From Flavobacteriales bacterium (GTDB lineage Bacteria > Bacteroidota > Bacteroidia > Flavobacteriales_F > PHOS-HE28), in contig JABWBQ010000002.1 in NCBI GenBank assembly GCA_013360395.1, positions 16,703 through 80,702 on the forward strand: a stretch of 64,000 nucleotides of DNA, in the 5' to 3' direction. Under the pieces are notes generated by a model. That model saw only the letters and a list, made by a program, of their open reading frames with translations, was not told the origin of the DNA and did no database searches. Numbering within the stretch: position 1 is the first letter of the stretch; every line of letters starts with the position of its first letter. Positions 1 to 64,000 of this stretch are shown in pieces. The position numbers and the translations under genes were made by a program.

Positions 1-5
1 CGTAC

Positions 6-353
6 ATGGACGAAGCCACGCGCTGCGATCGCATCGCACTGATCCAGGAGGGCCGCATCCTGCAGGTGGACACGCCAGCGGCGATCACGGCGGCCTATCC
101 GGACCGGCTCTTCCAGGTGAAGGGCGGCAGCATGTCGGCCACCCTGCGTGCCTTGAACAAGCTGGACGGGATCATCCGCTGCTACGGCTCCGGCGAGTTC
201 GCGCATGTGGCCGTGCCTGCCACGGCAACCCACATGGAGCAACGGATCAAGGATCACCTGCTCGCACAGGGACTCACGGACGTGGTGGTGCGCCCCGCGA
301 TACCGACCATCGAGGATGTGTTCATCAAGTTCACGCTGGAGAAGAAGGCATGA
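6..353 (+). CDS. ABC transporter ATP-binding protein, C-terminal part (5' end lies outside the window)
   Basis: Open to the window edge. The C-terminal ABC-ATPase-like tail ends 4 nt into the next ATPase gene (350-353 overlap), which is the usual tandem-ATPase arrangement upstream of ABC-2 permeases. Confidence 0.55.
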   Translation: MDEATRCDRIALIQEGRILQVDTPAAITAAYPDRLFQVKGGSMSATLRALNKLDGIIRCYGSGEFAHVAVPATATHMEQRIKDHLLAQGLTDVVVRPAIPTIEDVFIKFTLEKKA

Positions 354-1105
354 GCACCACCGCAACCCCGCATTCGATCGTGGCCGATGGCCTCACCAAG
401 CGCTTCGGCGATTTCGTGGCGGTGGATGCCGTGAGCTTCCGCGTGAACAAGGGCGAGATCTTCGGTTTCCTGGGCGCGAACGGGGCGGGCAAGACCACGG
501 CTATTCGGATGCTCTGCGGGCTGTCCATCCCCACCTCCGGCAAGGGCACGGTGGCGGGCTTCGATGTGTACACGCAGACCGAGCGGATCAAGCGGAACAT
601 CGGTTACATGAGCCAGAAGTTCTCGCTGTACGAGGACCTTTCCGTGACGGAGAACATCGAGTTCTTCGCCGGGATCTACGGGCTGTCGCGCGACCGGATC
701 CGCACCAAGCGCGAGGAGCTCATCGCCAAGCTGGGCCTGGTGCAGGAGGCGGACAAGCTCGTGGGCGCCCTGCCGCTGGGCTGGAAACAGAAGCTCGCCT
801 TCTCCGTGGCCGTGTTCCACCAGCCGCAGATCGTCTTCCTGGATGAGCCCACGGGCGGCGTGGACCCCGTGACGCGGCGCCAGTTCTGGGACCTGATCTA
901 CGAGGCGGCCGACGCGGGCATCACCGTGTTCGTGACCACGCACTACCTGGACGAGGCCGAGTACTGCGACCGCGTGTCGATCATGGTGGACGGGCGGATC
1001 GCCGCCCTGGACACGCCGACGGAACTGAAGAAGCAGTTCGGCACCGGCACCATGGACTCGGTCTTCTACGAACTGGCCCGCGGGGCGAAACGAGGCGGAG
1101 CATAG
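350..1105 (+). CDS. ABC transporter ATP-binding protein
   Basis: Walker A GANGAGKTT. ABC signature region (LSGGWKQKL-like) and Walker B ...IVFLDEPTGGVD. Confidence 0.85.
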   Translation: MSTTATPHSIVADGLTKRFGDFVAVDAVSFRVNKGEIFGFLGANGAGKTTAIRMLCGLSIPTSGKGTVAGFDVYTQTERIKRNIGYMSQKFSLYEDLSVTENIEFFAGIYGLSRDRIRTKREELIAKLGLVQEADKLVGALPLGWKQKLAFSVAVFHQPQIVFLDEPTGGVDPVTRRQFWDLIYEAADAGITVFVTTHYLDEAEYCDRVSIMVDGRIAALDTPTELKKQFGTGTMDSVFYELARGAKRGGA

Positions 1106-1111
1106 CGCACC

Positions 1112-2254
1112 ATGGCAACGCAAGGGAAGAAGAAGCGGTCCGCTCACCTGAGCCACCTCCTGAGCTTCGTGCGCAAGGAGTTCCGCCACATGCTGCGCGA
1201 CCGCAAGACGCTGCTGATCCTCTTCGGCATGCCCGTGGTGCAGGTGCTGTTGTTCGGCTTCGTGCTCAGCAATGAGGTGAAGGAAACACGCATCATCGTG
1301 GTGGACCAGGCGAAGGATGCCGTGTCGCAGGCGCTGATCGAAAAGATCGAGGCCAGCAGCTACTTCACCGTGCTGACCGACTCCCTGCCGCCTACGGGGA
1401 TCACCGATGCGTTCCGCTCGGGGCGGATCAAGGCGGCACTGGTACTGCCCGCGGATCTCCAACGCGACCTGCTGCACGATGGCCGGAACACCGTGCAGAT
1501 CCTCACCGACGCCACGGACATCAACCTGGCCCAGACCATCGAGGGATACCTCACGGCCATCATCACCGACTTCTCCCTCGCCGATGGCATGGCCGCGCCG
1601 TACGTGATCGTGCCGGAGACGCGCATGCTCTACAACCCGGAGCTGCGGGGCGCGCCCAACTTCGTGCCCGGCGTGATGGCCATGGTGCTGCTGCTGGTGT
1701 GCGTGATGATGACCGCCGTGGCCATCGTGAAGGAGAAGGAACTGGGCACCATGGAGGTGCTGCTGGTCTCGCCGATGCGTCCCGCGCTGGTGATCATTTC
1801 GAAAGCGATCCCCTACCTGATCCTCTCCTTCATCAACCTGCTGGCCATCCTGCTGCTGAGCGTTACCGTGCTGGACCTGCCGATCAGGGGCAGCCTGCCG
1901 CTGCTGCTCGCCGAGAGCACGCTCTTCATCACCACCTGCCTCACGCTCGGCATCCTCATCTCCATCGTCACGGCCAGCCAGCAAGCGGCGATGTTCGCCT
2001 CGCTGATCGGGCTGCTGCTGCCCACCATGATGCTGAGCGGCTTCATGTTCCCGATCGAGAACATGCCCCTGCCCTTGCAGGTGCTCTCCAATGCGGCGCC
2101 CTCGCGCTGGTACTATGTGATCGTGAAGGACATCATGATCAAGGGCGCGGGTTTCTCCAGCATCTGGAAAGAAACCGCGGTGCTCTCGGGGATGACGCTG
2201 TTCCTGTTCGCGGTGTGCCTGAAGAAGTTCAACATCAGACTTTCCGAGCGATGA
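1112..2254 (+). CDS. ABC-2 family transporter permease
   Basis: 380 aa. N-terminal cytoplasmic segment, then a large periplasmic loop and a C-terminal cluster of 5-6 TM helices typical of the ABC-2 family. Follows the ATPase genes directly. Confidence 0.8.
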   Translation: MATQGKKKRSAHLSHLLSFVRKEFRHMLRDRKTLLILFGMPVVQVLLFGFVLSNEVKETRIIVVDQAKDAVSQALIEKIEASSYFTVLTDSLPPTGITDAFRSGRIKAALVLPADLQRDLLHDGRNTVQILTDATDINLAQTIEGYLTAIITDFSLADGMAAPYVIVPETRMLYNPELRGAPNFVPGVMAMVLLLVCVMMTAVAIVKEKELGTMEVLLVSPMRPALVIISKAIPYLILSFINLLAILLLSVTVLDLPIRGSLPLLLAESTLFITTCLTLGILISIVTASQQAAMFASLIGLLLPTMMLSGFMFPIENMPLPLQVLSNAAPSRWYYVIVKDIMIKGAGFSSIWKETAVLSGMTLFLFAVCLKKFNIRLSER

Positions 2255-3360
2255 GCGTGTTGCCCGTACTGCTGCGGAAGGAGTTCCGCCAGATATTTAG
2301 GAACAAGTCGATCCTGACCATCTCGCTGGCCGCGCCGATCATGCAGTTCATCGTGCTGCCACTGGCCGCGAACTACGAGTTCAAGAACATCGACCTCGCG
2401 GTGGTGGATAACGATCGCTCCGACCTGTCGCGGCAGATGATCGACCGCATCACGGGCTCGGGCTACTTCCGCCTGGTGGATCACTCCGCCTCGTACGCCC
2501 AGGCGTATGCGTTGATCGAATCCGATGAGGCCGACCTGATCCTGCAGATCCCATCAGGCTTCGAGCGGGACCTCGTTCGTGAAGGCCGAGAAAAAGTGTT
2601 CGTGGCCGTGAACGCGATCAATGGCCTGAAGGCCGGGGTTGGAGGCGCGTACCTCACGGCCATCATCGCCGGGTTCAACCGCTCGGTGGTGCTGGACCTC
2701 ATGCCCACGGCCGCGCCGGCCGGCATCGCGGTGACCTCCTCAGGACTCTTCAATCCCCGGTGGAACTACCAGATCGCCCTCATCCCGGGCATCCTCGCGA
2801 TCCTCGTCACCATGATCGGCGGCATGTTGAGCGCCTTGAACATCGTGAAGGAGAAGGAGACGGGAACGATCGAGCAGATCAACGTCACGCCCATCCGCAA
2901 GCGGGATTTCATCCTGGCCAAATTGATCCCCTTCTGGCTGCTGGCGAACGTGGTCTTCACCATCGGCCTGGTGGTGGCCTACCTGATATACGGCATCGTT
3001 CCTCAGGGCAGTTTGCTGCTGCTGTACGGCTTCATCGGCGTGTACCTGCTGGCGGTGCTGGGCTTCGGGCTGCTGGTCTCCACGTATTGCACCACGCAGC
3101 AGCAGGCGGTGTTCGTGATCTTCTTCTTCCTCATGATCTTCATCCTCATGGGCGGCCTGTTCACGCCGCTGGACAGCATGCCGGACTGGGCGCGTACCGC
3201 CACACGATTCAACCCGCTGACCCACATGATCGAGGTGATGCGGTTGGTGATCCTGAAGGCGAGCACCTTCCGCGACATCCTGCCGAACCTGCTGGCGGTG
3301 GCGGCCATGGCCGTGGTGCTGAACGTGTGGGCCGTGCTGAACTACCGGAAGACGAGTTGA
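2251..3360 (+). CDS. ABC-2 family transporter permease (second copy)
   Basis: In-frame ATG at 2251 forms an ATGA overlap with the stop of the upstream permease (MSVLPVLLRKEFRQIFRNKS...). Same architecture as the 1112-2254 paralog. The ORF-track extension back to 1699 is an artefact. Confidence 0.75.
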   Translation: MSVLPVLLRKEFRQIFRNKSILTISLAAPIMQFIVLPLAANYEFKNIDLAVVDNDRSDLSRQMIDRITGSGYFRLVDHSASYAQAYALIESDEADLILQIPSGFERDLVREGREKVFVAVNAINGLKAGVGGAYLTAIIAGFNRSVVLDLMPTAAPAGIAVTSSGLFNPRWNYQIALIPGILAILVTMIGGMLSALNIVKEKETGTIEQINVTPIRKRDFILAKLIPFWLLANVVFTIGLVVAYLIYGIVPQGSLLLLYGFIGVYLLAVLGFGLLVSTYCTTQQQAVFVIFFFLMIFILMGGLFTPLDSMPDWARTATRFNPLTHMIEVMRLVILKASTFRDILPNLLAVAAMAVVLNVWAVLNYRKTS

Positions 3361-3396
3361 TGAACGGTCGGCGCACCTGCTGACCGGCGGGCGCGG

Positions 3397-3999
3397 ATGA
3401 AAGCGCCGACCGATCTTCGCGCTGCCATGAGCAACAAGGCGGCCAAGAGCAAGGCGGTGGAACTGCTGGGCTTCGGCATACCCAAGCAGCAGGTGTTCGA
3501 CAACCTGCGGATGGAGTTCCCCGAGGTGAAGCCGGGGAAGCTGGCCGAATGGCTGCGTTACATGCCCACCTCGTATGCACGTGAGAAGTACCGCACCTTG
3601 CACCTCGCCCTGCTGGCGATCATCGTGCTCTCCGCCGTACTGCGTATCCTGCGGCAGGTCTTCAGCAGCGGGGTCCACCTGGATCAAGCGACGGCCTACC
3701 TGAGCCTGATCCCCATTGCCACATTGCTCATGGGGTGGAGCCTCTACCGCTGGCAGGGGCAGGTGTTCGAGTGGGTGGGCTGGGGCAACGTAGTGGGCGT
3801 GTTCGGGTTGATGCGCGATCTGAGCCTTTTCGTGAAGGATGGCGGCGATCCGTGGACCATATCCGGTAGGCTCTTGAGCATTTCCACTGGAGCGATCGCG
3901 CTGTACCTGGCGCACAAGGTCTTCGCCAAACCGAAAGTGGATAAGGACCCGATGACCGGGGAGAAGCGCTACGTGTTCCGGGATGAGGCGCTGGTCTAA
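3397..3999 (+). CDS. hypothetical membrane protein
   Basis: 200 aa with a positively charged N-terminus, then 3-4 hydrophobic helices. No recognisable motif. Confidence 0.4.
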   Translation: MKAPTDLRAAMSNKAAKSKAVELLGFGIPKQQVFDNLRMEFPEVKPGKLAEWLRYMPTSYAREKYRTLHLALLAIIVLSAVLRILRQVFSSGVHLDQATAYLSLIPIATLLMGWSLYRWQGQVFEWVGWGNVVGVFGLMRDLSLFVKDGGDPWTISGRLLSISTGAIALYLAHKVFAKPKVDKDPMTGEKRYVFRDEALV

Positions 4000-4120
4000 C
4001 GGGAACTTGGAACCAAGGGAAGGACATGGCTTCGAGGCCACGGCAGCCCCCGACAGAGCAGTCAGCATGACAGAAAACGCCGTAGTGCGGCGATTAAACC
4101 CGATACGGAAGTCCCACCGC

Positions 4121-5365
4121 TCAATGCGGTAGAAAGAAGCCCCAGTATGCGCACCCGGCCAGTGCGGGAAGCAAGAGGGCCAGCGCCGGCAGTAGCGGCC
4201 AGCGCTTGCTCCGATACCGATGCGCTCGAAGGATCAGTACCACCGCCACCACGAGCAGGAAATACGGCAGCGAGGCCAGCGCGGGATGCACATCGCCCAG
4301 GCCGAAGTAGAAGACCTTTTCCAGCGTGAGTAGCACGGCCACCAGCCCCACCAAGGTCACCAGCCCGAGACCGGCCACCACCAACGGCCAACTCGTACGC
4401 ACCGGCAGCCTACGGATCCGACGCAGCCCGTTCATGAGCACCCACACGCCGAGGATGAGGCCCCACAGCACAGCCGCCACGCCACAGGCCATCAACCCTT
4501 GGAACAGCCAGCGTTGGTGGAAGGGCGTGCGGTACGCCTGCAGCGCTTGGTAGGCCTTGTTCGGGGGGAAGAGTGCAGGCAGGTCCAGCGTGTGCGCGCC
4601 CTTTCGCAGCTCCGCGTGCAGATCGAAGGTGATCCGGTGTTCGTAGTCGTGATAGAAAGCCAGGTGCACGAGGCCGCTGTCAGGTTCGAAGAGCGTGCTG
4701 AAGAAGGTGCCGTTCCCCAGGAACTTCCGGCAGGACTTCATGCCTTCCAACACGGACCACGCGCCGTCCACCGTAGGCGCAACACCCGCCTCGAGGAGCG
4801 TACGACCTTGTTGCAGGCGCGGAATGGGAATGGCGTCCATGTCCGTATCGCGTGCCAGCCGCCAGTTGCCCACCGCGAAGTACGGCTCGTCGCCCAGCAG
4901 GATGGTGTCGTTCTGCACCACCGCGTAACGGCCCTGCGCATCTGCCAGGAAGATCATGCTCTGATGCAGGAGGATCCGGTCATGTTTCCGCAGGAAGGCC
5001 ACCGCTTCCGGAACGTCGTGGCACTGCTCCAGCATGCGGTTGGTCAGCGCATTGAACTCAAGCGGCGGCTTGCCCGGCGAAGGCGCTACGTCCATCGGCT
5101 GGACCGTGAGCCCGTCGAACACGAGTCCGACCTCGTTCATGCCCAGTTGGTCCGTCCAGGGCAGGTATGGATGCCCCCGCCAACTGCTGAAGTACACTGC
5201 GCCGAGCCGGCCAGCCTCGCCGGGCACGAAGCGCACGCGGCCTTCCACACACCACGAGTCCTCGTTGTTGCCCACGAAGGTCCGCCCCCCATTGTGGAGG
5301 ATGAAGGCGGTGCAGGCCGGGGCCCACAACGGAAGCAGCATGGCGAGGAAGGCGAACAGGCGCAT
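4121..5365 (-). CDS. choloylglycine hydrolase / linear amide C-N hydrolase family (Ntn hydrolase) with a C-terminal polytopic membrane extension
   Basis: Signal peptide MRLFAFLAMLLPLWAPA followed by CTAFILHNGGRTFVGNNED (N-terminal Cys nucleophile plus Thr, typical of the bile salt hydrolase/penicillin V acylase family). The last ~130 aa form several hydrophobic helices. The start is set at the internal Met (ORF track starts at 5413). Confidence 0.55.
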   Translation of the reverse strand: MRLFAFLAMLLPLWAPACTAFILHNGGRTFVGNNEDSWCVEGRVRFVPGEAGRLGAVYFSSWRGHPYLPWTDQLGMNEVGLVFDGLTVQPMDVAPSPGKPPLEFNALTNRMLEQCHDVPEAVAFLRKHDRILLHQSMIFLADAQGRYAVVQNDTILLGDEPYFAVGNWRLARDTDMDAIPIPRLQQGRTLLEAGVAPTVDGAWSVLEGMKSCRKFLGNGTFFSTLFEPDSGLVHLAFYHDYEHRITFDLHAELRKGAHTLDLPALFPPNKAYQALQAYRTPFHQRWLFQGLMACGVAAVLWGLILGVWVLMNGLRRIRRLPVRTSWPLVVAGLGLVTLVGLVAVLLTLEKVFYFGLGDVHPALASLPYFLLVVAVVLILRAHRYRSKRWPLLPALALLLPALAGCAYWGFFLPH

Positions 5366-5452
5366 ACCGAATGAATGTGATGAAGAGCGAACGTAACGCT
5401 GAACCGACCCCATGCGATCGGGGCTTCTGATCCGGCATGTGATCGCGCCGTG

Positions 5453-6304
5453 CTACTCCTTCACCCACGTTGTGCCGGTCAACCTGCCGGAACCATCGCG
5501 GACGCTGATGCGGTACAGCCCGGCCGGAAGTGCTTCCGTGGATACCAACGGGCGGGGATCGGTGGTGCGCTGTTGAAGCACCACGCGGCAGGTGGCATCG
5601 AGGAGGGTGATGGTGTGCGGGCCGGGCGGGAGGGAAAGCGAGAAGTGGGTGGTGCCGGGGTTGGGGAAGACATGGATGCGTGTGGAGGGATCCTGCTCTC
5701 CCACACCGGTCGATCCGGAGAACGCGAGATCGTCCACCTTGACAAAGCTGCCGGGCACGGGCGCTAGGAAGTTGGTGCTGGAGACGATCTGGATGAAGGC
5801 GGTGTCCGGGATGCCGGTGCCGAGGTAGTCGAGGGGAACGGAGAATGCCTGCCAGGTGGCCAGTGTACCCGTCACTTCCAATGAGCCGAATGCGATGAGG
5901 TCGGTACTGGACGTTACGCTGTTCCACTTGCTGAGCGCCACCTGGACCTGGGCGGTGTCGAAGGGTTGGATGCCGTATTGCCACTGGCCGGTGAGCATGG
6001 CGGGGCGTTGGGCATAGGGGAAGCCGGCATGGCTGGAGGATGTGCCGACCGAGAGCCAACCTTGGATCGCCATGACGCCGCCCGGGGATTGGCGCGTGGT
6101 GATCACGGCATGGAAGCCGCCGGGGTGGCCCGGTGTGCCTTGTTCCACCGTGGGGCCACCGACCGTGGGGATCTCGTTGTAGGTGAGCCAGCCCATCGGG
6201 TCCAGGTATGATCCTTGATCCACCCACGTTTCGAAGCCACCGTTGGGGATCTGAGCGGTGGCCAGCAGGGGGAGCAAGGCCAGGGGGAGGAGGGCTGTGC
6301 GCAT
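5453..6304 (-). CDS. secreted protein with T9SS C-terminal sorting domain
   Basis: Signal peptide MRTALLPLALLPLLATAQ. The C-terminus ...VFPNPGTTHFSLSLP...ITLLDATCRVV...LPAGLYRISV...TTWVKE fits the type-A Por/T9SS CTD. Confidence 0.65.
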   Translation of the reverse strand: MRTALLPLALLPLLATAQIPNGGFETWVDQGSYLDPMGWLTYNEIPTVGGPTVEQGTPGHPGGFHAVITTRQSPGGVMAIQGWLSVGTSSSHAGFPYAQRPAMLTGQWQYGIQPFDTAQVQVALSKWNSVTSSTDLIAFGSLEVTGTLATWQAFSVPLDYLGTGIPDTAFIQIVSSTNFLAPVPGSFVKVDDLAFSGSTGVGEQDPSTRIHVFPNPGTTHFSLSLPPGPHTITLLDATCRVVLQQRTTDPRPLVSTEALPAGLYRISVRDGSGRLTGTTWVKE

Positions 6305-6421
6305 GATGAACGAATGTACGGGCCGGACGCGGATGAGGGGATGCTACCTTGGCCAACTCGATGAACGTAAGCCTCATGTTCCTCGTTCCGCAGTGGTCCG
6401 TCGGTTCCGTAACTTTCGACC

Positions 6422-6649
6422 ATGGCATCAAAGACCAAAACGGCCCGCAATCCTCGTAAGGCAGCCAAAGCGCCGCTCACGAGCAAGACCCTGCGTCGCG
6501 TGTCTACCACAGCCACCAAGTCCGCGAGCCGTTCTGCTTTCGATCACGTGGATGAACTGCTGGTGGTGAAGGAAGGCTGGCTGGTGAAGGTGGACAAGTC
6601 CGGCAAGGTGACCAAGCGGGTGAAGCGGATCAAGCTTCCTGCTGCCTGA
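6422..6649 (+). CDS. small Lys/Arg-rich hypothetical protein (candidate partner/antitoxin of the downstream P-loop kinase)
   Basis: 75 aa ending 7 bp before the zeta-like kinase gene. Basic N-terminus. No recognisable domain. Confidence 0.3.
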   Translation: MASKTKTARNPRKAAKAPLTSKTLRRVSTTATKSASRSAFDHVDELLVVKEGWLVKVDKSGKVTKRVKRIKLPAA

Positions 6650-6655
6650 ACGGCC

Positions 6656-7483
6656 ATGGCGCGATCGCTGCGCTTGCGGATGTTCGCTGGGCCGAACGGG
6701 TCCGGAAAGACGACCATCATCAATGCGGTACGCAAGGCCCGGGTGAACGGCCGTCCCGTGGATCTGGGTGCGTACATCAACGCGGATGACATTGCGAAGG
6801 CCCTCGGCAAGGGCTACGACCTTGCGCCCTTCGAGCTTGAACTTGATGCCGAACGCTTCCTGGCCTTTGCGGCCGCTTCCGGTCTGTTGGACAAGGAGTT
6901 CATGCTGAAGGACCTGGAGCATGGCGTGGTCTGGACCAGCGATCGCGTACGTTCCAAACCTTCACTGCCAAAGGACCGTGTGGCCCAGCTGATCGCGCAG
7001 TTCCTGTACGATGAGCTGCTCACTGCGAAGCGCAAGTTCTCGCTCGAGACGGTGTTCAGTCACCCGAACAAGTTGGAACTGATGAAGCGGGCCAAAGCAA
7101 TGGGCTACAAGGTGTACCTCTACTTCATTTCCACGGAAGATCCTGCGATCAACGTCCAACGGGTGAAGGATATCCGCGTGAAACAGGGTGGCCATGATGT
7201 GCCGAAGGACAAGATCATCAGCCGCTACCATCGGACCATGGCGAATCTGCCGGAAGCGCTATCGATCGCCTACCATGCCTACCTATGGGACAACTCGAAG
7301 CACGGTTCTGCCCAGTTGTTCTGCGAGATGAAGCGGACGGATGACGGTACGCTCTGGGACATCGATCCCACGTTGGTGCCGATCTGGTTCCTGCCCTACT
7401 TGTTGGAGCTCCCGGAGGCGGGAGATCTTTCTCATGTGTATTGGAAGGCGATGGAGCGATTCAGGGATCCTTCAGGGGAGTGA
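6656..7483 (+). CDS. zeta-toxin-like P-loop kinase / AAA family ATPase
   Basis: N-terminal Walker A FAGPNGSGKTTI, size ~275 aa, with acidic residues placed as in zeta/PezT-type UNAG kinases. GC is lower than the flanks. Confidence 0.5.
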   Translation: MARSLRLRMFAGPNGSGKTTIINAVRKARVNGRPVDLGAYINADDIAKALGKGYDLAPFELELDAERFLAFAAASGLLDKEFMLKDLEHGVVWTSDRVRSKPSLPKDRVAQLIAQFLYDELLTAKRKFSLETVFSHPNKLELMKRAKAMGYKVYLYFISTEDPAINVQRVKDIRVKQGGHDVPKDKIISRYHRTMANLPEALSIAYHAYLWDNSKHGSAQLFCEMKRTDDGTLWDIDPTLVPIWFLPYLLELPEAGDLSHVYWKAMERFRDPSGE

Positions 7484-7881
7484 GCGTTCCATACGGGATC
7501 TCCGCCAGGGATGGCAGCGGCAGCCCGGTGAAGGACCGGGCCAACAGCACCGTGGAGCGAGCAGGCCCGACGGTAGGAGGGACCCCGCAGCCCCGGTGAC
7601 GCCGGCCCGGGCCAGGCCACCACAGCGGACAGCCCGCCCGGGCGGCCTGATCAACTCATACTTTCATTCGCTCGCCATTGGATCCCCTACCTTGTACGAG
7701 ACGGAGATCCTGGAAGTGACCGGCATGGGGCCGGTAACGAACTCCTTGCAGGGTCGTGGGGAAGGCGTGGCATGAGCCGTGGAGGACGGGATCGTGAGGC
7801 GGTGCTCACCATAGTGCAACGGATCGGACTTTGCGCGTGGACGAGCGTGATGTCCTGCGAACTTGCTGATCGAACGACGAT

Positions 7882-9405
7882 ATGAACAACTCGGATGGAA
7901 TGAGAATGCTCTTGGTGTTCATGACCGCTTCAGCGCTGGTGGTCCAGGCCCAACCCGAACTGCCGTTGCTTTGGGAGCACCGCTTCCCCGAGCCTACATT
8001 CATGACCGGCTACGGTGACGTGGCCGTGGGCATGGCGGTGCGGAATGACAGTTTGCTGGTGGGCCACAGCTGGGAGAACATTTCCCAGAGCAGCCTGATC
8101 CACGCCGCAACAGGCGATCCGGTCTGGTCCCTATCGTCGGGCGATACCGTGTACCACCAGGGCGGGCGGAGTTTTTTCGGGAATGCGATGATCGGTGCCG
8201 AGCGTGTGGCATCCGGCGCTGGGATCGGTGTCCGCACGCGGTTGTACGACCTGGATGGCACGGTGCCTTGGACCGTGGATGCCGGGCTGCAGAACGTGGC
8301 ACGGATGTGCGGTCCGCTGGTCAATGGCGCGGGCGACTCCGCCTTCGTGCTGGCCTACCAGAATGGAACACTGCACGGCTTCCGCTACGATCACGCGGGT
8401 GGCACGGGGAGCTGGCAGCTCCCCACCGGCCATCCTTGGCGCGAATTCTCCGCCAACTTCAACGCAGCGGGCCATCTGTTGGTCACGGCCATGGTGGACC
8501 ATCCCGGAGCGTTCACGGACGTGCCTCGGCTTGTCGTTCTCAACAGCGTGGATGGCAGCGTGGAATGGTCTGCCTACCTGGAGGATACCACCGGCTTCGT
8601 GGTCAATTCGCCCGCCATGACCGTACCATGGGCCGGCGATACCATGCTCACGGTGCATACCACTTATGCGGGCAAGGTGCTGATGCGGATGACCGAGGCC
8701 ACCACCGGGCAGAGCGTGTGGTCCTTCGAGGACAGCCTGAGCCTTTCGCCATACCTGGCCTCCGTGGCCGTGGTACCGTCCCAGGGCAGCATTTTGGTGG
8801 CGTTGGACCGCGGTTCCGTGATCGCCTACTCCAGGAGCAACGGGCGCGTTTGGATGGACACGCTGAACCTGACGTCCGCGTACCCGAACACGCGGATCCT
8901 GGCGAATGAGGACCATGTGGTGCTGGTATCGCCAGCAGACCGCCACCTCGACCAAGGCCAGGATGTGATGATCCGTGCGCTGGACCCGACCACCGGCACA
9001 GTGCTCGGGGAGGCTTGGGTGAACGACATCGCGGATACGCACGATATGCCGGAGGATGCGCTGCTGAACGGAAGCATGCTCCACCTGATCTCGGCGGCCA
9101 CACACGACACGTTGAACATCCTCTTCGAGAGCACCACCCTCCTGGTCTCCACCTTCGATCTCTCCGTTACGACGGGTGTTCACGGGCATGCGGAAGTGCC
9201 GGCACTCGTGCAAGGGATCATCTCGGCCGGCAGCATCCAGGATCGACTGGGTACGCACGTGAAGCACTGGAAGGCCTTCGACAGGCACGGGCGGCTGTTG
9301 GCCACGGGCGATGGCGGGCGGATGGATGCCTGGTACACCACGGCTGCTTCGGGCATGTATACGTTGGTGGCGGGAAAGGAACGGTTGGTCTTCCTGAAAC
9401 CCTGA
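7882..9405 (+). CDS. secreted hypothetical protein (probable beta-propeller); paralog of 48403-49938
   Basis: Signal peptide MRMLLVFMTASALVVQAQ. Shares motifs with the second copy: LQWQHRF / GHSWEN / GGRSFFGN / LLDPATG / WVND..THD / C-terminal ..DAWY.....Y.L.AG...L.F..P. Confidence 0.6.
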   Translation: MNNSDGMRMLLVFMTASALVVQAQPELPLLWEHRFPEPTFMTGYGDVAVGMAVRNDSLLVGHSWENISQSSLIHAATGDPVWSLSSGDTVYHQGGRSFFGNAMIGAERVASGAGIGVRTRLYDLDGTVPWTVDAGLQNVARMCGPLVNGAGDSAFVLAYQNGTLHGFRYDHAGGTGSWQLPTGHPWREFSANFNAAGHLLVTAMVDHPGAFTDVPRLVVLNSVDGSVEWSAYLEDTTGFVVNSPAMTVPWAGDTMLTVHTTYAGKVLMRMTEATTGQSVWSFEDSLSLSPYLASVAVVPSQGSILVALDRGSVIAYSRSNGRVWMDTLNLTSAYPNTRILANEDHVVLVSPADRHLDQGQDVMIRALDPTTGTVLGEAWVNDIADTHDMPEDALLNGSMLHLISAATHDTLNILFESTTLLVSTFDLSVTTGVHGHAEVPALVQGIISAGSIQDRLGTHVKHWKAFDRHGRLLATGDGGRMDAWYTTAASGMYTLVAGKERLVFLKP

Positions 9406-9882
9406 TCCCAATTCGCACTAAGACGTAGGCCGAACTACTCGGTCTCTTTCCGCATGACTTCTCCGTCGTGATCGTTCCGCAGCCCATGCTATGCAACGCC
9501 CCCGCCGTATCGTCCTGTGTAGTGATCCCTTCGTATCTCTAGCCTACGCCTTCGTGCGAAATGGGATAAGCGGATACGGGTTGAACGGGACGGCCGCGTT
9601 CAGGGCGGCAGCCATGTTCCGCGCCGGGTGTGGTGTGGTTGGTGCACCGAAGTGTAAGGGTGGAGCACTGAACCCGCGTGACGGATCGCAGCGGCACCCC
9701 GCACCCCGAGGGCCCAGAGCGTAGCGCAGCGGAGTCGAAGGGTGCGAGGGGGAGGAGTACAGCGAAGAGCCGGACCCCGAGAACCCTGAGCGGAGGCTCT
9801 GCGAAGTCGAAGGGTGCGAGGGGGCACGCCCAAACCCACCTTCCATTTCACGCTTTCGACCGCGCACCGGTATTTTCGCGGC

Positions 9883-12800
9883 ATGTCAACAGCCGTAGCC
9901 CCTCCATACGTCCCCAAGCACAAGATCCGCGTGGTCACCGCCGCCTCGTTGTTCGATGGTCACGATGCCGCCATCAACATCATGCGGCGGATCATCCAGA
10001 GCACCGGCGCCGAGGTGATCCACCTGGGGCACGACCGCAGCGTGGAGGATGTGGTGAACACCGCGATCCAGGAGGATGCCCACGCCATTGCCATGACCAG
10101 CTACCAGGGCGGGCACGTGGAGTACTTCAAGTACATGCACGACCTGCTGAAGGAGAAGGGCGCGGGGCACATCAAGATCTTCGGCGGCGGCGGGGGTACC
10201 ATCCTGCCCAGCGAGATCGAGGAGTTGCACGCCTACGGCATCACGCGGCTGTACCACCCGGACGATGGCCGCGCCATGGGCCTGCAGGGCATGATCAACG
10301 ACATGCTGGAGCAGGCCGACTACGACCTGAGCGACCAGGTGAACGGTGAGGCGAAGAAGCTGACCCCGCAGAACTGGACGGCCATCGCCAAGCTGATCAG
10401 CACGGCGGAGAACCACCCGCAGGTGTTCGAGAAGATCGCCGACGAGGTCCACAAGAAGGCCGCGGCCAGCAAGGCGCCGGTGCTGGGCATCACGGGCACG
10501 GGCGGTGCGGGCAAGAGCAGCATGGTGGATGAGCTGATCCGTCGTTTCGTGCTGGACCAGCCCGGCAAGACCATCGGCGTGATCAGCGTGGACCCCAGCA
10601 AGCGCAAGACCGGCGGCGCGTTGCTGGGCGACCGCATCCGCATGAACAGCATCCGCGGCGAGCGGGTGTACATGCGCAGTCTCGCTACGCGGCAGAGCAA
10701 CCTCGCGCTCAGCAAGCACGTGAAGGAAGCCGTGGCCATCCTGAAGGCAGCGGGCTTCGACCTGGTGGTGCTGGAGACCAGCGGCATCGGCCAGAGCGAC
10801 ACCGAGATCCTGGATCACAGTGATGTTTCGCTCTACATCATGACGCCCGAGTTCGGTGCGGCCACGCAGCTGGAGAAGATCGACATGCTCGACTTCGCCG
10901 ACGTGGTGGCCATCAACAAGTTCGACAAGCGCGGCGCCCTCGATGCCCTGCGCGACGTGAAGAAGCAGTACAAGCGCAACCACCAACTGTGGGACGCCAA
11001 GGACGAGGACCTGCCCGTGGTGGGCACCATCGCCAGCCAGTTCAACGACCCCGGCACCAACGCCCTCTACGCGCGGCTGATGCGCAAGATCAAGGAGAAG
11101 ACCGGCATCGAGCTCGATAGCAGCTTCCACGCGCACGACGAGATGAGCGAGAAGGTGTGGATCATCCCGCCCGCCAAGAGCCGCTATCTGAGCGAGATCA
11201 GCGAGAGCAATCGGAGGTATGATGGCAAGGTGCGCAAGCAGGCGGAGATCGCGGACAAGCTGTACGGGTTGTATTCGGCTGTACTCACCTTCGGTGGCAC
11301 TGACCTTTTGGAGTCGGAAGTCCCGAGGCCCCTGAGTCACGAGTCGGGCGCGAAAGCGACTCACGACTCACGACTTACGGACTCAGTCGACTTCCTCATT
11401 CAAAGGTTCGAAGAACTGAAGAAAGACCTGGATCCCCACCTCTGGTCCATGCTCCAGAACTGGAAGGCCGAGGAGGAACGCTACTCCGGCGAGTTCTACA
11501 CCTACACCGTGCGAGGCAAGGAGATCAAGGTGCCGAACCACAGCGAGAGCCTCAGTCACCTGAAGATCCCGAAAGTCGCGCTGCCGAAGTTCCGCAGCTG
11601 GGGCGACAAGGTGCGTTGGGCCATGCAGGAGAACACGCCCGGCTTCTTCCCCTACACCGCGGGCATCTACCCGTTCAAGCGCACCGGCGAGGACCCCGCG
11701 CGGATGTTCGCCGGCGAGGGCGGCCCCGAGCGCACCAACAAGCGCTTCCACTACGTGAGCCAGGGCATGCCCGCCAAGCGCCTCAGCACCGCCTTCGACA
11801 GCGTGACGCTCTATGGCAACGACCCCGGCCGTCGTCCCGACATCTACGGCAAGGTGGGCAACAGCGGCGTGAGCATCTGCTGCCTCGACGATGCCAAGAA
11901 GCTCTACAGCGGCTTTGACCTCAGCGACCCGAAGACCTCGGTGTCCATGACCATCAACGGTCCCGCGCCCATGCTGCTCGGCTTCTTCATGAACGCGGCG
12001 ATCGACCAGAACTGTGAGAAGTACATACGGGAGCACGGGTTGGAGAAGGAGGTGGAGAAGAAGATCAAGGAGCGCTGGGAGAAGTTGGAGAAGGCGAATG
12101 GCGAATGGTCAATGGCGAATGGAGGGCGCGGCTTTTCCCATTCACCAACTCCCATTCACCATTCACCTCGACCTCGCTACCACGGAGACATACCTGCGGG
12201 GAACGATGGTCTGGGCTTGCTCCTCCTCGGCATCACCGGCGACCAGGTCCTCCCGAAAGACGTCTACGAGAAGATCAAGGCCGAAACGCTGCAACAGGTC
12301 CGCGGCACCGTGCAGGCCGACATCCTGAAGGAAGACCAGGCGCAGAACACCTGCATCTTCAGCACCGAGTTCGCGCTGCGGCTCATGGGCGACGTGCAGC
12401 AGTACTTCATCGACAAGAAAGTCCGCAACTTTTACAGCGTCAGCATCAGCGGCTACCACATCGCGGAGGCCGGCGCCAACCCCATCAGCCAGCTCGCCTT
12501 CACGCTGGCCAACGGCTTCACCTACGTGGAGTACTACCTGAGCCGCGGCATGGACATCAACGCTTTCGCGCCGAACCTCAGCTTCTTCTTCAGCAACGGC
12601 ATGGACCCCGAGTACGCCGTGATGGGCCGCGTGGCGCGCCGCCTCTGGGCCAAGGCGCTCAAGCACCGCTACGGCGCCGACGAGCGCAGCCAGATGCTGA
12701 AGTACCACATCCAGACCAGCGGCCGCAGCCTCCACGCGCAGGAGATCGACTTCAACGACATCCGCACCACGCTCCAGGCGCTGTACGCCATCTACGACAA

Positions 12801-13401
12801 CTGCAATTCGCTCCACACCAACGCCTACGACGAGGCCATCACCACGCCCACCGAGGAAAGCGTGCGCCGCGCCATGGCCATCCAGCTCATCATCAACAAG
12901 GAGCTCGGCTTGGCCAAGAACGAGAACCCGCTGCAGGGGTCATTCATCATTGAAGAGTTGACAGACCTCGTTGAGGAAGCGGTCTTGACGGAGTTCGACC
13001 GCATCACCGAGCGTGGCGGCGTGCTGGGCGCCATGGAGACCATGTACCAGCGCGGCAAGATCCAGGAGGAAAGTCTCTACTACGAAACGCTGAAGCACAC
13101 CGGCGAATACCCGATCATCGGGGTGAACACCTTCCTCAGCAGTAAAGGATCACCGACGATCCTGCCGAAGGAAGTGATCCGTGCCACGGAAGAGGAGAAG
13201 GAGGCGCAGATCGCAACGGTGGAGAACCTCAAGGCCGCCTACGCCCCCGAAGCCGCCAAGGCCCTGAAGGACCTGCAACAAGCGGCGGTCCACAACGAGA
13301 ATATGTTCGAGGTGCTGATGGAGGCGTGTAAGTATTGCTCGCTGGGGCAGCTGACTGCGGCGATGTTTGAGGTGGGGGGGCAGTACAGGAGGAATATGTA
13401 G
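9883..13401 (+). CDS. icmF: fused isobutyryl-CoA mutase (B12-binding domain + MeaB-like G-protein chaperone + mutase catalytic domain)
   Basis: N-terminal [12 protein letters not shown] (DxHxxG B12-binding motif). Central [13 protein letters not shown]-loop, [21 protein letters not shown] and the NKFD motif of MeaB/ArgK GTPases. C-terminal [20 protein letters not shown]... and [10 protein letters not shown]... of methylmalonyl-CoA-mutase-type TIM barrels. Start taken at ATG 9883 (ORF track begins at GTG 9814). Confidence 0.85.
11321..11395 (+). repeat. in-frame nested palindromic insertion inside icmF (codes [28 protein letters not shown])
   Basis: Outer arms cggaagtc/gacttcc. Inner arms gagtcacgagtcg / cgactcacgactc around gggcgcgaaagc. 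It lies in the linker after the GTPase domain and is absent from the expected mutase consensus. Confidence 0.5.
12093..12168 (+). repeat. in-frame hairpin insertion with tandem 9-mers inside icmF (codes ...[25 protein letters not shown]...)
   Basis: Left arm ggcgaatggcgaatggtcaatggcgaatggag. Right arm ctcccattcaccaactcccattcaccattcacc is its imperfect reverse complement, with loop ggcgcggcttttc. Confidence 0.55.
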
Positions 13402-13430
13402 CAGTAGCGTGGGAGGTTAACTTTGAGGAA

Positions 13431-13736
13431 ATGCCCAAGCTGTACGAGTACTTCGGTCTCATCTTTCTGTTCTACAGCGACGATCATGACCCCATGCATC
13501 TTCATGTGCGGCATGGCGACCGCGAGGGTATCGTCATGCTCATCATCGTGGAGGGCAATCTGGTTGAACTGCGTTGGCGGGCTAAACGCGGGGCGGCCAT
13601 GCTGAATGAAAAGGAACAGCGCGAGGCCGAGGCGTTCGTACGGGCCATGAAGAGCGACATCGTCGCCAAGTGGACCGCCTTCTACGTCGAACACAAGCGC
13701 ATCAAGCCTGAGCGCATAACCCGCCGGATCAAATGA
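13431..13736 (+). CDS. DUF4160 domain protein
   Basis: MPKLYEYFGLIFLFYSDDHDPMHLHVRHGD... matches the DUF4160 N-terminal signature (MP..F.G..I.FY.DH.PPH H). Begins 30 bp after the icmF stop. Confidence 0.75.
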   Translation: MPKLYEYFGLIFLFYSDDHDPMHLHVRHGDREGIVMLIIVEGNLVELRWRAKRGAAMLNEKEQREAEAFVRAMKSDIVAKWTAFYVEHKRIKPERITRRIK

Positions 13737-14050
13737 AGATCGCTGAGGACGTCCGTATCAAGAAGGCCACCTATATGGGTGACTACATCATTCGATTCGC
13801 CTTCACCGATGGCCATGTGAGCGAGATAGACTTCCATCCCTTCCTCAGCGCGGCCGGGCAAAATCCCATGAACAGCCAGTATTTGGATGTCCTGCGCTTC
13901 CGGGAGTTCAAGCTGCACCGCAATGTGGATGTGTACTGGGATGATTGGGAGATGTGCTTCCGGTTCGAGACGCTCTACGCGGGGAAGCTGCCGAAGATGC
14001 CAGCACCGCAACGGCGATCGGTTCGACGAAAGGTGACGGCCAACGCGTGA
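13733..14050 (+). CDS. DUF2442 domain protein
   Basis: ATGA overlap with DUF4160. ...YIIRFAFTDGHVSEIDFHPFL... is typical of DUF2442, the usual partner of DUF4160. Confidence 0.7.
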   Translation: MKIAEDVRIKKATYMGDYIIRFAFTDGHVSEIDFHPFLSAAGQNPMNSQYLDVLRFREFKLHRNVDVYWDDWEMCFRFETLYAGKLPKMPAPQRRSVRRKVTANA

Positions 14051-14058
14051 AGAACGCC

Positions 14059-14355
14059 ATGGTCATCGGCGTGAACACCTTCCTCCGCAGCAAAGGCTCA
14101 CCGACGATCCTGTCCGCCGTACGGCGGATGATCCGTGCCACGGAAGAAGAGAAAGAAGCGCAGATCGCGACGGTGGAGAACCTGAAAGCCGCCTACGCCC
14201 CCGAAGCCGCCAAAGCCCTGAAAGACCTGCAACAGGCGGCGGTGCGGAACGAGAATATGTCCGCGGTGCTGATGGAGGCGTGCAAGTACTGCTCGCTGGG
14301 TCAGCTTACGGCGGCGATGTTCGAAGTGGGGGGGCAGTATAGGAGGAACATGTGA
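14059..14355 (+). pseudogene. duplicated, ~10% diverged 3' fragment of icmF (last ~98 codons incl. stop; first reiteration)
   Basis: ...[17 protein letters not shown]...[73 protein letters not shown] against icmF residues ...[17 protein letters not shown]...[10 protein letters not shown]. Confidence 0.75.
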
Positions 14356-14374
14356 TGATGAGGATGCTGAGCGG

Positions 14375-14412
14375 GATTTGAGGTGGGGGGCAGTACAGAA
14401 GGAATATGTGAC
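14375..14412 (+). repeat. short reiteration of the icmF 3' terminus (gatttgaggtggggggcagtacagaaggaatatgtga)
   Basis: Matches icmF 13365-13401 (gtttgaggtgggggggcagtacaggaggaatatgtag). Third copy of the terminus. Confidence 0.7.
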
Positions 14413-14443
14413 TGGGTACCCGGCTCTGTCTTAACTTCGTGTC

Positions 14444-14659
14444 ATGGCCTCGGCGCACAACTACATCCAACTGTCGTCCCTTCCGGAGGATGTTCGCCAG
14501 CAGGTGCTCGACTTCATCGAGTTCCTGATGCGGCGCCGTCAGGGCAACGAGCCGAAGGAGAAGCGCAAGACACCGGTGCCCGGCCTGGCCAAAGGCATGG
14601 TCACCGTGCCAGCAGACTTCGATGCACCCTTGGATGACTTCAAGGAGTACATGGAATGA
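14444..14659 (+). CDS. DUF2281-like antitoxin (VapB-type partner of the PIN toxin)
   Basis: 71 aa. ...LPEDVRQQVLDFIEFLMRR... and the C-terminal DFDAPLDDFKEYME are characteristic of DUF2281 antitoxins. ATGA overlap with the PIN gene. Confidence 0.6.
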   Translation: MASAHNYIQLSSLPEDVRQQVLDFIEFLMRRRQGNEPKEKRKTPVPGLAKGMVTVPADFDAPLDDFKEYME

Positions 14660-15042
14660 AGCTGTTGCTTGACACGCACGTCCTGCTTTGGTTCCAGGCG
14701 GGCGACCAAGCATTGCCGAAAGCGGCCGAGCAGGCCATCCGATCCGAGGCCAATGAAGCGTTCGTCAGCATGGTCTCCTTCTGGGAGATCGGACTGAAGC
14801 ATAGCATTGGCAAGCTGCCCTTACGTAAGCCGCTGGATGTATTCCTCAGCACGATCACTGAGGCAGCATTCCAGATACTCCCGCTGGACATCCCACACAT
14901 TGTTGCTTCTTCGGCACTGCCGCTGCACCACCGAGACCCGTTCGACCGGATGCTGATCGGGCAGGCGAAGCATGAAGGCATGCACCTGATCACCGTGGAT
15001 GCGCAGTTCCGGGCATACGATGTGCCACTGATCGGTTTGTGA
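14656..15042 (+). CDS. vapC: PIN domain toxin (VapC family)
   Basis: 128 aa. N-terminal LLDTHVLLW and the conserved acidic residue positions of the PIN fold. Translationally coupled to the upstream small gene. Confidence 0.75.
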   Translation: MKLLLDTHVLLWFQAGDQALPKAAEQAIRSEANEAFVSMVSFWEIGLKHSIGKLPLRKPLDVFLSTITEAAFQILPLDIPHIVASSALPLHHRDPFDRMLIGQAKHEGMHLITVDAQFRAYDVPLIGL

Positions 15043-15118
15043 TGACCATCATGCTGAGCGAAGCGAAGTCCCGCCGTAGCGACCGTGGCCGAGGAACGAG
15101 GCGTACGGACGCTGGAGC

Positions 15119-15158
15119 GGGATTCGAGGTGGGGGGGCAGTACAGAAGGAACATGTAG
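15119..15158 (+). repeat. short reiteration of the icmF 3' terminus (gggattcgaggtgggggggcagtacagaaggaacatgtag)
   Basis: Fourth copy of the icmF terminus. Lies between the PIN gene and the Fic gene. Confidence 0.7.
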
Positions 15159-15186
15159 TGCTGTTCAGCATCACCAAGATGAACAC

Positions 15187-15969
15187 ATGCCTGTGGCCCT
15201 GCTAGTCAACACATACCTGCCAGCATATCGCGCACAGCTGAACCTGCCGCTCGCTGAGCTTATCGCCACGCTCGCCGAGGAGCGCAACGGTGGCGGCGCT
15301 GACCTGCTCAACCTGTATGAGAGCGCCGTGGCCAGCAGCCAGATCGAGGGCAGCAAGGTCACCCTCGACCTTTTCAAACGCACCATGGAGGCCGCTGGGA
15401 GCGGGCCCAGACCGCGCGATGTGCAGGAAGTGGCCGATCTGGTGAGCGCCTACCGCTTCGCTCAAGTGAACCCGCTCAACATCGCCAACCTGCTCGAAGC
15501 GCACCGCATCGCATCAGCATTGCTCGTCAACGCCAACGATCGTGGCGCCTGGCGCACAAAGGGCGTTAAGGTGGGCAATGCCATCACCACCGTGTACATG
15601 GCCCCGCATCAGAGCCTGGTGCCATCGCTCATGGACCAGCTGATGGAGGAGACCGGTACGCTCTTGGATCAGAAGCTCACAATCGAAGAGGCGTTCTATT
15701 TCGCCGCGCTCCTGCACCTCGTCTTCGTCAAGGTGCATCCTTTCATCGACGGCAATGGACGCACCGGCCGTCTATTGGAGAAGTGGTTCCTCGAGAGCCA
15801 CATCGGCCCGATCGCATGGAGCATCCGCAGCGAACGCTACCTGATCCGCAACCTCGACGATTACTACGATACACTTGCCGCTGTCGGACCGGATTGGGGT
15901 AGCTTGCAATGGGACCGCTGTCTGCCCTTCATGCTGCTGTTGCCGCAGGCGCTTACCATGAAACGATAG
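15187..15969 (+). CDS. Fic family protein (Fic/Doc AMPylase-type)
   Basis: Canonical Fic motif HPFIDGNGRTGR. Start taken at ATG 15187; the ORF-track extension to 15085 runs through the repeat copy. Confidence 0.8.
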   Translation: MPVALLVNTYLPAYRAQLNLPLAELIATLAEERNGGGADLLNLYESAVASSQIEGSKVTLDLFKRTMEAAGSGPRPRDVQEVADLVSAYRFAQVNPLNIANLLEAHRIASALLVNANDRGAWRTKGVKVGNAITTVYMAPHQSLVPSLMDQLMEETGTLLDQKLTIEEAFYFAALLHLVFVKVHPFIDGNGRTGRLLEKWFLESHIGPIAWSIRSERYLIRNLDDYYDTLAAVGPDWGSLQWDRCLPFMLLLPQALTMKR

Positions 15970-16060
15970 CATTGCGAGGAAGTGATCCGTGCCACCGAGG
16001 AAGAGAAGGAGCCGCAGATCGCGACGGTGGAGAACCTGAAATCCGCCTACGCCCCCGAGG
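15966..16060 (+). repeat. partial internal copy of the icmF tail (corresponds to icmF ~13170-13262: ...[25 protein letters not shown]...)
   Basis: gaagtgatccgtgccaccgaggaagagaaggagccgcagatcgcgacggtggagaacctgaaatccgcctacgcccccgag matches the icmF coding sequence and then diverges. Confidence 0.6.
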
Positions 16061-16129
16061 GGCCAAGGAACGCTTCACCTCCGGGAACGAGTGGCCGGAC
16101 TTTGGGTCGCTTACACACCGCCGTGCGGA

Positions 16130-17173
16130 TCAAGGGAAACAGAATCCGCCGGGGATGATGCCCGCTAGGAAGCTGCCGAGCTCCGTTCCGCCGGGGCTGT
16201 ACCGAAGGACCACACCGTGTTGCACGTAATCGACCGCATCGGAGACGTAGATGGTACCATTGTCCGGATCCACGCCGAGGCCGTAGAAGTTGCGGTTGTC
16301 GGCGGGGATGAAGGCATTGGTCGGCAGGACGCTGTCGTGGATGGCCATGCGGTACACCCCGCCGTCGAGGAAGTACAGCACATCGTGTGCGTCGTTGATG
16401 GTGAGCCGCCACGGTGATGCGGAAGCGGGAAAGGCGAAGCTGGCCTCCACCGCGAGCGTGGCGGGATCGAAGCGATGCAGTGCCGGGGCGATGCCGCCGC
16501 CCATGGACCCGCCGCAGAGGACCCAGAGCCTGCCGTTGGCATCCTGCCGGATGCTGCTGCCCCCGATGGAGACGGGGATGCTGTCGATGAGCTGGTCCGT
16601 CGCGGTGTCGATCACCAGCACCTGGTCGCCTTCCGGTGCGGTGACGAAGGCTTTTCCGTAGGCGAGCGCCAACTCCTCCGTCCGCCCGGGCACGGGGATG
16701 CTGCCGGTGATGGTGTTGGTGACCAGGTCCACCACGGCGATGGCATCCGCGAACAGGTCGGTCACGTAGGCCTTGCCATTGCTCACGGGCAGCAGGTAGC
16801 GCGGCGAACTGAACCCGGTGATGGTCGCGGTGGCGACGAAGGTCTGCGGGTCCACCACCACCACCTTGCCGGAGTTGTTCACGACCAGGTAGCCGCGGTC
16901 GTTGAACAGCGTCATGCTCTGGCACACATCCCCCAGCGCGCTGCCGTTCGCGGGCGCGTAGAGGTCCTCCACGGTGGTGCCGTTCGTCCTGTCGTGGTAG
17001 CTCACCGTCGCGTTGCCCCATCCGAAGTTGCCCTCGTTGGTGATGTACACCCCGTCAGAGCCGACCACGACCGGCGTGTCGTCCGGTGGTCCCGGTCGGT
17101 CCTTGCGGCAGGACGACGATCCCAGGGCGAGCAATGCGAGGCAGAGGAGCAGGAGCTTAGTACGCATGGGCAA
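16130..17173 (-). CDS. YncE-like beta-propeller lipoprotein (DUF5074-like), B12-uptake-locus associated
   Basis: Lipoprotein signal ...LALGSSSC. Repeated YVTD/IYVSD-type propeller motifs. Last gene of the riboswitch-controlled operon. Confidence 0.55.
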   Translation of the reverse strand: MPMRTKLLLLCLALLALGSSSCRKDRPGPPDDTPVVVGSDGVYITNEGNFGWGNATVSYHDRTNGTTVEDLYAPANGSALGDVCQSMTLFNDRGYLVVNNSGKVVVVDPQTFVATATITGFSSPRYLLPVSNGKAYVTDLFADAIAVVDLVTNTITGSIPVPGRTEELALAYGKAFVTAPEGDQVLVIDTATDQLIDSIPVSIGGSSIRQDANGRLWVLCGGSMGGGIAPALHRFDPATLAVEASFAFPASASPWRLTINDAHDVLYFLDGGVYRMAIHDSVLPTNAFIPADNRNFYGLGVDPDNGTIYVSDAVDYVQHGVVLRYSPGGTELGSFLAGIIPGGFCFP

Positions 17174-18143
17174 CGATGAGCGGGTGTGTGATGCGCTTGC
17201 CGGGCATCAGGACCTCCAGGAAATACGCGCCTGGGCGCAGTCCGTTGAGGTCCAGGTCGAGGATGTGCATGCCGACCGCCGGCCAGGTCCGCACCGGGCG
17301 GCCCTGGACATCGACGAGGATGATGGTGGTGGCCGTGGGCTCCGGGAGGCTCAACCGGGTGCTGCCGCAGGCGGGGACGGGGTAGAGGTGCGGCACGGCC
17401 TCCGGCGGGCCGTCCATGCCGACCGGTCCCTGGTGGATGACGCCCACGGCATCCAGGTCGAATCCGCCGGAGGCGAAGGGCGTGCTCCACGGGTCGTTGA
17501 TCTTTTGGCCCAGATGGTCGTGCGTGGCGTAGGCCTCCTGGATGCAACCGACCACATCCACGATCCGCACGTGGGTGATGGCGGTCACGTCCAGGCCGGG
17601 AGCGCCGGCGAGCTGGTCCAGGTCGAAGGGGGTGCCGAAGCCGCCGCGGTATTTCCCCGCGAGGTTGTCGACCTGGGTCGCATCCACCGCGCCGAACCCT
17701 TCCACCTGGGTGGTGGTCTGGGTGTTGCTGGTGGCCGGGAAGCGCACGAAGGTGGTGCCGTCGCTGCTCACCTCCACGAAGGCGAGCTCCAGGTAAGTGT
17801 CGCTGAAACTGTTCTCGAACACGGCGAAGTCCCAGCCGGGGCCGTTGGTGAGGGGCTGGGCGAAGGTGAGCGTGGCGGTGCCGCCATCGCCCAGGCTCAC
17901 CACCCCGTTGGTGCCCGCTGCGCCGGTGCCCAGGGAGTCGGCGCCCGTGCTGGCGGGGCCAAGGCCCGGGTCGGTGATGTCCATCGGACCGCGTTGCACG
18001 GTGCAGCCGGTGGCCCAGGCGATGAGGATCGTGCTGTCCTGCGCGATGGCGGTGGTGCCGGGCTGTCCCGCGGGTGGCGGGAACTGCGCACGGGCGGGGA
18101 GCACGGCGAGCAGCAAGGCGGCGCAGAGGGAGGGATGTTTCAT
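17157..18143 (-). CDS. cell-surface protein (DUF4465-like) with T9SS C-terminal domain
   Basis: True start at internal MKHPSLCAALLLAVLPARAQ (signal peptide). The ORF-track N-terminal 168 aa are a low-complexity artefact. C-terminal ...TTIILVDVQGRPV....PGAYFLEV... is CTD-like. Overlaps btuB-like by 4 nt. Confidence 0.5.
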   Translation of the reverse strand: MKHPSLCAALLLAVLPARAQFPPPAGQPGTTAIAQDSTILIAWATGCTVQRGPMDITDPGLGPASTGADSLGTGAAGTNGVVSLGDGGTATLTFAQPLTNGPGWDFAVFENSFSDTYLELAFVEVSSDGTTFVRFPATSNTQTTTQVEGFGAVDATQVDNLAGKYRGGFGTPFDLDQLAGAPGLDVTAITHVRIVDVVGCIQEAYATHDHLGQKINDPWSTPFASGGFDLDAVGVIHQGPVGMDGPPEAVPHLYPVPACGSTRLSLPEPTATTIILVDVQGRPVRTWPAVGMHILDLDLNGLRPGAYFLEVLMPGKRITHPLIVAHAY

Positions 18144-20050
18144 GGTTTCGACGGCCGGTGGAACTGCATGCTCACCCCGAGCTGGTAGTTGCGCATGGGC
18201 ATGGGCCGGTTGAGCATGGCTTCGTAGACCGTGTTGAGGATGTTGTTGCACCGGGCCTCGATGCTGAAGGTGCAGCGCTTCAGCGGGGGCGGCCGGTAGG
18301 CGAACCGCACGTTGGCCAGCCAGTAGGGCTCCAGGTAGGCCCGGTTGTCCGTGCTCGTGTACCGGTAGCCGGTGTAGCTCAGGGTGCCGGTGAGGGAGTA
18401 CCCCTGGTAGTTGAGGCCGAGCCGTCCCCGGCCGCTGTACATCGGCACATAGATCAGCTGTTTGTCCACCGAGGCGTCGTTGGCGCTGGTGCGGATCCGG
18501 TTGGTGGAGACGACGTGGTCGGTGAGCACCGCGAGCTGCACGCCCAGACGGCCCAGGTGGAAGTTCGCGGTGGTGTTCGTTTCCACCCCGCGGCTCCAGA
18601 CCTGCATCAGGTTGCGCGGGCTCCAGTAGGCGGGACCGGGCGTCCACTGGATCCAGTCGTCGATGAGCCGGTTGAACCAGGTGACCTCGCTGCGCACGGT
18701 GAGGCTTCTCCAGGTGCGGTGAAGCACTGCGCCCAGGTCGCCGCTGTAGCCTTGTTCGGAACGCAGGTCCGGGTTGCCGCCGGGCTGCCAGTGGAGGTCG
18801 TTGAACGAGGGCGTCCTGTACACTTTGGAGGCCTGCGCCTTCAGGGTCAACCAGCGCAGCACGACCTGCTCGGCGCCGAGGGAGAAGGTGAACGGCACGG
18901 CATGGCCATCGAGCACTTCCTGCCGCGCGGAGGCGCTGGCCACGAGGTGTTCGTTCCCGCTGGTGTACCGATAGGCGGCGAAGAGGGCGATGCGGTCCTG
19001 CCGGGGCTCCTGGGGGTATCCGTCCGCGGCGGCCCGCGCGTAGGTGCCGTTGAGGCCCAGGTGAACGTGGTGGCGTCGGGCGGGCTGCAAGCGCGTTTCC
19101 GCCTCGGCGATCAAGGTGCGCGAGCGGTTCAAGGCGGGCGCGGCGCCATCGGCGGCGTACCAGTCCAGGCGCTCGTCGAACCAGGCGACGCGTGCGCTGG
19201 TGGTCGCCCGATCCCCGGTGCGCTGCCAGTCCGCCGTGAGCCGCAGGCTTTGGTCGAGCTGCCGTGCGCTGCCTGGCGGTTCCACGGTGGTGGGGGGGAT
19301 GCGCCTGTCGCTTTCCTGGTACCAGGCGTGCGTACCGAGGCGCTGCCGGTCGGTCAGGCGCACATGCACATCGCCCAGGAGGCCGCGTTGCAGGAATGCG
19401 GCATCGGCGCGGTGCTGGTCCGGTCCGTCGCCGGCGGTGTTCCGGGGCAGGGTGAGGTCATTGTCGGCGGTGGCGTTGTACGCGGCAAGGCCCACGCTGA
19501 GCCTTCTTCCGGACCGTTGCACGCGCACCCGTTGCCGCAGGTCGGCGAAGCTGCCGATGGAAAGCCCGGCATCCACGCGCAGGCCGTCGTTGAAGAAGGG
19601 CAGGGCGTGGAGCAGGACCGCACCGCCGACCGCCCCGCTGCCCCAGAGGGCCGTGCTGCCGCCGTATTGCACGGCGATGCTGTTGGCCACCTGCACGGGC
19701 AGGAGCGACAGGTCAAGCTGGCCGTTCATGGGGCTGCCGATGTTGAACCCGTTCCAGAGCACGGCGGTGTGGAAGGCGCTTCCGCCGCGGAACGCGGCGG
19801 TGGCCAGCCCGCCGGGCCCGTAGCTCTTCACGAAGACGGGGGTCTCCTCGGTCAGCAGGCGGCCCAGGTCGGAGAAGCCGTGGTGCGCCAGTGCGGCGCT
19901 GTCCATCACGACGAGTTTCGTTCCGGGCGTCGCGGTGATGCGCGGCGCCACCACTTCCACGGCCCGGAGCAGCACCGTGTCCGTGAGCGACTGGCCGCAG
20001 AGGAGCGACCCCGCGACACAGGCACCGATGGACAGGAGCGGTCGCCGCAT
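18140..20050 (-). CDS. btuB: TonB-dependent outer-membrane receptor, BtuB-like (vitamin B12)
   Basis: 636 aa. N-terminal plug (DTVLLRAVEVVA... TonB-box-like). Beta-barrel with C-terminal ...LGVSMQFHRPSKP ending in an aromatic-rich motif. Sits in a cobalamin-riboswitch operon. Confidence 0.75.
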   Translation of the reverse strand: MRRPLLSIGACVAGSLLCGQSLTDTVLLRAVEVVAPRITATPGTKLVVMDSAALAHHGFSDLGRLLTEETPVFVKSYGPGGLATAAFRGGSAFHTAVLWNGFNIGSPMNGQLDLSLLPVQVANSIAVQYGGSTALWGSGAVGGAVLLHALPFFNDGLRVDAGLSIGSFADLRQRVRVQRSGRRLSVGLAAYNATADNDLTLPRNTAGDGPDQHRADAAFLQRGLLGDVHVRLTDRQRLGTHAWYQESDRRIPPTTVEPPGSARQLDQSLRLTADWQRTGDRATTSARVAWFDERLDWYAADGAAPALNRSRTLIAEAETRLQPARRHHVHLGLNGTYARAAADGYPQEPRQDRIALFAAYRYTSGNEHLVASASARQEVLDGHAVPFTFSLGAEQVVLRWLTLKAQASKVYRTPSFNDLHWQPGGNPDLRSEQGYSGDLGAVLHRTWRSLTVRSEVTWFNRLIDDWIQWTPGPAYWSPRNLMQVWSRGVETNTTANFHLGRLGVQLAVLTDHVVSTNRIRTSANDASVDKQLIYVPMYSGRGRLGLNYQGYSLTGTLSYTGYRYTSTDNRAYLEPYWLANVRFAYRPPPLKRCTFSIEARCNNILNTVYEAMLNRPMPMRNYQLGVSMQFHRPSKP

Positions 20051-20056
20051 GCCCTC

Positions 20057-21169
20057 CTACTGCACGACGATCGTACGCTTCGCGGTGCCGGTGTGCACCA
20101 CGTAGGCCCCGGCCGGCCAGGTGCTCACATCAACGCTGCGCACGCCGGTGCCCACGGGCAGCCGGGCCATGTGCCTGCCGGTGATGTCGTACACCGTGAT
20201 GGCCTGTGCGGCGTGGCCGGTGTTCAGGTGGAGCAGGTCGGTGGCCGGCTGGGGGTAGGCCTGCAGGAGCTCCTGGCTGGTCTCGGGAAGGCTTGTCGGG
20301 CCGGAGGCTGCCACGGGAAGGTCGGGCCGCAGGGCCGGTGCGAAGTCGGTGTACGAACAGCCGAAGAGCTCGCCGTTCGTAACCGTGTCGCTCACGCCCA
20401 TGTTCATGCTCCAATTGCCCAGGTTGGTCGCGCTCCAGGTGCTCCAGAAGGCGGGGGAGCCGCCGATGCCGGCGTGGGTGCCGTAGGTGATGTCGTTCAG
20501 GAAGCCGCCCACGATCACCACCTCGAGGAGCGGGTCGGCCGCGGCGATGGCGTTCATCATCGTCTGGCCGTCGGTGGTCCCGTCGAACCGGTAGCCCCAC
20601 GCATACGAATCCGTTCCGCTGCCATCCTGGAAGTCGATGACCAGCACGGCGCTGTTCGTCCCCGTGCCGACCCAGTAGGTGACGTCGCTGGCGGTGAACT
20701 GGAAGGGGGCGAAGGCGGCGAACGGTTCGGTCGGCGCCAGCGCCGGTGCGAAGTCCGTGTACGAGCAGCCGAACCACTCCCCGTTGGAAAGTACCTCGCC
20801 GATCCCGCTGTTCATGGCCATCGTGGCGATGTCGGTACCGGTCCAGGTGCTCCAGTAGTCGGGTGCGCCACCGATGCCGGCATGCACCCCGTAGGTGATG
20901 TCGTTGAGGAAGCCCCCCACGATGGCCACGTCGAGGTTCGTGTCCGCGGCGGCCACGTCGTTGAGCATGGTCCCGGCCGTGGCGGTCCCGTCGTGCAGGT
21001 AGCCCCAGGCGAAGCTCTGGCCGTCGAAGCTGCCGTCCTGGAAGTCGATCACCAGCACCGACGAATCGGTGCCCGAGCCGACCCAGTACTGCACGTCCTG
21101 GAGGGAGAATTGGGCTTGTGCGCTGGCCGGGGCCAGCAGCAGGGCGAGGGGGAGTATGCGTGTGTTCAT
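20057..21169 (-). CDS. secreted tandem-repeat protein with T9SS C-terminal sorting domain (first gene after the cobalamin riboswitch)
   Basis: Start at internal MNTRILPLALLLAPASAQAQ. Two ~140-aa internal repeats (...VQYWVGSGTDSSVLVIDFQDGS...GGFLNDITYGVHAGIGG... and ...VTYWVGTGTNSAVLVIDFQDGS...GGFLNDITYGTHAGIGG...). CTD ...ITVYDITGRHMARLPVG...GAYVVHTGTAKRTIVVQ. Confidence 0.6.
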   Translation of the reverse strand: MNTRILPLALLLAPASAQAQFSLQDVQYWVGSGTDSSVLVIDFQDGSFDGQSFAWGYLHDGTATAGTMLNDVAAADTNLDVAIVGGFLNDITYGVHAGIGGAPDYWSTWTGTDIATMAMNSGIGEVLSNGEWFGCSYTDFAPALAPTEPFAAFAPFQFTASDVTYWVGTGTNSAVLVIDFQDGSGTDSYAWGYRFDGTTDGQTMMNAIAAADPLLEVVIVGGFLNDITYGTHAGIGGSPAFWSTWSATNLGNWSMNMGVSDTVTNGELFGCSYTDFAPALRPDLPVAASGPTSLPETSQELLQAYPQPATDLLHLNTGHAAQAITVYDITGRHMARLPVGTGVRSVDVSTWPAGAYVVHTGTAKRTIVVQ

Positions 21170-21288
21170 CCGGTGGGGGTGTGTGGTTGCCTTGTTCAAG
21201 CTCCCAGGATGAAGTGCCGTGGAGATGCGCGAAGCGGCGCACGTTCCGGGCTTGCTCCTTTTCCTGGAAGCAAATGCCGTTCGTGCTG

Positions 21289-21445
21289 GCGACAGGTCTT
21301 CTGGCTTGCCCGCCTTCCGGTGCCTTCCCATCCACCTTGCGGTGGGCAGTGGCCTCTTGCCGGTCGGCTGCTTCGGGCTTACAGCTTCAGGTAAAGCCCA
21401 GGATTCGCACCTGGTTCCCTTTTCACCCCGGTGTGACCCGGGGAT
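21289..21445 (-). ncRNA. cobalamin (AdoCbl) riboswitch
   Basis: Minus-strand sequence ...GGGUGAAAAGGGAACCAGGUGCGAAUCCUGG...GGCCACUGCCCACCGCAAGGUGGAUGGGAAGGCACCGG...GCCAGAAGACCUGUCGCC contains the AAxxGGGAA / GGUG.AAUCC core, the GCCACUG B12 box, GGGAAGGC and the GCCAG.AGACCUG 3' element. ~120 nt upstream of the operon's first start codon. Confidence 0.8.
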
Positions 21446-21605
21446 CGACAGCGCGGCGAATGTAGGCGATCGAGGCCGCCGGCCAACAGGGAACGGTCAG
21501 GAACGGGAGAATGGCCCGGGGCCGGAGCGCCGACCGTGCTACGGGGGTGCGGCCGCGGCACTGCGGGGATCGTCAAATAAAAGTAAATAAATACCGGTAT
21601 ATGCT

Positions 21606-23081
21606 TTGAGCGGCTACCTTTGTGCCGGACCGAAAGCAACGACCATGGGAACGACCACAGGGATGATCCTCGACGTGACACGGCTGGCGCCGATGGAGAA
21701 GCACAGCACCATCTTCAACCGCATCGCACGATTGCAGGAGGGGGAGAGCCTGATCATCCACAACGATCACGACCCGGCCCCGTTGCGCTACCAGCTGGCG
21801 CACACCCACCAGGACACCGTGGCGTGGGAGTACCTGGAGCAGGGCCCGCAGTGGTGGAAGGTGAAGCTCACGCGCCGTGCGCCACGCAACGAGAAGGGGC
21901 GCAACATCCTGGATGTGACGCAGCTGGCGCCACACGAGAAGCACGCCACCATCTTCGCCCGCATCGCCCGTCTGCAGGGCGGGGAGAGCCTCACCCTCCA
22001 CAACGACCACGACCCGGTGCCGCTCCGCTACCACCTGGAGGCCGAGCACGGCGATGCCTACGGCTGGGAATACCTGGAGCAGGGGCCCGCATGGTGGAAG
22101 GTGAGGATCACCCGGCGGATCACCGGCGCCGGCGCGGACGGTGCGAATGAGCTGGATGTCACCAAGCTGGCCCCGCGCGAGAAGCATCCCACCATCTTCA
22201 GCCGTTACCACGCCCTGAAAGGCGGCGAGAGCCTCATCATCCACAACGATCACGATCCAAGGCCGCTGTACTACCAGATGCAGGGCGAAATGGGCGATGT
22301 GTTCACCTGGGAATACTTGGAGGAGGGCCCGCGGTGGTGGCGGGTGCGGATCACCAAAAGGTCGGCGGGCAACAGCGGCGAGCGGCTGGGTGAGATGGTG
22401 GTCCGGGACATGCGCAAGGCGGACGTGCTCAAGCGCAACGGCCTGGACTTCTGCTGCCACGGCGACATGACCTTGAACGAGGCCTGTGCGGCCCGGGGCA
22501 TCGACGTGGTGCGCGTGGAACAGGAGCTGCGCGAAGTGGAGAAGGACCAGGGCCGGTCGGCCCTGCCGTACGGCGAATGGGAGATCGACTTCCTGGCGGA
22601 CTTCATCGTCAACATGCACCATCGCTTCCTGCGCAACAACCTGCAGGACATCCGGACCTATGCCGCCAAGGTGGAGCAGGTGCACGGGGACAGCCATCCC
22701 GAGCTCCACCGCGTGAACGACCTGGTGCAGGCGTTGTGCGACGAGCTGACGGCCCACGTGGAGGACGAGGAGAAGACCCTGTTCCCCTACATCCGGCAGA
22801 TGGTGGCCGCCAGGAACGCGGGGCGAACGAGGCCGGCCAGCGCCATGGGCCCGCTGAACGAGAAGGTGGACAAGCTGGTGCTGGAGCATACCGAGGTCGG
22901 CGGCATGATCGACGAGCTGCACGACGTCACCGGCGGGTACGCCCCGCCTGCGGACGCCTGCGCCAGCTACACGCTGCTGTACCGCAAGCTGCAGGAACTG
23001 GAGGACGATACACACATCCACATCGCCCTGGAGAACCACCTCCTGTTCCGCAAGGCGGCGGAGATGGAGCTGATTGTCTGA
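21606..23081 (+). CDS. fusion of three DUF2249 repeats with a RIC/ScdA-type (repair of iron centres) di-iron hemerythrin-like protein
   Basis: Three ~90-aa repeats (LDVT.LAP.EKH.TIF.RIARLQ.GESL..HNDHDP.PLRYQL...W.V.ITRR). Then ScdA_N-like ...KRNGLDFCCHGDMTLNEACAARGID... and hemerythrin-like His/Glu-rich helices. Confidence 0.6.
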   Translation: MSGYLCAGPKATTMGTTTGMILDVTRLAPMEKHSTIFNRIARLQEGESLIIHNDHDPAPLRYQLAHTHQDTVAWEYLEQGPQWWKVKLTRRAPRNEKGRNILDVTQLAPHEKHATIFARIARLQGGESLTLHNDHDPVPLRYHLEAEHGDAYGWEYLEQGPAWWKVRITRRITGAGADGANELDVTKLAPREKHPTIFSRYHALKGGESLIIHNDHDPRPLYYQMQGEMGDVFTWEYLEEGPRWWRVRITKRSAGNSGERLGEMVVRDMRKADVLKRNGLDFCCHGDMTLNEACAARGIDVVRVEQELREVEKDQGRSALPYGEWEIDFLADFIVNMHHRFLRNNLQDIRTYAAKVEQVHGDSHPELHRVNDLVQALCDELTAHVEDEEKTLFPYIRQMVAARNAGRTRPASAMGPLNEKVDKLVLEHTEVGGMIDELHDVTGGYAPPADACASYTLLYRKLQELEDDTHIHIALENHLLFRKAAEMELIV

Positions 23082-23184
23082 TCCGAGCAACGGGCCGTGG
23101 AGGGGATAGTGGACTTCGTGTGAAGGGTGTGCCGGGTGGTGTACTTTTATTGGTGAGCAGGGGGAGGGCGTGGGGGAGAATGTG

Positions 23185-23295
23185 CGTGTGGAGAGGGGGT
23201 GAGAAAGGTGAGGATGGAGAGGGAGTGGGAATGGTGAGAAAGTGAAAAGGAGAGAAGGGAGAGAAGGGAGAGAAAGGAGAGAAGAGGAAGGCGTG
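23185..23295 (+). repeat. polypurine (GA-rich) low-complexity tract
   Basis: gagagggggtgagaaaggtgaggatggagagggagtgggaatggtgagaaagtgaaaaggagagaagggagagaagggagagaaaggagagaagagg... Almost exclusively G/A on the plus strand. Intergenic. Confidence 0.6.
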
Positions 23296-23377
23296 ATCGG
23301 GTGAAGCGGGACGGGCGAATGGGTGCAGGTCCGGAGTTGATGGAGGATAGGGGTGGTTCACGACGAACAACGGGTGG

Positions 23378-24199
23378 ATGGAAATGGGCAAACTGACGAT
23401 AGACGCCAACACGAAGATCGCGGCGCTGCTGCGGGAGAACCCGGAGGCGCTGGAGGCCATCGTTTCGATCTCGCCGAAGTTCACCAAGCTGCGCAACCCG
23501 TTGCTGCGCAAGTTGATGGCCTCGCGCACCACCATCGCCATGGCCAGCCGGATCGGCGGATGCCGGCCGGAGGACTTTTTCGCCAAGCTGCAGCCCCTGG
23601 GCTTTCGGATCGGCAGCGATGCCGTGGGTGAGGCCCCGGCACAGGCCGCGCCGATGCCGGCCTTCATGAAGCAGCTGAAACCTTCCGATGTCGTGGACCT
23701 GGACGTGCGCCCCATCCTCGCCGGCGGTGAGGACCCCTTCAACCTGATCCTGAAGAAGGTGGGTGAGCTGCAAGCGGGACAGGCGCTGCGGATCATCAAC
23801 GACTTCGACCCCGTGCCCCTGGTGCAGCTGCTGGGCAAACGCGGCTTCGAGACCTACGGCGAGGTGCTCCAAGGCGGGGTGTTCCACACCTATTTCTTCA
23901 AGGGCGGCGCCGTGCGGATGGGCGCCACGGAGGCCGGGAAGCGCAGTGCGGACTGGGCGGAGGTGCTCCAGCGATACGAGGGAAGGATGAAGGAGATCGA
24001 CGTGCGTGACCTGGAGATGCCGCTGCCCATGCTGTCCATCCTGGAAGCGCTGGACCAGCTGCCCGCCGACCAAGCGCTGTACGTCAACCACAAGCGCATC
24101 CCCATGTTCCTGCTGCCCGAGCTGGAGGACCGGCGGTTCGACCACCGGAGCTGGGAGGTCGGGGAGGGGGACGTGAAGATGCTGATCTTCAAGGCGTAG
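23378..24199 (+). CDS. DUF1858 + DUF2249 domain protein
   Basis: N-terminal ...KIAALLRENPEALEAIVSI... (DUF1858-like). Two DUF2249-like segments (VDLDVRPILAGGEDPFNLILKKV... and IDVRDLEMPLPMLSILEAL...). Confidence 0.5.
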   Translation: MEMGKLTIDANTKIAALLRENPEALEAIVSISPKFTKLRNPLLRKLMASRTTIAMASRIGGCRPEDFFAKLQPLGFRIGSDAVGEAPAQAAPMPAFMKQLKPSDVVDLDVRPILAGGEDPFNLILKKVGELQAGQALRIINDFDPVPLVQLLGKRGFETYGEVLQGGVFHTYFFKGGAVRMGATEAGKRSADWAEVLQRYEGRMKEIDVRDLEMPLPMLSILEALDQLPADQALYVNHKRIPMFLLPELEDRRFDHRSWEVGEGDVKMLIFKA

Positions 24200-25489
24200 A
24201 TGACCGGCTCCCCGCTCGGCAACGTGGCGCGCACCACATCCCACAGGGTGGTGATCCCCTTCTACGTGTACGGCGCGGCCGCACTGCTGGTCGCCACGGT
24301 GATGCTCCTTGTCTCCCACCGGTCGTTCACGGGCCACTACTTCCAGCCGCACCTCCTGGCCATCACGCACACCATGGCGCTGGGCTGGGCCACCATGATC
24401 ATCCTGGGCGCCGGCCATCAGCTGTTCCCGGTGCTGGTGGAGACCGACCTGTACAGCGAGGGGCTGGCGCGTGCCTCGTTCCTTCTGGCGGCCGTGGGCA
24501 TACCGCTGCTCGTGTACGGTTTCCACAGCTTCGACCTGGGGCTGCCGGCCCGCCTGGGCGGAACGCTGGTGCTCGGGGCGGTGCTGGCCTTCATGGCGAA
24601 CATCGGCATGGGGCTGGTGCGCAGCAAGAGGGAGAACGTCCACGCCGTCTTCGTGTTCACCTCCACGGCCTGGCTGCTGCTCACCGCGGCGCTCGGCCTG
24701 GCGCTGCTGTTCAACTTCACCCGGTCGCTGCTGCCGCACGATTCGGTGCATTACCTCGGCCTGCACGCGCACCTGGGCATCGTGGGGTGGTTCCTGCTGC
24801 TGGTGCTGGGGGTCGGCTCCCGGTTGGTGCCCATGTTCCTCATCTCCAAATACACCGCGCCGCGGCTGCTCTGGGCGGTGTTCATCCTGGTGAACACGGC
24901 GCTGCTGGGCCACACGGTGTTCTTTCTCGTGGACATGCCCGCGTGGTCGGACTACGTGCCCGTGACCATGGTGGCCGCGGCATTGCTGCTCTTCGCCCAC
25001 TACTGCCGCCAGGCCTACAGGCAGCGCATCCGCCGCAAGGTGGACGCCCAGATGCGCGTGACCCTGCTGGCGGTGGCCCTGATGCTGCTGCCCACGGCGG
25101 TGCTGCTGGTCCTCCTCACCTCCATCGCGCTCGGGGGCGGCGCGCAGGTCCGGGTGGCGCTGCTCTACGGTTTCACCATCTTCTTCGGCTGGCTCACGGC
25201 CATCATCCTGGGGATGACCTTCAAGACCCTGCCCTTCATCGTCTGGAACAAGGTGTACCGGCCGCGTGCCACCCTGGGCAGGATGCCCGGGCCCAAGGAC
25301 CTGTTCAGCGACCGCCTCTTCCTGGCGACGGTGGCGGCCTACCTGGCGGGGTTCACCCTCTTCGGCTGGGGCATCGCCCAGGCATCGGTCGTATTGTTGA
25401 AGATCGGTGCCGTGGCCCTGCTGGCCACGGCCTTGCTGTACAACTGGAGCATCGGCAGGATGGTGTTCATCAAGCAACTCGGACCATGA
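24200..25489 (+). CDS. polytopic membrane protein, possibly NnrS-like/heme-copper-type
   Basis: 429 aa with ~12 TM helices and conserved His inside helices (HTMALGW, GAGHQLFP, HLGIVGWF, LGHTVFF). Sits in a DUF2249/RIC/Rrf2 context. The family assignment is inferred only. Confidence 0.35.
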   Translation: MTGSPLGNVARTTSHRVVIPFYVYGAAALLVATVMLLVSHRSFTGHYFQPHLLAITHTMALGWATMIILGAGHQLFPVLVETDLYSEGLARASFLLAAVGIPLLVYGFHSFDLGLPARLGGTLVLGAVLAFMANIGMGLVRSKRENVHAVFVFTSTAWLLLTAALGLALLFNFTRSLLPHDSVHYLGLHAHLGIVGWFLLLVLGVGSRLVPMFLISKYTAPRLLWAVFILVNTALLGHTVFFLVDMPAWSDYVPVTMVAAALLLFAHYCRQAYRQRIRRKVDAQMRVTLLAVALMLLPTAVLLVLLTSIALGGGAQVRVALLYGFTIFFGWLTAIILGMTFKTLPFIVWNKVYRPRATLGRMPGPKDLFSDRLFLATVAAYLAGFTLFGWGIAQASVVLLKIGAVALLATALLYNWSIGRMVFIKQLGP

Positions 25490-25806
25490 GCGCACCCGGA
25501 CAGGACGAATTGATCGACAAGGCACTGGATGCCCTGCGGACCGTGGACGACCCCGAGGTGGGCCTCAACGTGGTGGACCTCGGGCTGATCTACGAGATCG
25601 AGATCGGTCCGGACGCGCGGGAAGTGGACTGCCTGATGACCTTCACCACGGAGTTCTGCCCCATGGGAGCATCGATCCAGGCGGGCGTGACCGAAGCGCT
25701 GAAGATGACCTTCCCCGAGGCGGCGGTGCAGGTGCGCATCACCTTCGACCCGCCCTGGAGCCAGTCCATGATCTCCGAGGCGGGCCGGATGTTCCTTGGC
25801 GGATAG
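25486..25806 (+). CDS. DUF59 / Fe-S cluster assembly (SufT/MIP18-like) protein
   Basis: ~106 aa. ...DPEVGLNVVDLGLIYEIEI... with the conserved Cys (FTTEFCPMG) of the DUF59 family. ATGA overlap with the upstream gene. Confidence 0.65.
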   Translation: MSAPGQDELIDKALDALRTVDDPEVGLNVVDLGLIYEIEIGPDAREVDCLMTFTTEFCPMGASIQAGVTEALKMTFPEAAVQVRITFDPPWSQSMISEAGRMFLGG

Positions 25807-26242
25807 GACCATGCTGAGCCTGACGTGCAAGGCCGCCATCAAGGCCGTGACCTTCCTGGGGTCGCGGCTCGCCTCCGGCGAACGCTCGAGCCTGAAGGAG
25901 GTGGCAGCGTTCATCGACGAGAACGAGCACACCGTGGGCAAGCTGCTGCAACGGCTGGTGAAGGCCGGGGCCATCAAGAGCGCCAAGGGACCCAACGGCG
26001 GCTTCTACATGACGCCCCGCCAGGTGGAACAGCGGGTGATGCGCATCGTGGAGGCGATCGACGGCAAGGCGGTCTTCCAGGAGTGCGGCCTGGGCTTGCG
26101 CCGGTGCAGCGATGCGCGTCCGTGCCCCTTCCATGAACGCTACAAGCCCATCCGCGACCAGTTCCGGCAGCTGTGCGAGCACCAGCGTGTGAAGGACCTG
26201 TATGAAGAGGTCAACAGCGGGTCGGCGTACCTGGTGGGTTGA
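25796..26242 (+). CDS. Rrf2 family transcriptional regulator (NsrR/IscR-like, 3-Cys cluster-binding)
   Basis: N-terminal wHTH (...AIKAVTFLGSR...SLKEVAAFIDENEHTVGKLLQRLVKAGAIKSAKGPNGGF). Cys triad C-x7-C-x5-C (CGLGLRRCSDARPC). Confidence 0.75.
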   Translation: MADRTMLSLTCKAAIKAVTFLGSRLASGERSSLKEVAAFIDENEHTVGKLLQRLVKAGAIKSAKGPNGGFYMTPRQVEQRVMRIVEAIDGKAVFQECGLGLRRCSDARPCPFHERYKPIRDQFRQLCEHQRVKDLYEEVNSGSAYLVG

Positions 26243-26408
26243 AGGCGGCGCGGCACCGCATGTGGCCGGGTGCGAGGTGCGACGGCCCGGATCGCGCGGT
26301 GGCCGTCACCCTGGCCGCCTCCCTGACGACGGAGACCCTGGAGCCAGGGAGTGATCCGGCCAGAACCGGGAATGCTCCCGTATGTTTGAGGAAAGCAAAT
26401 GACCGACC

Positions 26409-27482
26409 ATGCCCCGTTTGCACACCACGCTGTCCACCGCGCTGTTGACCGCCCTTTTGCCCGCCGCGACGTGCGCACAGTTCGATTGCGGTACCGGCGT
26501 CTTCTACGGCCTGGGCTCGGATGGCAACGTCCACACGCTCATCATGTCCGGCGGCACCATCGCCCTGGGCCCGATCGTGAACAGTCAGGGCACCGGGCTC
26601 TTCGGCCTCGCCATGGCCGACTTCGGAGACGGGCTCACCCTTTATTCCGCAGCGAATCCCGGGGAAGTGAAGAAGCTCAATGGCGGGACATGGCAGACGG
26701 TGCAGACCGACACGCTTTACCGCATCAACGCCGGTGGGCGCGGCGATCACGTGTACTATCAGGTGGGCCGGCTGTTCAATCCCAACCCGTTGTTCCCCAA
26801 CCGCATCGAGCATTTCGACGGGACCGCCACCACCACCGTCTGGGACGACCAGACGGTTTACCAACCGGTGGCCGACGTGGCCGTGGACGGCGATGGCAAC
26901 GCCTACTTCTTCACCGGCCCCACCGCCTTCGATGTCACGGCCCTGAACGTGATGTCGCCCGCCGGCGTGGTACTGAGCACGATCCCCGTCGCCTTCGACG
27001 GGTTCAACGCCTTCGGCAGCTTCCTCATGGACGACAAGCTCTACGTCGGCTTCGGTGCGTCCAGCAACAACTGGCCCAACCAGCTCCTGCCCATCACCAT
27101 CAGCGGGAACAGCGCCACCCTCGGCACGCCCATCGACCTTCCCGTACCGGTGATCGGCATCGGACCCAATGGCCCGGTCTATCTCAGTTTCACGGACCTG
27201 GAGAGCTGTGCGGCCGAGACCATCGACCTCGCGACCGGTCTTCAGGCCATGGCATCACCGATGCCGGTACAAGTGATCACGGAGAACGGCGCGATACTCG
27301 TTGCGAGCGATCAGCGGCCCACCTGGATCCTAGTGACCGATGCCCTGGGCCGACGTATCCATGCGGAAGCACATCCCGACAACCGCACCCGGATCCCCAC
27401 GGCCGGCTGGCTGGATGGCCTCTACATCGTGGTGACGGAAGTGGCGGGGCAACGTTTCGTGGAGCGGATGGTGGTGCGGTGA
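26409..27482 (+). CDS. secreted hypothetical protein with T9SS-CTD-like C-terminus
   Basis: Signal peptide MPRLHTTLSTALLTALLPAATCAQ. C-terminal ...ILVTDALGRRIH....GLYIVVTEVAGQRFVERMVVR. Confidence 0.5.
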   Translation: MPRLHTTLSTALLTALLPAATCAQFDCGTGVFYGLGSDGNVHTLIMSGGTIALGPIVNSQGTGLFGLAMADFGDGLTLYSAANPGEVKKLNGGTWQTVQTDTLYRINAGGRGDHVYYQVGRLFNPNPLFPNRIEHFDGTATTTVWDDQTVYQPVADVAVDGDGNAYFFTGPTAFDVTALNVMSPAGVVLSTIPVAFDGFNAFGSFLMDDKLYVGFGASSNNWPNQLLPITISGNSATLGTPIDLPVPVIGIGPNGPVYLSFTDLESCAAETIDLATGLQAMASPMPVQVITENGAILVASDQRPTWILVTDALGRRIHAEAHPDNRTRIPTAGWLDGLYIVVTEVAGQRFVERMVVR

Positions 27483-27529
27483 GGGCGGGTCTCGCTCACA
27501 TGGATGGCCCACGGATCCGATCGCAGGGA

Positions 27530-28042
27530 TCAGGGCATCGGTAGTCTCACCTCCGAAAGGCCGAGCGCCATGAGATGATCCAATAACGGCATGGCAGGCC
27601 CGCCCCCGCGTTGTGCGTGATGCAGCAGCGTAAGCCCATGCGGTCCCTTCGAGCGTAGCAGGTTCGGGAAGGCTGCGAGCAGCGCCTTCACTTCCACCGT
27701 GCGGCCGAGCATGGTGAGGACAAAGATGTTCGCCCGCGCGCCTTGACCGATCAGGTATTCCGCGACCGCACGGTCACCCACATGGCCGGCGCCTTCCAGT
27801 GCTGTTTCGAAATCGCCACCGCCCCAGTCGTGGGAGGTATTCAACAAACCGGGGTGTTCCTTCAGCAGGCGCTGTACCGTATCCAGTTCACCATGGCCCG
27901 CTCGGACGAACTCCTGCACCAGGTCGAGCGGTAACCGCGGTGGCTTGGCCTCGCCCGTAAGTTGTCGTTGCGCACGGAAGGATGCGAGGCCGAGCATGGG
28001 AAGTCCAAGGGCGATGGTGGAAAGGAAGTGGCGGCGGTGCAT
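27530..28042 (-). CDS. ankyrin-repeat protein with Tat-type signal
   Basis: MHRRHFLSTIALGLPMLGLAS (RRxFL). Ankyrin-like ...GHGELDTVQRLLKEHPGLLN...ALEGAGHVGDRAVAEYLIGQGA... Confidence 0.6.
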   Translation of the reverse strand: MHRRHFLSTIALGLPMLGLASFRAQRQLTGEAKPPRLPLDLVQEFVRAGHGELDTVQRLLKEHPGLLNTSHDWGGGDFETALEGAGHVGDRAVAEYLIGQGARANIFVLTMLGRTVEVKALLAAFPNLLRSKGPHGLTLLHHAQRGGGPAMPLLDHLMALGLSEVRLPMP

Positions 28043-28044
28043 GC

Positions 28045-28240
28045 TACTGGGATTATTCGTGCCTCAACGCCCTTACCGGATCGGTCTGCGCCGCCCTGGT
28101 CGCCCGGAAGCTCACGGTGAAGGTGGCGATCAACAGCACGACCAGTCCCGCGCCGGGGAATACCAGCGGCTCGATGGTGGTGCGGAAGGCGAAGTTCTCC
28201 AGCCAGCGGCCCACGCCGAACCAGGCCAAGGGTCTCGACC
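28045..28240 (-). pseudogene. orphan 3' fragment of an FtsX-family permease gene (~190 bp, ~90% identical to the 3' end of 36608-39016)
   Basis: Encodes ...NFAFRTTIEPLVFPGAGLVVLLIATFTVSFRATRAAQTDPVRALRHE*, matching ...NFAFRTTIEPLVFLGAGLVVLLIATFTVSFRAIRAAQTDPVRALRCE* of the intact gene. No 5' part is present. Confidence 0.75.
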
Positions 28241-28536
28241 TCGGCATCCTCGTTGTTCCCGGAATGGCTGTGCCATTGTTGATCGTCCGGCCATGGAGTA
28301 TGTGGATTCCTATGCTCGAAGATCGGGTGCGTGACCACCGCGTCCAGTTCAGCAGTGACCGAACATCCCGCAGTGGGCTGTCCACGCTGCTCGCGACTAC
28401 GACCGCTGTCTGTTCAATGTTCATCCTTGGGGGTGGACCTGAAAGGAGGGCGCACTACCCGCATTGTGACCAACGGTTGCGAATGGCGCGGAACGGGCAG
28501 TGCCTCCGGGACGGACGGGGATAGTTTTGGGAAACC

Positions 28537-29463
28537 ATGCGATGCCCCTATTGCGAGAGCACGAAGTCACTACTTGTGGGCCATGTCTTTTGTTCCCGGC
28601 ATGCCCATGCGGACATGAATGCATTGCGCAGCGGGACGCTTTACATCAAAACGAAAAGGCTCGAGGAAACGGCCGACCATGTTTCGCGGCTTTCCATCCG
28701 CTTGATGCTCAATGGTCGTCAATGGTACAAGGTGGATGGTGGTGATCGGCTGGTCCATCGGGACAATTTCCTGGTGATCGATCAGGGCCAGCACTACCGT
28801 ACCGCATTCAGTGGGGAGCGGGACCTGGAAATGCTCATGGTCGGTTTCCGGCCCGGATCGGCGCAGGAGGTGGCTCGAAGCCTGACCCTGGGACATGAAC
28901 AACTGCTTGACGAGCCTTGTCGGGATACGGAGGGGCCCGTGTTCGCCGCGCAGACATATACCATGGATCCCGTGATCCGCGCACTATTCTCCCAGCTCCA
29001 CGTCTTGGTTCAAACCGGGGTGGAAGACCACGCGAGCGACGATATCGAAGTGATCCATGATCGTTTGATGGAAAGGTTGATCGGGTTGCAGTCCGGTGTC
29101 CGCTTGAACATGGAACGCTTGGACCTGGTGCGACGCGCCACGCGCGTGGAGATCTGGAAACGCCTGACCATTGCACGGGAATACGCGGAAGCTCACCACG
29201 CGCATGCACTCTCCGTTGCCGACCTTGCCCGGGTGGCCTGCCTCTCTCCGCACCACTTCAAGCGGTTGTTCCGCGAAGTGTACGGGGTGCCACCGCACCG
29301 ATTCCTGCGCCAGGTGCGGTTGATGCACGCCCGCCACCTGTTGTCCGATGGTGACCGACCGGTACATGAAGTGGCCCTGGCCGTTGGGTTCAAGGATGCG
29401 AGCGCGTTCAGCCGGGTCTACCGGCAGGTCATGGGTCGAGCCCCGAGGGACGAGGAGCACTAA
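28537..29463 (+). CDS. AraC family transcriptional regulator
   Basis: C-terminal double HTH (...LSVADLARVACLSPHHFKRLFREVYGVPPHRFLRQVRLMHARHLL...VGFKDASAFSRVYRQVMG). Cupin-like N-terminal half. Confidence 0.8.
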   Translation: MRCPYCESTKSLLVGHVFCSRHAHADMNALRSGTLYIKTKRLEETADHVSRLSIRLMLNGRQWYKVDGGDRLVHRDNFLVIDQGQHYRTAFSGERDLEMLMVGFRPGSAQEVARSLTLGHEQLLDEPCRDTEGPVFAAQTYTMDPVIRALFSQLHVLVQTGVEDHASDDIEVIHDRLMERLIGLQSGVRLNMERLDLVRRATRVEIWKRLTIAREYAEAHHAHALSVADLARVACLSPHHFKRLFREVYGVPPHRFLRQVRLMHARHLLSDGDRPVHEVALAVGFKDASAFSRVYRQVMGRAPRDEEH

Positions 29464-29501
29464 GGAACGCACTTCTGAAAATAGCCCGTTCCGCACATGG
29501 G

Positions 29502-30590
29502 ATGAATGCGTCGGCGACAAACCTTGCCAAGGTCCACATCCCGTTCCCATTCGGGGTGGTAACACAGGCCATGATCCCCTTCCGCACGACCCTTGCCCTT
29601 TGCTTCGGTTGCCTTCCTTTCACCGATCAGGCACAAGTCCTAACCGCACTTGATGTTCTTCCCCTGCTTGGGGATACTTTCCGCTACTACGGCGTGGAGG
29701 ACGATGAACTCTTCGATCCGGGGGAAGCTGGTTCCGGCGTGGTCTGGGACCATGAAGATCTGGTGGTCGAATTGGGGAGCTATACGCAGATCCGGCCGAT
29801 CGAACCCTCGACCGCACCCGGCATATCGACCTATCCAGCCAGCGACCTGGTGCTCGAGCGCACCATCAGTATGACGGCCGACCTGGAAAGGACCTACTTC
29901 GACCTCGACACCACGGGTTTGCGCGAGCTGGGTTCCACCGGCGATCCGTTGAGCTACGTGTTCGATGTGCCTGAGCGGGTGCAACCGATCCCGATGGTGT
30001 TCGACTCGGTATACACTGGATCGTACTGTCACAATTCCAGCGGTTTTGGCCCGTCGTACCATACCTGCGGTGAGACTTCCCATGTACTCGACGGCATCGG
30101 CACGCTGATCATGCCGTACGGTACCTTCAACGGTGTGCGGCGGACCACCTACTACAGGTATCATGTCAACGACGACTCACCGACGGATACCTCCCATGTC
30201 ACCTATCACCGTTGGTGGATCCCCGGGCTACGGCGCCCTGTTCTGGAGCTTTCCCGGTTCACAGGATCGAACGGTGTGGTGCTCTCCAACGCCAGGACCC
30301 TGACGCCATCCAGTGTATTGGGCGTTCCGGAGCTCGGAGCGAGGATGATCAGTGTGAGCCCCAACCCATTTGTGGACCGGGTCGAGGTGGTCCTGGCGGA
30401 ACCCATCCGGAAGGAGGGTACGGTCCGTGTTCTCGCCGCCGATGGTCGCGGCCTATATGACGGGAGGATCACGACCGGTACTTCACGGATCCTTGTGGAC
30501 CTGGGCAACCTTCCTTGCGGAATGCTCCTGATGGAGCTTGAACTGGACAGTGGCCGCAGGACATACAAACTGATACATCAGCAACAATGA
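29502..30590 (+). CDS. secreted hypothetical protein with T9SS C-terminal sorting domain
   Basis: Internal signal peptide MIPFRTTLALCFGCLPFTDQAQ. CTD ...ISVSPNPFVDRVEVVL....GLYDGRI.... Confidence 0.55.
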   Translation: MNASATNLAKVHIPFPFGVVTQAMIPFRTTLALCFGCLPFTDQAQVLTALDVLPLLGDTFRYYGVEDDELFDPGEAGSGVVWDHEDLVVELGSYTQIRPIEPSTAPGISTYPASDLVLERTISMTADLERTYFDLDTTGLRELGSTGDPLSYVFDVPERVQPIPMVFDSVYTGSYCHNSSGFGPSYHTCGETSHVLDGIGTLIMPYGTFNGVRRTTYYRYHVNDDSPTDTSHVTYHRWWIPGLRRPVLELSRFTGSNGVVLSNARTLTPSSVLGVPELGARMISVSPNPFVDRVEVVLAEPIRKEGTVRVLAADGRGLYDGRITTGTSRILVDLGNLPCGMLLMELELDSGRRTYKLIHQQQ

Positions 30591-31930
30591 TCAATTCAAG
30601 GATCCCCTGTCGGTTCACGGTCGTCGCTTGGGCGATGGTCCTTAACACATTCATGGCGTGTGCTCAGGAGCAACTTCCCCGGCGTGTCTTTCTTGGGGTC
30701 CGCATGGAGAACGTCACCGATGACATGCGGCGGATCATGGGCGTGGGTGACTGGCCGGCCGTGCTGCTGAGCGAAATACTACCGGGTGGATCCGCGGAAA
30801 AGACGGGCTGGCGGAAAGGGGACCTGCTGACGACCCTGAACGGGATCCAAGTAGGGACCACGGTGGAGGTCATCGCGGAACTGGCGAACCATCAGTCGGG
30901 CAGCTCCATCACCTACCGCATACTGCGCGACAAGAAACCGGTGACCGGCAAACTGAAGTTGATCGCTTGGCCCGGGGAGAGCTACCCCGACCTCAGCGTG
31001 GAGTACACCACACATCGGACCGTCAATGGGCTGCAACGTGCCATCCTGACGCAGCAGCGGAAGAAGGGATCCGGGCGGCTCCCGTTAGTGGTCTTCATCG
31101 GTGGCATCGGCTGCTATGCCCTCGACTCGCCTCTGGATACCGCACGCAGTGAAACTCAACTGTTGAACGGATTGAGCCGGAAAGGCTTTGCCTGTGCGCG
31201 GCTGGAGAAACCGGGAATGGGGGATGCCGCACGCAGCAGCACGGGGTGTGGCGAGGTGAGCTTCATGAACGAGATGACGGGCTATGCGGAAATGATCCGG
31301 CAATTGAAGCAACGCCCAGACATCGACAGCTCGGACGTGACCATCATCGGCCACAGCATGGGGGGCGTGTTCGCGCCGATGATCGCGCAGCGCACCCCGG
31401 TCCAACGGATCATCGCCTACGGCACGATCGGGAGCAGTTTCGTGGAGTATCTGGCCAAAACACGCCGCACCATCGCAGAAGCATACGGTTGGGACGCAGC
31501 ACGCACGGACGCGTTCATCAAGGACTTTTGCGAGTGCGCCGTGTGGTACTTCGCGGACAAGCTCACCACGGCACAGGCGGCCGAGAAAAAGCCGGCCTGC
31601 GGGGAGTATGTGGGCATCTTCGACCTGCGCTCGCGAGCATACAATGAAGAGCTCTATGCCTTGAACATCCCCACGGCATGGCAGGATTTCAAAGGACGCG
31701 CGCTCCTGCTGTGGGGCAAGGCCGATTATATCGCTGCGCGGCATGACCATGAGATCCTGCGCGACATGATCCAACGGGCGAACCCCGGATCCGTCACGTT
31801 CAAGGAGATCCCTGACGCGGACCATGGCATGAACCAGGCCAACGACTTCCAAGCTGCGGTGGCGGGCAGCGGACCCTACCAGCCGGGCGTCGGGCGCGTG
31901 GTCGCGGATTGGTTGAGCACGGGACCATGA
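30587..31930 (+). CDS. PDZ domain-containing alpha/beta hydrolase
   Basis: PDZ-like segment (..VLLSEILPGGSAEKTGWRKGDLLTTLNGIQV..). Nucleophile elbow GHSMGG with downstream Asp/His candidates. Confidence 0.65.
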   Translation: MINSRIPCRFTVVAWAMVLNTFMACAQEQLPRRVFLGVRMENVTDDMRRIMGVGDWPAVLLSEILPGGSAEKTGWRKGDLLTTLNGIQVGTTVEVIAELANHQSGSSITYRILRDKKPVTGKLKLIAWPGESYPDLSVEYTTHRTVNGLQRAILTQQRKKGSGRLPLVVFIGGIGCYALDSPLDTARSETQLLNGLSRKGFACARLEKPGMGDAARSSTGCGEVSFMNEMTGYAEMIRQLKQRPDIDSSDVTIIGHSMGGVFAPMIAQRTPVQRIIAYGTIGSSFVEYLAKTRRTIAEAYGWDAARTDAFIKDFCECAVWYFADKLTTAQAAEKKPACGEYVGIFDLRSRAYNEELYALNIPTAWQDFKGRALLLWGKADYIAARHDHEILRDMIQRANPGSVTFKEIPDADHGMNQANDFQAAVAGSGPYQPGVGRVVADWLSTGP

Positions 31931-33246
31931 TCGCATCTGCGACATACCGGTTACCGGTGATCGCCTCGGCCCTGCTGATCTCCGGAACATGCACAGCGCA
32001 ACATCCTTCCGTCCAGGATGTCCTGAGCGCGTTCACGGCGGGCTATGCGGAACTGGATCCGGAGCCGTTCTCCCTGGACTTCCGCGAACGACTGGCGGCC
32101 GTGCCTTCCGAGGAGGTGCTGGCTCGACAAGCGGCCTTCTTCCAGGATCAACGTCAGCGTCTGACGAACGTCGACACGACCCGTGCTTCAGCGGATCAGG
32201 TGTTGTTGCTGGACCTTGCCCTGTACGAGGTGAACTACCAAACGGACCGGATCGCACTGGAGCGTCGTTGGATCCAGGCTGGACGCCCGATGCCGACGCC
32301 CAGTGTCCATACCCTTCCGGATCATGAGGCCTGGTACGACCTGCTGGTACGGCGGTTCACGGGCTATGAGCGCACACCTGCCGACCTGATGGCCTTCGGC
32401 GAAGCAGAGGTGGCGCGTTGCCACCAGGAGATCCGACGGCTTCGGGACGAACGAGCGGGCCGGGTGGACGCCGAGGCCTGGATCACGGACAAGGCCGAAC
32501 TGCTGCGCCGGTTCGCGGTGATCGACAGCACGGTGCGGGCGCACCTGATCGGGTTCGTTGCCGCAGTGGACGTTCCGGTCGTACAGGCGATGGAATGGCC
32601 GGACGCCGGTCCATACACGCCGCCCGGGATCTACTTGTCCAAGGATGACAATGCTTACGGTACTGCCGTTTTCCTGTTCAACTTCTTTGAGCAACGGTTC
32701 GATGCACGGGCCTTGGACTGGATCTACCTGCATGAAGCCATACCCGGCCACCATCTGCAATGGAGTTTGCGGCATACCCGCCCGGCTGAGGACCTTCGCG
32801 CACACCTGCTCTACCCCGGCAACTTCGAAGGATGGGCTTGCTATGTGGAGTACCAAGGCAGGGCGCTCGGTCTGTACACCGACCCCTTGCAGGAACTCGG
32901 CAAGTGGGAATGGGACCTGGTGCGTTCGGTGCGGGTGGTGCTCGATGCCGGCATTCACGGTCTTGGATGGTCGCGGGAGCAGGCCCTGGCCTACTGGGAG
33001 AAGCACATTCCAGGCAAGCCCGCCCTGGCCGATCGCGAGGTGACGCGGGTGACCAACTGGCCCGCCCAGGCCTTGAGCTACAAGGTGGGCGCCGACGGCA
33101 TCCAGCGGCTGCGTGACCGCCTCGCGGAAGCGCACGGCCCACGGTTCAATGCGGCCCGCTTCCATCGCGCCTTCCTGGACCTGGGCATGGTGCCGCTGCC
33201 CATCGCGGAGGATCAATTGGCACAACGATTAACCTGCGCACCATGA
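31909..33246 (+). CDS. DUF885 family protein
   Basis: LHEAIPGHHLQ (the HExxPGHH motif diagnostic of DUF885) plus the family's C-terminal helical region. Confidence 0.75.
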   Translation: MVEHGTMIASATYRLPVIASALLISGTCTAQHPSVQDVLSAFTAGYAELDPEPFSLDFRERLAAVPSEEVLARQAAFFQDQRQRLTNVDTTRASADQVLLLDLALYEVNYQTDRIALERRWIQAGRPMPTPSVHTLPDHEAWYDLLVRRFTGYERTPADLMAFGEAEVARCHQEIRRLRDERAGRVDAEAWITDKAELLRRFAVIDSTVRAHLIGFVAAVDVPVVQAMEWPDAGPYTPPGIYLSKDDNAYGTAVFLFNFFEQRFDARALDWIYLHEAIPGHHLQWSLRHTRPAEDLRAHLLYPGNFEGWACYVEYQGRALGLYTDPLQELGKWEWDLVRSVRVVLDAGIHGLGWSREQALAYWEKHIPGKPALADREVTRVTNWPAQALSYKVGADGIQRLRDRLAEAHGPRFNAARFHRAFLDLGMVPLPIAEDQLAQRLTCAP

Positions 33247-34661
33247 GGAATCTGATCCTGCCATTCACCGCGACCTGCCTGTGCTCCCTGTCCCAGGCGC
33301 AGGCACCGAGCATCGATTCCTTGATGCAGGTGATCGTGGAACGCACCGAGTTCAGCGGTACCGTGCTGGTGGCCGACCAGGGCGAGATCCTTTACCACGA
33401 AGCCTTCGGTCTTGCGAACCGCGAGTGGAACGTGCCCAACACGACCGATTCCCGCTACAAGCTTGCGTCGCTCGGGAAACAGTTCACGGCCTTGCTCATT
33501 CTTCAACTCGCGGATGAGGGCAAACTGTCCATCGATGATCCGCTGGTGAAATACATCCCGGAGTACAAGGTGAAGAACGCGGACCGGATCCTGCTCCGCC
33601 ATGTGTTGTCGCACTCATCGGGGATCCCGAACTACCATGCGATCCCGGATTTTGACAGTACGGTCGCCAAACTACCCCGTACACTTGAGGAGTTCGTAGG
33701 GCTCTTTCTCGAGTTACCTCTTCTCTTCGAGCCCGGCAGCGCCACGCAATACTCGAACCTGGGCTACTCCGAGCTGGCGTTGGTGGCGCAGCGCGTGGAC
33801 GGACGATCCTTCAGCGAACAACTGCGCGCAAGGATCTTCTCGCCGGCGGGCATGGTGGACTCCTTCACGGAGGACGATCTCCGCGTGAAACCCCACATGG
33901 CGAACGGGTACGTGAACACATGGACCGGCTACGATCGGGAAGTCTATCGCGACCCTTCATCCGTGATCGGCTCGGGCAATGTGGTCAGCACCACCATGGA
34001 CCTCTTGCGTTACGACCGGGCCCTCCGCAGCGGCAAACTGCTCTCTGAACAAGGGCGACGCGCATGGACCACGATGGTGCGGGGGGATTTCGGCCTGGGC
34101 TGGATGATCATGCGTTATCCCGTTCCCGGGAAGGACAGTGTGACCGTGGCCTTCCACGATGGCGGGAACAGGGGCTACACTACGGTGATGTACCGCTTCC
34201 TGGAGAACGACCGCTGCATCATCGTGCTGTCGAACTCAAGCCAGTACGACGTGTACGGTGTGGCCGGCCGCATCGCGCGCATCCTGCATGGTCGGAAGGT
34301 GCCATACGTCCGGTGGCCGCTCGTGGCCGCGTTCGCACGGGTACTGGAGAAGCAAGGCCCCGAGCAGGCCCGTACGTTCTTCCGGGAGCACCGCAACGAC
34401 CCGGAGTATCTTTTGGACGGCGAAGCCGCCAACTCCCTGGGCTACCAACTGATGGGCAAAGGCCGGTTGGATGACGCTGTTTGTGTGTTCGAGTTGAACG
34501 TTGAGGCCTTTTCGGAGGTGGCCAATGCCTACGACAGTCTCGCAGAAGGCTATATGAAGCAGGGGCGGCGCCAACTGGCGATCAATAACTATGAACGGTC
34601 CTTGGAATTGGACCCGAACAACAGCAACGCCAAGGTGATGCTCGAAAAACTGCGCGGATAA
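33243..34661 (+). CDS. serine hydrolase of the beta-lactamase/PBP family with C-terminal TPR repeats
   Basis: SxxK motif in ASLGKQFTA and a class-C-like YxN region. The C-terminal ~110 aa are TPR-like (..AYDSLAEGYMKQGRRQLAINNYERSLELDPNNSNA..). Confidence 0.7.
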   Translation: MRNLILPFTATCLCSLSQAQAPSIDSLMQVIVERTEFSGTVLVADQGEILYHEAFGLANREWNVPNTTDSRYKLASLGKQFTALLILQLADEGKLSIDDPLVKYIPEYKVKNADRILLRHVLSHSSGIPNYHAIPDFDSTVAKLPRTLEEFVGLFLELPLLFEPGSATQYSNLGYSELALVAQRVDGRSFSEQLRARIFSPAGMVDSFTEDDLRVKPHMANGYVNTWTGYDREVYRDPSSVIGSGNVVSTTMDLLRYDRALRSGKLLSEQGRRAWTTMVRGDFGLGWMIMRYPVPGKDSVTVAFHDGGNRGYTTVMYRFLENDRCIIVLSNSSQYDVYGVAGRIARILHGRKVPYVRWPLVAAFARVLEKQGPEQARTFFREHRNDPEYLLDGEAANSLGYQLMGKGRLDDAVCVFELNVEAFSEVANAYDSLAEGYMKQGRRQLAINNYERSLELDPNNSNAKVMLEKLRG

Positions 34662-35569
34662 TGATGGATCCCATGGTGCGACCAAGCAATCTCCTACCGG
34701 TGCTCCTACTGTGCGGCATGGGCCTGCACGCACAGACCACACCGATCGCTGAGGCTCGGCAGATCACCCGATCCTTCAACTTCGACATGACCCCTTCGCC
34801 GGACGACCGGCATTTGCTGATGGTGACCATTGTGGCCGGGCACGCCCAGATCTTCGTGGGCGCTGCGGACGGCTCACGCTGGGAGCAGGTCACCACCGGT
34901 GCCTACGACCACGAGGATCCCGCCTGGTCGCCCGATGCGGCCCACATTGCCTACGTCCGAACCGATGGGACCACGCGGGTGGTGCATGTCATGGACCGCT
35001 CCGGTGGGAACGACCGCGCCGTGACCCCCCCGCAGGTGCGGGCCATACATCCGAGTTGGACCCCGGACGGAACGGCCATCCTGTTCAGCACCGACGATGA
35101 CCTGCGCCCACCGGCGAAGAACGAATCGGAGATCTACAAATTGCAACTTTCCACCGGTGGCCTCGACACCTTGGTGACCGGGGGGGTGAACACCTTTCCC
35201 GTGCTCTCGCCCGATGGACGGCAATTGGCTTATCGGAAGATCATCGGGGAGATGAACTCCGAGGTCTTCCTGGCCGACCCGGACGGCTCGCGACCACGGA
35301 ACATCACCGACCATCCGGCCTATGAAGGCTGGCCGTCCTGGTCGCCTGATGGCAAGCTGTTGGCCTTCGCGGGCAATCGCAACGGCAAGGACTATCAGAT
35401 CTTCCTACTGCGGCTCGCGGATGGTCACATGGACCTCCTGGCCGATACGCACGGGCGCGCCACCTCGCCCAAATGGGCCCCGGACGGGCGTTCCATCTAC
35501 TTCACCAACTGCCTGCCGCCGGAGAACGGGGGTGGTTGTGAGATCATGTTCGTCATGCTCAATCCTTGA
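34661..35569 (+). CDS. TolB-like PD40 beta-propeller protein
   Basis: Repeated ..PSWSPDG / PAWSPDA / LSPDGRQLAY WD40-like (PD40) motifs. N-terminal signal peptide. Confidence 0.7.
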   Translation: MMDPMVRPSNLLPVLLLCGMGLHAQTTPIAEARQITRSFNFDMTPSPDDRHLLMVTIVAGHAQIFVGAADGSRWEQVTTGAYDHEDPAWSPDAAHIAYVRTDGTTRVVHVMDRSGGNDRAVTPPQVRAIHPSWTPDGTAILFSTDDDLRPPAKNESEIYKLQLSTGGLDTLVTGGVNTFPVLSPDGRQLAYRKIIGEMNSEVFLADPDGSRPRNITDHPAYEGWPSWSPDGKLLAFAGNRNGKDYQIFLLRLADGHMDLLADTHGRATSPKWAPDGRSIYFTNCLPPENGGGCEIMFVMLNP

Positions 35570-35575
35570 TCGCCC

Positions 35576-36508
35576 ATGCCGTTGCACATCACGATATGCG
35601 CATTCCGACCGGAACTGTTGGTCATGGTCCCCTTGGTCCTGGCTTGCAACGGCTTGAGTGAGATGCGTGTGGATCAACAAGGTGCCACGGTTGTGCCGGT
35701 TGACACGGTGATCCTTCATGAGCCCGGCGTGGAGAACGCCTACCCGCGTCTTTCCACCGACGGTAAGCGTATCCTCTACCAGAGCGACCGCACCGGCAAG
35801 TGGCAACTGTTCATCATGGACATCGCCACCGGTACACAGCAGCGCATCACCCACGATGCGCACAACAACAACTTCGTGGACTGGAGCCCGGACAATGAAT
35901 GGATCGCCTTCGTAAGCGATCGTGACGGTAACGAAGAGATCTACCGGATGCGCACGGACGGGAGCGCCTTGGAGCGCCTGACGGATCATCCGGATCGCGA
36001 CATTCATCCCTACTTCAGCCCGGATGGGAAGTACCTGCTTTTCAACAGCACGCGCGCCAATGGCTCGCTGGACATATTCCGCTTGGACCTCGCCACCAAG
36101 GAGCTGATGCACCTGGCGAACAGCATGCAAGAGGAAACCTGTGCGCGCTATTCACCGGACATGAAGCACATCGTCTTCCTGCGCAACGATGTGGCCAGCG
36201 ATGACGTGGCCATCCTCGACCTTTCAACCGGTCTGACCGAGAACCTCACGAGAACGCCCCAGGTGATCGACGGCTGGCCGATGTACAGCCCGGATGGAAC
36301 ATGGATCTACTACAGCACCATGGCCAGTGGCCAACACAGCATCCACCGTGTGCATCCGGATGGGACCGGGGATGAGACCATCACCCGGGCGGCGCCTGGC
36401 GAGGAGGACGGACGCGCCTTCATCGGTCGTGACGGACGGACCTTGATCTACAACAAGCGGGCCAACGGTGCGATCGATATTCGATTGTTGATGATCGACG
36501 AACTCTGA
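35576..36508 (+). CDS. TolB-like PD40 beta-propeller protein (second)
   Basis: ..VDWSPDNEWIAF.., ..YFSPDGKYLLF.., ..YSPDGTWIYY.. repeats. Confidence 0.7.
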   Translation: MPLHITICAFRPELLVMVPLVLACNGLSEMRVDQQGATVVPVDTVILHEPGVENAYPRLSTDGKRILYQSDRTGKWQLFIMDIATGTQQRITHDAHNNNFVDWSPDNEWIAFVSDRDGNEEIYRMRTDGSALERLTDHPDRDIHPYFSPDGKYLLFNSTRANGSLDIFRLDLATKELMHLANSMQEETCARYSPDMKHIVFLRNDVASDDVAILDLSTGLTENLTRTPQVIDGWPMYSPDGTWIYYSTMASGQHSIHRVHPDGTGDETITRAAPGEEDGRAFIGRDGRTLIYNKRANGAIDIRLLMIDEL

Positions 36509-36607
36509 TGGAACCTGAATTTGTGGTGGGGTTTCATGCGCACAACATCCAATTCCGTGGGTGTCAGCATGCACTTGGCCTCGTTCTACACTTCTCACAC
36601 GCTCCCC

Positions 36608-39016
36608 CTACTCACACCTCAACGCCCTTACCGGATCCGTCTGCGCCGCCCGGATTGCCCTGAAGCTCACGGTGAAGGTGGCGATCAACAGCACGACCAG
36701 TCCCGCGCCGAGGAAGACAAGCGGTTCGATGGTGGTGCGGAAGGCGAAGTTCTCCAGCCAGCGCCCCACGCCGAACCAGGCCAAGGGCATGGCCACCAAA
36801 GCACCCACGAGCACCAACAGGAGGAAGTCGCGGGTGACCACCCAGGTGATGCACAGCGTATCTGCCCCCATCACCTTGCGGATGCCGATCTCGCGGGTGC
36901 GCTTCTCGGCGGTCCAGCTGGCGAGCGCGAAGAGACCCAGACAGGCGATGATGACCGCGAGCAGGGAGAAAATGCCGACGAGCTTCGCCAGGCGGCCCTG
37001 CGCTTCGTACTGGGAGTCCAGCTGGTCGTCGAGGAATTGGTACTCGAACGGGAAGTTGGTGGTGCGGCTGTTCCACTCCTTGCGCGCAGCCTCGATCACG
37101 GGTGTGGGATCGCCGGCCTCGGTGCGGATGTAGATGTAGCGCAGCCATTGCGTGATGTCGTCCTTGCCGCATAGGTCGAACACGAAGGGCTGTACGGCCT
37201 TGAACAAGGGGTCGAAGGCGAAGTCCTTGGCCACGCCGATCACGCGCTCGCTGCCATGCGGTGTGTGCATGCGGTCGCCGACGGCCTTGGCGGGATCATC
37301 GGGATGCAGCTGTTTCGCGAAGGTCTCGTTGATCACCACACTGAGCGAATCATCGCCGGGAAAGTCGCGGCTGAACCAGCGCCCCGCAGTGAGTCGGATG
37401 TCCATGGCCTCCTGGAATTCGGGATTCACATACAGCGATGGCAGGTAGGTCCACTGGCCCTGTGCCATGTCGCCCCAGTTGAACTCGTGCGTGTTGTGCT
37501 TCTTGCCGAGGATATCGTTGCTCCAACTCACCGCCTTCACGCCGCTGATCTTCTTCAACTCGGGATAGACCGCCAGGTACACATTGGCCATGGGCGCACG
37601 AACGGGGATCAGCACCACGTGCTCCTTGTTGAAGCCGAGCTCAACGCTCCGCAGGTGGTCGTGCTGTTTCTTCACGAACACGGTGCCGATGATGAGCACC
37701 AGGGCGATGGCGAATTGCACCACCACCAGCGCCTTCCGCAAGGCCTGCCCGCGCGAGGTGCCGCCACTGTTGCCCTTCAGCACCACGGCCGGCTGGAAAC
37801 TGCTGAGGAAGAAGGCCGGGTAGATGCCGCTGAGCAGGCCGAGCACCACGGCCATGCCCAGCACGCCGGGTATCAGTAGCGATGGTAGCGGGATCGTTTC
37901 GCCCGCCAGCGTATTGAACGCGGGCATCAGCAGCTTGATCAGCACCAGCGCGATCACTGCCGCAAGCAGGCTCATCAGCACGCTTTCCAGCAAGAACTGG
38001 CCGATCAACTGTCCTCGCGCCGCGCCCGCCGCCTTGCGCACGCCCACCTCGCGCGCCCGGTACGCACTGCGCGCCGTGGCGAGGTTCATGAAGTTCACCG
38101 CGGCCAGCACCAGGATGAAAAAGCCGATCGCCCAAAGGATGTTCACACTTCCCTTGTCGCCGTTCTGGTGCATCTCGAAATCGAGCTTGCTGGTGAGGTG
38201 GATGTCGGCGAGCGGCTGCAACTCGTGGCCGATCTGATCCTTGAGGAAGTCGGGGTAGTATTTGTGGATGAAGTCCGGAAATACGCGCTCCACCTCGGCC
38301 TTCGTGACGCCTTCCTTCAGCCGCACGTAGGTCCAGCAGGGGTTCCACACCCAGTTGTTGCGCTCGATGTTCTTCCAGAATTGCAGGATGGTGCCCATGC
38401 TCACCAGCCCCTCGAAGCGGATGTGCGAGTTGCGCGGGATCTCGCCCAGGATGCCCGTGACCTGCACGTCCATGGCGTTGTCCCACTTCATCAGCTGACC
38501 CATGGGGTCGGCATCGCCGAAGTACTTCTTCGCCAGTTCCTGCGAGAGCACGATGCTGCCCGGCTTGGCCAGCGCGGTCTTGGGATCACCGGCGATCAGC
38601 GGGTAGTTGAAGAGGTCGAACACGGTGCTGTCCACCAGGTAGAGGCCGCTCTCGGTGAACATGCGGTCGGTGCTGAGGCTGTCGCCCACCTTCAGCGTGT
38701 GCTGCGGGTCCTGGAAGTCGAACCAGCGGCAGTAGCGCTCGATCAGTTCCGGGTGGTCGTGGTAGAGCGTGGGGCCCAGGCCGAAGACCATGCTGCTGCT
38801 GTGCTCCCCTTGGCCCTCCATCTCGATCTCGCCCACCACGCGGCACACACGTTCGGTGTGCGGCACGAAACGGTCGAAGCTGCGCTGGTACCGCACGTAC
38901 AGCCCGATGAGCACGAAGCACGCGATGCCCGTGGCCAGGCCCAGCAGGTTGATGAGGGTGTAGAGCTTCTGCTTCCAGAGGTTGCGGAAGCCGGTGAGGA
39001 GGAGGTTCTTCAGCAT
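36608..39016 (-). CDS. ABC transporter permease, FtsX/MacB family (double FtsX domain)
   Basis: 802 aa. N-terminal TM helix plus MacB-type periplasmic domain, then two FtsX 4-helix bundles. Its C-terminus is the source of the 28045-28240 duplicate. Confidence 0.85.
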   Translation of the reverse strand: MLKNLLLTGFRNLWKQKLYTLINLLGLATGIACFVLIGLYVRYQRSFDRFVPHTERVCRVVGEIEMEGQGEHSSSMVFGLGPTLYHDHPELIERYCRWFDFQDPQHTLKVGDSLSTDRMFTESGLYLVDSTVFDLFNYPLIAGDPKTALAKPGSIVLSQELAKKYFGDADPMGQLMKWDNAMDVQVTGILGEIPRNSHIRFEGLVSMGTILQFWKNIERNNWVWNPCWTYVRLKEGVTKAEVERVFPDFIHKYYPDFLKDQIGHELQPLADIHLTSKLDFEMHQNGDKGSVNILWAIGFFILVLAAVNFMNLATARSAYRAREVGVRKAAGAARGQLIGQFLLESVLMSLLAAVIALVLIKLLMPAFNTLAGETIPLPSLLIPGVLGMAVVLGLLSGIYPAFFLSSFQPAVVLKGNSGGTSRGQALRKALVVVQFAIALVLIIGTVFVKKQHDHLRSVELGFNKEHVVLIPVRAPMANVYLAVYPELKKISGVKAVSWSNDILGKKHNTHEFNWGDMAQGQWTYLPSLYVNPEFQEAMDIRLTAGRWFSRDFPGDDSLSVVINETFAKQLHPDDPAKAVGDRMHTPHGSERVIGVAKDFAFDPLFKAVQPFVFDLCGKDDITQWLRYIYIRTEAGDPTPVIEAARKEWNSRTTNFPFEYQFLDDQLDSQYEAQGRLAKLVGIFSLLAVIIACLGLFALASWTAEKRTREIGIRKVMGADTLCITWVVTRDFLLLVLVGALVAMPLAWFGVGRWLENFAFRTTIEPLVFLGAGLVVLLIATFTVSFRAIRAAQTDPVRALRCE

Positions 39017-39019
39017 GGC

Positions 39020-41455
39020 TTACTCGTATCGCAGGGCCTTCACCGGATCCGCCATCGCCGCTCGGTACGCCTGCACCGATACCGTGAAAACGGTAACGAG
39101 CAGGGTGATCAGCAGGGCCGCGGCGTAGAGCAGGGGTGAGATGCTGGTGTGGTAGGCGAAGGTCTCCAGCCAACGGCCGATGGCGTAGTAGGCCAGCGGG
39201 AAGGCCAGCAGCAGCGCCAGGCCCAGCAGCACCACGAATTCCTTGTTCAGCCGCCGCACGATGTCGAACAGTGGCGCACCCATCACGCGGCGGATGCCGA
39301 TCTCGCGGGTGCGCTGTCTGGTGGTGAAGAACGCCAGCCCGTAGAGACCCATCACCGTGAGCACGATGGTGAGCACGGCGAAGGCGGTGAATACGCGGTA
39401 GAGCTTGTCCTCGGCCTGGTACAGTTGCGCGATACTGTCCGTGAGGAAGGTGGCGTCCCACTCCGCGTTGGGGAACAGCTTCTTCCACTCGGCCTGCAAC
39501 GTGGCCAACTGGGTGGCGACATCACCGGGTTCCAGCCGCAATACCAGGTTCTGCGCACCATAACGCTGGTCGCTCTGGAACATCACCAGCGGCTCAATGG
39601 GCGTGTGCAAGCTGGTGTAGTGGAAGTCCTTCAGCACACCGATCACCGTGAGCTCCTGGTCGGGCTGCGGCGGACTGGCCTGCGCATCGCCAGGGATGAA
39701 GATCTTCTCGCTCAACGGATCCTTCCAACCGAAGGCCTTCACCGCGCTCTCGTTCACCACCACGGCGTTCACGCGGTCGCTGGGGATGGCGGGGTCGAAG
39801 TAGCGTCCTGCCGCCAGTTCCACGCCGAGCAATGCGGGGAAGTCGGCATCGGTGCTCATGGTGGGCATGGGCTTGTCGATGCGCCCCTCCGGCGTGTTCA
39901 CCTTCAGCACCCAGCGGCCGCTGCCCTGGCCGGGCAGGTTCTGCGTGAAGGCCGCACCGGTGACGAAGCTCTGCCGCATCAGCTCATCCTTCACGGGCCG
40001 CAGCTTGTCCCACGCCAGCGTATCCGGCCCGGGCGGCAAGGGCATGGTGATGCTCAGCAGGTTCTCCTTGCGGAAGCCCATGTCCGTGGTGCGCAGCCAG
40101 TGCAGTTGTGCGAACACCGCGAGCGTGCCCACCACCATGAAGAGGGCGATGGCGAACTGCGCGCCCATGAGCACCTTGCGTACACGCTGCTTCCCGGCAC
40201 CGCTGGCAATGCCTTCCTTCAGCAACAGTTGCGGTGAGAAGCGGGAAAGGAAGAAGGCGGGATAACTGCCCGCCACCACGCCGATGGCGAGTACGATGAG
40301 CAGGACGACGACCACGAAACTCCCGCGCATCAGGTAGCCCATGCCGATCTCCTTCTCCGTGATGCTGTTGAACGCAGGCAACGCGAGCCACAGCAGGGCC
40401 AGCGCCACGCCGATGCCGATCACCGCGATCATCACGCTGCCGCCGATGAACTGCGCCACGAGCTGCCTGCGCTGCGCCCCGCTCACCTTGCGCAGGGCCA
40501 CCTCCTTCGCGCGGCGCGTGGCATCGGCCGTGCTCATGTTGATGTAGTTGATGCAGGCGATGGCGAGCACCAGCACGGCCACCAGGGCGAAGAGCGTCAC
40601 GTAGGCCTTGTTGCCCTTCTTCGGCGTGTCGTAGATCAGGTCGTTGTTGAAGTGCACCGCGCGCAGCGGTTCCAGGTTGAAGCGGATGCTTCCTTGGAAC
40701 TGGTCGCCGCCCCATTGTGGGATGATGTACTTCGTGACGAAGGCGTCCATCTTGCCTTGGAAGGCGTGCTCATCCACACCCGGCGCGAGCACCAGGTAGT
40801 TGAAGCAGCTGTTGTTGCCCCACGACTGGTCGAGCTGGGCCTTGGCCTGTGGCGGCATGCCCAGGCGGCTCATGAAGACACCCATCGGGATGTGCGTGTT
40901 CTCCGCCTTGCCGTCGATCACACCGGCCACCTTCAGCGTGCGACCATTGCGGATGACGAGCTTGCCGATGGGGTCCTCCGCGCCGAACATGCGCGTGGCC
41001 ATGTCCTGCATGATCACGATGTTGTCCGGCTCGTCGAGCGCCTCGGGGCCACCGTGCGTGAAGGTGAAATCGAAGGTGCGGAAGGTGCTGGTGTCGGCGT
41101 TGTAGCCGTACTGGGCCAGGTACTTTTGCCCGTTGTATTCCAGTGTGGTCTGCCCGAGCTGGAAGAGCGAGGCACCGGCCTCGATGTCCGGATACTCCTT
41201 CAGCAGAGCCTCCATGATCGGGAAGGGCGTGATGCCGAAGTCGTCCCTGGTGTCGCCGAATTGGTAGTGGGCCTGGATGCGGTAAATGCGGTCGGCCTTC
41301 GCATGGTGGGCATCGAAGCTCAGCTCGTCCTGCACGTAGATGTAGATGAGCATGCAGGCCGTGATGCCGATGGCCAGGCCCAGGATGTTCAGCGCCGCGA
41401 AGAGCTTGTCGCGCTTCAGGCTGCGCCACGCGATGAGGAGGTAGTTCTTCCACAT
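39020..41455 (-). CDS. ABC transporter permease, FtsX/MacB family
   Basis: 811 aa. Same architecture as its neighbour. C-terminal ...DPVKALRYE. Confidence 0.85.
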   Translation of the reverse strand: MWKNYLLIAWRSLKRDKLFAALNILGLAIGITACMLIYIYVQDELSFDAHHAKADRIYRIQAHYQFGDTRDDFGITPFPIMEALLKEYPDIEAGASLFQLGQTTLEYNGQKYLAQYGYNADTSTFRTFDFTFTHGGPEALDEPDNIVIMQDMATRMFGAEDPIGKLVIRNGRTLKVAGVIDGKAENTHIPMGVFMSRLGMPPQAKAQLDQSWGNNSCFNYLVLAPGVDEHAFQGKMDAFVTKYIIPQWGGDQFQGSIRFNLEPLRAVHFNNDLIYDTPKKGNKAYVTLFALVAVLVLAIACINYINMSTADATRRAKEVALRKVSGAQRRQLVAQFIGGSVMIAVIGIGVALALLWLALPAFNSITEKEIGMGYLMRGSFVVVVLLIVLAIGVVAGSYPAFFLSRFSPQLLLKEGIASGAGKQRVRKVLMGAQFAIALFMVVGTLAVFAQLHWLRTTDMGFRKENLLSITMPLPPGPDTLAWDKLRPVKDELMRQSFVTGAAFTQNLPGQGSGRWVLKVNTPEGRIDKPMPTMSTDADFPALLGVELAAGRYFDPAIPSDRVNAVVVNESAVKAFGWKDPLSEKIFIPGDAQASPPQPDQELTVIGVLKDFHYTSLHTPIEPLVMFQSDQRYGAQNLVLRLEPGDVATQLATLQAEWKKLFPNAEWDATFLTDSIAQLYQAEDKLYRVFTAFAVLTIVLTVMGLYGLAFFTTRQRTREIGIRRVMGAPLFDIVRRLNKEFVVLLGLALLLAFPLAYYAIGRWLETFAYHTSISPLLYAAALLITLLVTVFTVSVQAYRAAMADPVKALRYE

Positions 41456-41466
41456 GGGGCCCTCAT

Positions 41467-42162
41467 TTACAGGCGTTCCCCTTCGGCCACCGCTGCGTCG
41501 ATCACCTTGCCATCGAGCAGGTTGATGGTGCGACGTGCGTAGCCGGCGTCGCGCAGGCTGTGGGTCACGATGATGATCGTGGTCCCGGCCTTGTTGAGCT
41601 CGGAAAGCAGGCTCATCACCTCCTCGCCCATGGTGCTGTCCAGGTTGCCGGTGGGCTCGTCGGCCAGGACGAGGCGCGGTGTGTTCACCACCGCACGAGC
41701 AATGGCAACACGCTGCTGCTGGCCGCCGCTGAGTTGTTGGGGGAAGTGCTTGGCGCGATGGCCGATGCCCATGCGTTCCATCGCCTCTTGCACACGTTGC
41801 ATGCGTTCGCCTTTGCCCATGGACGTGTAGATCAGAGGGAGCTCGATGTTCTCGGCGACGGTCAATTCATCGATCAGGTTGAAGCTCTGGAACACGAAGC
41901 CGATGGTGTTCTTGCGCAGCTCCGCGCGCTTACGCTCATTGTAGTTGCTCAGATCCTCGCCGTTCACCAGGTATTGGCCGCTGGTCGGCGCATCAAGCAG
42001 GCCCAGGATGTTCAGCAGGGTGGATTTCCCGCAACCGCTGGGCCCCATGATGGCCACGAATTCACCGGATGCCACTTCGATGTCCACCGCGTTGAGGGCG
42101 GTGGTCTCCACCGTATCGGTGCGGTAGACCTTGGAGAGTTGCAGGGTTCTCAGGAGGCTCAT
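41467..42162 (-). CDS. ABC transporter ATP-binding protein (MacB/LolD-type)
   Basis: Walker A GPSGCGKST, Q-loop, signature LSGGQQQRVAIARA, Walker B LVLADEPTGNLD. Confidence 0.9.
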   Translation of the reverse strand: MSLLRTLQLSKVYRTDTVETTALNAVDIEVASGEFVAIMGPSGCGKSTLLNILGLLDAPTSGQYLVNGEDLSNYNERKRAELRKNTIGFVFQSFNLIDELTVAENIELPLIYTSMGKGERMQRVQEAMERMGIGHRAKHFPQQLSGGQQQRVAIARAVVNTPRLVLADEPTGNLDSTMGEEVMSLLSELNKAGTTIIIVTHSLRDAGYARRTINLLDGKVIDAAVAEGERL

Positions 42163-42252
42163 GTCGGAGGGGGATTGTGTGTTGTGCGTCGCTTGTTGGC
42201 CGAACCCGCAACACGCAGTGCATGACCCGTGGCGGGTGCGGGCGGGAAGGGG

Positions 42253-43509
42253 TTATTCGATCACGAGTTCATCGGCGTCGTTGAAGGCACCATAGCGGCT
42301 GGTGACCACGCGCTCCCCGGGTTCCAGCCCTTCCAACACCTCATACATGTCCGGGTTCTGGCGGCCCAGCTTCACATTGCGCCGGGTGGCGGTCCCGCCC
42401 GCATCCACCACGTACACCCACAGGCCGCCCGTATCCTGGAAGAACGGACCGCGTGCCAGCATCACCGCTTCTTGGGGCTCACCGAGCTGCAGGCGCACCT
42501 GGAACGTCTGGCCTCGGCGCACCTCCGGCGCTTCGGCCACGAAGCGGAGGTCCACGTCGAACTCGCCATTGCTCACCTCCGGATAGATCTTGAACACCTC
42601 GATCGCCACTTCGCGGCCGCCATGGGTGAAACCGCCCCGCAGGCCGATGGAGATCCGGTTCACATAGTGCTCCGGAATGCGGGCGCGTACCTTGAAACCG
42701 TCCAGCACATCGATCTGCGCGATACGCTCCCCGCGTTGCTTGGTCTGGCCCAGCTCGGCGTTCAACCCGCTCAGCTGACCGTCGATGGGCGCCTTGATCA
42801 CCAGGTCCTGCAAGTTTTCCCGCAGGAAGGTGAGGTTCTGATCGATCAAGGAAAGGTTGTTGGTGATGGAGCCGAGTTGGCTGAGGCGGAAGAGCGAATC
42901 ACGCCGAAGGTTCGAGGCCAACAACTTGCGTTTCTCCCGCATGTACGCCAGGTTCTCCGCGTTGTTGAGGAAGCTGTTCCGGGCCAACAAGGAGTCCCGC
43001 ACCAATCGTTCATCGATCCGGCCATCACGTTCCAGCCGCTTCAGGTCCTTGTCCAGGTTGAGCAGTTCGTCTTGCAGGCGCGTGGTCTGCTGGTCCATGG
43101 CCAGGCGCGTGTTGCGCAGGTTGTTCTGCTGGTCCAGCAACTGCGCTTCGCGGTTGATGGCGTCCATGCGCAGAACAGGGTCATCCAGCTCGATGATAGG
43201 CTGGCCGGCCTGCACCATGTGGCCATCTTCCACGAAGCGCCTTTTCACGGTGCCGCCCTGAAGCGCATCCAGGAAGACGGTCTGGATGGGCTGAACGGTG
43301 CCGGTCACGGGGATGAACTCCTTGAACTGCCCCTTCCCGACCGTGGAAATGGTGATCTTGGCCCCTTCCACACGGGTCCGTTTGGTGGAAAGCGACCCTG
43401 CCCAAACCCCTCCCGCCAAGAGTGCTGCACCACCGCCAATGGCGATGGCGAGGAGGCGTTTTCGACGTGTCGGCCGGGGGTCGATGGCGCGGTCCATGGG
43501 TAGAACCAA
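42253..43509 (-). CDS. efflux transporter periplasmic adaptor (HlyD/MacA-type membrane fusion protein)
   Basis: N-terminal TM anchor, long coiled-coil region, beta-barrel/lipoyl-like C-terminal part. First gene of the MFP-ATPase-permease-permease operon. Confidence 0.8.
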   Translation of the reverse strand: MVLPMDRAIDPRPTRRKRLLAIAIGGGAALLAGGVWAGSLSTKRTRVEGAKITISTVGKGQFKEFIPVTGTVQPIQTVFLDALQGGTVKRRFVEDGHMVQAGQPIIELDDPVLRMDAINREAQLLDQQNNLRNTRLAMDQQTTRLQDELLNLDKDLKRLERDGRIDERLVRDSLLARNSFLNNAENLAYMREKRKLLASNLRRDSLFRLSQLGSITNNLSLIDQNLTFLRENLQDLVIKAPIDGQLSGLNAELGQTKQRGERIAQIDVLDGFKVRARIPEHYVNRISIGLRGGFTHGGREVAIEVFKIYPEVSNGEFDVDLRFVAEAPEVRRGQTFQVRLQLGEPQEAVMLARGPFFQDTGGLWVYVVDAGGTATRRNVKLGRQNPDMYEVLEGLEPGERVVTSRYGAFNDADELVIE

Positions 43510-43724
43510 AGGTCAACGGATCGATCGCACGGAGGTCGTGGATCGTGGCCGCTGGATGAGGGTGTGATGAGCGGTGACCTCCGCCGGACCGGATGGAACG
43601 GGGCCGGGCGCATGTGACGGCGGTCAGGAGGTCGCGCACATCGGTGCGCAACACCGGAACGGAATGCTCCGGACCACCCGTACGTAATAGTGCTTGCCGG
43701 CTTTACGCCTGGATCACACGGGCC

Positions 43725-43904
43725 TCAGCGGCCCTTGGCACAGCCGCCACAGGTGCTGCAGGGCCCGCAGCCCGTGGTCGTGCCGGCATCGGACAGCAGG
43801 GCGCGTTCGCGCAGGAACAGCGCACGCCACCGCGCGGGCATCCACAGCCAGGCGAGGTAAGCCACGGCGGCCAGCACGATCAGCACGGTGAGCACGGTCT
43901 GCAT
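43725..43904 (-). CDS. FeoB-associated Cys-rich small membrane protein
   Basis: 59 aa with one TM helix, then GCGPCSTCGGCAKGR. Start overlaps the feoB stop. Confidence 0.55.
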   Translation of the reverse strand: MQTVLTVLIVLAAVAYLAWLWMPARWRALFLRERALLSDAGTTTGCGPCSTCGGCAKGR

Positions 43905-45745
43905 CAGGGCGCGGTGAGGAGCGTGGTGAGCTGGTAGGTGACGAGGCTTGCAAGGTACGCCAGCGCGAAGAGGTATCCGCCCATGATCCACATCTGCCGC
44001 CACGATCCCGTTTCGCGTTTCACCACCACGAAGGTGCTGATGCACTGCGGGGCGAACACCATCCACAGGAGCAGGGAGAGCCGGGTGGCGAGCGACCATT
44101 CCCGGGCGATGCGTTCCGTGAGCCGTCCGCTCACCTCGTCCTCGTCGCCTTCCATGGCGTACGCCGTGCCCAAGGCGCTCACCACCACCTCGCGCGCGGC
44201 CATGCCCGGCACCAGGGCGATGGCGATGTGCTCGTTGAAGCCGATGGGGGCGAAGACGTGCTGCAGGCCGCGCCCCAGTTCGCCCGCCAGGCTGCGTTCG
44301 AGGGGTGTGGCCGTGCGGTCGGCCCACGGGGAGGGAGTGGAGTAGAGGGCCCACATCACGATGGTGAGCGCCAGGATGATGGTGCCCACGCGGCGCAGGA
44401 AGATCACGGCGCGCTCCCACAGGCCGATCGCCAGGCTGCGCAGGTCGGGCCACTGATAGCTGGGCAGTTCCATCAGCAGCGGGACGTGGTCGTGGCGGTG
44501 CCGGCGTTTGATCACCCAGGCCACGGCCATGGCGCTCACCACACCCAGGGCGTAGAGGCCGGACATCATCAGGGCGGCGGTGAGGGGCTCGCCTGGGAAG
44601 AGCGCGGCGATCAGCAGGGTGTACACGGGTATGCGTGCCGAGCAGGCCATCAGCGGCGCGATGAGGATGGTGGTGAGGCGGTCGCGCTGGTCGGTGATGG
44701 TGCGCGTGGCCATGATGCCGGGGATGGCGCAGGCGAAGCTCGAGAGCAGCGGGATGAAGGATCGCCCCGACAGGCCGGCGCCGCTCATGGGTTTGTCCAG
44801 CAGAAAGGCGGCGCGCGGCAGGTAGCCGCTGCTCTCCAAGGCCAGGATGAACAGGAAGAGGATCAGGATCTGCGGCAGGAAGACGAGCACGCCGCCCACC
44901 CCGCCGATGATGCCCTCCACCAGCAGGCCGCGCAGGGGGCCGTCGGCCATGGTGCGCCCCACGGCCTCGCCGAGCCAGGCGAAGCCCTCATCGACGAAAC
45001 CGGCGAGCAGGTCGCCCAGGGAGAACACCGCGATGAAGGTGGTGAACAGCACCAGGGCCAGGATCAGCAGGCCCCACAACGGGTGCATGATCACGCGGTC
45101 GATGCGGTCGCTGGGGTCGGCGTCCACCGCGGGTTCCTGCACCACCGCTTCCACGATGCGGTGAGAGCGTTGCTGGGTGGCCAGCACCTCGGCCACATCC
45201 GGTGCTTTCCAGGTCGGGGCGGTGCGCGGCGGCACGGGTCGGTCCAGCTGTTCGAGCAGCGCCTGGGCGCCGTGGGCCTGCACACCCACCGTGCGCACCA
45301 CGGGCACACCGAGCTCCCGGGCGAGCCGGTCGGCGTCCACGACGATGCCGAGCTGTTCGGCGCGGTCGCTCTTGTTGAGGGCCACCACCAGGGGCAGCCC
45401 CAGCGCACGGGCCTCCAGCACCAGGCGCAGGTGCATGCGCAGGTTGGTGGCGTCGGCCACGCACACCAGCAGGTCGGGGAGCGTGTCGCGGTGGCCGGTG
45501 ACCACGTCGCGCGTCACCGCCTCGTCCGCCGAAACGGCGTTGAGGCTGTACGCGCCGGGCAGGTCCAGCACCTGCACGCGGCGGCCTGCGGGCGTGCGCA
45601 GCCAGCCTTCCTTGCGCTCCACGGTGACGCCGGGGTAGTTGGCCACCTTCTGGTGGCTGCCCGTGAGCAGGTTGAACAGGGCCGTCTTGCCGCAGTTGGG
45701 GTTGCCCAGCAGGGCGATGCGGACGGGAGGTGCGGCGGCGGTCAT
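43904..45745 (-). CDS. feoB: ferrous iron transporter FeoB
   Basis: N-terminal G-domain (IALLGNPNCGKTALFN G1, DLPG G3, NKSD G4), then a polytopic permease domain. Confidence 0.9.
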   Translation of the reverse strand: MTAAAPPVRIALLGNPNCGKTALFNLLTGSHQKVANYPGVTVERKEGWLRTPAGRRVQVLDLPGAYSLNAVSADEAVTRDVVTGHRDTLPDLLVCVADATNLRMHLRLVLEARALGLPLVVALNKSDRAEQLGIVVDADRLARELGVPVVRTVGVQAHGAQALLEQLDRPVPPRTAPTWKAPDVAEVLATQQRSHRIVEAVVQEPAVDADPSDRIDRVIMHPLWGLLILALVLFTTFIAVFSLGDLLAGFVDEGFAWLGEAVGRTMADGPLRGLLVEGIIGGVGGVLVFLPQILILFLFILALESSGYLPRAAFLLDKPMSGAGLSGRSFIPLLSSFACAIPGIMATRTITDQRDRLTTILIAPLMACSARIPVYTLLIAALFPGEPLTAALMMSGLYALGVVSAMAVAWVIKRRHRHDHVPLLMELPSYQWPDLRSLAIGLWERAVIFLRRVGTIILALTIVMWALYSTPSPWADRTATPLERSLAGELGRGLQHVFAPIGFNEHIAIALVPGMAAREVVVSALGTAYAMEGDEDEVSGRLTERIAREWSLATRLSLLLWMVFAPQCISTFVVVKRETGSWRQMWIMGGYLFALAYLASLVTYQLTTLLTAP

Positions 45746-45746
45746 C

Positions 45747-46010
45747 TCAGGGGTGGACGTTCACCAGGATGAGCGCGGCTTCGTGGTGGCGCAGGGCGAA
45801 GGTGCTGCGGCCCACGCGCACGGCCAACGGATCGCGGCGGCCCAGGCCCTCGGCCACGATGCGCACGCGCTCGCCAGGCACGAAACCCAGTTCCATGAGG
45901 CGCAGCACCAGGTCGTGGTCCGCACGATCTTGGGGCACGGGGATGTCGGCCACCGTGGCCCATTGCCCGTCGGGGAGCTCGGCCAGGGGAATGGGGGAGG
46001 CGCTGGACAT
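45747..46010 (-). CDS. feoA: FeoA family protein
   Basis: ~87-aa SH3-like domain directly upstream of feoB. The ORF-track extension to 47090 is antisense overlap with the methyltransferase gene and was rejected. Confidence 0.65.
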   Translation of the reverse strand: MSSASPIPLAELPDGQWATVADIPVPQDRADHDLVLRLMELGFVPGERVRIVAEGLGRRDPLAVRVGRSTFALRHHEAALILVNVHP

Positions 46011-46078
46011 GCGGGCGCTAAGGTCCGGCCCGGCGACGCCGATCGACATACCCCGATCAGGGTATGCCGCTTCCGGGA

Positions 46079-47356
46079 TCAACGGCGGCGGGCTTTGGAG
46101 CGACGTGCGGCGAGCACGGCCGCGGCGCGCTCGATGATGCCCACCACCAGGGCATTGCCCATCAGGAACGCGCGGCGTGTGTCCGGGACCCCGGCCGTGT
46201 GGCCGTCGGGGAACATGTTCAGCCGTTCGAGCTCCACGGGGGTCAGCCGCCGCAGTTCGCCGGTCCCCGTGCGCACCACGTGCTTGAAGCGCGAGGCGGA
46301 GGCACCGCCCTCGGCGGTGATGATGGTGCGCGAGGGCTTGTCCAGCGCGTCGGGGAAGGCCATGCCGCCTTCGGCATAGCGGTAGGTGTGACCCGTGCTC
46401 CGGCTGGTGCGCTCCACCTTCTTGGCCCCCTTGGCGAACTCCCAGCGGGGAAGGTCGCGCGGCGCCAGATAGAACGAACGCGGCACCTGGTCGTCCGGCA
46501 GCAGTACATCGCCCAGCGTAGTGCGCGGTCCGCGGTGGTCGGGCGCCGTCCGGATGGTCCACACCCGGCGGCCTGCCATGACGCCGGCATCGGCGAAGGG
46601 GCTGCGTGCGGTCGAGGGTCCGGCGTTGAAGCTTTCGGTGAGCTCGGCCAGGTCGCCCTGCAACGCGAAGCTGCGGAAGGCGCGCTCGGCGGCCTGGACC
46701 GGAAAGGCCTCGGCCAGGATGCCGTCGTGCAGCACCCAGTCCTCCAACCCGCGGCCGGCAAGGAGCCGGCGGCCGATCGGGGTGCTGCGGTGGTGGCCCA
46801 GGAAGAACACGCGGCGGCGGCGTTGGGGCATGCCGTGGTCGGCCGCGTTGATCACCCGCCATTCCACGGCGTAACCCAGGTCGGCCAGCGAGGCCAGCAT
46901 CACGGCGAAATCGCGGCCGCGTTGCCCGGCGGGCGACTTCAGCAGGCGGTCCACGTTCTCCAGCAGCAGATGGTCCGGCTTGTGGCGCTTGTCGCGGAGG
47001 ATGCGATGGATGTCCCACCAGAGCACGCCCTTGCGGCCCTGCAGGCCGGCGGCCCCGTTCAGGCTGCGGGCCACCGAATAGTCCTGGCATGGAAAACCGC
47101 CCACCAGCAGGTCATGGTCGGGAATAGCGGCGGCGTCCACCGTGGCGATGTCGGCATTGCAGTGGCCCTTCGCACCGAACCGCGCGACGTAGATGTCCGA
47201 GGCGTCCTGCTTGCGCGTGGCGGGCTCCCACTGGTTGCTCCACACCACGCGATAGACCTTGGAGGCACGCTCCAGGCCCACCCGGAATCCGCCCACGCCG
47301 GCGAACAGCTCGACCACCCGTACGGGCTCCGGACTTTTCCTGGGCATGGCGCGCAA
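46079..47356 (-). CDS. DNA (cytosine-5)-methyltransferase
   Basis: Motif I FAGVGG, motif IV GFPCQ (catalytic Cys), motif VI ENV, a target-recognition region, and C-terminal motifs IX/X. Confidence 0.85.
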   Translation of the reverse strand: MRAMPRKSPEPVRVVELFAGVGGFRVGLERASKVYRVVWSNQWEPATRKQDASDIYVARFGAKGHCNADIATVDAAAIPDHDLLVGGFPCQDYSVARSLNGAAGLQGRKGVLWWDIHRILRDKRHKPDHLLLENVDRLLKSPAGQRGRDFAVMLASLADLGYAVEWRVINAADHGMPQRRRRVFFLGHHRSTPIGRRLLAGRGLEDWVLHDGILAEAFPVQAAERAFRSFALQGDLAELTESFNAGPSTARSPFADAGVMAGRRVWTIRTAPDHRGPRTTLGDVLLPDDQVPRSFYLAPRDLPRWEFAKGAKKVERTSRSTGHTYRYAEGGMAFPDALDKPSRTIITAEGGASASRFKHVVRTGTGELRRLTPVELERLNMFPDGHTAGVPDTRRAFLMGNALVVGIIERAAAVLAARRSKARRR

Positions 47357-47454
47357 AACTATCGTAACCCTGCGGCCGGCCGAACCACCACCTTACGCTG
47401 TGGATGCCCGGCCCGCGCCAGGGGCGGTGCCGGGCTCCGCCGTTCCTTTGCCCC

Positions 47455-48147
47455 ATGTGCTACTCCACCACCCTGGACCGCGAACTGGCGGTACTGGAGA
47501 AGCGGCTGAACCGCAGGCTGATCGACGCGCTGCGGCCTCCGGCCGGGTCCGGCCACGACGTCGAGCTCCTGCTGCCCCTGGCGCGGACCAGCGCCTTTGC
47601 GCGACCGTTGTGGCCGGTGGTCTCGAGCAAGGCGATGCAGCGGATCAGCGTGCAACGCTGGGGCCTGCTGCCGAAGTTCATCCGCACCGAGGAGGAGGCG
47701 AAGGACTTCCTGCGGAAGGCGCCCACCTTCAACGCGATCAGTGAGGAGGTGGGGACCAAGCGCACCTTCAAACACGCTTTCGAGAACGGGCAGCGGTGCC
47801 TGGTGCCGGTGACGAGCTTCTACGAATGGCGGCACGAGGGGAAGAAGAAGATCCCGTACCGCATCGGAATGAAAGGAGGCGATGTATTCTGCCTCGGCGG
47901 CCTGTGGGAGGAGAACGCAGGCGTGGACACCTACACCATCCTCACCACGCGCGCCAACCCGCTGATGGCGCACATCCACAACACCAAGCAGCGCATGCCG
48001 GTGATCATCCCCGAGGTCCAATGGGACGCCTGGCTCTCGCCCGATCTGCCCCCCGCGGAGGTGATGCGGTTGTGCGAGCCGCTGCCCGAGGAGGCGATGG
48101 AGGCCGTGCTGGACGCACCGGGGCCGACCCAGGGGGCGTTGTTCTGA
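47455..48147 (+). CDS. SOS response-associated peptidase (SRAP/YedK-like, abasic-site processing)
   Basis: Start at internal MCYST... (Cys2 nucleophile typical of SRAP). Conserved ...VPVTSFYEW... and the C-terminal His region. Confidence 0.7.
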   Translation: MCYSTTLDRELAVLEKRLNRRLIDALRPPAGSGHDVELLLPLARTSAFARPLWPVVSSKAMQRISVQRWGLLPKFIRTEEEAKDFLRKAPTFNAISEEVGTKRTFKHAFENGQRCLVPVTSFYEWRHEGKKKIPYRIGMKGGDVFCLGGLWEENAGVDTYTILTTRANPLMAHIHNTKQRMPVIIPEVQWDAWLSPDLPPAEVMRLCEPLPEEAMEAVLDAPGPTQGALF

Positions 48148-48272
48148 GGGGAGGGCGCGAGGGTGGGGTCTCGAACGCATGAGGGTATCCGGGGGGGAAG
48201 GGTGGGATGCCGGCCACCGTGGAAAGTGCCTTACGGAGGCGGCAACAAAGAAGCGGTCTGTTCCGCTCGGTA

Positions 48273-48340
48273 GTGAGGAAGTGAAGAAGCGAGTAAGCCA
48301 CGACCATGCTCACTTCTTCACTTTTTCACTTTTTCACTAC
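48273..48340 (+). terminator. long imperfect hairpin followed by T-runs (possible intrinsic terminator downstream of the SRAP gene)
   Basis: gtgaggaagtgaagaagcgag...gctcacttcttcactttttcactttttcac. The arms are built from tandem gtgaa(g/a)aag units, then TTTTT. Confidence 0.4.
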
Positions 48341-48402
48341 TTTCCTTCTTCGCCACCCGGATCCGCCCGTGCAGAAAGCGATCCTTTCTCACCGACTGAG
48401 TA

Positions 48403-49938
48403 ATGGCCGATGTGTGCGGCTGTTACTTTTGGACGATGCGCTTCCTCTCCGTCGTGACTTGTCTTGGTGTGCTGGCCGCACATGCCCAGGTGCAACTGCA
48501 ATGGCAACACCGCTTTGATGCTCCCAACGAGCTTACTGGTTTCGGTGACGTGGGCCTCGGGCTCGACCGCCGGGGCGATAGCCTGATGGTGGGTCACAGC
48601 TGGGAGAACTTCGCGCAGACCACCCTCTTCGCAGCCGATGACGGCCAGGTGCTGTGGACGATGGGCACCGCGGACACCGTGTACCACCTGGGTGGCCGTA
48701 GCTTCTTCGGGAACACGATCGTCAGCGGTGAACGCACGGCCTCCGGGAACGGGATCAGTGCACGCAGCTCGCTGATCGGGCTGGATGGCGTGCTCCACTG
48801 GACCGTGGACGCTGGCCTGATGAATGTGCAGCGGTTGCGGGGCCCCTTGGTGAACGCGGCAGAGGACACGGCGCACGTGCTGGCCTACGGCAGTGGGGTG
48901 CTCCACGACCTGCGCGTGGATCACATCGGAAGCGCGGGTGGTTGGTCGTACACACCGGCACATCCATGGCCAGGGTTCGAGACCTGTCTCGCCGCCGATG
49001 GGTCCGTGATCATCACGGCCATGGTCGATCTGCCCGGTGCCTTCAGCGATGTGCCGCGGCTGATGCGCTTCGATGCGGCGGGCGCGCCCACCTGGTCCAC
49101 CTGGCTGGCGGACACCACCGGCTTCGTGGTGAGCGCACCGGCCCGCACCGTGCATTGGAACGCCGACACCCTGCTCTCGGTGCACACCACCTGGCAGGGG
49201 CTCGTGCAGCTGCGCATGACCGATGCCGACGACGGCAGCGTGCTGTGGTCCTTCACCGACAGCCTCGGCCTGGTGCTGGAACTCGCCTCACTGGCCGTGG
49301 TGCCCGAGGCGCAGCGCATCCACGTGGGCTTGCACGGCGGAACGTCGATCGCCTATGCCCCCGGGGCGGGACGGCTGTGGACGGACAGCGTGAACGCGCA
49401 GGCGAACTACATGGAAGTGGCCGTGCTGGCGAACAGCGCCCACGCAGTGAGCATCGTCACCGACGACCGGCACATCGGCCAGGGCCAGGACCTGCACATC
49501 CGCCTGCTCGATCCGGCCACGGGTGCCCTGGTCGATACCGCATGGGTGAACGACACCATCGGCACGCACGACCTGTTCGAGAACGCCCTGTTGTGGGGCG
49601 ATGAACTCCATCTGCTGACCGCCGCGACCTTCGACACGGTGAGCATCCTGAACGAAAGCACCACGCTGCTGCTCTCCACCTTCAACCTCGCCACGCCCAC
49701 CGCGCTGCCCGGTCCCAAGCCATCCGCTTCCCCGCGCACGGCCGTGGTCACCCGTGGGAGCATCGAGGCCTTCCTCGCTCCGCTCCTCGCCCCGTGGACC
49801 GCGTTGGATGCCGCTGGGCGCGTGCATGCGGTGGGAAGCCCGGCGGACCTTGATGCGTGGTATGGCACGGCGCCACCGGGCACCTACCAGGTGCTGGGGG
49901 CGGGTGGCCGGTCCCGGCTGATGTTCATCCGTCCTTGA
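48403..49938 (+). CDS. secreted hypothetical protein (probable beta-propeller); paralog of 7882-9405
   Basis: Signal peptide. Shares motif order and C-terminal ...DAWYGTAPPGTYQVLGAGGRSRLMFIRP with the 7882-9405 protein. Confidence 0.6.
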   Translation: MADVCGCYFWTMRFLSVVTCLGVLAAHAQVQLQWQHRFDAPNELTGFGDVGLGLDRRGDSLMVGHSWENFAQTTLFAADDGQVLWTMGTADTVYHLGGRSFFGNTIVSGERTASGNGISARSSLIGLDGVLHWTVDAGLMNVQRLRGPLVNAAEDTAHVLAYGSGVLHDLRVDHIGSAGGWSYTPAHPWPGFETCLAADGSVIITAMVDLPGAFSDVPRLMRFDAAGAPTWSTWLADTTGFVVSAPARTVHWNADTLLSVHTTWQGLVQLRMTDADDGSVLWSFTDSLGLVLELASLAVVPEAQRIHVGLHGGTSIAYAPGAGRLWTDSVNAQANYMEVAVLANSAHAVSIVTDDRHIGQGQDLHIRLLDPATGALVDTAWVNDTIGTHDLFENALLWGDELHLLTAATFDTVSILNESTTLLLSTFNLATPTALPGPKPSASPRTAVVTRGSIEAFLAPLLAPWTALDAAGRVHAVGSPADLDAWYGTAPPGTYQVLGAGGRSRLMFIRP

Positions 49939-49962
49939 TCGAAGGCCCGCGCGGCCCGTGGC

Positions 49963-50649
49963 TCAGCGCCGCGCGGCCACCATCACTAGGCTCCGGGGGC
50001 TGTACTTCCGGCCTTCGTACTCGGCCTCGGGCTCCTTCAGCACCACGGTGCGCAGGGGACGGAAGCCGTTCGCACGCAGCACCCGCTCCCAGTCGGCCTG
50101 CTCGTACATGGTGAAGCCGAAGGACGCGAAGGGCAGCCGTTCCATGGACGACCGGGCCCGCAGCACGGCGGTGAAGGTGCCGTCGGGCTTCAGCACGCGG
50201 TGCAGCTCGCGCAGGTGCGCGGAAGGGTCGTCCCAGAAGTACACCACGTTGATGCAGAAGATGCGGTCGAAGAAGGCCTCGGCATAGGGCATCCGATCGC
50301 TGGCCCCGTTCACCAGGGACAGTGCCCCCGTGCCGATGAGGCTCGCGTGGTGCGTCGAGGCTTCCTGCACCATCGCCGCACTGAGGTCCAGGCCGTGCAG
50401 CTCGAGGTTGTTCGCCTGCCGGGCAAGCTCGCCGAGGAACTGTCCGTTGCCGAAGCCGATCTCCAGCACGCGCATCCCGTCGCGCAGTTCCAGGGCCGGC
50501 CAGGTGTTGGTGTAGAGGAAGCGGTTCGCGGCGTTCATGCGCTCGCCCACCTTGCGGGCCATGAAGCCGTGCGGCCGGCGCAGTTGCGCGGCCATCTCCT
50601 TCGGCGTGGGGCCTTTCAGCAGCAGGCGGAGCGACGCCAGCAGACTCAT
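49963..50649 (-). CDS. class I SAM-dependent methyltransferase
   Basis: Motif I VLEIGFGNGQF, motif II ..GALSLVNGASDRMPY.., motif III ..LKPDG... Start at internal MSLLASL. Confidence 0.7.
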   Translation of the reverse strand: MSLLASLRLLLKGPTPKEMAAQLRRPHGFMARKVGERMNAANRFLYTNTWPALELRDGMRVLEIGFGNGQFLGELARQANNLELHGLDLSAAMVQEASTHHASLIGTGALSLVNGASDRMPYAEAFFDRIFCINVVYFWDDPSAHLRELHRVLKPDGTFTAVLRARSSMERLPFASFGFTMYEQADWERVLRANGFRPLRTVVLKEPEAEYEGRKYSPRSLVMVAARR

Positions 50650-50692
50650 GCCGTAAAGATGCGGAAGGCCCCGGACCAGCCGGCCCGGCGGT

Positions 50693-51469
50693 TCATTGGC
50701 GCACGAACCGGCCGAACGACCAGGTGCCATCGGCGTGCTCGATGCGCACCACGTACACCCCGGCCACTGCGGGTGCCGGGATCTCCCGCACCCCCGGGCC
50801 GTAGCGTGCGACGGTCCTTCCGGCCGCATCGCACACCGCCATCCGGTGCGCCCCCTCCACCCCGATCCGCACCGGACCGCCGTGGGTCACCGTGGGCACG
50901 ATCGCAACGGGGCGGTCCGCGCCGGGCCCGTCCACGGCCGTGGACATGCAGAGCGAGAGCGCCCGGTGCACGTGCAGCGTGGGCACGGTGGCCATCAGGT
51001 CGAAGGAGAGCAGGATCCAGCCGGTGAGCGCACCCTGGCGGATGGCGATGTACTGGCTGTCCACCACCTCCGGCCCGATCATCCCGAAGCCTCCGTGGTC
51101 GCCCAGGGTGTTGACGTTGGCGCTCTGCCAGCTGAACGTACCGGTGCAGGCGAGCGGTTCGCCGAAGGCGTAGTAGTGCGGCCGTTCGGCGTCCCGGCAC
51201 AGCTCCAGGTCGTCGTCCAGCGTGCGCAGCATCACAAGGTTCGGGAGGTCGAGCGCGGGCATGCCGTGCACGAGCGCGATGGAGAGGTCGAAGGAATCGT
51301 CGCAGTCCGTCTCCAGCAGCACGCTGTCCTCGGTGTAGGCGTTGGGGAGCGCGATCAATTCGTCGATCTCGATGGCGATGGCCCCGGGGGGCACTTCGCC
51401 GGCGAGCAGCTGGGCGTGCAGCGGCAGGGCGGCCAGGTAGGCCATGGCGAGGAGAACGGGCAGGCGCAT
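50693..51469 (-). CDS. secreted hypothetical protein with T9SS C-terminal sorting domain
   Basis: Start at internal MRLPVLLAMAYLAALPLHAQ. CTD ...PVRIGVEGAHRMAVCDAAGRTV....AGVYVVRIEHADGTWSFGRFVRQ. The long upstream in-frame extension is a low-complexity artefact. Confidence 0.55.
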   Translation of the reverse strand: MRLPVLLAMAYLAALPLHAQLLAGEVPPGAIAIEIDELIALPNAYTEDSVLLETDCDDSFDLSIALVHGMPALDLPNLVMLRTLDDDLELCRDAERPHYYAFGEPLACTGTFSWQSANVNTLGDHGGFGMIGPEVVDSQYIAIRQGALTGWILLSFDLMATVPTLHVHRALSLCMSTAVDGPGADRPVAIVPTVTHGGPVRIGVEGAHRMAVCDAAGRTVARYGPGVREIPAPAVAGVYVVRIEHADGTWSFGRFVRQ

Positions 51470-51570
51470 GGTGGGGCGGCCCATCAGGTGGGGCCGTAAC
51501 AAGGACGCACCGGGGGGCCTTGGCGCTGCCTGGCGAGAGACAGGGTGCGACCGGGCGGCACGCGGGCCCT

Positions 51571-51903
51571 TCATTGCCGCAGCGCCTCCAGGCAACTCGG
51601 GTAGGTGATGGCCAGGTGCGAGGCCGACCAGAGACAGCGGCCACCGCGCACCACCAGCACCTGCGGCGAGGCGTGCCGCACACCGTAACGGTCGGCGATG
51701 GCGTTGGACACGTCGCGATGGCGCAGCAGGTCCAGCAGGAACACCTCGCCATCCCCATCCTGCCACGAACGCTGCAGACGGCCCAGCGCAGCCTTGCTGA
51801 TCGAGCAACGAGTGCTGTGCTTGAATAGCAGGAACGTCCGTCCTTCGGGATCGGCGTCCACGGCGTCCAGTTGTTCGAGGGCGGAGAGGGTGTGCCAGGC
51901 CAT
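51571..51903 (-). CDS. YtxJ-like thioredoxin-fold protein (DUF2847, bacillithiol system type)
   Basis: TRCSIS motif (TxCxxS) in a ~110-aa thioredoxin-like frame. Confidence 0.55.
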   Translation of the reverse strand: MAWHTLSALEQLDAVDADPEGRTFLLFKHSTRCSISKAALGRLQRSWQDGDGEVFLLDLLRHRDVSNAIADRYGVRHASPQVLVVRGGRCLWSASHLAITYPSCLEALRQ

Positions 51904-52034
51904 GGCTGCGAAGGTCACGTGCAAGGGCACGATGCGGGGTGACGGCGATCACCTGCCGCGCCGTATTTTGCGGACAGCCGGATGACGGCGTATCCGTCAG
52001 TGACGACCGGCGCCGGACAGAACGACCCGCATGG

Positions 52035-54404
52035 ATGACCTTTCCGACCGAAGCACGCAGTTCCGACGTTGATGCACGGGACCCGGGCCTGGCAGGGCAC
52101 GGGGATGTGCATGTGGAGACCGAGATGGCCGCACTGGCGGCGAGCTTCATCAACAGCACCGACCGCCACGTCTTCCTCACGGGCAAGGCCGGCACGGGCA
52201 AGACCACCTTCCTGCACCGCCTGGCCGCCGCCACGCACAAGCGTTTCGTGGTCCTGGCCCCCACGGGCATCGCGGCCCTCAACGCGAAGGGCGTCACCAT
52301 CCACAGCCAGTTCCTGCTGCCCTTCGGCGCCTTCCTGCCCGAGAAGAACCGCCCGCTGGACATCCCCGAGGGCGCCTTCCACGACCAGGACACCCTCACG
52401 CGGCGCCATCCGCTCAACGCCGCCCGCCGCAACGTGCTGCGCGAGGTGGACCTGCTGATCATCGACGAGGTGAGCATGCTGCGCGCCGACGTGCTCGATG
52501 CCATCGATCACCGCATGCGCGCCGTGCGGCAGCGCCGCGACCTGCCCTTCGGCGGCGCCCAGGTGCTGCTGATCGGCGACCTCTACCAGCTGCCGCCCGT
52601 GGTGAAGGACGACGAGTGGCGCGTGCTGCAACGCTACTACGCCAGCATGCACTTCTTCGAGAGCCGGGTGCTGCGGCAGAGCGGCTACGCCCACATCGAG
52701 CTGGACCGCATCTTCCGCCAGCACGACGACCGCTTCATCCGCATCCTGAACAACCTGCGCAACAACACGGTGCAGGCGGAGGATGTGGCGGAACTGAACG
52801 CCAGGCACCGCCCCGCCATCGACGCCGGGGAGAGCGACGGCGTGATCACCCTCACCACCCACAACCACAAGGCCGACGCCATCAACCAGCGCGAGCTGGA
52901 GAAACTGCCCGGCGCACTGCACGCCTTCGAGGCCGACATCGAAGGCGACTTCCCGCAGAGCATGTACCCGGTGCTCGAACGCATCGAGCTGAAGGTGGGC
53001 GCCCAGGTGATGTTCGTGAAGAACGACCCGGACCGCATGTACTTCAACGGCAAGCTGGCCCGCGTGGAGGAGCTCGACGCCGGGGGCATCACCGTGCGCA
53101 TGTACGAAGGCGTGGGCGACCGGCCCTCGGACACCACCTTCCGGCTCAAGCGCGAGACCTGGGAGAACAAGCGTTACGTGCTGAACGCCGCCACCCGCGA
53201 ACAGGAGGAGGAGCTCATCGGCACCTTCGCGCAATACCCCATCCGGCTGGCGTGGGCCATCACCGTCCACAAGAGCCAGGGCCTCACCTTCGGCAGGGCC
53301 ATCATCGATGTGGGCCAGGCCTTCGCGCCGGGGCAGGTGTACGTGGCGCTCTCCCGCCTGCGCTCGCTCGACGGGCTCATCCTCCGCACCCCGATCGACC
53401 CCGCGGTGGTGAGCACCGACCCCGAGGTGGTGGCCTTCACGCGCCGGGGCGAACAACAGGAGCCGCTGCCCGACCAGTTGCGGACCCATCAACGCAGCTA
53501 TGTGCAGCAGCTGCTCCTCACGGCCTTCGACCTGGGCGACGTGCAGCGCAAGGTGGAGTGGACCCTGAAGGACCATCCGGGCACCGCCCAGTTCGAGAGC
53601 GAGGAGATGCGCACCGCGCTGGACGTGCTGCGCGACACCCTGCAGCGCGAGGAGGGCAACACGCGGAAGTTCCGCGACCAGCTGTTGCGGCTGCTGCAGG
53701 AAGGACGGCGGCAGGAGCTGCAGGAACGCATCGCCAGGGGCGCGGCCTACTACGGCGACCTGCTGCAGGAACGCATGAAGGCCCTGGTGTTGCACATCGC
53801 GCAGGCCGAACTGCTGGCCCGCACCAAGGAGTACACCGCCGCGCTGAAGGAGATCGACGGCATGCTGGTCAAGCGCATCGCCACCATCGCCACCGTGGGC
53901 CACATCACCGGCTGCATCCTGGCCGGCGGGGAGGTGGTGCGACCCAAGGACACCGAGCAGGGGCTGGCCGCCAGGCGCGCGGCCCTGGTGGGCGAGGCGC
54001 GTGCATGGGCCGAGGAGAACCGCCCGAAGGGCCGCACCGGCAAGCGTCGCAAGCAGCAACGGGCCGATGGCGAGGCCCAGGCCGACGGCGCCGCCGCACG
54101 GCCGCCCAAGGGAGCCACATACGCCACCACCTACGCCTTGTTGCAGGAGGGGCTGTCCGTGGAGCAGATCGCCCGGAAGCGCCAGATGGCGCGGACCACC
54201 ATCGAGGGGCACCTGGCCCGCGGCATCGGCGAAGGCGTGGTGGGGATCGAGGGCCTGATGCCCGAGGCCGAACGCGACCTCATCGCCGACTGGATGCGCG
54301 AGAACCCCGGCCAGGGGCTCAACGAAGCCGCCGGCCACTTCGACGGGCGCTTCAGCTACGGCCAGTTGCGCATGGTGCAGGCCTGGGTGCGTAGGGAAAG
54401 CTGA
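52035..54404 (+). CDS. Pif1-family ATP-dependent DNA helicase with C-terminal HTH domain
   Basis: Walker A GKAGTGKTT, motif II LLIIDEVSML, Pif1 signature region, SF1 motifs through ...TVHKSQGLTF.. The C-terminal ~80 aa (..LSVEQIARKRQMARTTIEGHL..) form the HTH typical of Bacteroidota Pif1 proteins. Confidence 0.8.
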   Translation: MTFPTEARSSDVDARDPGLAGHGDVHVETEMAALAASFINSTDRHVFLTGKAGTGKTTFLHRLAAATHKRFVVLAPTGIAALNAKGVTIHSQFLLPFGAFLPEKNRPLDIPEGAFHDQDTLTRRHPLNAARRNVLREVDLLIIDEVSMLRADVLDAIDHRMRAVRQRRDLPFGGAQVLLIGDLYQLPPVVKDDEWRVLQRYYASMHFFESRVLRQSGYAHIELDRIFRQHDDRFIRILNNLRNNTVQAEDVAELNARHRPAIDAGESDGVITLTTHNHKADAINQRELEKLPGALHAFEADIEGDFPQSMYPVLERIELKVGAQVMFVKNDPDRMYFNGKLARVEELDAGGITVRMYEGVGDRPSDTTFRLKRETWENKRYVLNAATREQEEELIGTFAQYPIRLAWAITVHKSQGLTFGRAIIDVGQAFAPGQVYVALSRLRSLDGLILRTPIDPAVVSTDPEVVAFTRRGEQQEPLPDQLRTHQRSYVQQLLLTAFDLGDVQRKVEWTLKDHPGTAQFESEEMRTALDVLRDTLQREEGNTRKFRDQLLRLLQEGRRQELQERIARGAAYYGDLLQERMKALVLHIAQAELLARTKEYTAALKEIDGMLVKRIATIATVGHITGCILAGGEVVRPKDTEQGLAARRAALVGEARAWAEENRPKGRTGKRRKQQRADGEAQADGAAARPPKGATYATTYALLQEGLSVEQIARKRQMARTTIEGHLARGIGEGVVGIEGLMPEAERDLIADWMRENPGQGLNEAAGHFDGRFSYGQLRMVQAWVRRES

Positions 54405-54442
54405 GCCGCCAACATCGGGCCGCGGATCCGTACCTTCCCGCC

Positions 54443-55267
54443 ATGTCGCGATCCATGCACAGCCCGGATGCCATGGGCTTCATCCCCTTCATCCACAACT
54501 ACTGCGACCGGCGCTGCGAACGCTGCCGTTTCGTGCGGCAATGCCGCGTGGGCGCCGTGGACGTGGACGACGTGGGCGAGGCCGAGGGCGGCACCTTCCC
54601 GGACACACCCGAGGACCTGCACCAACACCTGCTCAAGCTCATGGGCATCACCCAGGAGGAACTGGACGCCCTGGAAACCGAACAGCGACTGGTCCCCAAC
54701 CCGCCCTCGCCCGAGGATCAGGCGCGCGCACAGGCCCGCAGGGACGCGTGGGAACAGCGCCGCAAGGCCCTCGAACGCCGGGTGCATGCGCACCCCCTCT
54801 GCCGCATGGGCGAGACCTACCTCGACCTGGTGGACGCGTGGATCGAGAAGCGCGAAGAGGCCCTGAAGGCCCGGGGTGTGCAGCTGCATGCCCGCACGGA
54901 CATGGACATACCCGCCGAGCTGCGCACGCCCGACATGCTCGTGCTGGGCGAGGCCCTGCAGGAGGTGCTGTGGTTCCACACCCTCATCCCCGCCAAGCTG
55001 CATCGCGCCCTGATGGGCCGATCGGATGGGGAGCAGGACGATGACCCGGTGCAGAACGACTGGAACGGAACGGCCAAGGTGTGCGTGGATGCCGTGGATC
55101 GCTCGCTCACCGGCTGGAACACCGTGGTGGAACTGCTCCCCGAGGAAGCCGATGACGCCCTGCCCATGCAGGAGCTCCTGCGGCGCATCCGCCAGGAGCT
55201 CAACACCGAGTTCCCGGATGCGGACCGTTTCATCCGCCCGGGCTTCGACGCGCACCTGGGCGGCTGA
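54443..55267 (+). CDS. hypothetical protein with N-terminal 4-Cys cluster
   Basis: CDRRCERCRFVRQC near the N-terminus. No other recognisable domain. Confidence 0.4.
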   Translation: MSRSMHSPDAMGFIPFIHNYCDRRCERCRFVRQCRVGAVDVDDVGEAEGGTFPDTPEDLHQHLLKLMGITQEELDALETEQRLVPNPPSPEDQARAQARRDAWEQRRKALERRVHAHPLCRMGETYLDLVDAWIEKREEALKARGVQLHARTDMDIPAELRTPDMLVLGEALQEVLWFHTLIPAKLHRALMGRSDGEQDDDPVQNDWNGTAKVCVDAVDRSLTGWNTVVELLPEEADDALPMQELLRRIRQELNTEFPDADRFIRPGFDAHLGG

Positions 55268-55321
55268 GGTCTGCGACCGCTGCCGGGGATCCCTGGCCCC
55301 ACGACCGACAACGCCATACCG

Positions 55322-57613
55322 ATGATCAGACCGACAGCCCTTCTCGCGTTCACGATCCTCTTCGGCGCGCCGGCCACCGCCCAGTTCGGCCCGCGGAACG
55401 ACCTGCACACCGGCACCTCGTACTGGGACCCGCTGATCCTGGACGTGGACCAGGACGGGGACAACGACATCGTGCTGAAGGACTTCGCCCAGGGCATCGG
55501 CATGCTGGAGAACCTGGACGGGCTGGGGAGCTTCGGACCGTTGCAGGTCCTGGACACCACCACCGCGATCTCGTGGCTGCAGGCCAGCGACCTGGACGGC
55601 GACCTGGACCTGGACCTCGTGGCTAACCGCGGCAGCCTCGACCAACTGCTTTGGTTCGCGAACGATGGTGCGGGCGTCTTCGCGCCGGGCACGGTGCTGC
55701 CGGGCGAGGGCGGACACAGGGCGCTTTGTGCGGACCTGACCGGCAGTCCCCTGGACGAGATCCTGTTCTCCAACGATTCGGCGGTGTACTGGTTCGCGAA
55801 CGACGGAGGCACCTTCACCACGATGGACTCGCTGCCCTTCGGGGCGTGGGTGAAGCTCTTCGATGTGGGGGATATCGATCTGGACGGCGACATCGACTTC
55901 GCGGTGCACACCCCGGACCAGGTGCTGTTCGGGCTCAACCCGGGCAGCGGCGGAGCGTGGTCCATCCTGGCGGTCCCGGGTTTTTTGGCCACCGGCCATA
56001 CGTACGGCAAGAAGCTCACCGACTGCGATGGCGATGGCGACCTCGACCTGGTGGATGCCGGCTGGACCGTCCGGTGGGTGGAGAACCTTGCCGTGGACAG
56101 CGGCTACCTCGCCTTCGCACCGGAACGCTACGTGGACCACTTCGCCCCGAACGAGGGCGCCGGATGGGCGGCACCGCTGGGCTGCGGGCCGGGCGCCAGC
56201 ATCCTGTGGTGCCACTGGGTCTATGTAGGGCCGGTGTACTGGGCGCACTACCACACGACCCTGGGCGGCTTTTCGGCACCCACCATGACCAACCTGCGCA
56301 GCGCGGGCGATGGCCGGATGGTGATCGGCGACCTGAACGGCGATGAACGCCAGGATGTGGTGATCACCCACCACGACACGGTCTCCTGGTATGCGAACGA
56401 GCTGCCCGACGCCGGGGGCTCCCTGGCCACCGTGCCGGCGCTGGATACGCTCTGTACCGGGTGCGGTGCCTACCCGTTGCCCGAAGGGAACCCCCCGAAC
56501 GGATGGTGGAGCGGGTCCTATGTCGAACAGGGGAGCTTCTTCGACCCCACCGCGTTCGGCCAGGGTGCCGGTGTCCATCCCCTGGGCTACGGCGTGGTCG
56601 ATGCACAAGGCTGCATCGCCAGCGCATCCACCAGCATCCGGGTGATCAACGAGCCCAACATCCAGATCCTGGACCCGGATCCCCAATGTCCGGACGGCGA
56701 GCTACAGCTCGTTGGTTCGCCCGCTGCGGGGACGTGGAGCGCACCGGCCGACGCGCTGGGACGGGTGAACACCACCTGTGCCGTGCGTCCCATCTTCACC
56801 GATGTGTCGTACACCTACACCGACGTCACCGGCCATGCGTGCCCGGGCGAGGCCAACGTTACGCTGGACATCCTGCCCTGCACCCCGGTGGCCCTCGGGC
56901 CGATCGCCCCCTTCTGCGTGGACGCCCCGCCGCAGCCTGTTCAGCTTGCCGTGCCGGCCATGGGCATTTCCTACTTCCTCCTGGGCGTCGACTCGAGCAC
57001 GTACAACGGTGGTCCGTTCGTCACCGGCTGGCTCTCCGGCGCACAGGGCCCCGGCACCTGGCCGGTGGTGGCCGCCGCGTGGGGCCAGGGTGAATGCCCC
57101 TTCCCGGACACGGTGATGGTGGAGGTGTGGCCCCTGCCCGCCGTCACCTTCGAGCTGGGTGTGGACACGCTCACGGCGTGCGATGTGCCGTTGCCGCTCG
57201 GTCCGGGCGCACCGGTGGGCGGCACGTACAGCATCAACGGTGCCGACAGCGCCTACACGGTCTTCGAGGTGGCCACCTGGGGGCCGGGGACGCACACGGT
57301 GACCTACACCTACACCGACGGCAACGGCTGCACGGGCTCCGCGACGGACACCCTGGTGGTCGATTGCAGCACCGGCCTCCGCGGAACGACACCGGCGGTG
57401 CTGCGGGTGTGGCCTTCCCCCGCGCACGACCGCCTGTTCGTGGCCTTCGGCGACGCACCGTGCAACGCCGTGCTGACCGATGCGATGGGGCGTGCGGTGG
57501 CGCGCTGGCACCTCCAGGACGCACCGGCCGTGCTGGATGTGTCGCGGCTGGGGAGCGGTACCTATCTGCTGCGGCTGGACGACGGGCGCACGCGGCGGGT
57601 GTTGCTGCGGTAG
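55322..57613 (+). CDS. FG-GAP/VCBS-repeat secreted protein with T9SS C-terminal sorting domain
   Basis: Signal peptide. Repeated D.DGDGD.D calcium-binding FG-GAP-like loops. CTD ...VLRVWPSPAHDRLFVAF.....GTYLLRLDDGRTRRVLLR. Confidence 0.65.
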   Translation: MIRPTALLAFTILFGAPATAQFGPRNDLHTGTSYWDPLILDVDQDGDNDIVLKDFAQGIGMLENLDGLGSFGPLQVLDTTTAISWLQASDLDGDLDLDLVANRGSLDQLLWFANDGAGVFAPGTVLPGEGGHRALCADLTGSPLDEILFSNDSAVYWFANDGGTFTTMDSLPFGAWVKLFDVGDIDLDGDIDFAVHTPDQVLFGLNPGSGGAWSILAVPGFLATGHTYGKKLTDCDGDGDLDLVDAGWTVRWVENLAVDSGYLAFAPERYVDHFAPNEGAGWAAPLGCGPGASILWCHWVYVGPVYWAHYHTTLGGFSAPTMTNLRSAGDGRMVIGDLNGDERQDVVITHHDTVSWYANELPDAGGSLATVPALDTLCTGCGAYPLPEGNPPNGWWSGSYVEQGSFFDPTAFGQGAGVHPLGYGVVDAQGCIASASTSIRVINEPNIQILDPDPQCPDGELQLVGSPAAGTWSAPADALGRVNTTCAVRPIFTDVSYTYTDVTGHACPGEANVTLDILPCTPVALGPIAPFCVDAPPQPVQLAVPAMGISYFLLGVDSSTYNGGPFVTGWLSGAQGPGTWPVVAAAWGQGECPFPDTVMVEVWPLPAVTFELGVDTLTACDVPLPLGPGAPVGGTYSINGADSAYTVFEVATWGPGTHTVTYTYTDGNGCTGSATDTLVVDCSTGLRGTTPAVLRVWPSPAHDRLFVAFGDAPCNAVLTDAMGRAVARWHLQDAPAVLDVSRLGSGTYLLRLDDGRTRRVLLR

Positions 57614-57623
57614 CGCGCGGCCC

Positions 57624-59021
57624 TCAGCGCAGCACGGTGACATGGCCCTGGGCCAGGCGCCGCTGCGGCGATCCCGCCTCGGCGGCTTCCACCCGGTAGG
57701 CGTAACATCCCACGGGCACCTCCGTCGGGTCCCAGGCCGCCGCAGGCTCCTGCGTGGCGAACACCGTGCGGCCCCAGCGGTCGAACACCTGCACGTGCCA
57801 GTGGGTGATGCGCTCCGCCTGCCAGACGGGCCTCCAGGTGTCGTTGATGCCGTCGGCGTTCGGGCTCACGGCGCTCGGCACGAACAGGGGCCGCACGCAC
57901 GCGTCCACCACCTGCACCTGGGCCGATGCCGGGCACAGGCCGGGTGCTTCCACCTGCACGGACAGGGTGCCGGAGGCGGTCGCGGTGCACTGCGGGCCGG
58001 CCATGCCGTTGCTCCAGAGCACGGTCGCCCCCGGCGGCAGCGGGCCGATGTCGAACGTCACGCCGGGCACCACGCACAGGTCCACCAGCGTGTCGACCGG
58101 CAGGGTGAGGGCGGGGCGTGCGCCCATGGTCACCACGACCGTGTCGGACAGCGGGCAGTCCGGGTGCTGTGCGGTGACGATGTAGGTGCCCGTGCTGTCC
58201 ACCTGCACACCGGTCCCGACCTGGCCCGTGTTCCACCCGTAGGAAAGGCCGGGTTGTGGGTCGATCACCTGGAGCATCACCGGTCCGCAGGACGTGGTGT
58301 CCGGTCCCGCATCGGGGGCCTGCACCGGGCGGACGCTCACATCATCGACGTAGTAGTAGCTCCAGCTCACCAGCGGGAAGTCCGTGGGCACCTGCAGGAA
58401 GGCCGTGCCCGCCCCGTGGAAATTGCCGATCGTGAGGGTGGTGTAAGCGCTGTCGGCCGTGAAGCAGCCGGCAATGCGGGTCCAGCCCGCCTTGTCCGCG
58501 AGCCAGCCTGCGGTGCCGGAGCTCACCTGCGGCGCGCGGGCGATGGCCAGGTCGTCCGTGCGCACCGGCGGCGCCATGCTGAGCAGCGCGCCCAGGTCGT
58601 TCACCGCGAACTTGGACACATCGGCCAGGCTCACATGGAAGGACACGGCATACGTGGTGCCCACCACCAGCGGCGGGTCCAGCGCGTGGGTGATGTACTC
58701 CCGGTAGCCGTCGGGCTGTTGCGTGTTGGGGTCGAAGCTGCTGAAGGCATAGAGCCCGGTGTAACCGTTGCCCGAGTGTGCCGTCTGCCCGCCCATCTGG
58801 TTGTCGGGCACGCTCATGCTGAAGGGTACGCCGAGGCAGGCATGGAAGTAGTCGCTGGTGCCTTCCGTGGGCCGGCTCCAACCCACGCACCGGTCGATCT
58901 GGCTCACGTAGTCCGGGCACAGGCTGTATTGCTCCATGTCGCCGTTGGTCACGTGATCCTGGGCATCGGTGGCGGCGACCAGGAGGAGCAGGGCGGGGAG
59001 GAGCGTTCCGAAGCGGCGCAT
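57624..59021 (-). CDS. secreted protein with type-B T9SS sorting domain (gliding-motility-associated C-terminal domain)
   Basis: C-terminal ...LFVPSAVSPNADGINDTWRPVW...WHVQVFDRWGRTVF... matches the CHU_C/type-B CTD. Start at internal MRRFGTLLPALLLLVAATDAQ. Confidence 0.65.
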   Translation of the reverse strand: MRRFGTLLPALLLLVAATDAQDHVTNGDMEQYSLCPDYVSQIDRCVGWSRPTEGTSDYFHACLGVPFSMSVPDNQMGGQTAHSGNGYTGLYAFSSFDPNTQQPDGYREYITHALDPPLVVGTTYAVSFHVSLADVSKFAVNDLGALLSMAPPVRTDDLAIARAPQVSSGTAGWLADKAGWTRIAGCFTADSAYTTLTIGNFHGAGTAFLQVPTDFPLVSWSYYYVDDVSVRPVQAPDAGPDTTSCGPVMLQVIDPQPGLSYGWNTGQVGTGVQVDSTGTYIVTAQHPDCPLSDTVVVTMGARPALTLPVDTLVDLCVVPGVTFDIGPLPPGATVLWSNGMAGPQCTATASGTLSVQVEAPGLCPASAQVQVVDACVRPLFVPSAVSPNADGINDTWRPVWQAERITHWHVQVFDRWGRTVFATQEPAAAWDPTEVPVGCYAYRVEAAEAGSPQRRLAQGHVTVLR

Positions 59022-59124
59022 GCCCCAGGGACGCTTCCGCGGGCGTGCGCGCTGCATGCCTCACCACCGGTGGTTGGGACCGGGATGGGCGGGTGGATCG
59101 GACGGCCGTGAAGGCGCGTGGCCC

Positions 59125-60717
59125 TCAGCGCACCTTCAGCAGGTCCTTCACCTGCTGGCGTCGGCCGTTCTGCAGGCGGCAATGGTACACGCCCGGGGGC
59201 AGCTCCTCCAGGTCCACGTCCACCGTGTGGGTGCCGGCGGGCATGTCCTGGTTGCGCACCAGCCGCACGGCGCGGCCCTGCTCGTCGAAGATGTGGATGG
59301 CCACGCGTCCGCCCTCGCTGGTGAAACGCACGTTGGTGCGGGTGGTGAAGGGATTGGGCCACACCTCGAGCAGGCTGGTGCCCGTGCCCTGGTTGGCCTC
59401 GTGGATGCCGATGCCCAGGCATCCGTCGGGATCCACCACGGCCAGCGGCTGGTAGGTGTTCAGCAGCACGGTGTCCACGTCCAGCTGGTCCATGCAGAAC
59501 CAGTCGCGCAGGATGCTGGCGTACACGCTGCGGAAATCGTACTGCATGGGCAGGTTGGTGGTCACGTTGGTGTTGGGGCTGATGGTGGGGTTGCTGCCCA
59601 GCAGGCCCGGCATCACCTGGGTGCCGAACAGGAACATGGGGGCGGCGGCACCATGGTCGGTGCCGGTGGACCCGTTGCTCATCACGCGGCGGCCGAACTC
59701 GCTGAAGGTCATCCCCAGCACGCGGTCCTCCAGGCCCAGCAGCTGCAGGTCGTCCTGGAAGGCGCGGATGGCGTCGCTCACCCCCTGCAGCAGGTCGGCA
59801 TGGGTGCCGGCGGTGGTGTCGTTGGTGAGGGTCTGCTGGGCGTGGGTGTCGAAGCCCTGGTCGCTCACCCAGTAGATCTTGGTCTTGAGGCCGCCGCAGA
59901 TCAGTTGAGCCACGATCTTCAGGGCCTGCGCAAGGCGCGCACCGGGCTGCCCGGCGGTGGGGTACATCGTGCTCTGGTTGCAGCCGGCCTGCGCCGCGTC
60001 GTGGATCACGTCGCCGTAGAGGTCGGTCTGGCGCTGCACGGTGCGCACGAAGTCCAGCTTGCCGCCCTTGCAGTCGGCGGTCACCGGGTCGTTGTAGATG
60101 TTGTTGGTGAGGTTGAGCGGGTCGTCGGTGTTGAAGATGGCGGCGCCCATGCTCACGCCCAGGTGCTGGAGGCCCGGGCCGATGGGCCCGCCCACGCGGA
60201 TGGCCAGCGGGTCGGGCATGTCGGTGTTGGGGAAGCCCACCGGGTAGTTGGGGTACTCGAAGTGCAGGAAACGCCCGGCCCATCCGCTGTCCAGCAGCTG
60301 GTTCGCATCGGAGCCGGTCTCCCAGATGTCCGTGCTGCGGAAGTGGCTGAAGTTGGGGTCGGGGTAGCCCACGCTCTGGATGATGGCGAGCTTGCCGTCG
60401 TTCCACAGGTCCTGCATGCCGGTCATGCGCGGGTGCAGGCCGGTGGCGCCGTTGGTGCCTGTGAGGGCGAGCACGCTGGCCTCGGGCACCAGCACGTTGC
60501 TGCGGAACTGGCTCAGCAGGGCATACTGGTCCAGGGGGATCACGGTGTTGAGGCCGTCGTTGCCGCCATAGAGCTGCACCACCACCAGCACCCGGTCCTC
60601 GCCCACGCCGTTGAGCAGGGGCGCCAGCATGGGGTTGGAGAAGCCGCGCACGGTGAGGCCGCCCACGGTGGCCATGGACATCGAGCGGAGGAAGGTCCTT
60701 CGTTGCATGGTTCGCAC
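59125..60717 (-). CDS. DUF1501 domain protein with Tat signal and T9SS-CTD-like C-terminus
   Basis: Tat motif MQRRTFLRSMSMATVGG. Sulfatase-fold DUF1501 core (..GGNDGLNTVIP.., ..GTDHG..). C-terminal ...LLEVWPNPFTTRTNVRF....GVYHCRLQNG... Confidence 0.7.
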   Translation of the reverse strand: MRTMQRRTFLRSMSMATVGGLTVRGFSNPMLAPLLNGVGEDRVLVVVQLYGGNDGLNTVIPLDQYALLSQFRSNVLVPEASVLALTGTNGATGLHPRMTGMQDLWNDGKLAIIQSVGYPDPNFSHFRSTDIWETGSDANQLLDSGWAGRFLHFEYPNYPVGFPNTDMPDPLAIRVGGPIGPGLQHLGVSMGAAIFNTDDPLNLTNNIYNDPVTADCKGGKLDFVRTVQRQTDLYGDVIHDAAQAGCNQSTMYPTAGQPGARLAQALKIVAQLICGGLKTKIYWVSDQGFDTHAQQTLTNDTTAGTHADLLQGVSDAIRAFQDDLQLLGLEDRVLGMTFSEFGRRVMSNGSTGTDHGAAAPMFLFGTQVMPGLLGSNPTISPNTNVTTNLPMQYDFRSVYASILRDWFCMDQLDVDTVLLNTYQPLAVVDPDGCLGIGIHEANQGTGTSLLEVWPNPFTTRTNVRFTSEGGRVAIHIFDEQGRAVRLVRNQDMPAGTHTVDVDLEELPPGVYHCRLQNGRRQQVKDLLKVR

Positions 60718-60721
60718 GGGT

Positions 60722-62434
60722 TCAGTGGATGTGGTGTTCGGCGGCGCCCAGCATGTCCACGGTGAGCCACAACAGGATGGTGGGCACCAGCTGGGCGGTC
60801 ATGTCCTGCGTGTTCGGGTCGGCCACATAGGTGGCGTAGGCGAAGGTCCAGTAGTAGTCCTGGGTCTGGCCCAGCAGCAGGATGCTGGTCTTGAGCTGGT
60901 CGCGCACGGCCTGGCTCACCGGCGTGCCGTAGTACAGCTCGGCCATGTCGGCCAGCAGCTGGTCGGGGTCGCCGGGGTTGCTCAACTGCTCGCAGAAGGC
61001 CACCAGGTCCACCTTGAACTCCAGGTTCTGGCTCTGGGGCTGGTAGAGGTTGGCGGGCGTGGAGAAGCCCGCATACACGATGCCCTGGAGGCTGTAGTTG
61101 CGCGCCGGGAAGGTGGCGGTGTCCACCCAGATGTCGTCGTACTGCGGATACTGGTAGTAGGCGGGCCAGCCGGCCACGTTGGGCACATTGCCGATCTCCT
61201 GCCCGCAATAGGCCACCAGGTAGTACACGTCCATCCACACGCGGTACTGCGCCTCGAACTGCGTGGCGTCGGGCATGGGCATGTTGAACATGCGCAGGGC
61301 GCCCAGCACCAGATCGGCCGGGCTCTTGATCATGCAGCCGCGCAGGTCGGCGGTGAAGAAGTGGTCGCTGGTGAGCAGGGCGTGCATCACGATGCGCAGC
61401 TGGTCGGGGGCGCCCGCGTTGTTGCGGAAGAGCTCGGCGAGCGGCACGATCACGTCGGCCTCCGCGGTGGCGTCGATGGCCCCGTGCACGAACCAGCGGT
61501 AGATCTCGCGGCAGATGAAGAGGCTCACCTCCTCCTTGCTGAAGATCATGTCCAGCAGGGCGTTGAGCTCGGCGGCCCCGCCGTTGGCGCCGGTCTGGCC
61601 CTGGATCACCGTGTTGTTGAAGAAGGGGCTGAACTGCTTGTCGGTGATGGCGTGCAGGAAGGGCAGGAAGATGGTCTGCGGCACGATGGGCTGGCCGCCG
61701 CTCTGCAACTGCACGGTCCAGCCGGTGAGCACCTGGGCGGCGGCCTGCACGTCGCTCTCGGTGTACCCGCTGCCCTGCCCCAGGGTGAAGAGCTCCATCA
61801 GCTCGCGGGCGTAGTTCTCATCGGGCGCGGTGGCGATGTTGAGGTAGCCGTTCAGGTAGATCAGCATCGCCGGCTCCAGCGTCACGTCGTACATCAGCTG
61901 GCGGAAGTTGCCCAGGCACTGGGTGCGCAGCAGTTGGTTCATGCTGTACAGCGCCTCGGGCATGAACACCTGCTGGGCCTGCACCGGCATGTGGTTGCTC
62001 CAGAAAAGGGTCATCTTCTCGCGCAGGTTGCGCTCCTGGCCCAGGTACAGGCCCATCTGCCAGGCGGCCAGGCTCTGGATGCGCGCGCCGCGCGGGTCGA
62101 TGGGCGCCTGCGGATCGCTGGCCGTGTTCACCCAGGTGCTGCCGAAGGGCACGTCCGGGTCGATCAGCGAGGGGTCCGGCTGGTTGTTGCCATCGGGCGC
62201 CGTGTAGGCCTTGATGGGCGGCGGCACGCTGGTGCCGAAGGTCAGCAGCGCGTCCACCACCTGCGTCAGGCTCATGCCCTGGAAGTGGTCCATGTCCGCC
62301 GGCGAAACGCCGAACAGCGTGCGACGGAGCAGGTGCAGCAGTTCCGGCCTGCCGAAGGGGCCGGTGTAGGGTTGAATGGCCATGGCTGCGATTCGGTTGC
62401 TGGGGTTCGACCGTCGGATGCGGGGAAGGTTCAA
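60722..62434 (-). CDS. DUF1800 family protein (partner of DUF1501)
   Basis: Characteristic DUF1800 helical protein (~550 aa) directly upstream of DUF1501. The true start may be the internal MAIQPYTG. Confidence 0.7.
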   Translation of the reverse strand: MNLPRIRRSNPSNRIAAMAIQPYTGPFGRPELLHLLRRTLFGVSPADMDHFQGMSLTQVVDALLTFGTSVPPPIKAYTAPDGNNQPDPSLIDPDVPFGSTWVNTASDPQAPIDPRGARIQSLAAWQMGLYLGQERNLREKMTLFWSNHMPVQAQQVFMPEALYSMNQLLRTQCLGNFRQLMYDVTLEPAMLIYLNGYLNIATAPDENYARELMELFTLGQGSGYTESDVQAAAQVLTGWTVQLQSGGQPIVPQTIFLPFLHAITDKQFSPFFNNTVIQGQTGANGGAAELNALLDMIFSKEEVSLFICREIYRWFVHGAIDATAEADVIVPLAELFRNNAGAPDQLRIVMHALLTSDHFFTADLRGCMIKSPADLVLGALRMFNMPMPDATQFEAQYRVWMDVYYLVAYCGQEIGNVPNVAGWPAYYQYPQYDDIWVDTATFPARNYSLQGIVYAGFSTPANLYQPQSQNLEFKVDLVAFCEQLSNPGDPDQLLADMAELYYGTPVSQAVRDQLKTSILLLGQTQDYYWTFAYATYVADPNTQDMTAQLVPTILLWLTVDMLGAAEHHIH

Positions 62435-62525
62435 CCAAGGTAGGGCGGTGAAAGGGCCGGGTCCAGGCGCCGGTCGATCTTTTCATCAACACGGTGCCTG
62501 CACGGCAGGACGGCCCCACGGTCGT

Positions 62526-63524
62526 CTAACGCTGCCCGGTTCGGCGTAGCATGCCGGCCCCGCGCATCCAGTCCAGGGTGTCGGCCAGGGTGTCCTCGAT
62601 GGGCCGCGGACGGAAGCCCAGCTCGGCCCGGGCCCGGTCGCTGCGGATGTCGGTGTGGCCCTCCAGCAGGGTGTTGAGGGCTTCCCGCGTCATCAGCGGG
62701 GGGCGGCCGGTGAGCCGGGCCTGCAGGCCGAACAGGGGCACCAGGCCGCGCAGCAACCACGGCGGTGCGGTGCGGGGTGCGCTGCGTCGGCCCGTCAGCC
62801 GGCCGATGGTCTCGGCGAGCGCGCGCAGGCTGAGGTACCGGCCGCTCAGCAGGTACTTGGTGCCCGCAGGGTTGGCGGTGACGGCCGTGGCCACCACGGC
62901 GGCCACATCGCGCACGTCCACGAAATTGAAACCGCCCGGGGGCAGCAGGGGCACGCGCCCGTCGTGCAGGTCGGCGATGGCGCGCCCCATCAGGGAGGGC
63001 CGGGGGTCCGGGGGGCCGATCACCGAGGTGGGGGCGAGGATCAGCGCGCTGAGGCCGTGCCCGGCGATGGCCTGCTGCACCACCGTGTCGGCCTCGGCCT
63101 TGCTGCGGTCGTACACCGCGGCGTCCGCACGGGCCGGGCCGCGCGTCTCGTTCAGAGGCAGGTGCAGGGGGCGGCTGTCGTAGCTGTGGATGCTGCTCAG
63201 GTGCACCATGCGCCGCACGCGGTGGCGCACGGCGGCCTCCACGAGGTGGCGCGTGCCGTCCACGTTCACCCGGCGCACCAGGGGGTCGTTGGCGCTGTCG
63301 ATGCTGATGCGCGCCGCCAGGTGCAGCACGGCGTCACAACCCGCCACCAGGCGGTCCACCGCACCGGCGTCGAGCAGGTCGCCCTGCACGTGCTCGACGC
63401 CCTCCTGCGCGAGGCCGTCGGTGCGCTGGTGCACGAGCAGCCGCAGTCGGTGGCCCTGCCCCAGCAACAGCGGGAGGAGCACCGTGCCGAGGTGGCCGCT
63501 GCCACCGGTGATCGCGAGGTGCAT
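62526..63524 (-). CDS. NAD-dependent epimerase/dehydratase family protein (extended SDR)
   Basis: Rossmann ITGGSGHLG, catalytic YxxxK (YDRSK), ~330 aa. Confidence 0.8.
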   Translation of the reverse strand: MHLAITGGSGHLGTVLLPLLLGQGHRLRLLVHQRTDGLAQEGVEHVQGDLLDAGAVDRLVAGCDAVLHLAARISIDSANDPLVRRVNVDGTRHLVEAAVRHRVRRMVHLSSIHSYDSRPLHLPLNETRGPARADAAVYDRSKAEADTVVQQAIAGHGLSALILAPTSVIGPPDPRPSLMGRAIADLHDGRVPLLPPGGFNFVDVRDVAAVVATAVTANPAGTKYLLSGRYLSLRALAETIGRLTGRRSAPRTAPPWLLRGLVPLFGLQARLTGRPPLMTREALNTLLEGHTDIRSDRARAELGFRPRPIEDTLADTLDWMRGAGMLRRTGQR

Positions 63525-63525
63525 G

Positions 63526-64000
63526 TCACCAAAGGAAGGGGATCACCGCCTTGCGACCGCGCGGGTAGTCCGGGAATCGCTCGCGGTACCAGGCGTGGTG
63601 GTTGCGTGCGCGCGGGGCCAGGTTGGCGAAGGTCCACAGCGCGAAGCTCAGCGCCGGCAGCGACCAGGCGGCCAGGGCGAAGCCGGCCCACTCCATGATC
63701 TCGCCGAAGTGGTTCGGGCAGCTGATGCGCTCGAACAGGCCGCCGCGGGGCACCTTGTAGCCGTCGCCGTTGGTCCGCAGGGCGATGAGCTTCTCGTCGG
63801 CGTGGTGGTTGATGCCCATGCCCGTCAGGAACAGCAGCAGGCCCGCCACGGCCGGCACGTCCGGCAGGGCGCGGTCCGGCGGGGCCAGGTGGCCCAGCCA
63901 CCAACCGTTGAGGCCGCCGTTCACCAGGTTGAAGAACACCCCGCTCAGCACGATCGCCACCGGCATGCGCTTGCCGCGGGTGCGCAGGCGGAAGGGGAAG
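63526..64000 (-). CDS. DUF1295 / steroid 5-alpha-reductase-like membrane protein (5' end beyond the window)
   Basis: Reading frame open to the window edge. C-terminal ...GLFERISCPNHFGEIMEWAGFAL... resembles the conserved C-terminus of the ICMT/5-alpha-reductase family. Confidence 0.5.
   Translation of the reverse strand, partial: FPFRLRTRGKRMPVAIVLSGVFFNLVNGGLNGWWLGHLAPPDRALPDVPAVAGLLLFLTGMGINHHADEKLIALRTNGDGYKVPRGGLFERISCPNHFGEIMEWAGFALAAWSLPALSFALWTFANLAPRARNHHAWYRERFPDYPRGRKAVIPFLW

Follow-up and report, generated by a model that had tools for sequence, protein, structure and literature searches.

Why does the 3' end of an intact permease gene stand a second time in the same stretch of DNA, in the same orientation, with a whole series of other genes in between? 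This question is raised by a locus in the 64,000-nucleotide stretch of Flavobacteriales DNA analysed here (hereafter, the window), where the gene concerned, permB, is the second permease gene of an ABC operon. The original prediction regarded the intervening block as a lower-GC insertion made by an integration mechanism shared with a second locus, icmF. The host lineage itself consists of uncultured high-GC Flavobacteriales which are common in wastewater metagenomes.

The two copies of the permease gene end

The locus is composed of the following features:

27530-28042, minus strand: g170, a 170-aa gene with no Pfam family, whose ATG lies 10 bp after the orphan stop
28053-28232, minus strand: repeat copy 2, the orphan permB 3' end (last 60 codons plus stop), RHE-stop type allele (alignment, tblastn)
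28053-28424, minus strand: chimeric 123-aa ORF in which part of the junction stretch is fused in frame to the orphan (ORF list, no Pfam hit)
28233-28462, no strand: 230-bp junction stretch separating the orphan from the operon promoter region, no homologue
28463-36508, plus strand: seven-gene operon (Pfam; conserved as an operon in relatives)
28537-29463, plus strand: AraC regulator (Pfam)
29502-30590, plus strand: 362-aa protein, no Pfam hit (ORF)
30587-31930, plus strand: PDZ-alpha/beta hydrolase (Pfam)
31909-33246, plus strand: DUF885 protein (Pfam)
33243-34661, plus strand: beta-lactamase-family protein with TPR (Pfam)
34661-35569 and 35576-36508, plus strand: two PD40 propellers (Pfam)
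36509-36607, no strand: 99-bp spacer from the last operon stop to the permB stop (convergent gene ends), no homologue
36608-36787, minus strand: repeat copy 1, the working permB 3' end, RCE-stop type allele (alignment; closest to L003)
36608-39016, minus strand: permB, intact 802-aa FtsX/MacB-type permease (Pfam FtsX and MacB_PCD)
39020-42162, minus strand: upstream ABC operon, with permA (39020-41455) and an ATPase (41467-42162) (Pfam)

The two copies, which are ~8.5 kb apart and both on the minus strand, differ in register at 15 of 180 nt (28053-28232 vs. 36608-36787), and their homology stops at 28232/28233. Over 171 ungapped nt (28062-28232 vs. 36617-36787) they are 94% identical, and they have in common an exact run of 49 nt. 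The predicted duplication of the permease gene end, in the same orientation and devoid of the upstream gene body, aligns far beyond chance, although its length is ~180 nt and not ~195 nt. In tblastn, no permB body was found upstream of the orphan, where the alignment ends by 28233. A third match to the repeat, at 64%, corresponds to the 3' end of the tandem paralogue permA (39029-39199).

The orphan (stop codon TAA, 28053-28055) ends in LRHE-stop, as do nearly all permB orthologues, whose amino acid identity is 80-96% in 50+ genomes; the working copy (stop codon TAG, 36608-36610) ends in LRCE-stop, an ending otherwise found among orthologues only in the relatives L001 and L003. Over its last 120 nt, the orphan is nearest to the functional permB end of L088, and the working copy is nearest, in all segments, to the permease end of L003. 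Moreover, permB is a mosaic: L001-like at nt 1500-1875 and L003-like from ~nt 1900 to the stop (a tract that begins at ~-480). Upstream, the permA-ATPase region is colinear with L002 (91.8% nt).

Orphan and working copy align without indels and differ at 10 codons synonymously and at 3 non-synonymously, a split with P ~7e-4 under the assumption that 70% of random changes are non-synonymous. Other repeats behave similarly (10 vs. 2 in L003; 20 vs. 5 in icmF copy 2). Since the differences are mostly synonymous, the copies appear to have diverged as functional alleles in separate lineages; judging from the sequences, they are alleles of different origin. The same split led us to reject a plain local tandem duplication whose orphan decays regardless of codon position. 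The 5' third of both copies is a rare haplotype in common with L003. With regard to a chimeric make-up of both copies around one crossover point, as expected from a Campbell-type event, the first 57-68 nt on the 5' side contain 1 mismatch and the 120 nt on the 3' side contain 14-15, a contrast which is not significant (estimated P ~0.08 given site-wise conservation). A diversity-generating retroelement was also considered and rejected: the mismatches are not adenine-specific, one copy having A at 5/15 (or 3/15) of them. No reverse transcriptase is among the families reported for the block.

In 27 related loci, the g170 orthologue starts 8-16 bp past an intact permB stop, i.e., these loci are empty sites. 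Orphan, 10-bp spacer and g170 are colinear with two of them, L008 and L088, and g170 can be taken from these comparisons as the ancestral downstream partner of permB. Given the position of the permB stop in those 27 relatives, the orphan is therefore read as the displaced native end. In consequence, the predicted geometry stands: the block lies between permB and its ancestral partner, with the displaced native end at the far border, and the working end is another allele. An exact look-up of g170 and of the IcmF relative P0091 returned no record for either.

The operon and the variable site behind permB

The gene content proposed for the block was recovered (AraC regulator, PDZ-hydrolase, DUF885, beta-lactamase-TPR and two propellers), except that the 362-aa protein, previously described as a T9SS protein, has no Pfam hit. 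The relatives L088 (86.8% nt), L084, L091, L130 and L131 have the seven genes as a conserved operon, and homology to L088 begins at ~28459-28463. Neither the 230-bp stretch nor the 99-bp spacer has any similarity in the fetched loci (blastn, tblastx). Both unique junctions are present in independent assemblies: the Logan contig L074 (8513 bp, at least 20 samples) corresponds to window positions 28179-36691 at 100% identity. The chimeric 123-aa ORF is possibly expressed and might, speculatively, couple translation into g170.

The lower GC content of the block was borne out, but it is modest (0.608 vs. 0.655 in the left flank and 0.641 in the right flank); the contrast is clearer in GC3, with 0.70-0.80 for the block genes vs. 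0.90 for the permeases. Plain GC and GC skew are uninformative as markers of the right boundary because the permease operon itself has a GC of only 0.63. In L088 and L084, the GC3 of the operon is also low (0.72-0.82), which indicates that low GC3 belongs to this operon in every lineage.

In L088, L084 and L091, the operon follows closely on the far side of g170 and has an unchanged orientation, and comparison of gene orders points to a long-standing neighbour of the transporter cluster in relatives (L088, L084, L131). Of the opposing view that the block is ancestral in related genomes and the fragment a local duplication, one half is thus borne out by the age of the operon as a neighbour; the other half, a purely local duplication, is at odds with the mostly synonymous divergence of the copies. 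On the other hand, the site is variable. L002 and L088 have permB genes which are 98% identical, yet the segment [operon-239aa-g170] is present in one and absent in the other, and the genes directly after the permB stop differ from genome to genome. By this gene-order evidence, the site after permB behaves as a hotspot. A donor-type genome, in which the operon, the 99-bp spacer and the 230-bp stretch abut permB, was not found among the fetched loci; L131, the nearest analogue, and L132 were rejected as examples of a donor arrangement, as the permease abutting the operon there is permA and not permB.

Recurrence of the scar and its possible origins

Displaced gene ends recur at other genes. As had been predicted, the icmF locus bears the same signature as permB, here as an array with repeats of 293, 47, ~37 and 82 nt and three toxin-antitoxin/Fic cassettes behind icmF. 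Orphans are concentrated in the lineage of the window (the window itself and its close relative L003); in L003, the permB repeat measures 138 nt and the cargo is an AbiE pair. Similar scars with ordinary cargo are found at other genes in L030, L033, L034 and L130. Within the clade, the targets amount to at least four different genes; in addition, one repeat is intergenic and one case concerns a 5' end. The icmF gene in question is that of the fused isobutyryl-CoA mutase, not the type VI secretion gene.

Recombinases were searched for in the block, in the 64-kb window and in ~117 related loci: (i) none of the seven block genes is a recombinase or a transposase according to Pfam; (ii) no recombinase is recurrent among the top 25 families listed for 53 genes of the window and for 143 genes from the downstream regions of relatives, a listing in which singletons could be hidden; and (iii) XerD and Hin probes, single sequences which may miss divergent integrases, gave no hit at E <= 1 against 6853 six-frame ORFs. 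Repeat lengths are not fixed, and neither a fixed attachment core nor reproducible repeat boundaries were seen across the insertions at permB or icmF. The short core that both repeats had been expected to share is absent beyond chance: the best word common to the icmF and permB termini has 8 nt, a length reached in 238/500 shuffles. With no recombinase found in these loci, an operon-wide low GC3, an old neighbour as cargo, varying boundaries and no core, the notion of a foreign low-GC element inserted by a shared site-specific mechanism is not supported. A tRNA or ncRNA attachment site was likewise rejected (none at either border), and so was the derivation of the block from a plasmid or phage, for which megablast gave no match.

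We consider it fairly probable that the locus is the scar of an integrase-free, homology-anchored recombination at a variable hotspot, and not a new kind of mobile element; as such, the scar is that of an already known kind of event. The ancestral gene order would have been ATPase-permA-permB-g170. As regards donor arrangement and direction of transfer, we infer that, in the incoming DNA from a related lineage, the AraC-regulated seven-gene operon would have been linked to the 3' part of that lineage's permB allele, permB being the sole homology shared with the chromosome. As regards the sub-mechanism, two routes may be proposed: (i) a Campbell-type event, in which a circularised fragment enters by a single crossover; or (ii) a homologous crossover within permB combined with an illegitimate junction ~180 nt before the recipient stop (homology-facilitated illegitimate recombination, HFIR, or "sequential displacement"). 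By either route, permB would gain a complete imported 3' end, and the last 180 nt of the recipient gene would be stranded beyond the insert, still joined to g170.

In agreement with a one-sided recombination, the orphan is contiguous with recipient downstream DNA (colinear, with the ancestral RHE-stop), and the anchor beside the insert has the imported allele (the L003-like tract from ~-480 to the stop). Since imported-type sequence extends up to the stop, beside non-homologous DNA, an ordinary two-sided exchange within permB does not apply. The near-identical 5' third of the repeat is predicted by neither sub-mechanism without an extra gene conversion.

Because the operon is an old neighbour of the locus, a local rearrangement is a live alternative, albeit an unlikely one. 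In an L088-like ancestor, the segment [operon - variable gene - g170 - last 180 nt of permB] would have been duplicated in tandem, one copy of each duplicated gene would have been lost, and a homologous patch from another lineage would later have covered the last 120 nt of the orphan and most of g170. Such a course of events is favoured by the position and orientation of the operon beyond g170 in L088, L084 and L091, and a recent local duplication with a homologous patch would fit the 5' third of the copies, with its single difference and shared rare haplotype. Furthermore, identity to L084 is 94% for g170 from position 27592 on but only 70-82% for the operon, as could be the case if a patch had been imported separately. 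Nevertheless, at least four events are needed (the duplication, two precise deletions and the patch); neither another copy of the operon nor any remnant of its ancestral neighbours on the left (CHU_C, DUF2911, two-component system, DHFR) is seen in the window; the 230-bp stretch is unrelated to the DNA on the left side of the operon in L088 or L084; and unrelated cargo with the same signature (the AbiE pair of L003, the icmF toxin-antitoxin cassettes, L030, L033) is not accounted for.

We deem it improbable that a tyrosine or serine recombinase whose gene lies in another part of the genome puts integrase-less cassettes with replacement ends into the 3' ends of particular genes. Direct repeats of the target 3' end with gene function restored, together with empty sites in the 27 relatives, are the exact geometry of such elements; the icmF tandem array resembles accretion, two of the repeats (~47 nt) have a plausible att size, and orphans are concentrated in the window and L003. 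But, apart from the lack of a recombinase in the loci searched, the boundaries vary both at permB (180 vs. 138 nt) and inside the icmF array, the diverse targets have no common core, and an ordinary chromosomal operon that has long been present in the neighbourhood serves as cargo.

Finally, an assembly artefact, in which an empty-site chromosome and a separate 8.5-kb molecule (circular or from another strain) were mis-threaded through the repeat, is hardly credible: the exact 49-nt run is indeed longer than k = 31 and every Logan contig ends within the repeat, so that the Logan graphs do not phase the two halves, but the orphan/230-bp and spacer/permB junctions are found at 100% identity in contigs of at least 20 samples, an 8.5-kb circle without a replication gene is an implausible stable replicon, and the window contig itself threads the repeat, whose copies can be phased by ordinary 150-nt reads thanks to differences on either side of the 49-nt run.

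Consequences and comparison with known systems

Under homology-anchored recombination, operons and small defence or toxin-antitoxin cassettes would be shuffled beside conserved genes without mobile-element machinery, and stranded gene ends could be read as dated scars which distinguish recipient from donor. For annotation purposes, such orphans should not count as evidence of integrative elements or of foreign origin; the low-GC "island" described here has long been a neighbour in the chromosome. Were the process frequent, the "sequential displacement" model would extend from polymorphic-toxin loci to ordinary genes. A bolder idea, which we put forward as doubtful, is that genes of this clade with diverged gene-end copies on both sides act as integrase-free, RecA-dependent "homology-borne cassettes" that loop out as circles via their flanking repeats, re-enter at orthologous gene ends in other species and build arrays, such as the one behind icmF. 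If true, this would be a general route of cassette capture parallel to integrons, with ordinary gene ends as attachment sites.

Some integrases target the 3' ends of protein-coding genes and supply a replacement end, as in phage 21 and e14 at icd, or ICESt1/ICESt3 and CIMEs at fda. As in these elements, the gene studied here is intact through a 3' end borne by the insert, the native end is displaced to the far border, and tandem accretion is possible. Unlike them, the present case has no integrase found and lacks a fixed att core; its boundaries are variable, its targets many, and its cargo is non-mobile.

In Campbell-type single crossovers, 56/60 integrants from conjugation experiments with E. 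coli arose by a single crossover of a circle with a truncated gene end, and 109-950 bp were duplicated (PMC3240628). In both cases, a gene-end duplication of variable length flanks the insert, and the process is homology-dependent and integrase-free. But those integrants are experimental and were obtained with identical homology, whereas the events described here are natural, took place between lineages and have copies which are 6-12% diverged; the circle is here only putative.

In the arrays of T6SS effector-immunity, Rhs and CDI loci, displaced 3' ends occur without an integrase, through sequential displacement or HFIR (PMC5361080). Here, the anchors are housekeeping and transport genes (FtsX permease, IcmF mutase, g170) whose 3' ends are conserved and not polymorphic, and the cargo is an operon or toxin-antitoxin pairs instead of toxin tips with immunity genes. 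In other respects, the permB locus resembles those arrays: the conserved upstream sequence would be the only anchor, the incoming DNA would bring a gene end with it, the former 3' fragment would be pushed distally together with the downstream DNA, and arrays (cf. icmF) would be built by repetition with no known integrase.

The duplicated permease end and its setting

Permease operon and duplicated gene end (window coordinates, strand, feature)
27530-28042, minus: g170, a 170-aa gene with its ATG 10 bp past the TAA of the orphan
28053-28232, minus: orphan, a copy of the permB 3' end
36608-39016, minus: permB, an FtsX/MacB-type permease gene of the ABC operon
39020-41455, minus: permA, the tandem paralogue of permB in this operon; its end (39029-39199) is a third copy, at 64%
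41467-42162, minus: ATPase gene of the same operon

The duplication of the permB 3' end proposed in the original prediction does exist: a repeat search of the window aligned 28062-28232 with 36617-36787 (171 nt, 94% identity), and 28053-28232, compared in register with 36608-36787, differs from it at 15 of 180 nt. The two copies are minus-strand sequences, each closing with a stop codon, and past 28232 the similarity between them is sharply lost. As had also been claimed, no permease body was found upstream of the orphan. The orphan product ends in ...PLAWFGVGRWLENFAFRTTIEPLVFPGAGLVVLLIATFTVSFRATRAAQTDPVRALRHE, the intact permB product in ...LRCE. An uninterrupted 123-aa ORF (28053-28424, minus strand) runs in frame from the junction stretch into the transmembrane helix of the orphan and ends 10 bp before g170; this predicted ORF could be translated, and might keep the coupling to g170.

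Between the copies, seven plus-strand genes (hereafter, the block or operon) encode an AraC regulator, a 362-aa protein with no Pfam match, a PDZ-alpha/beta hydrolase, a DUF885 protein, a beta-lactamase family protein with TPR, and two PD40 propellers. The lower GC reported for the block is real but modest in plain GC (0.608 versus 0.655 and 0.641 in the flanks, and 0.631 in the permease operon), while GC3 separates it sharply from the permeases (0.70-0.80 versus 0.90). Independent Logan assemblies from at least 20 samples contain 28179-36691 at 100%, both unique junctions included, although k = 31 graphs break at an exact 49-nt run common to both copies and alone cannot phase the repeat.

Native end, hotspot and origin of the operon

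The source belongs to a high-GC "Flavobacteriales" lineage known from metagenome-assembled genomes only, and relatives of permB (80-96% aa) occur in more than 50 genomes. In 27 empty sites (15 genome loci, 11 metagenome loci and the related locus L088), the g170 orthologue starts 8-16 bp past an intact permB stop, and the orphan and g170 of the window align colinearly with these loci. The ...RHE* ending of the orphan is also that of nearly all orthologues, among them those from all empty-site genomes examined, while ...RCE* is confined to the intact copy of the window and the relatives L001 and L003. The orphan is thus the native permB end, displaced, which supports the predicted geometry of an insertion with a replacement 3' end and a displaced copy, the native end being still colinear with g170. 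In two metagenome contigs (L125 967-2052; L126 2954-4039), sequence matching the ~305 N-terminal residues of permB continues directly into sequence matching the ~69 C-terminal residues of g170, perhaps through a deletion that fused both genes.

Right after the permB stop, different genomes start with different genes, and the 3' side of permB is a hotspot.

Genes directly after the permB stop in related loci
L001: OLD-family nuclease and DUF2130
L002: CHU_C protein
L003: AbiEii pair
L005: YhcG nuclease
L043: type IIG restriction-modification enzyme
Other genomes: rhodanese, or DoxX/DUF2071 genes

A second orphan (138 nt) lies 1.3 kb downstream of permB in the close relative L003 and flanks the AbiEii pair. 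In that locus (2680-4130; permB 94% aa), permB is followed by an AbiEii-type nucleotidyltransferase and its HTH partner and then by the orphan, beyond which an AraC-type HTH gene takes the place of g170.

The operon also occurs near these genes in relatives: (i) L088 carries it (86.8% nt to the window), followed by a 239-aa gene, g170 and permB, with the permB-g170 junction intact; (ii) L084/L085 show the order CHU_C, block-like operon, rhodanese, 260-aa gene and g170; (iii) in L091 it is close to an inverted g170; and (iv) in the complete genome CP129489.1 it directly adjoins the permA orthologue (87% aa), permB and g170 being absent. What follows permB in L002 is colinear with the genes that precede the operon in L085, and an intact CHU_C gene thus converges directly on permB in L002. 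L002 and L088 have 98% identical permB genes, yet of the two only L088 has the operon together with the 239-aa gene and g170; these near-identical lineages are thus polymorphic for the presence of 9.5 kb. At the left border of the L088 operon, 2070-2179 is a 110-nt remnant of the CHU_C 3' end (L002 counterpart, 12707-12816). Operon GC3 is low in relatives too (0.73-0.82 in L088 and 0.72-0.79 in L084, beside a permB of 0.88); it is therefore intrinsic to the operon and not a sign of recent foreign origin. The block matched nothing in plasmid or phage collections, and it is not foreign to this neighbourhood.

Tests of site-specific integration, and scars at other genes

The original prediction suggested an integration mechanism shared with the icmF array; read as a foreign low-GC element inserted by a common site-specific mechanism, it is not supported. 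No recombinase or transposase family was found in the block and, among the families listed, none recurred in the 53 window genes or in 143 genes that follow permB in relatives. Single-sequence XerD and Hin probes gave nothing at E <= 1 against 6853 six-frame ORFs from the window and ~117 loci. Neither block border has a tRNA or Rfam family. Repeat length is not constant (180 versus 138 nt at permB; 293, ~37, 47 and an internal 82 nt in the icmF array), and the icmF and permB termini have just an 8-mer in common, which 238/500 shuffles reach. Elsewhere in the window, ARAGORN calls a 91-nt tRNA-Glu(CTC) at 52778-52868 (minus) inside the plus-strand ORF 51939-54404, probably a false positive because Rfam sees no tRNA there at gathering score. 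C-5 cytosine DNA methylase, PIF1-like helicase, SRAP peptidase and AAA_21 genes could point to further variable or defence regions of the window.

The icmF array itself is real. The gene (9814-13401) is not a T6SS gene; it encodes a fused isobutyryl-CoA mutase (B12-binding, MeaB and mutase domains) and is followed by three small cassettes (13402-16058), each bounded by an icmF-end copy. The icmF relatives L128 and L129 have no orphans, other genes following directly after the stop. A self-repeat scan over 1.71 Mb of fetched loci revealed more scars, at other genes.

Repeats at icmF and in related loci
13431-14050: icmF cassette, DUF4160/DUF2442
14444-15042: icmF cassette, DUF2281/PIN
About 15187-15969: icmF cassette, Fic
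14063-14355, 14376-14411, 15112-15158: icmF 3'-end copies, plus an internal 82-nt piece (15977-16058)
L030, 4097-4189 and 6027-6119: last 62 nt of g170 and 31 nt past its stop, 96%, around a 536-aa DUF5122/Por_Secre_tail gene
L033, 2940-3074 and 3882-4016: end of a 244-aa gene, 90%, around an opposite-strand RidA/L-PSP gene
L034, 6354-6428 and 6927-7001: 75-nt 5'-end duplicate of an AcrB-like gene, flanking a single inserted gene
L130, 990-1061 and 1473-1544: 72-nt intergenic repeat around a DUF202 gene

The targets are thus many, with no tie to stop codons, and the cargo is ordinary, which suggests a general process in the clade. In the vicinity of the B12-dependent icmF and of a DUF5074 gene (16130-17173), a cobalamin riboswitch (RF00174, 108.9 bits; 21274-21464, minus) lies upstream of the minus-strand genes 20057-21331 and 18140-20050. 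Tandem-like internal repeats with periods of ~240 and ~410 nt (families D1, D3 and D9) occupy coding regions at 20298-21113 and 21666-22360, and gene 21606-23081 encodes three DUF2249 domains, ScdA_N and hemerythrin.

Divergence of the copies and probable route of insertion

In their homologous stretch, the permB copies differ by 10 synonymous and three non-synonymous codons, with zero indels; if ~70% of random changes are assumed to be non-synonymous, three or fewer of 13 has P ~7e-4. Synonymous differences also prevail in the L003 repeat (10 versus 2) and in icmF copies 2 (20 versus 5) and 4 (6 versus 2). The copies therefore diverged in separate lineages, each as a functional allele, and at least one of the two was imported. 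For the intact copy the nearest sequence is that of L003, whichever segment is compared (20/292 upstream of the repeat, 2/57, 7/120), and the last 120 nt of the orphan are nearest to the functional end of L088 (9/120). permB is a mosaic: nt 1500-1875 are 97-99% identical to L001, while the stretch between nt ~1900 and the stop is ~86% identical to L001 and 92-97% to L003. Because RCE-type sequence reaches the stop codon and DNA without homologue lies directly beyond, a two-sided exchange within the gene cannot account for it.

The best-supported reading is an integrase-free, homology-anchored insertion at a hotspot with a conserved anchor on one side only. Its main rival, in which local tandem duplication was followed by reciprocal loss and, later, by a homologous patch, is favoured by the old neighbourhood of the operon at this locus and by the 5' third of the repeat, where the copies are nearly identical and carry a rare CCCTTGGCC haplotype common to L003. 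This third, whose contrast with the rest is not statistically firm, could be a crossover or heteroduplex region, or reflect recent local origin. That rival requires, however, several additional events and leaves the same signature around unrelated cargo unexplained. A recombinase acting in trans is possible, without positive support, and a diversity-generating retroelement is excluded, as the mismatches are not adenine-specific.

Homology-anchored insertion could proceed through (i) one crossover of a circular molecule with a truncated gene end; or (ii) a homologous anchor combined with an illegitimate junction. A junction downstream of the stop would leave no orphan, matching most lineages, while one inside the last few hundred bases would leave one; only insertions keeping the gene intact would survive, which would explain why the orphans are gene ends. 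No donor-type arrangement was found among the fetched loci. The permB repeat adds a new case to an already known class of recombination scar, and the most interesting thread is recurrent integrase-free cassette accretion behind conserved genes in this clade. In E. coli, 56/60 integrants arose via single crossover of a circle with a truncated gene end, duplicating 109-950 bp of that end (PMC3240628); the route through an illegitimate junction, termed "sequential displacement", has been proposed for T6SS, Rhs and CDI arrays, whose orphaned 3' ends are associated with no known integrase (PMC5361080). Both yield exactly the product type seen at permB.
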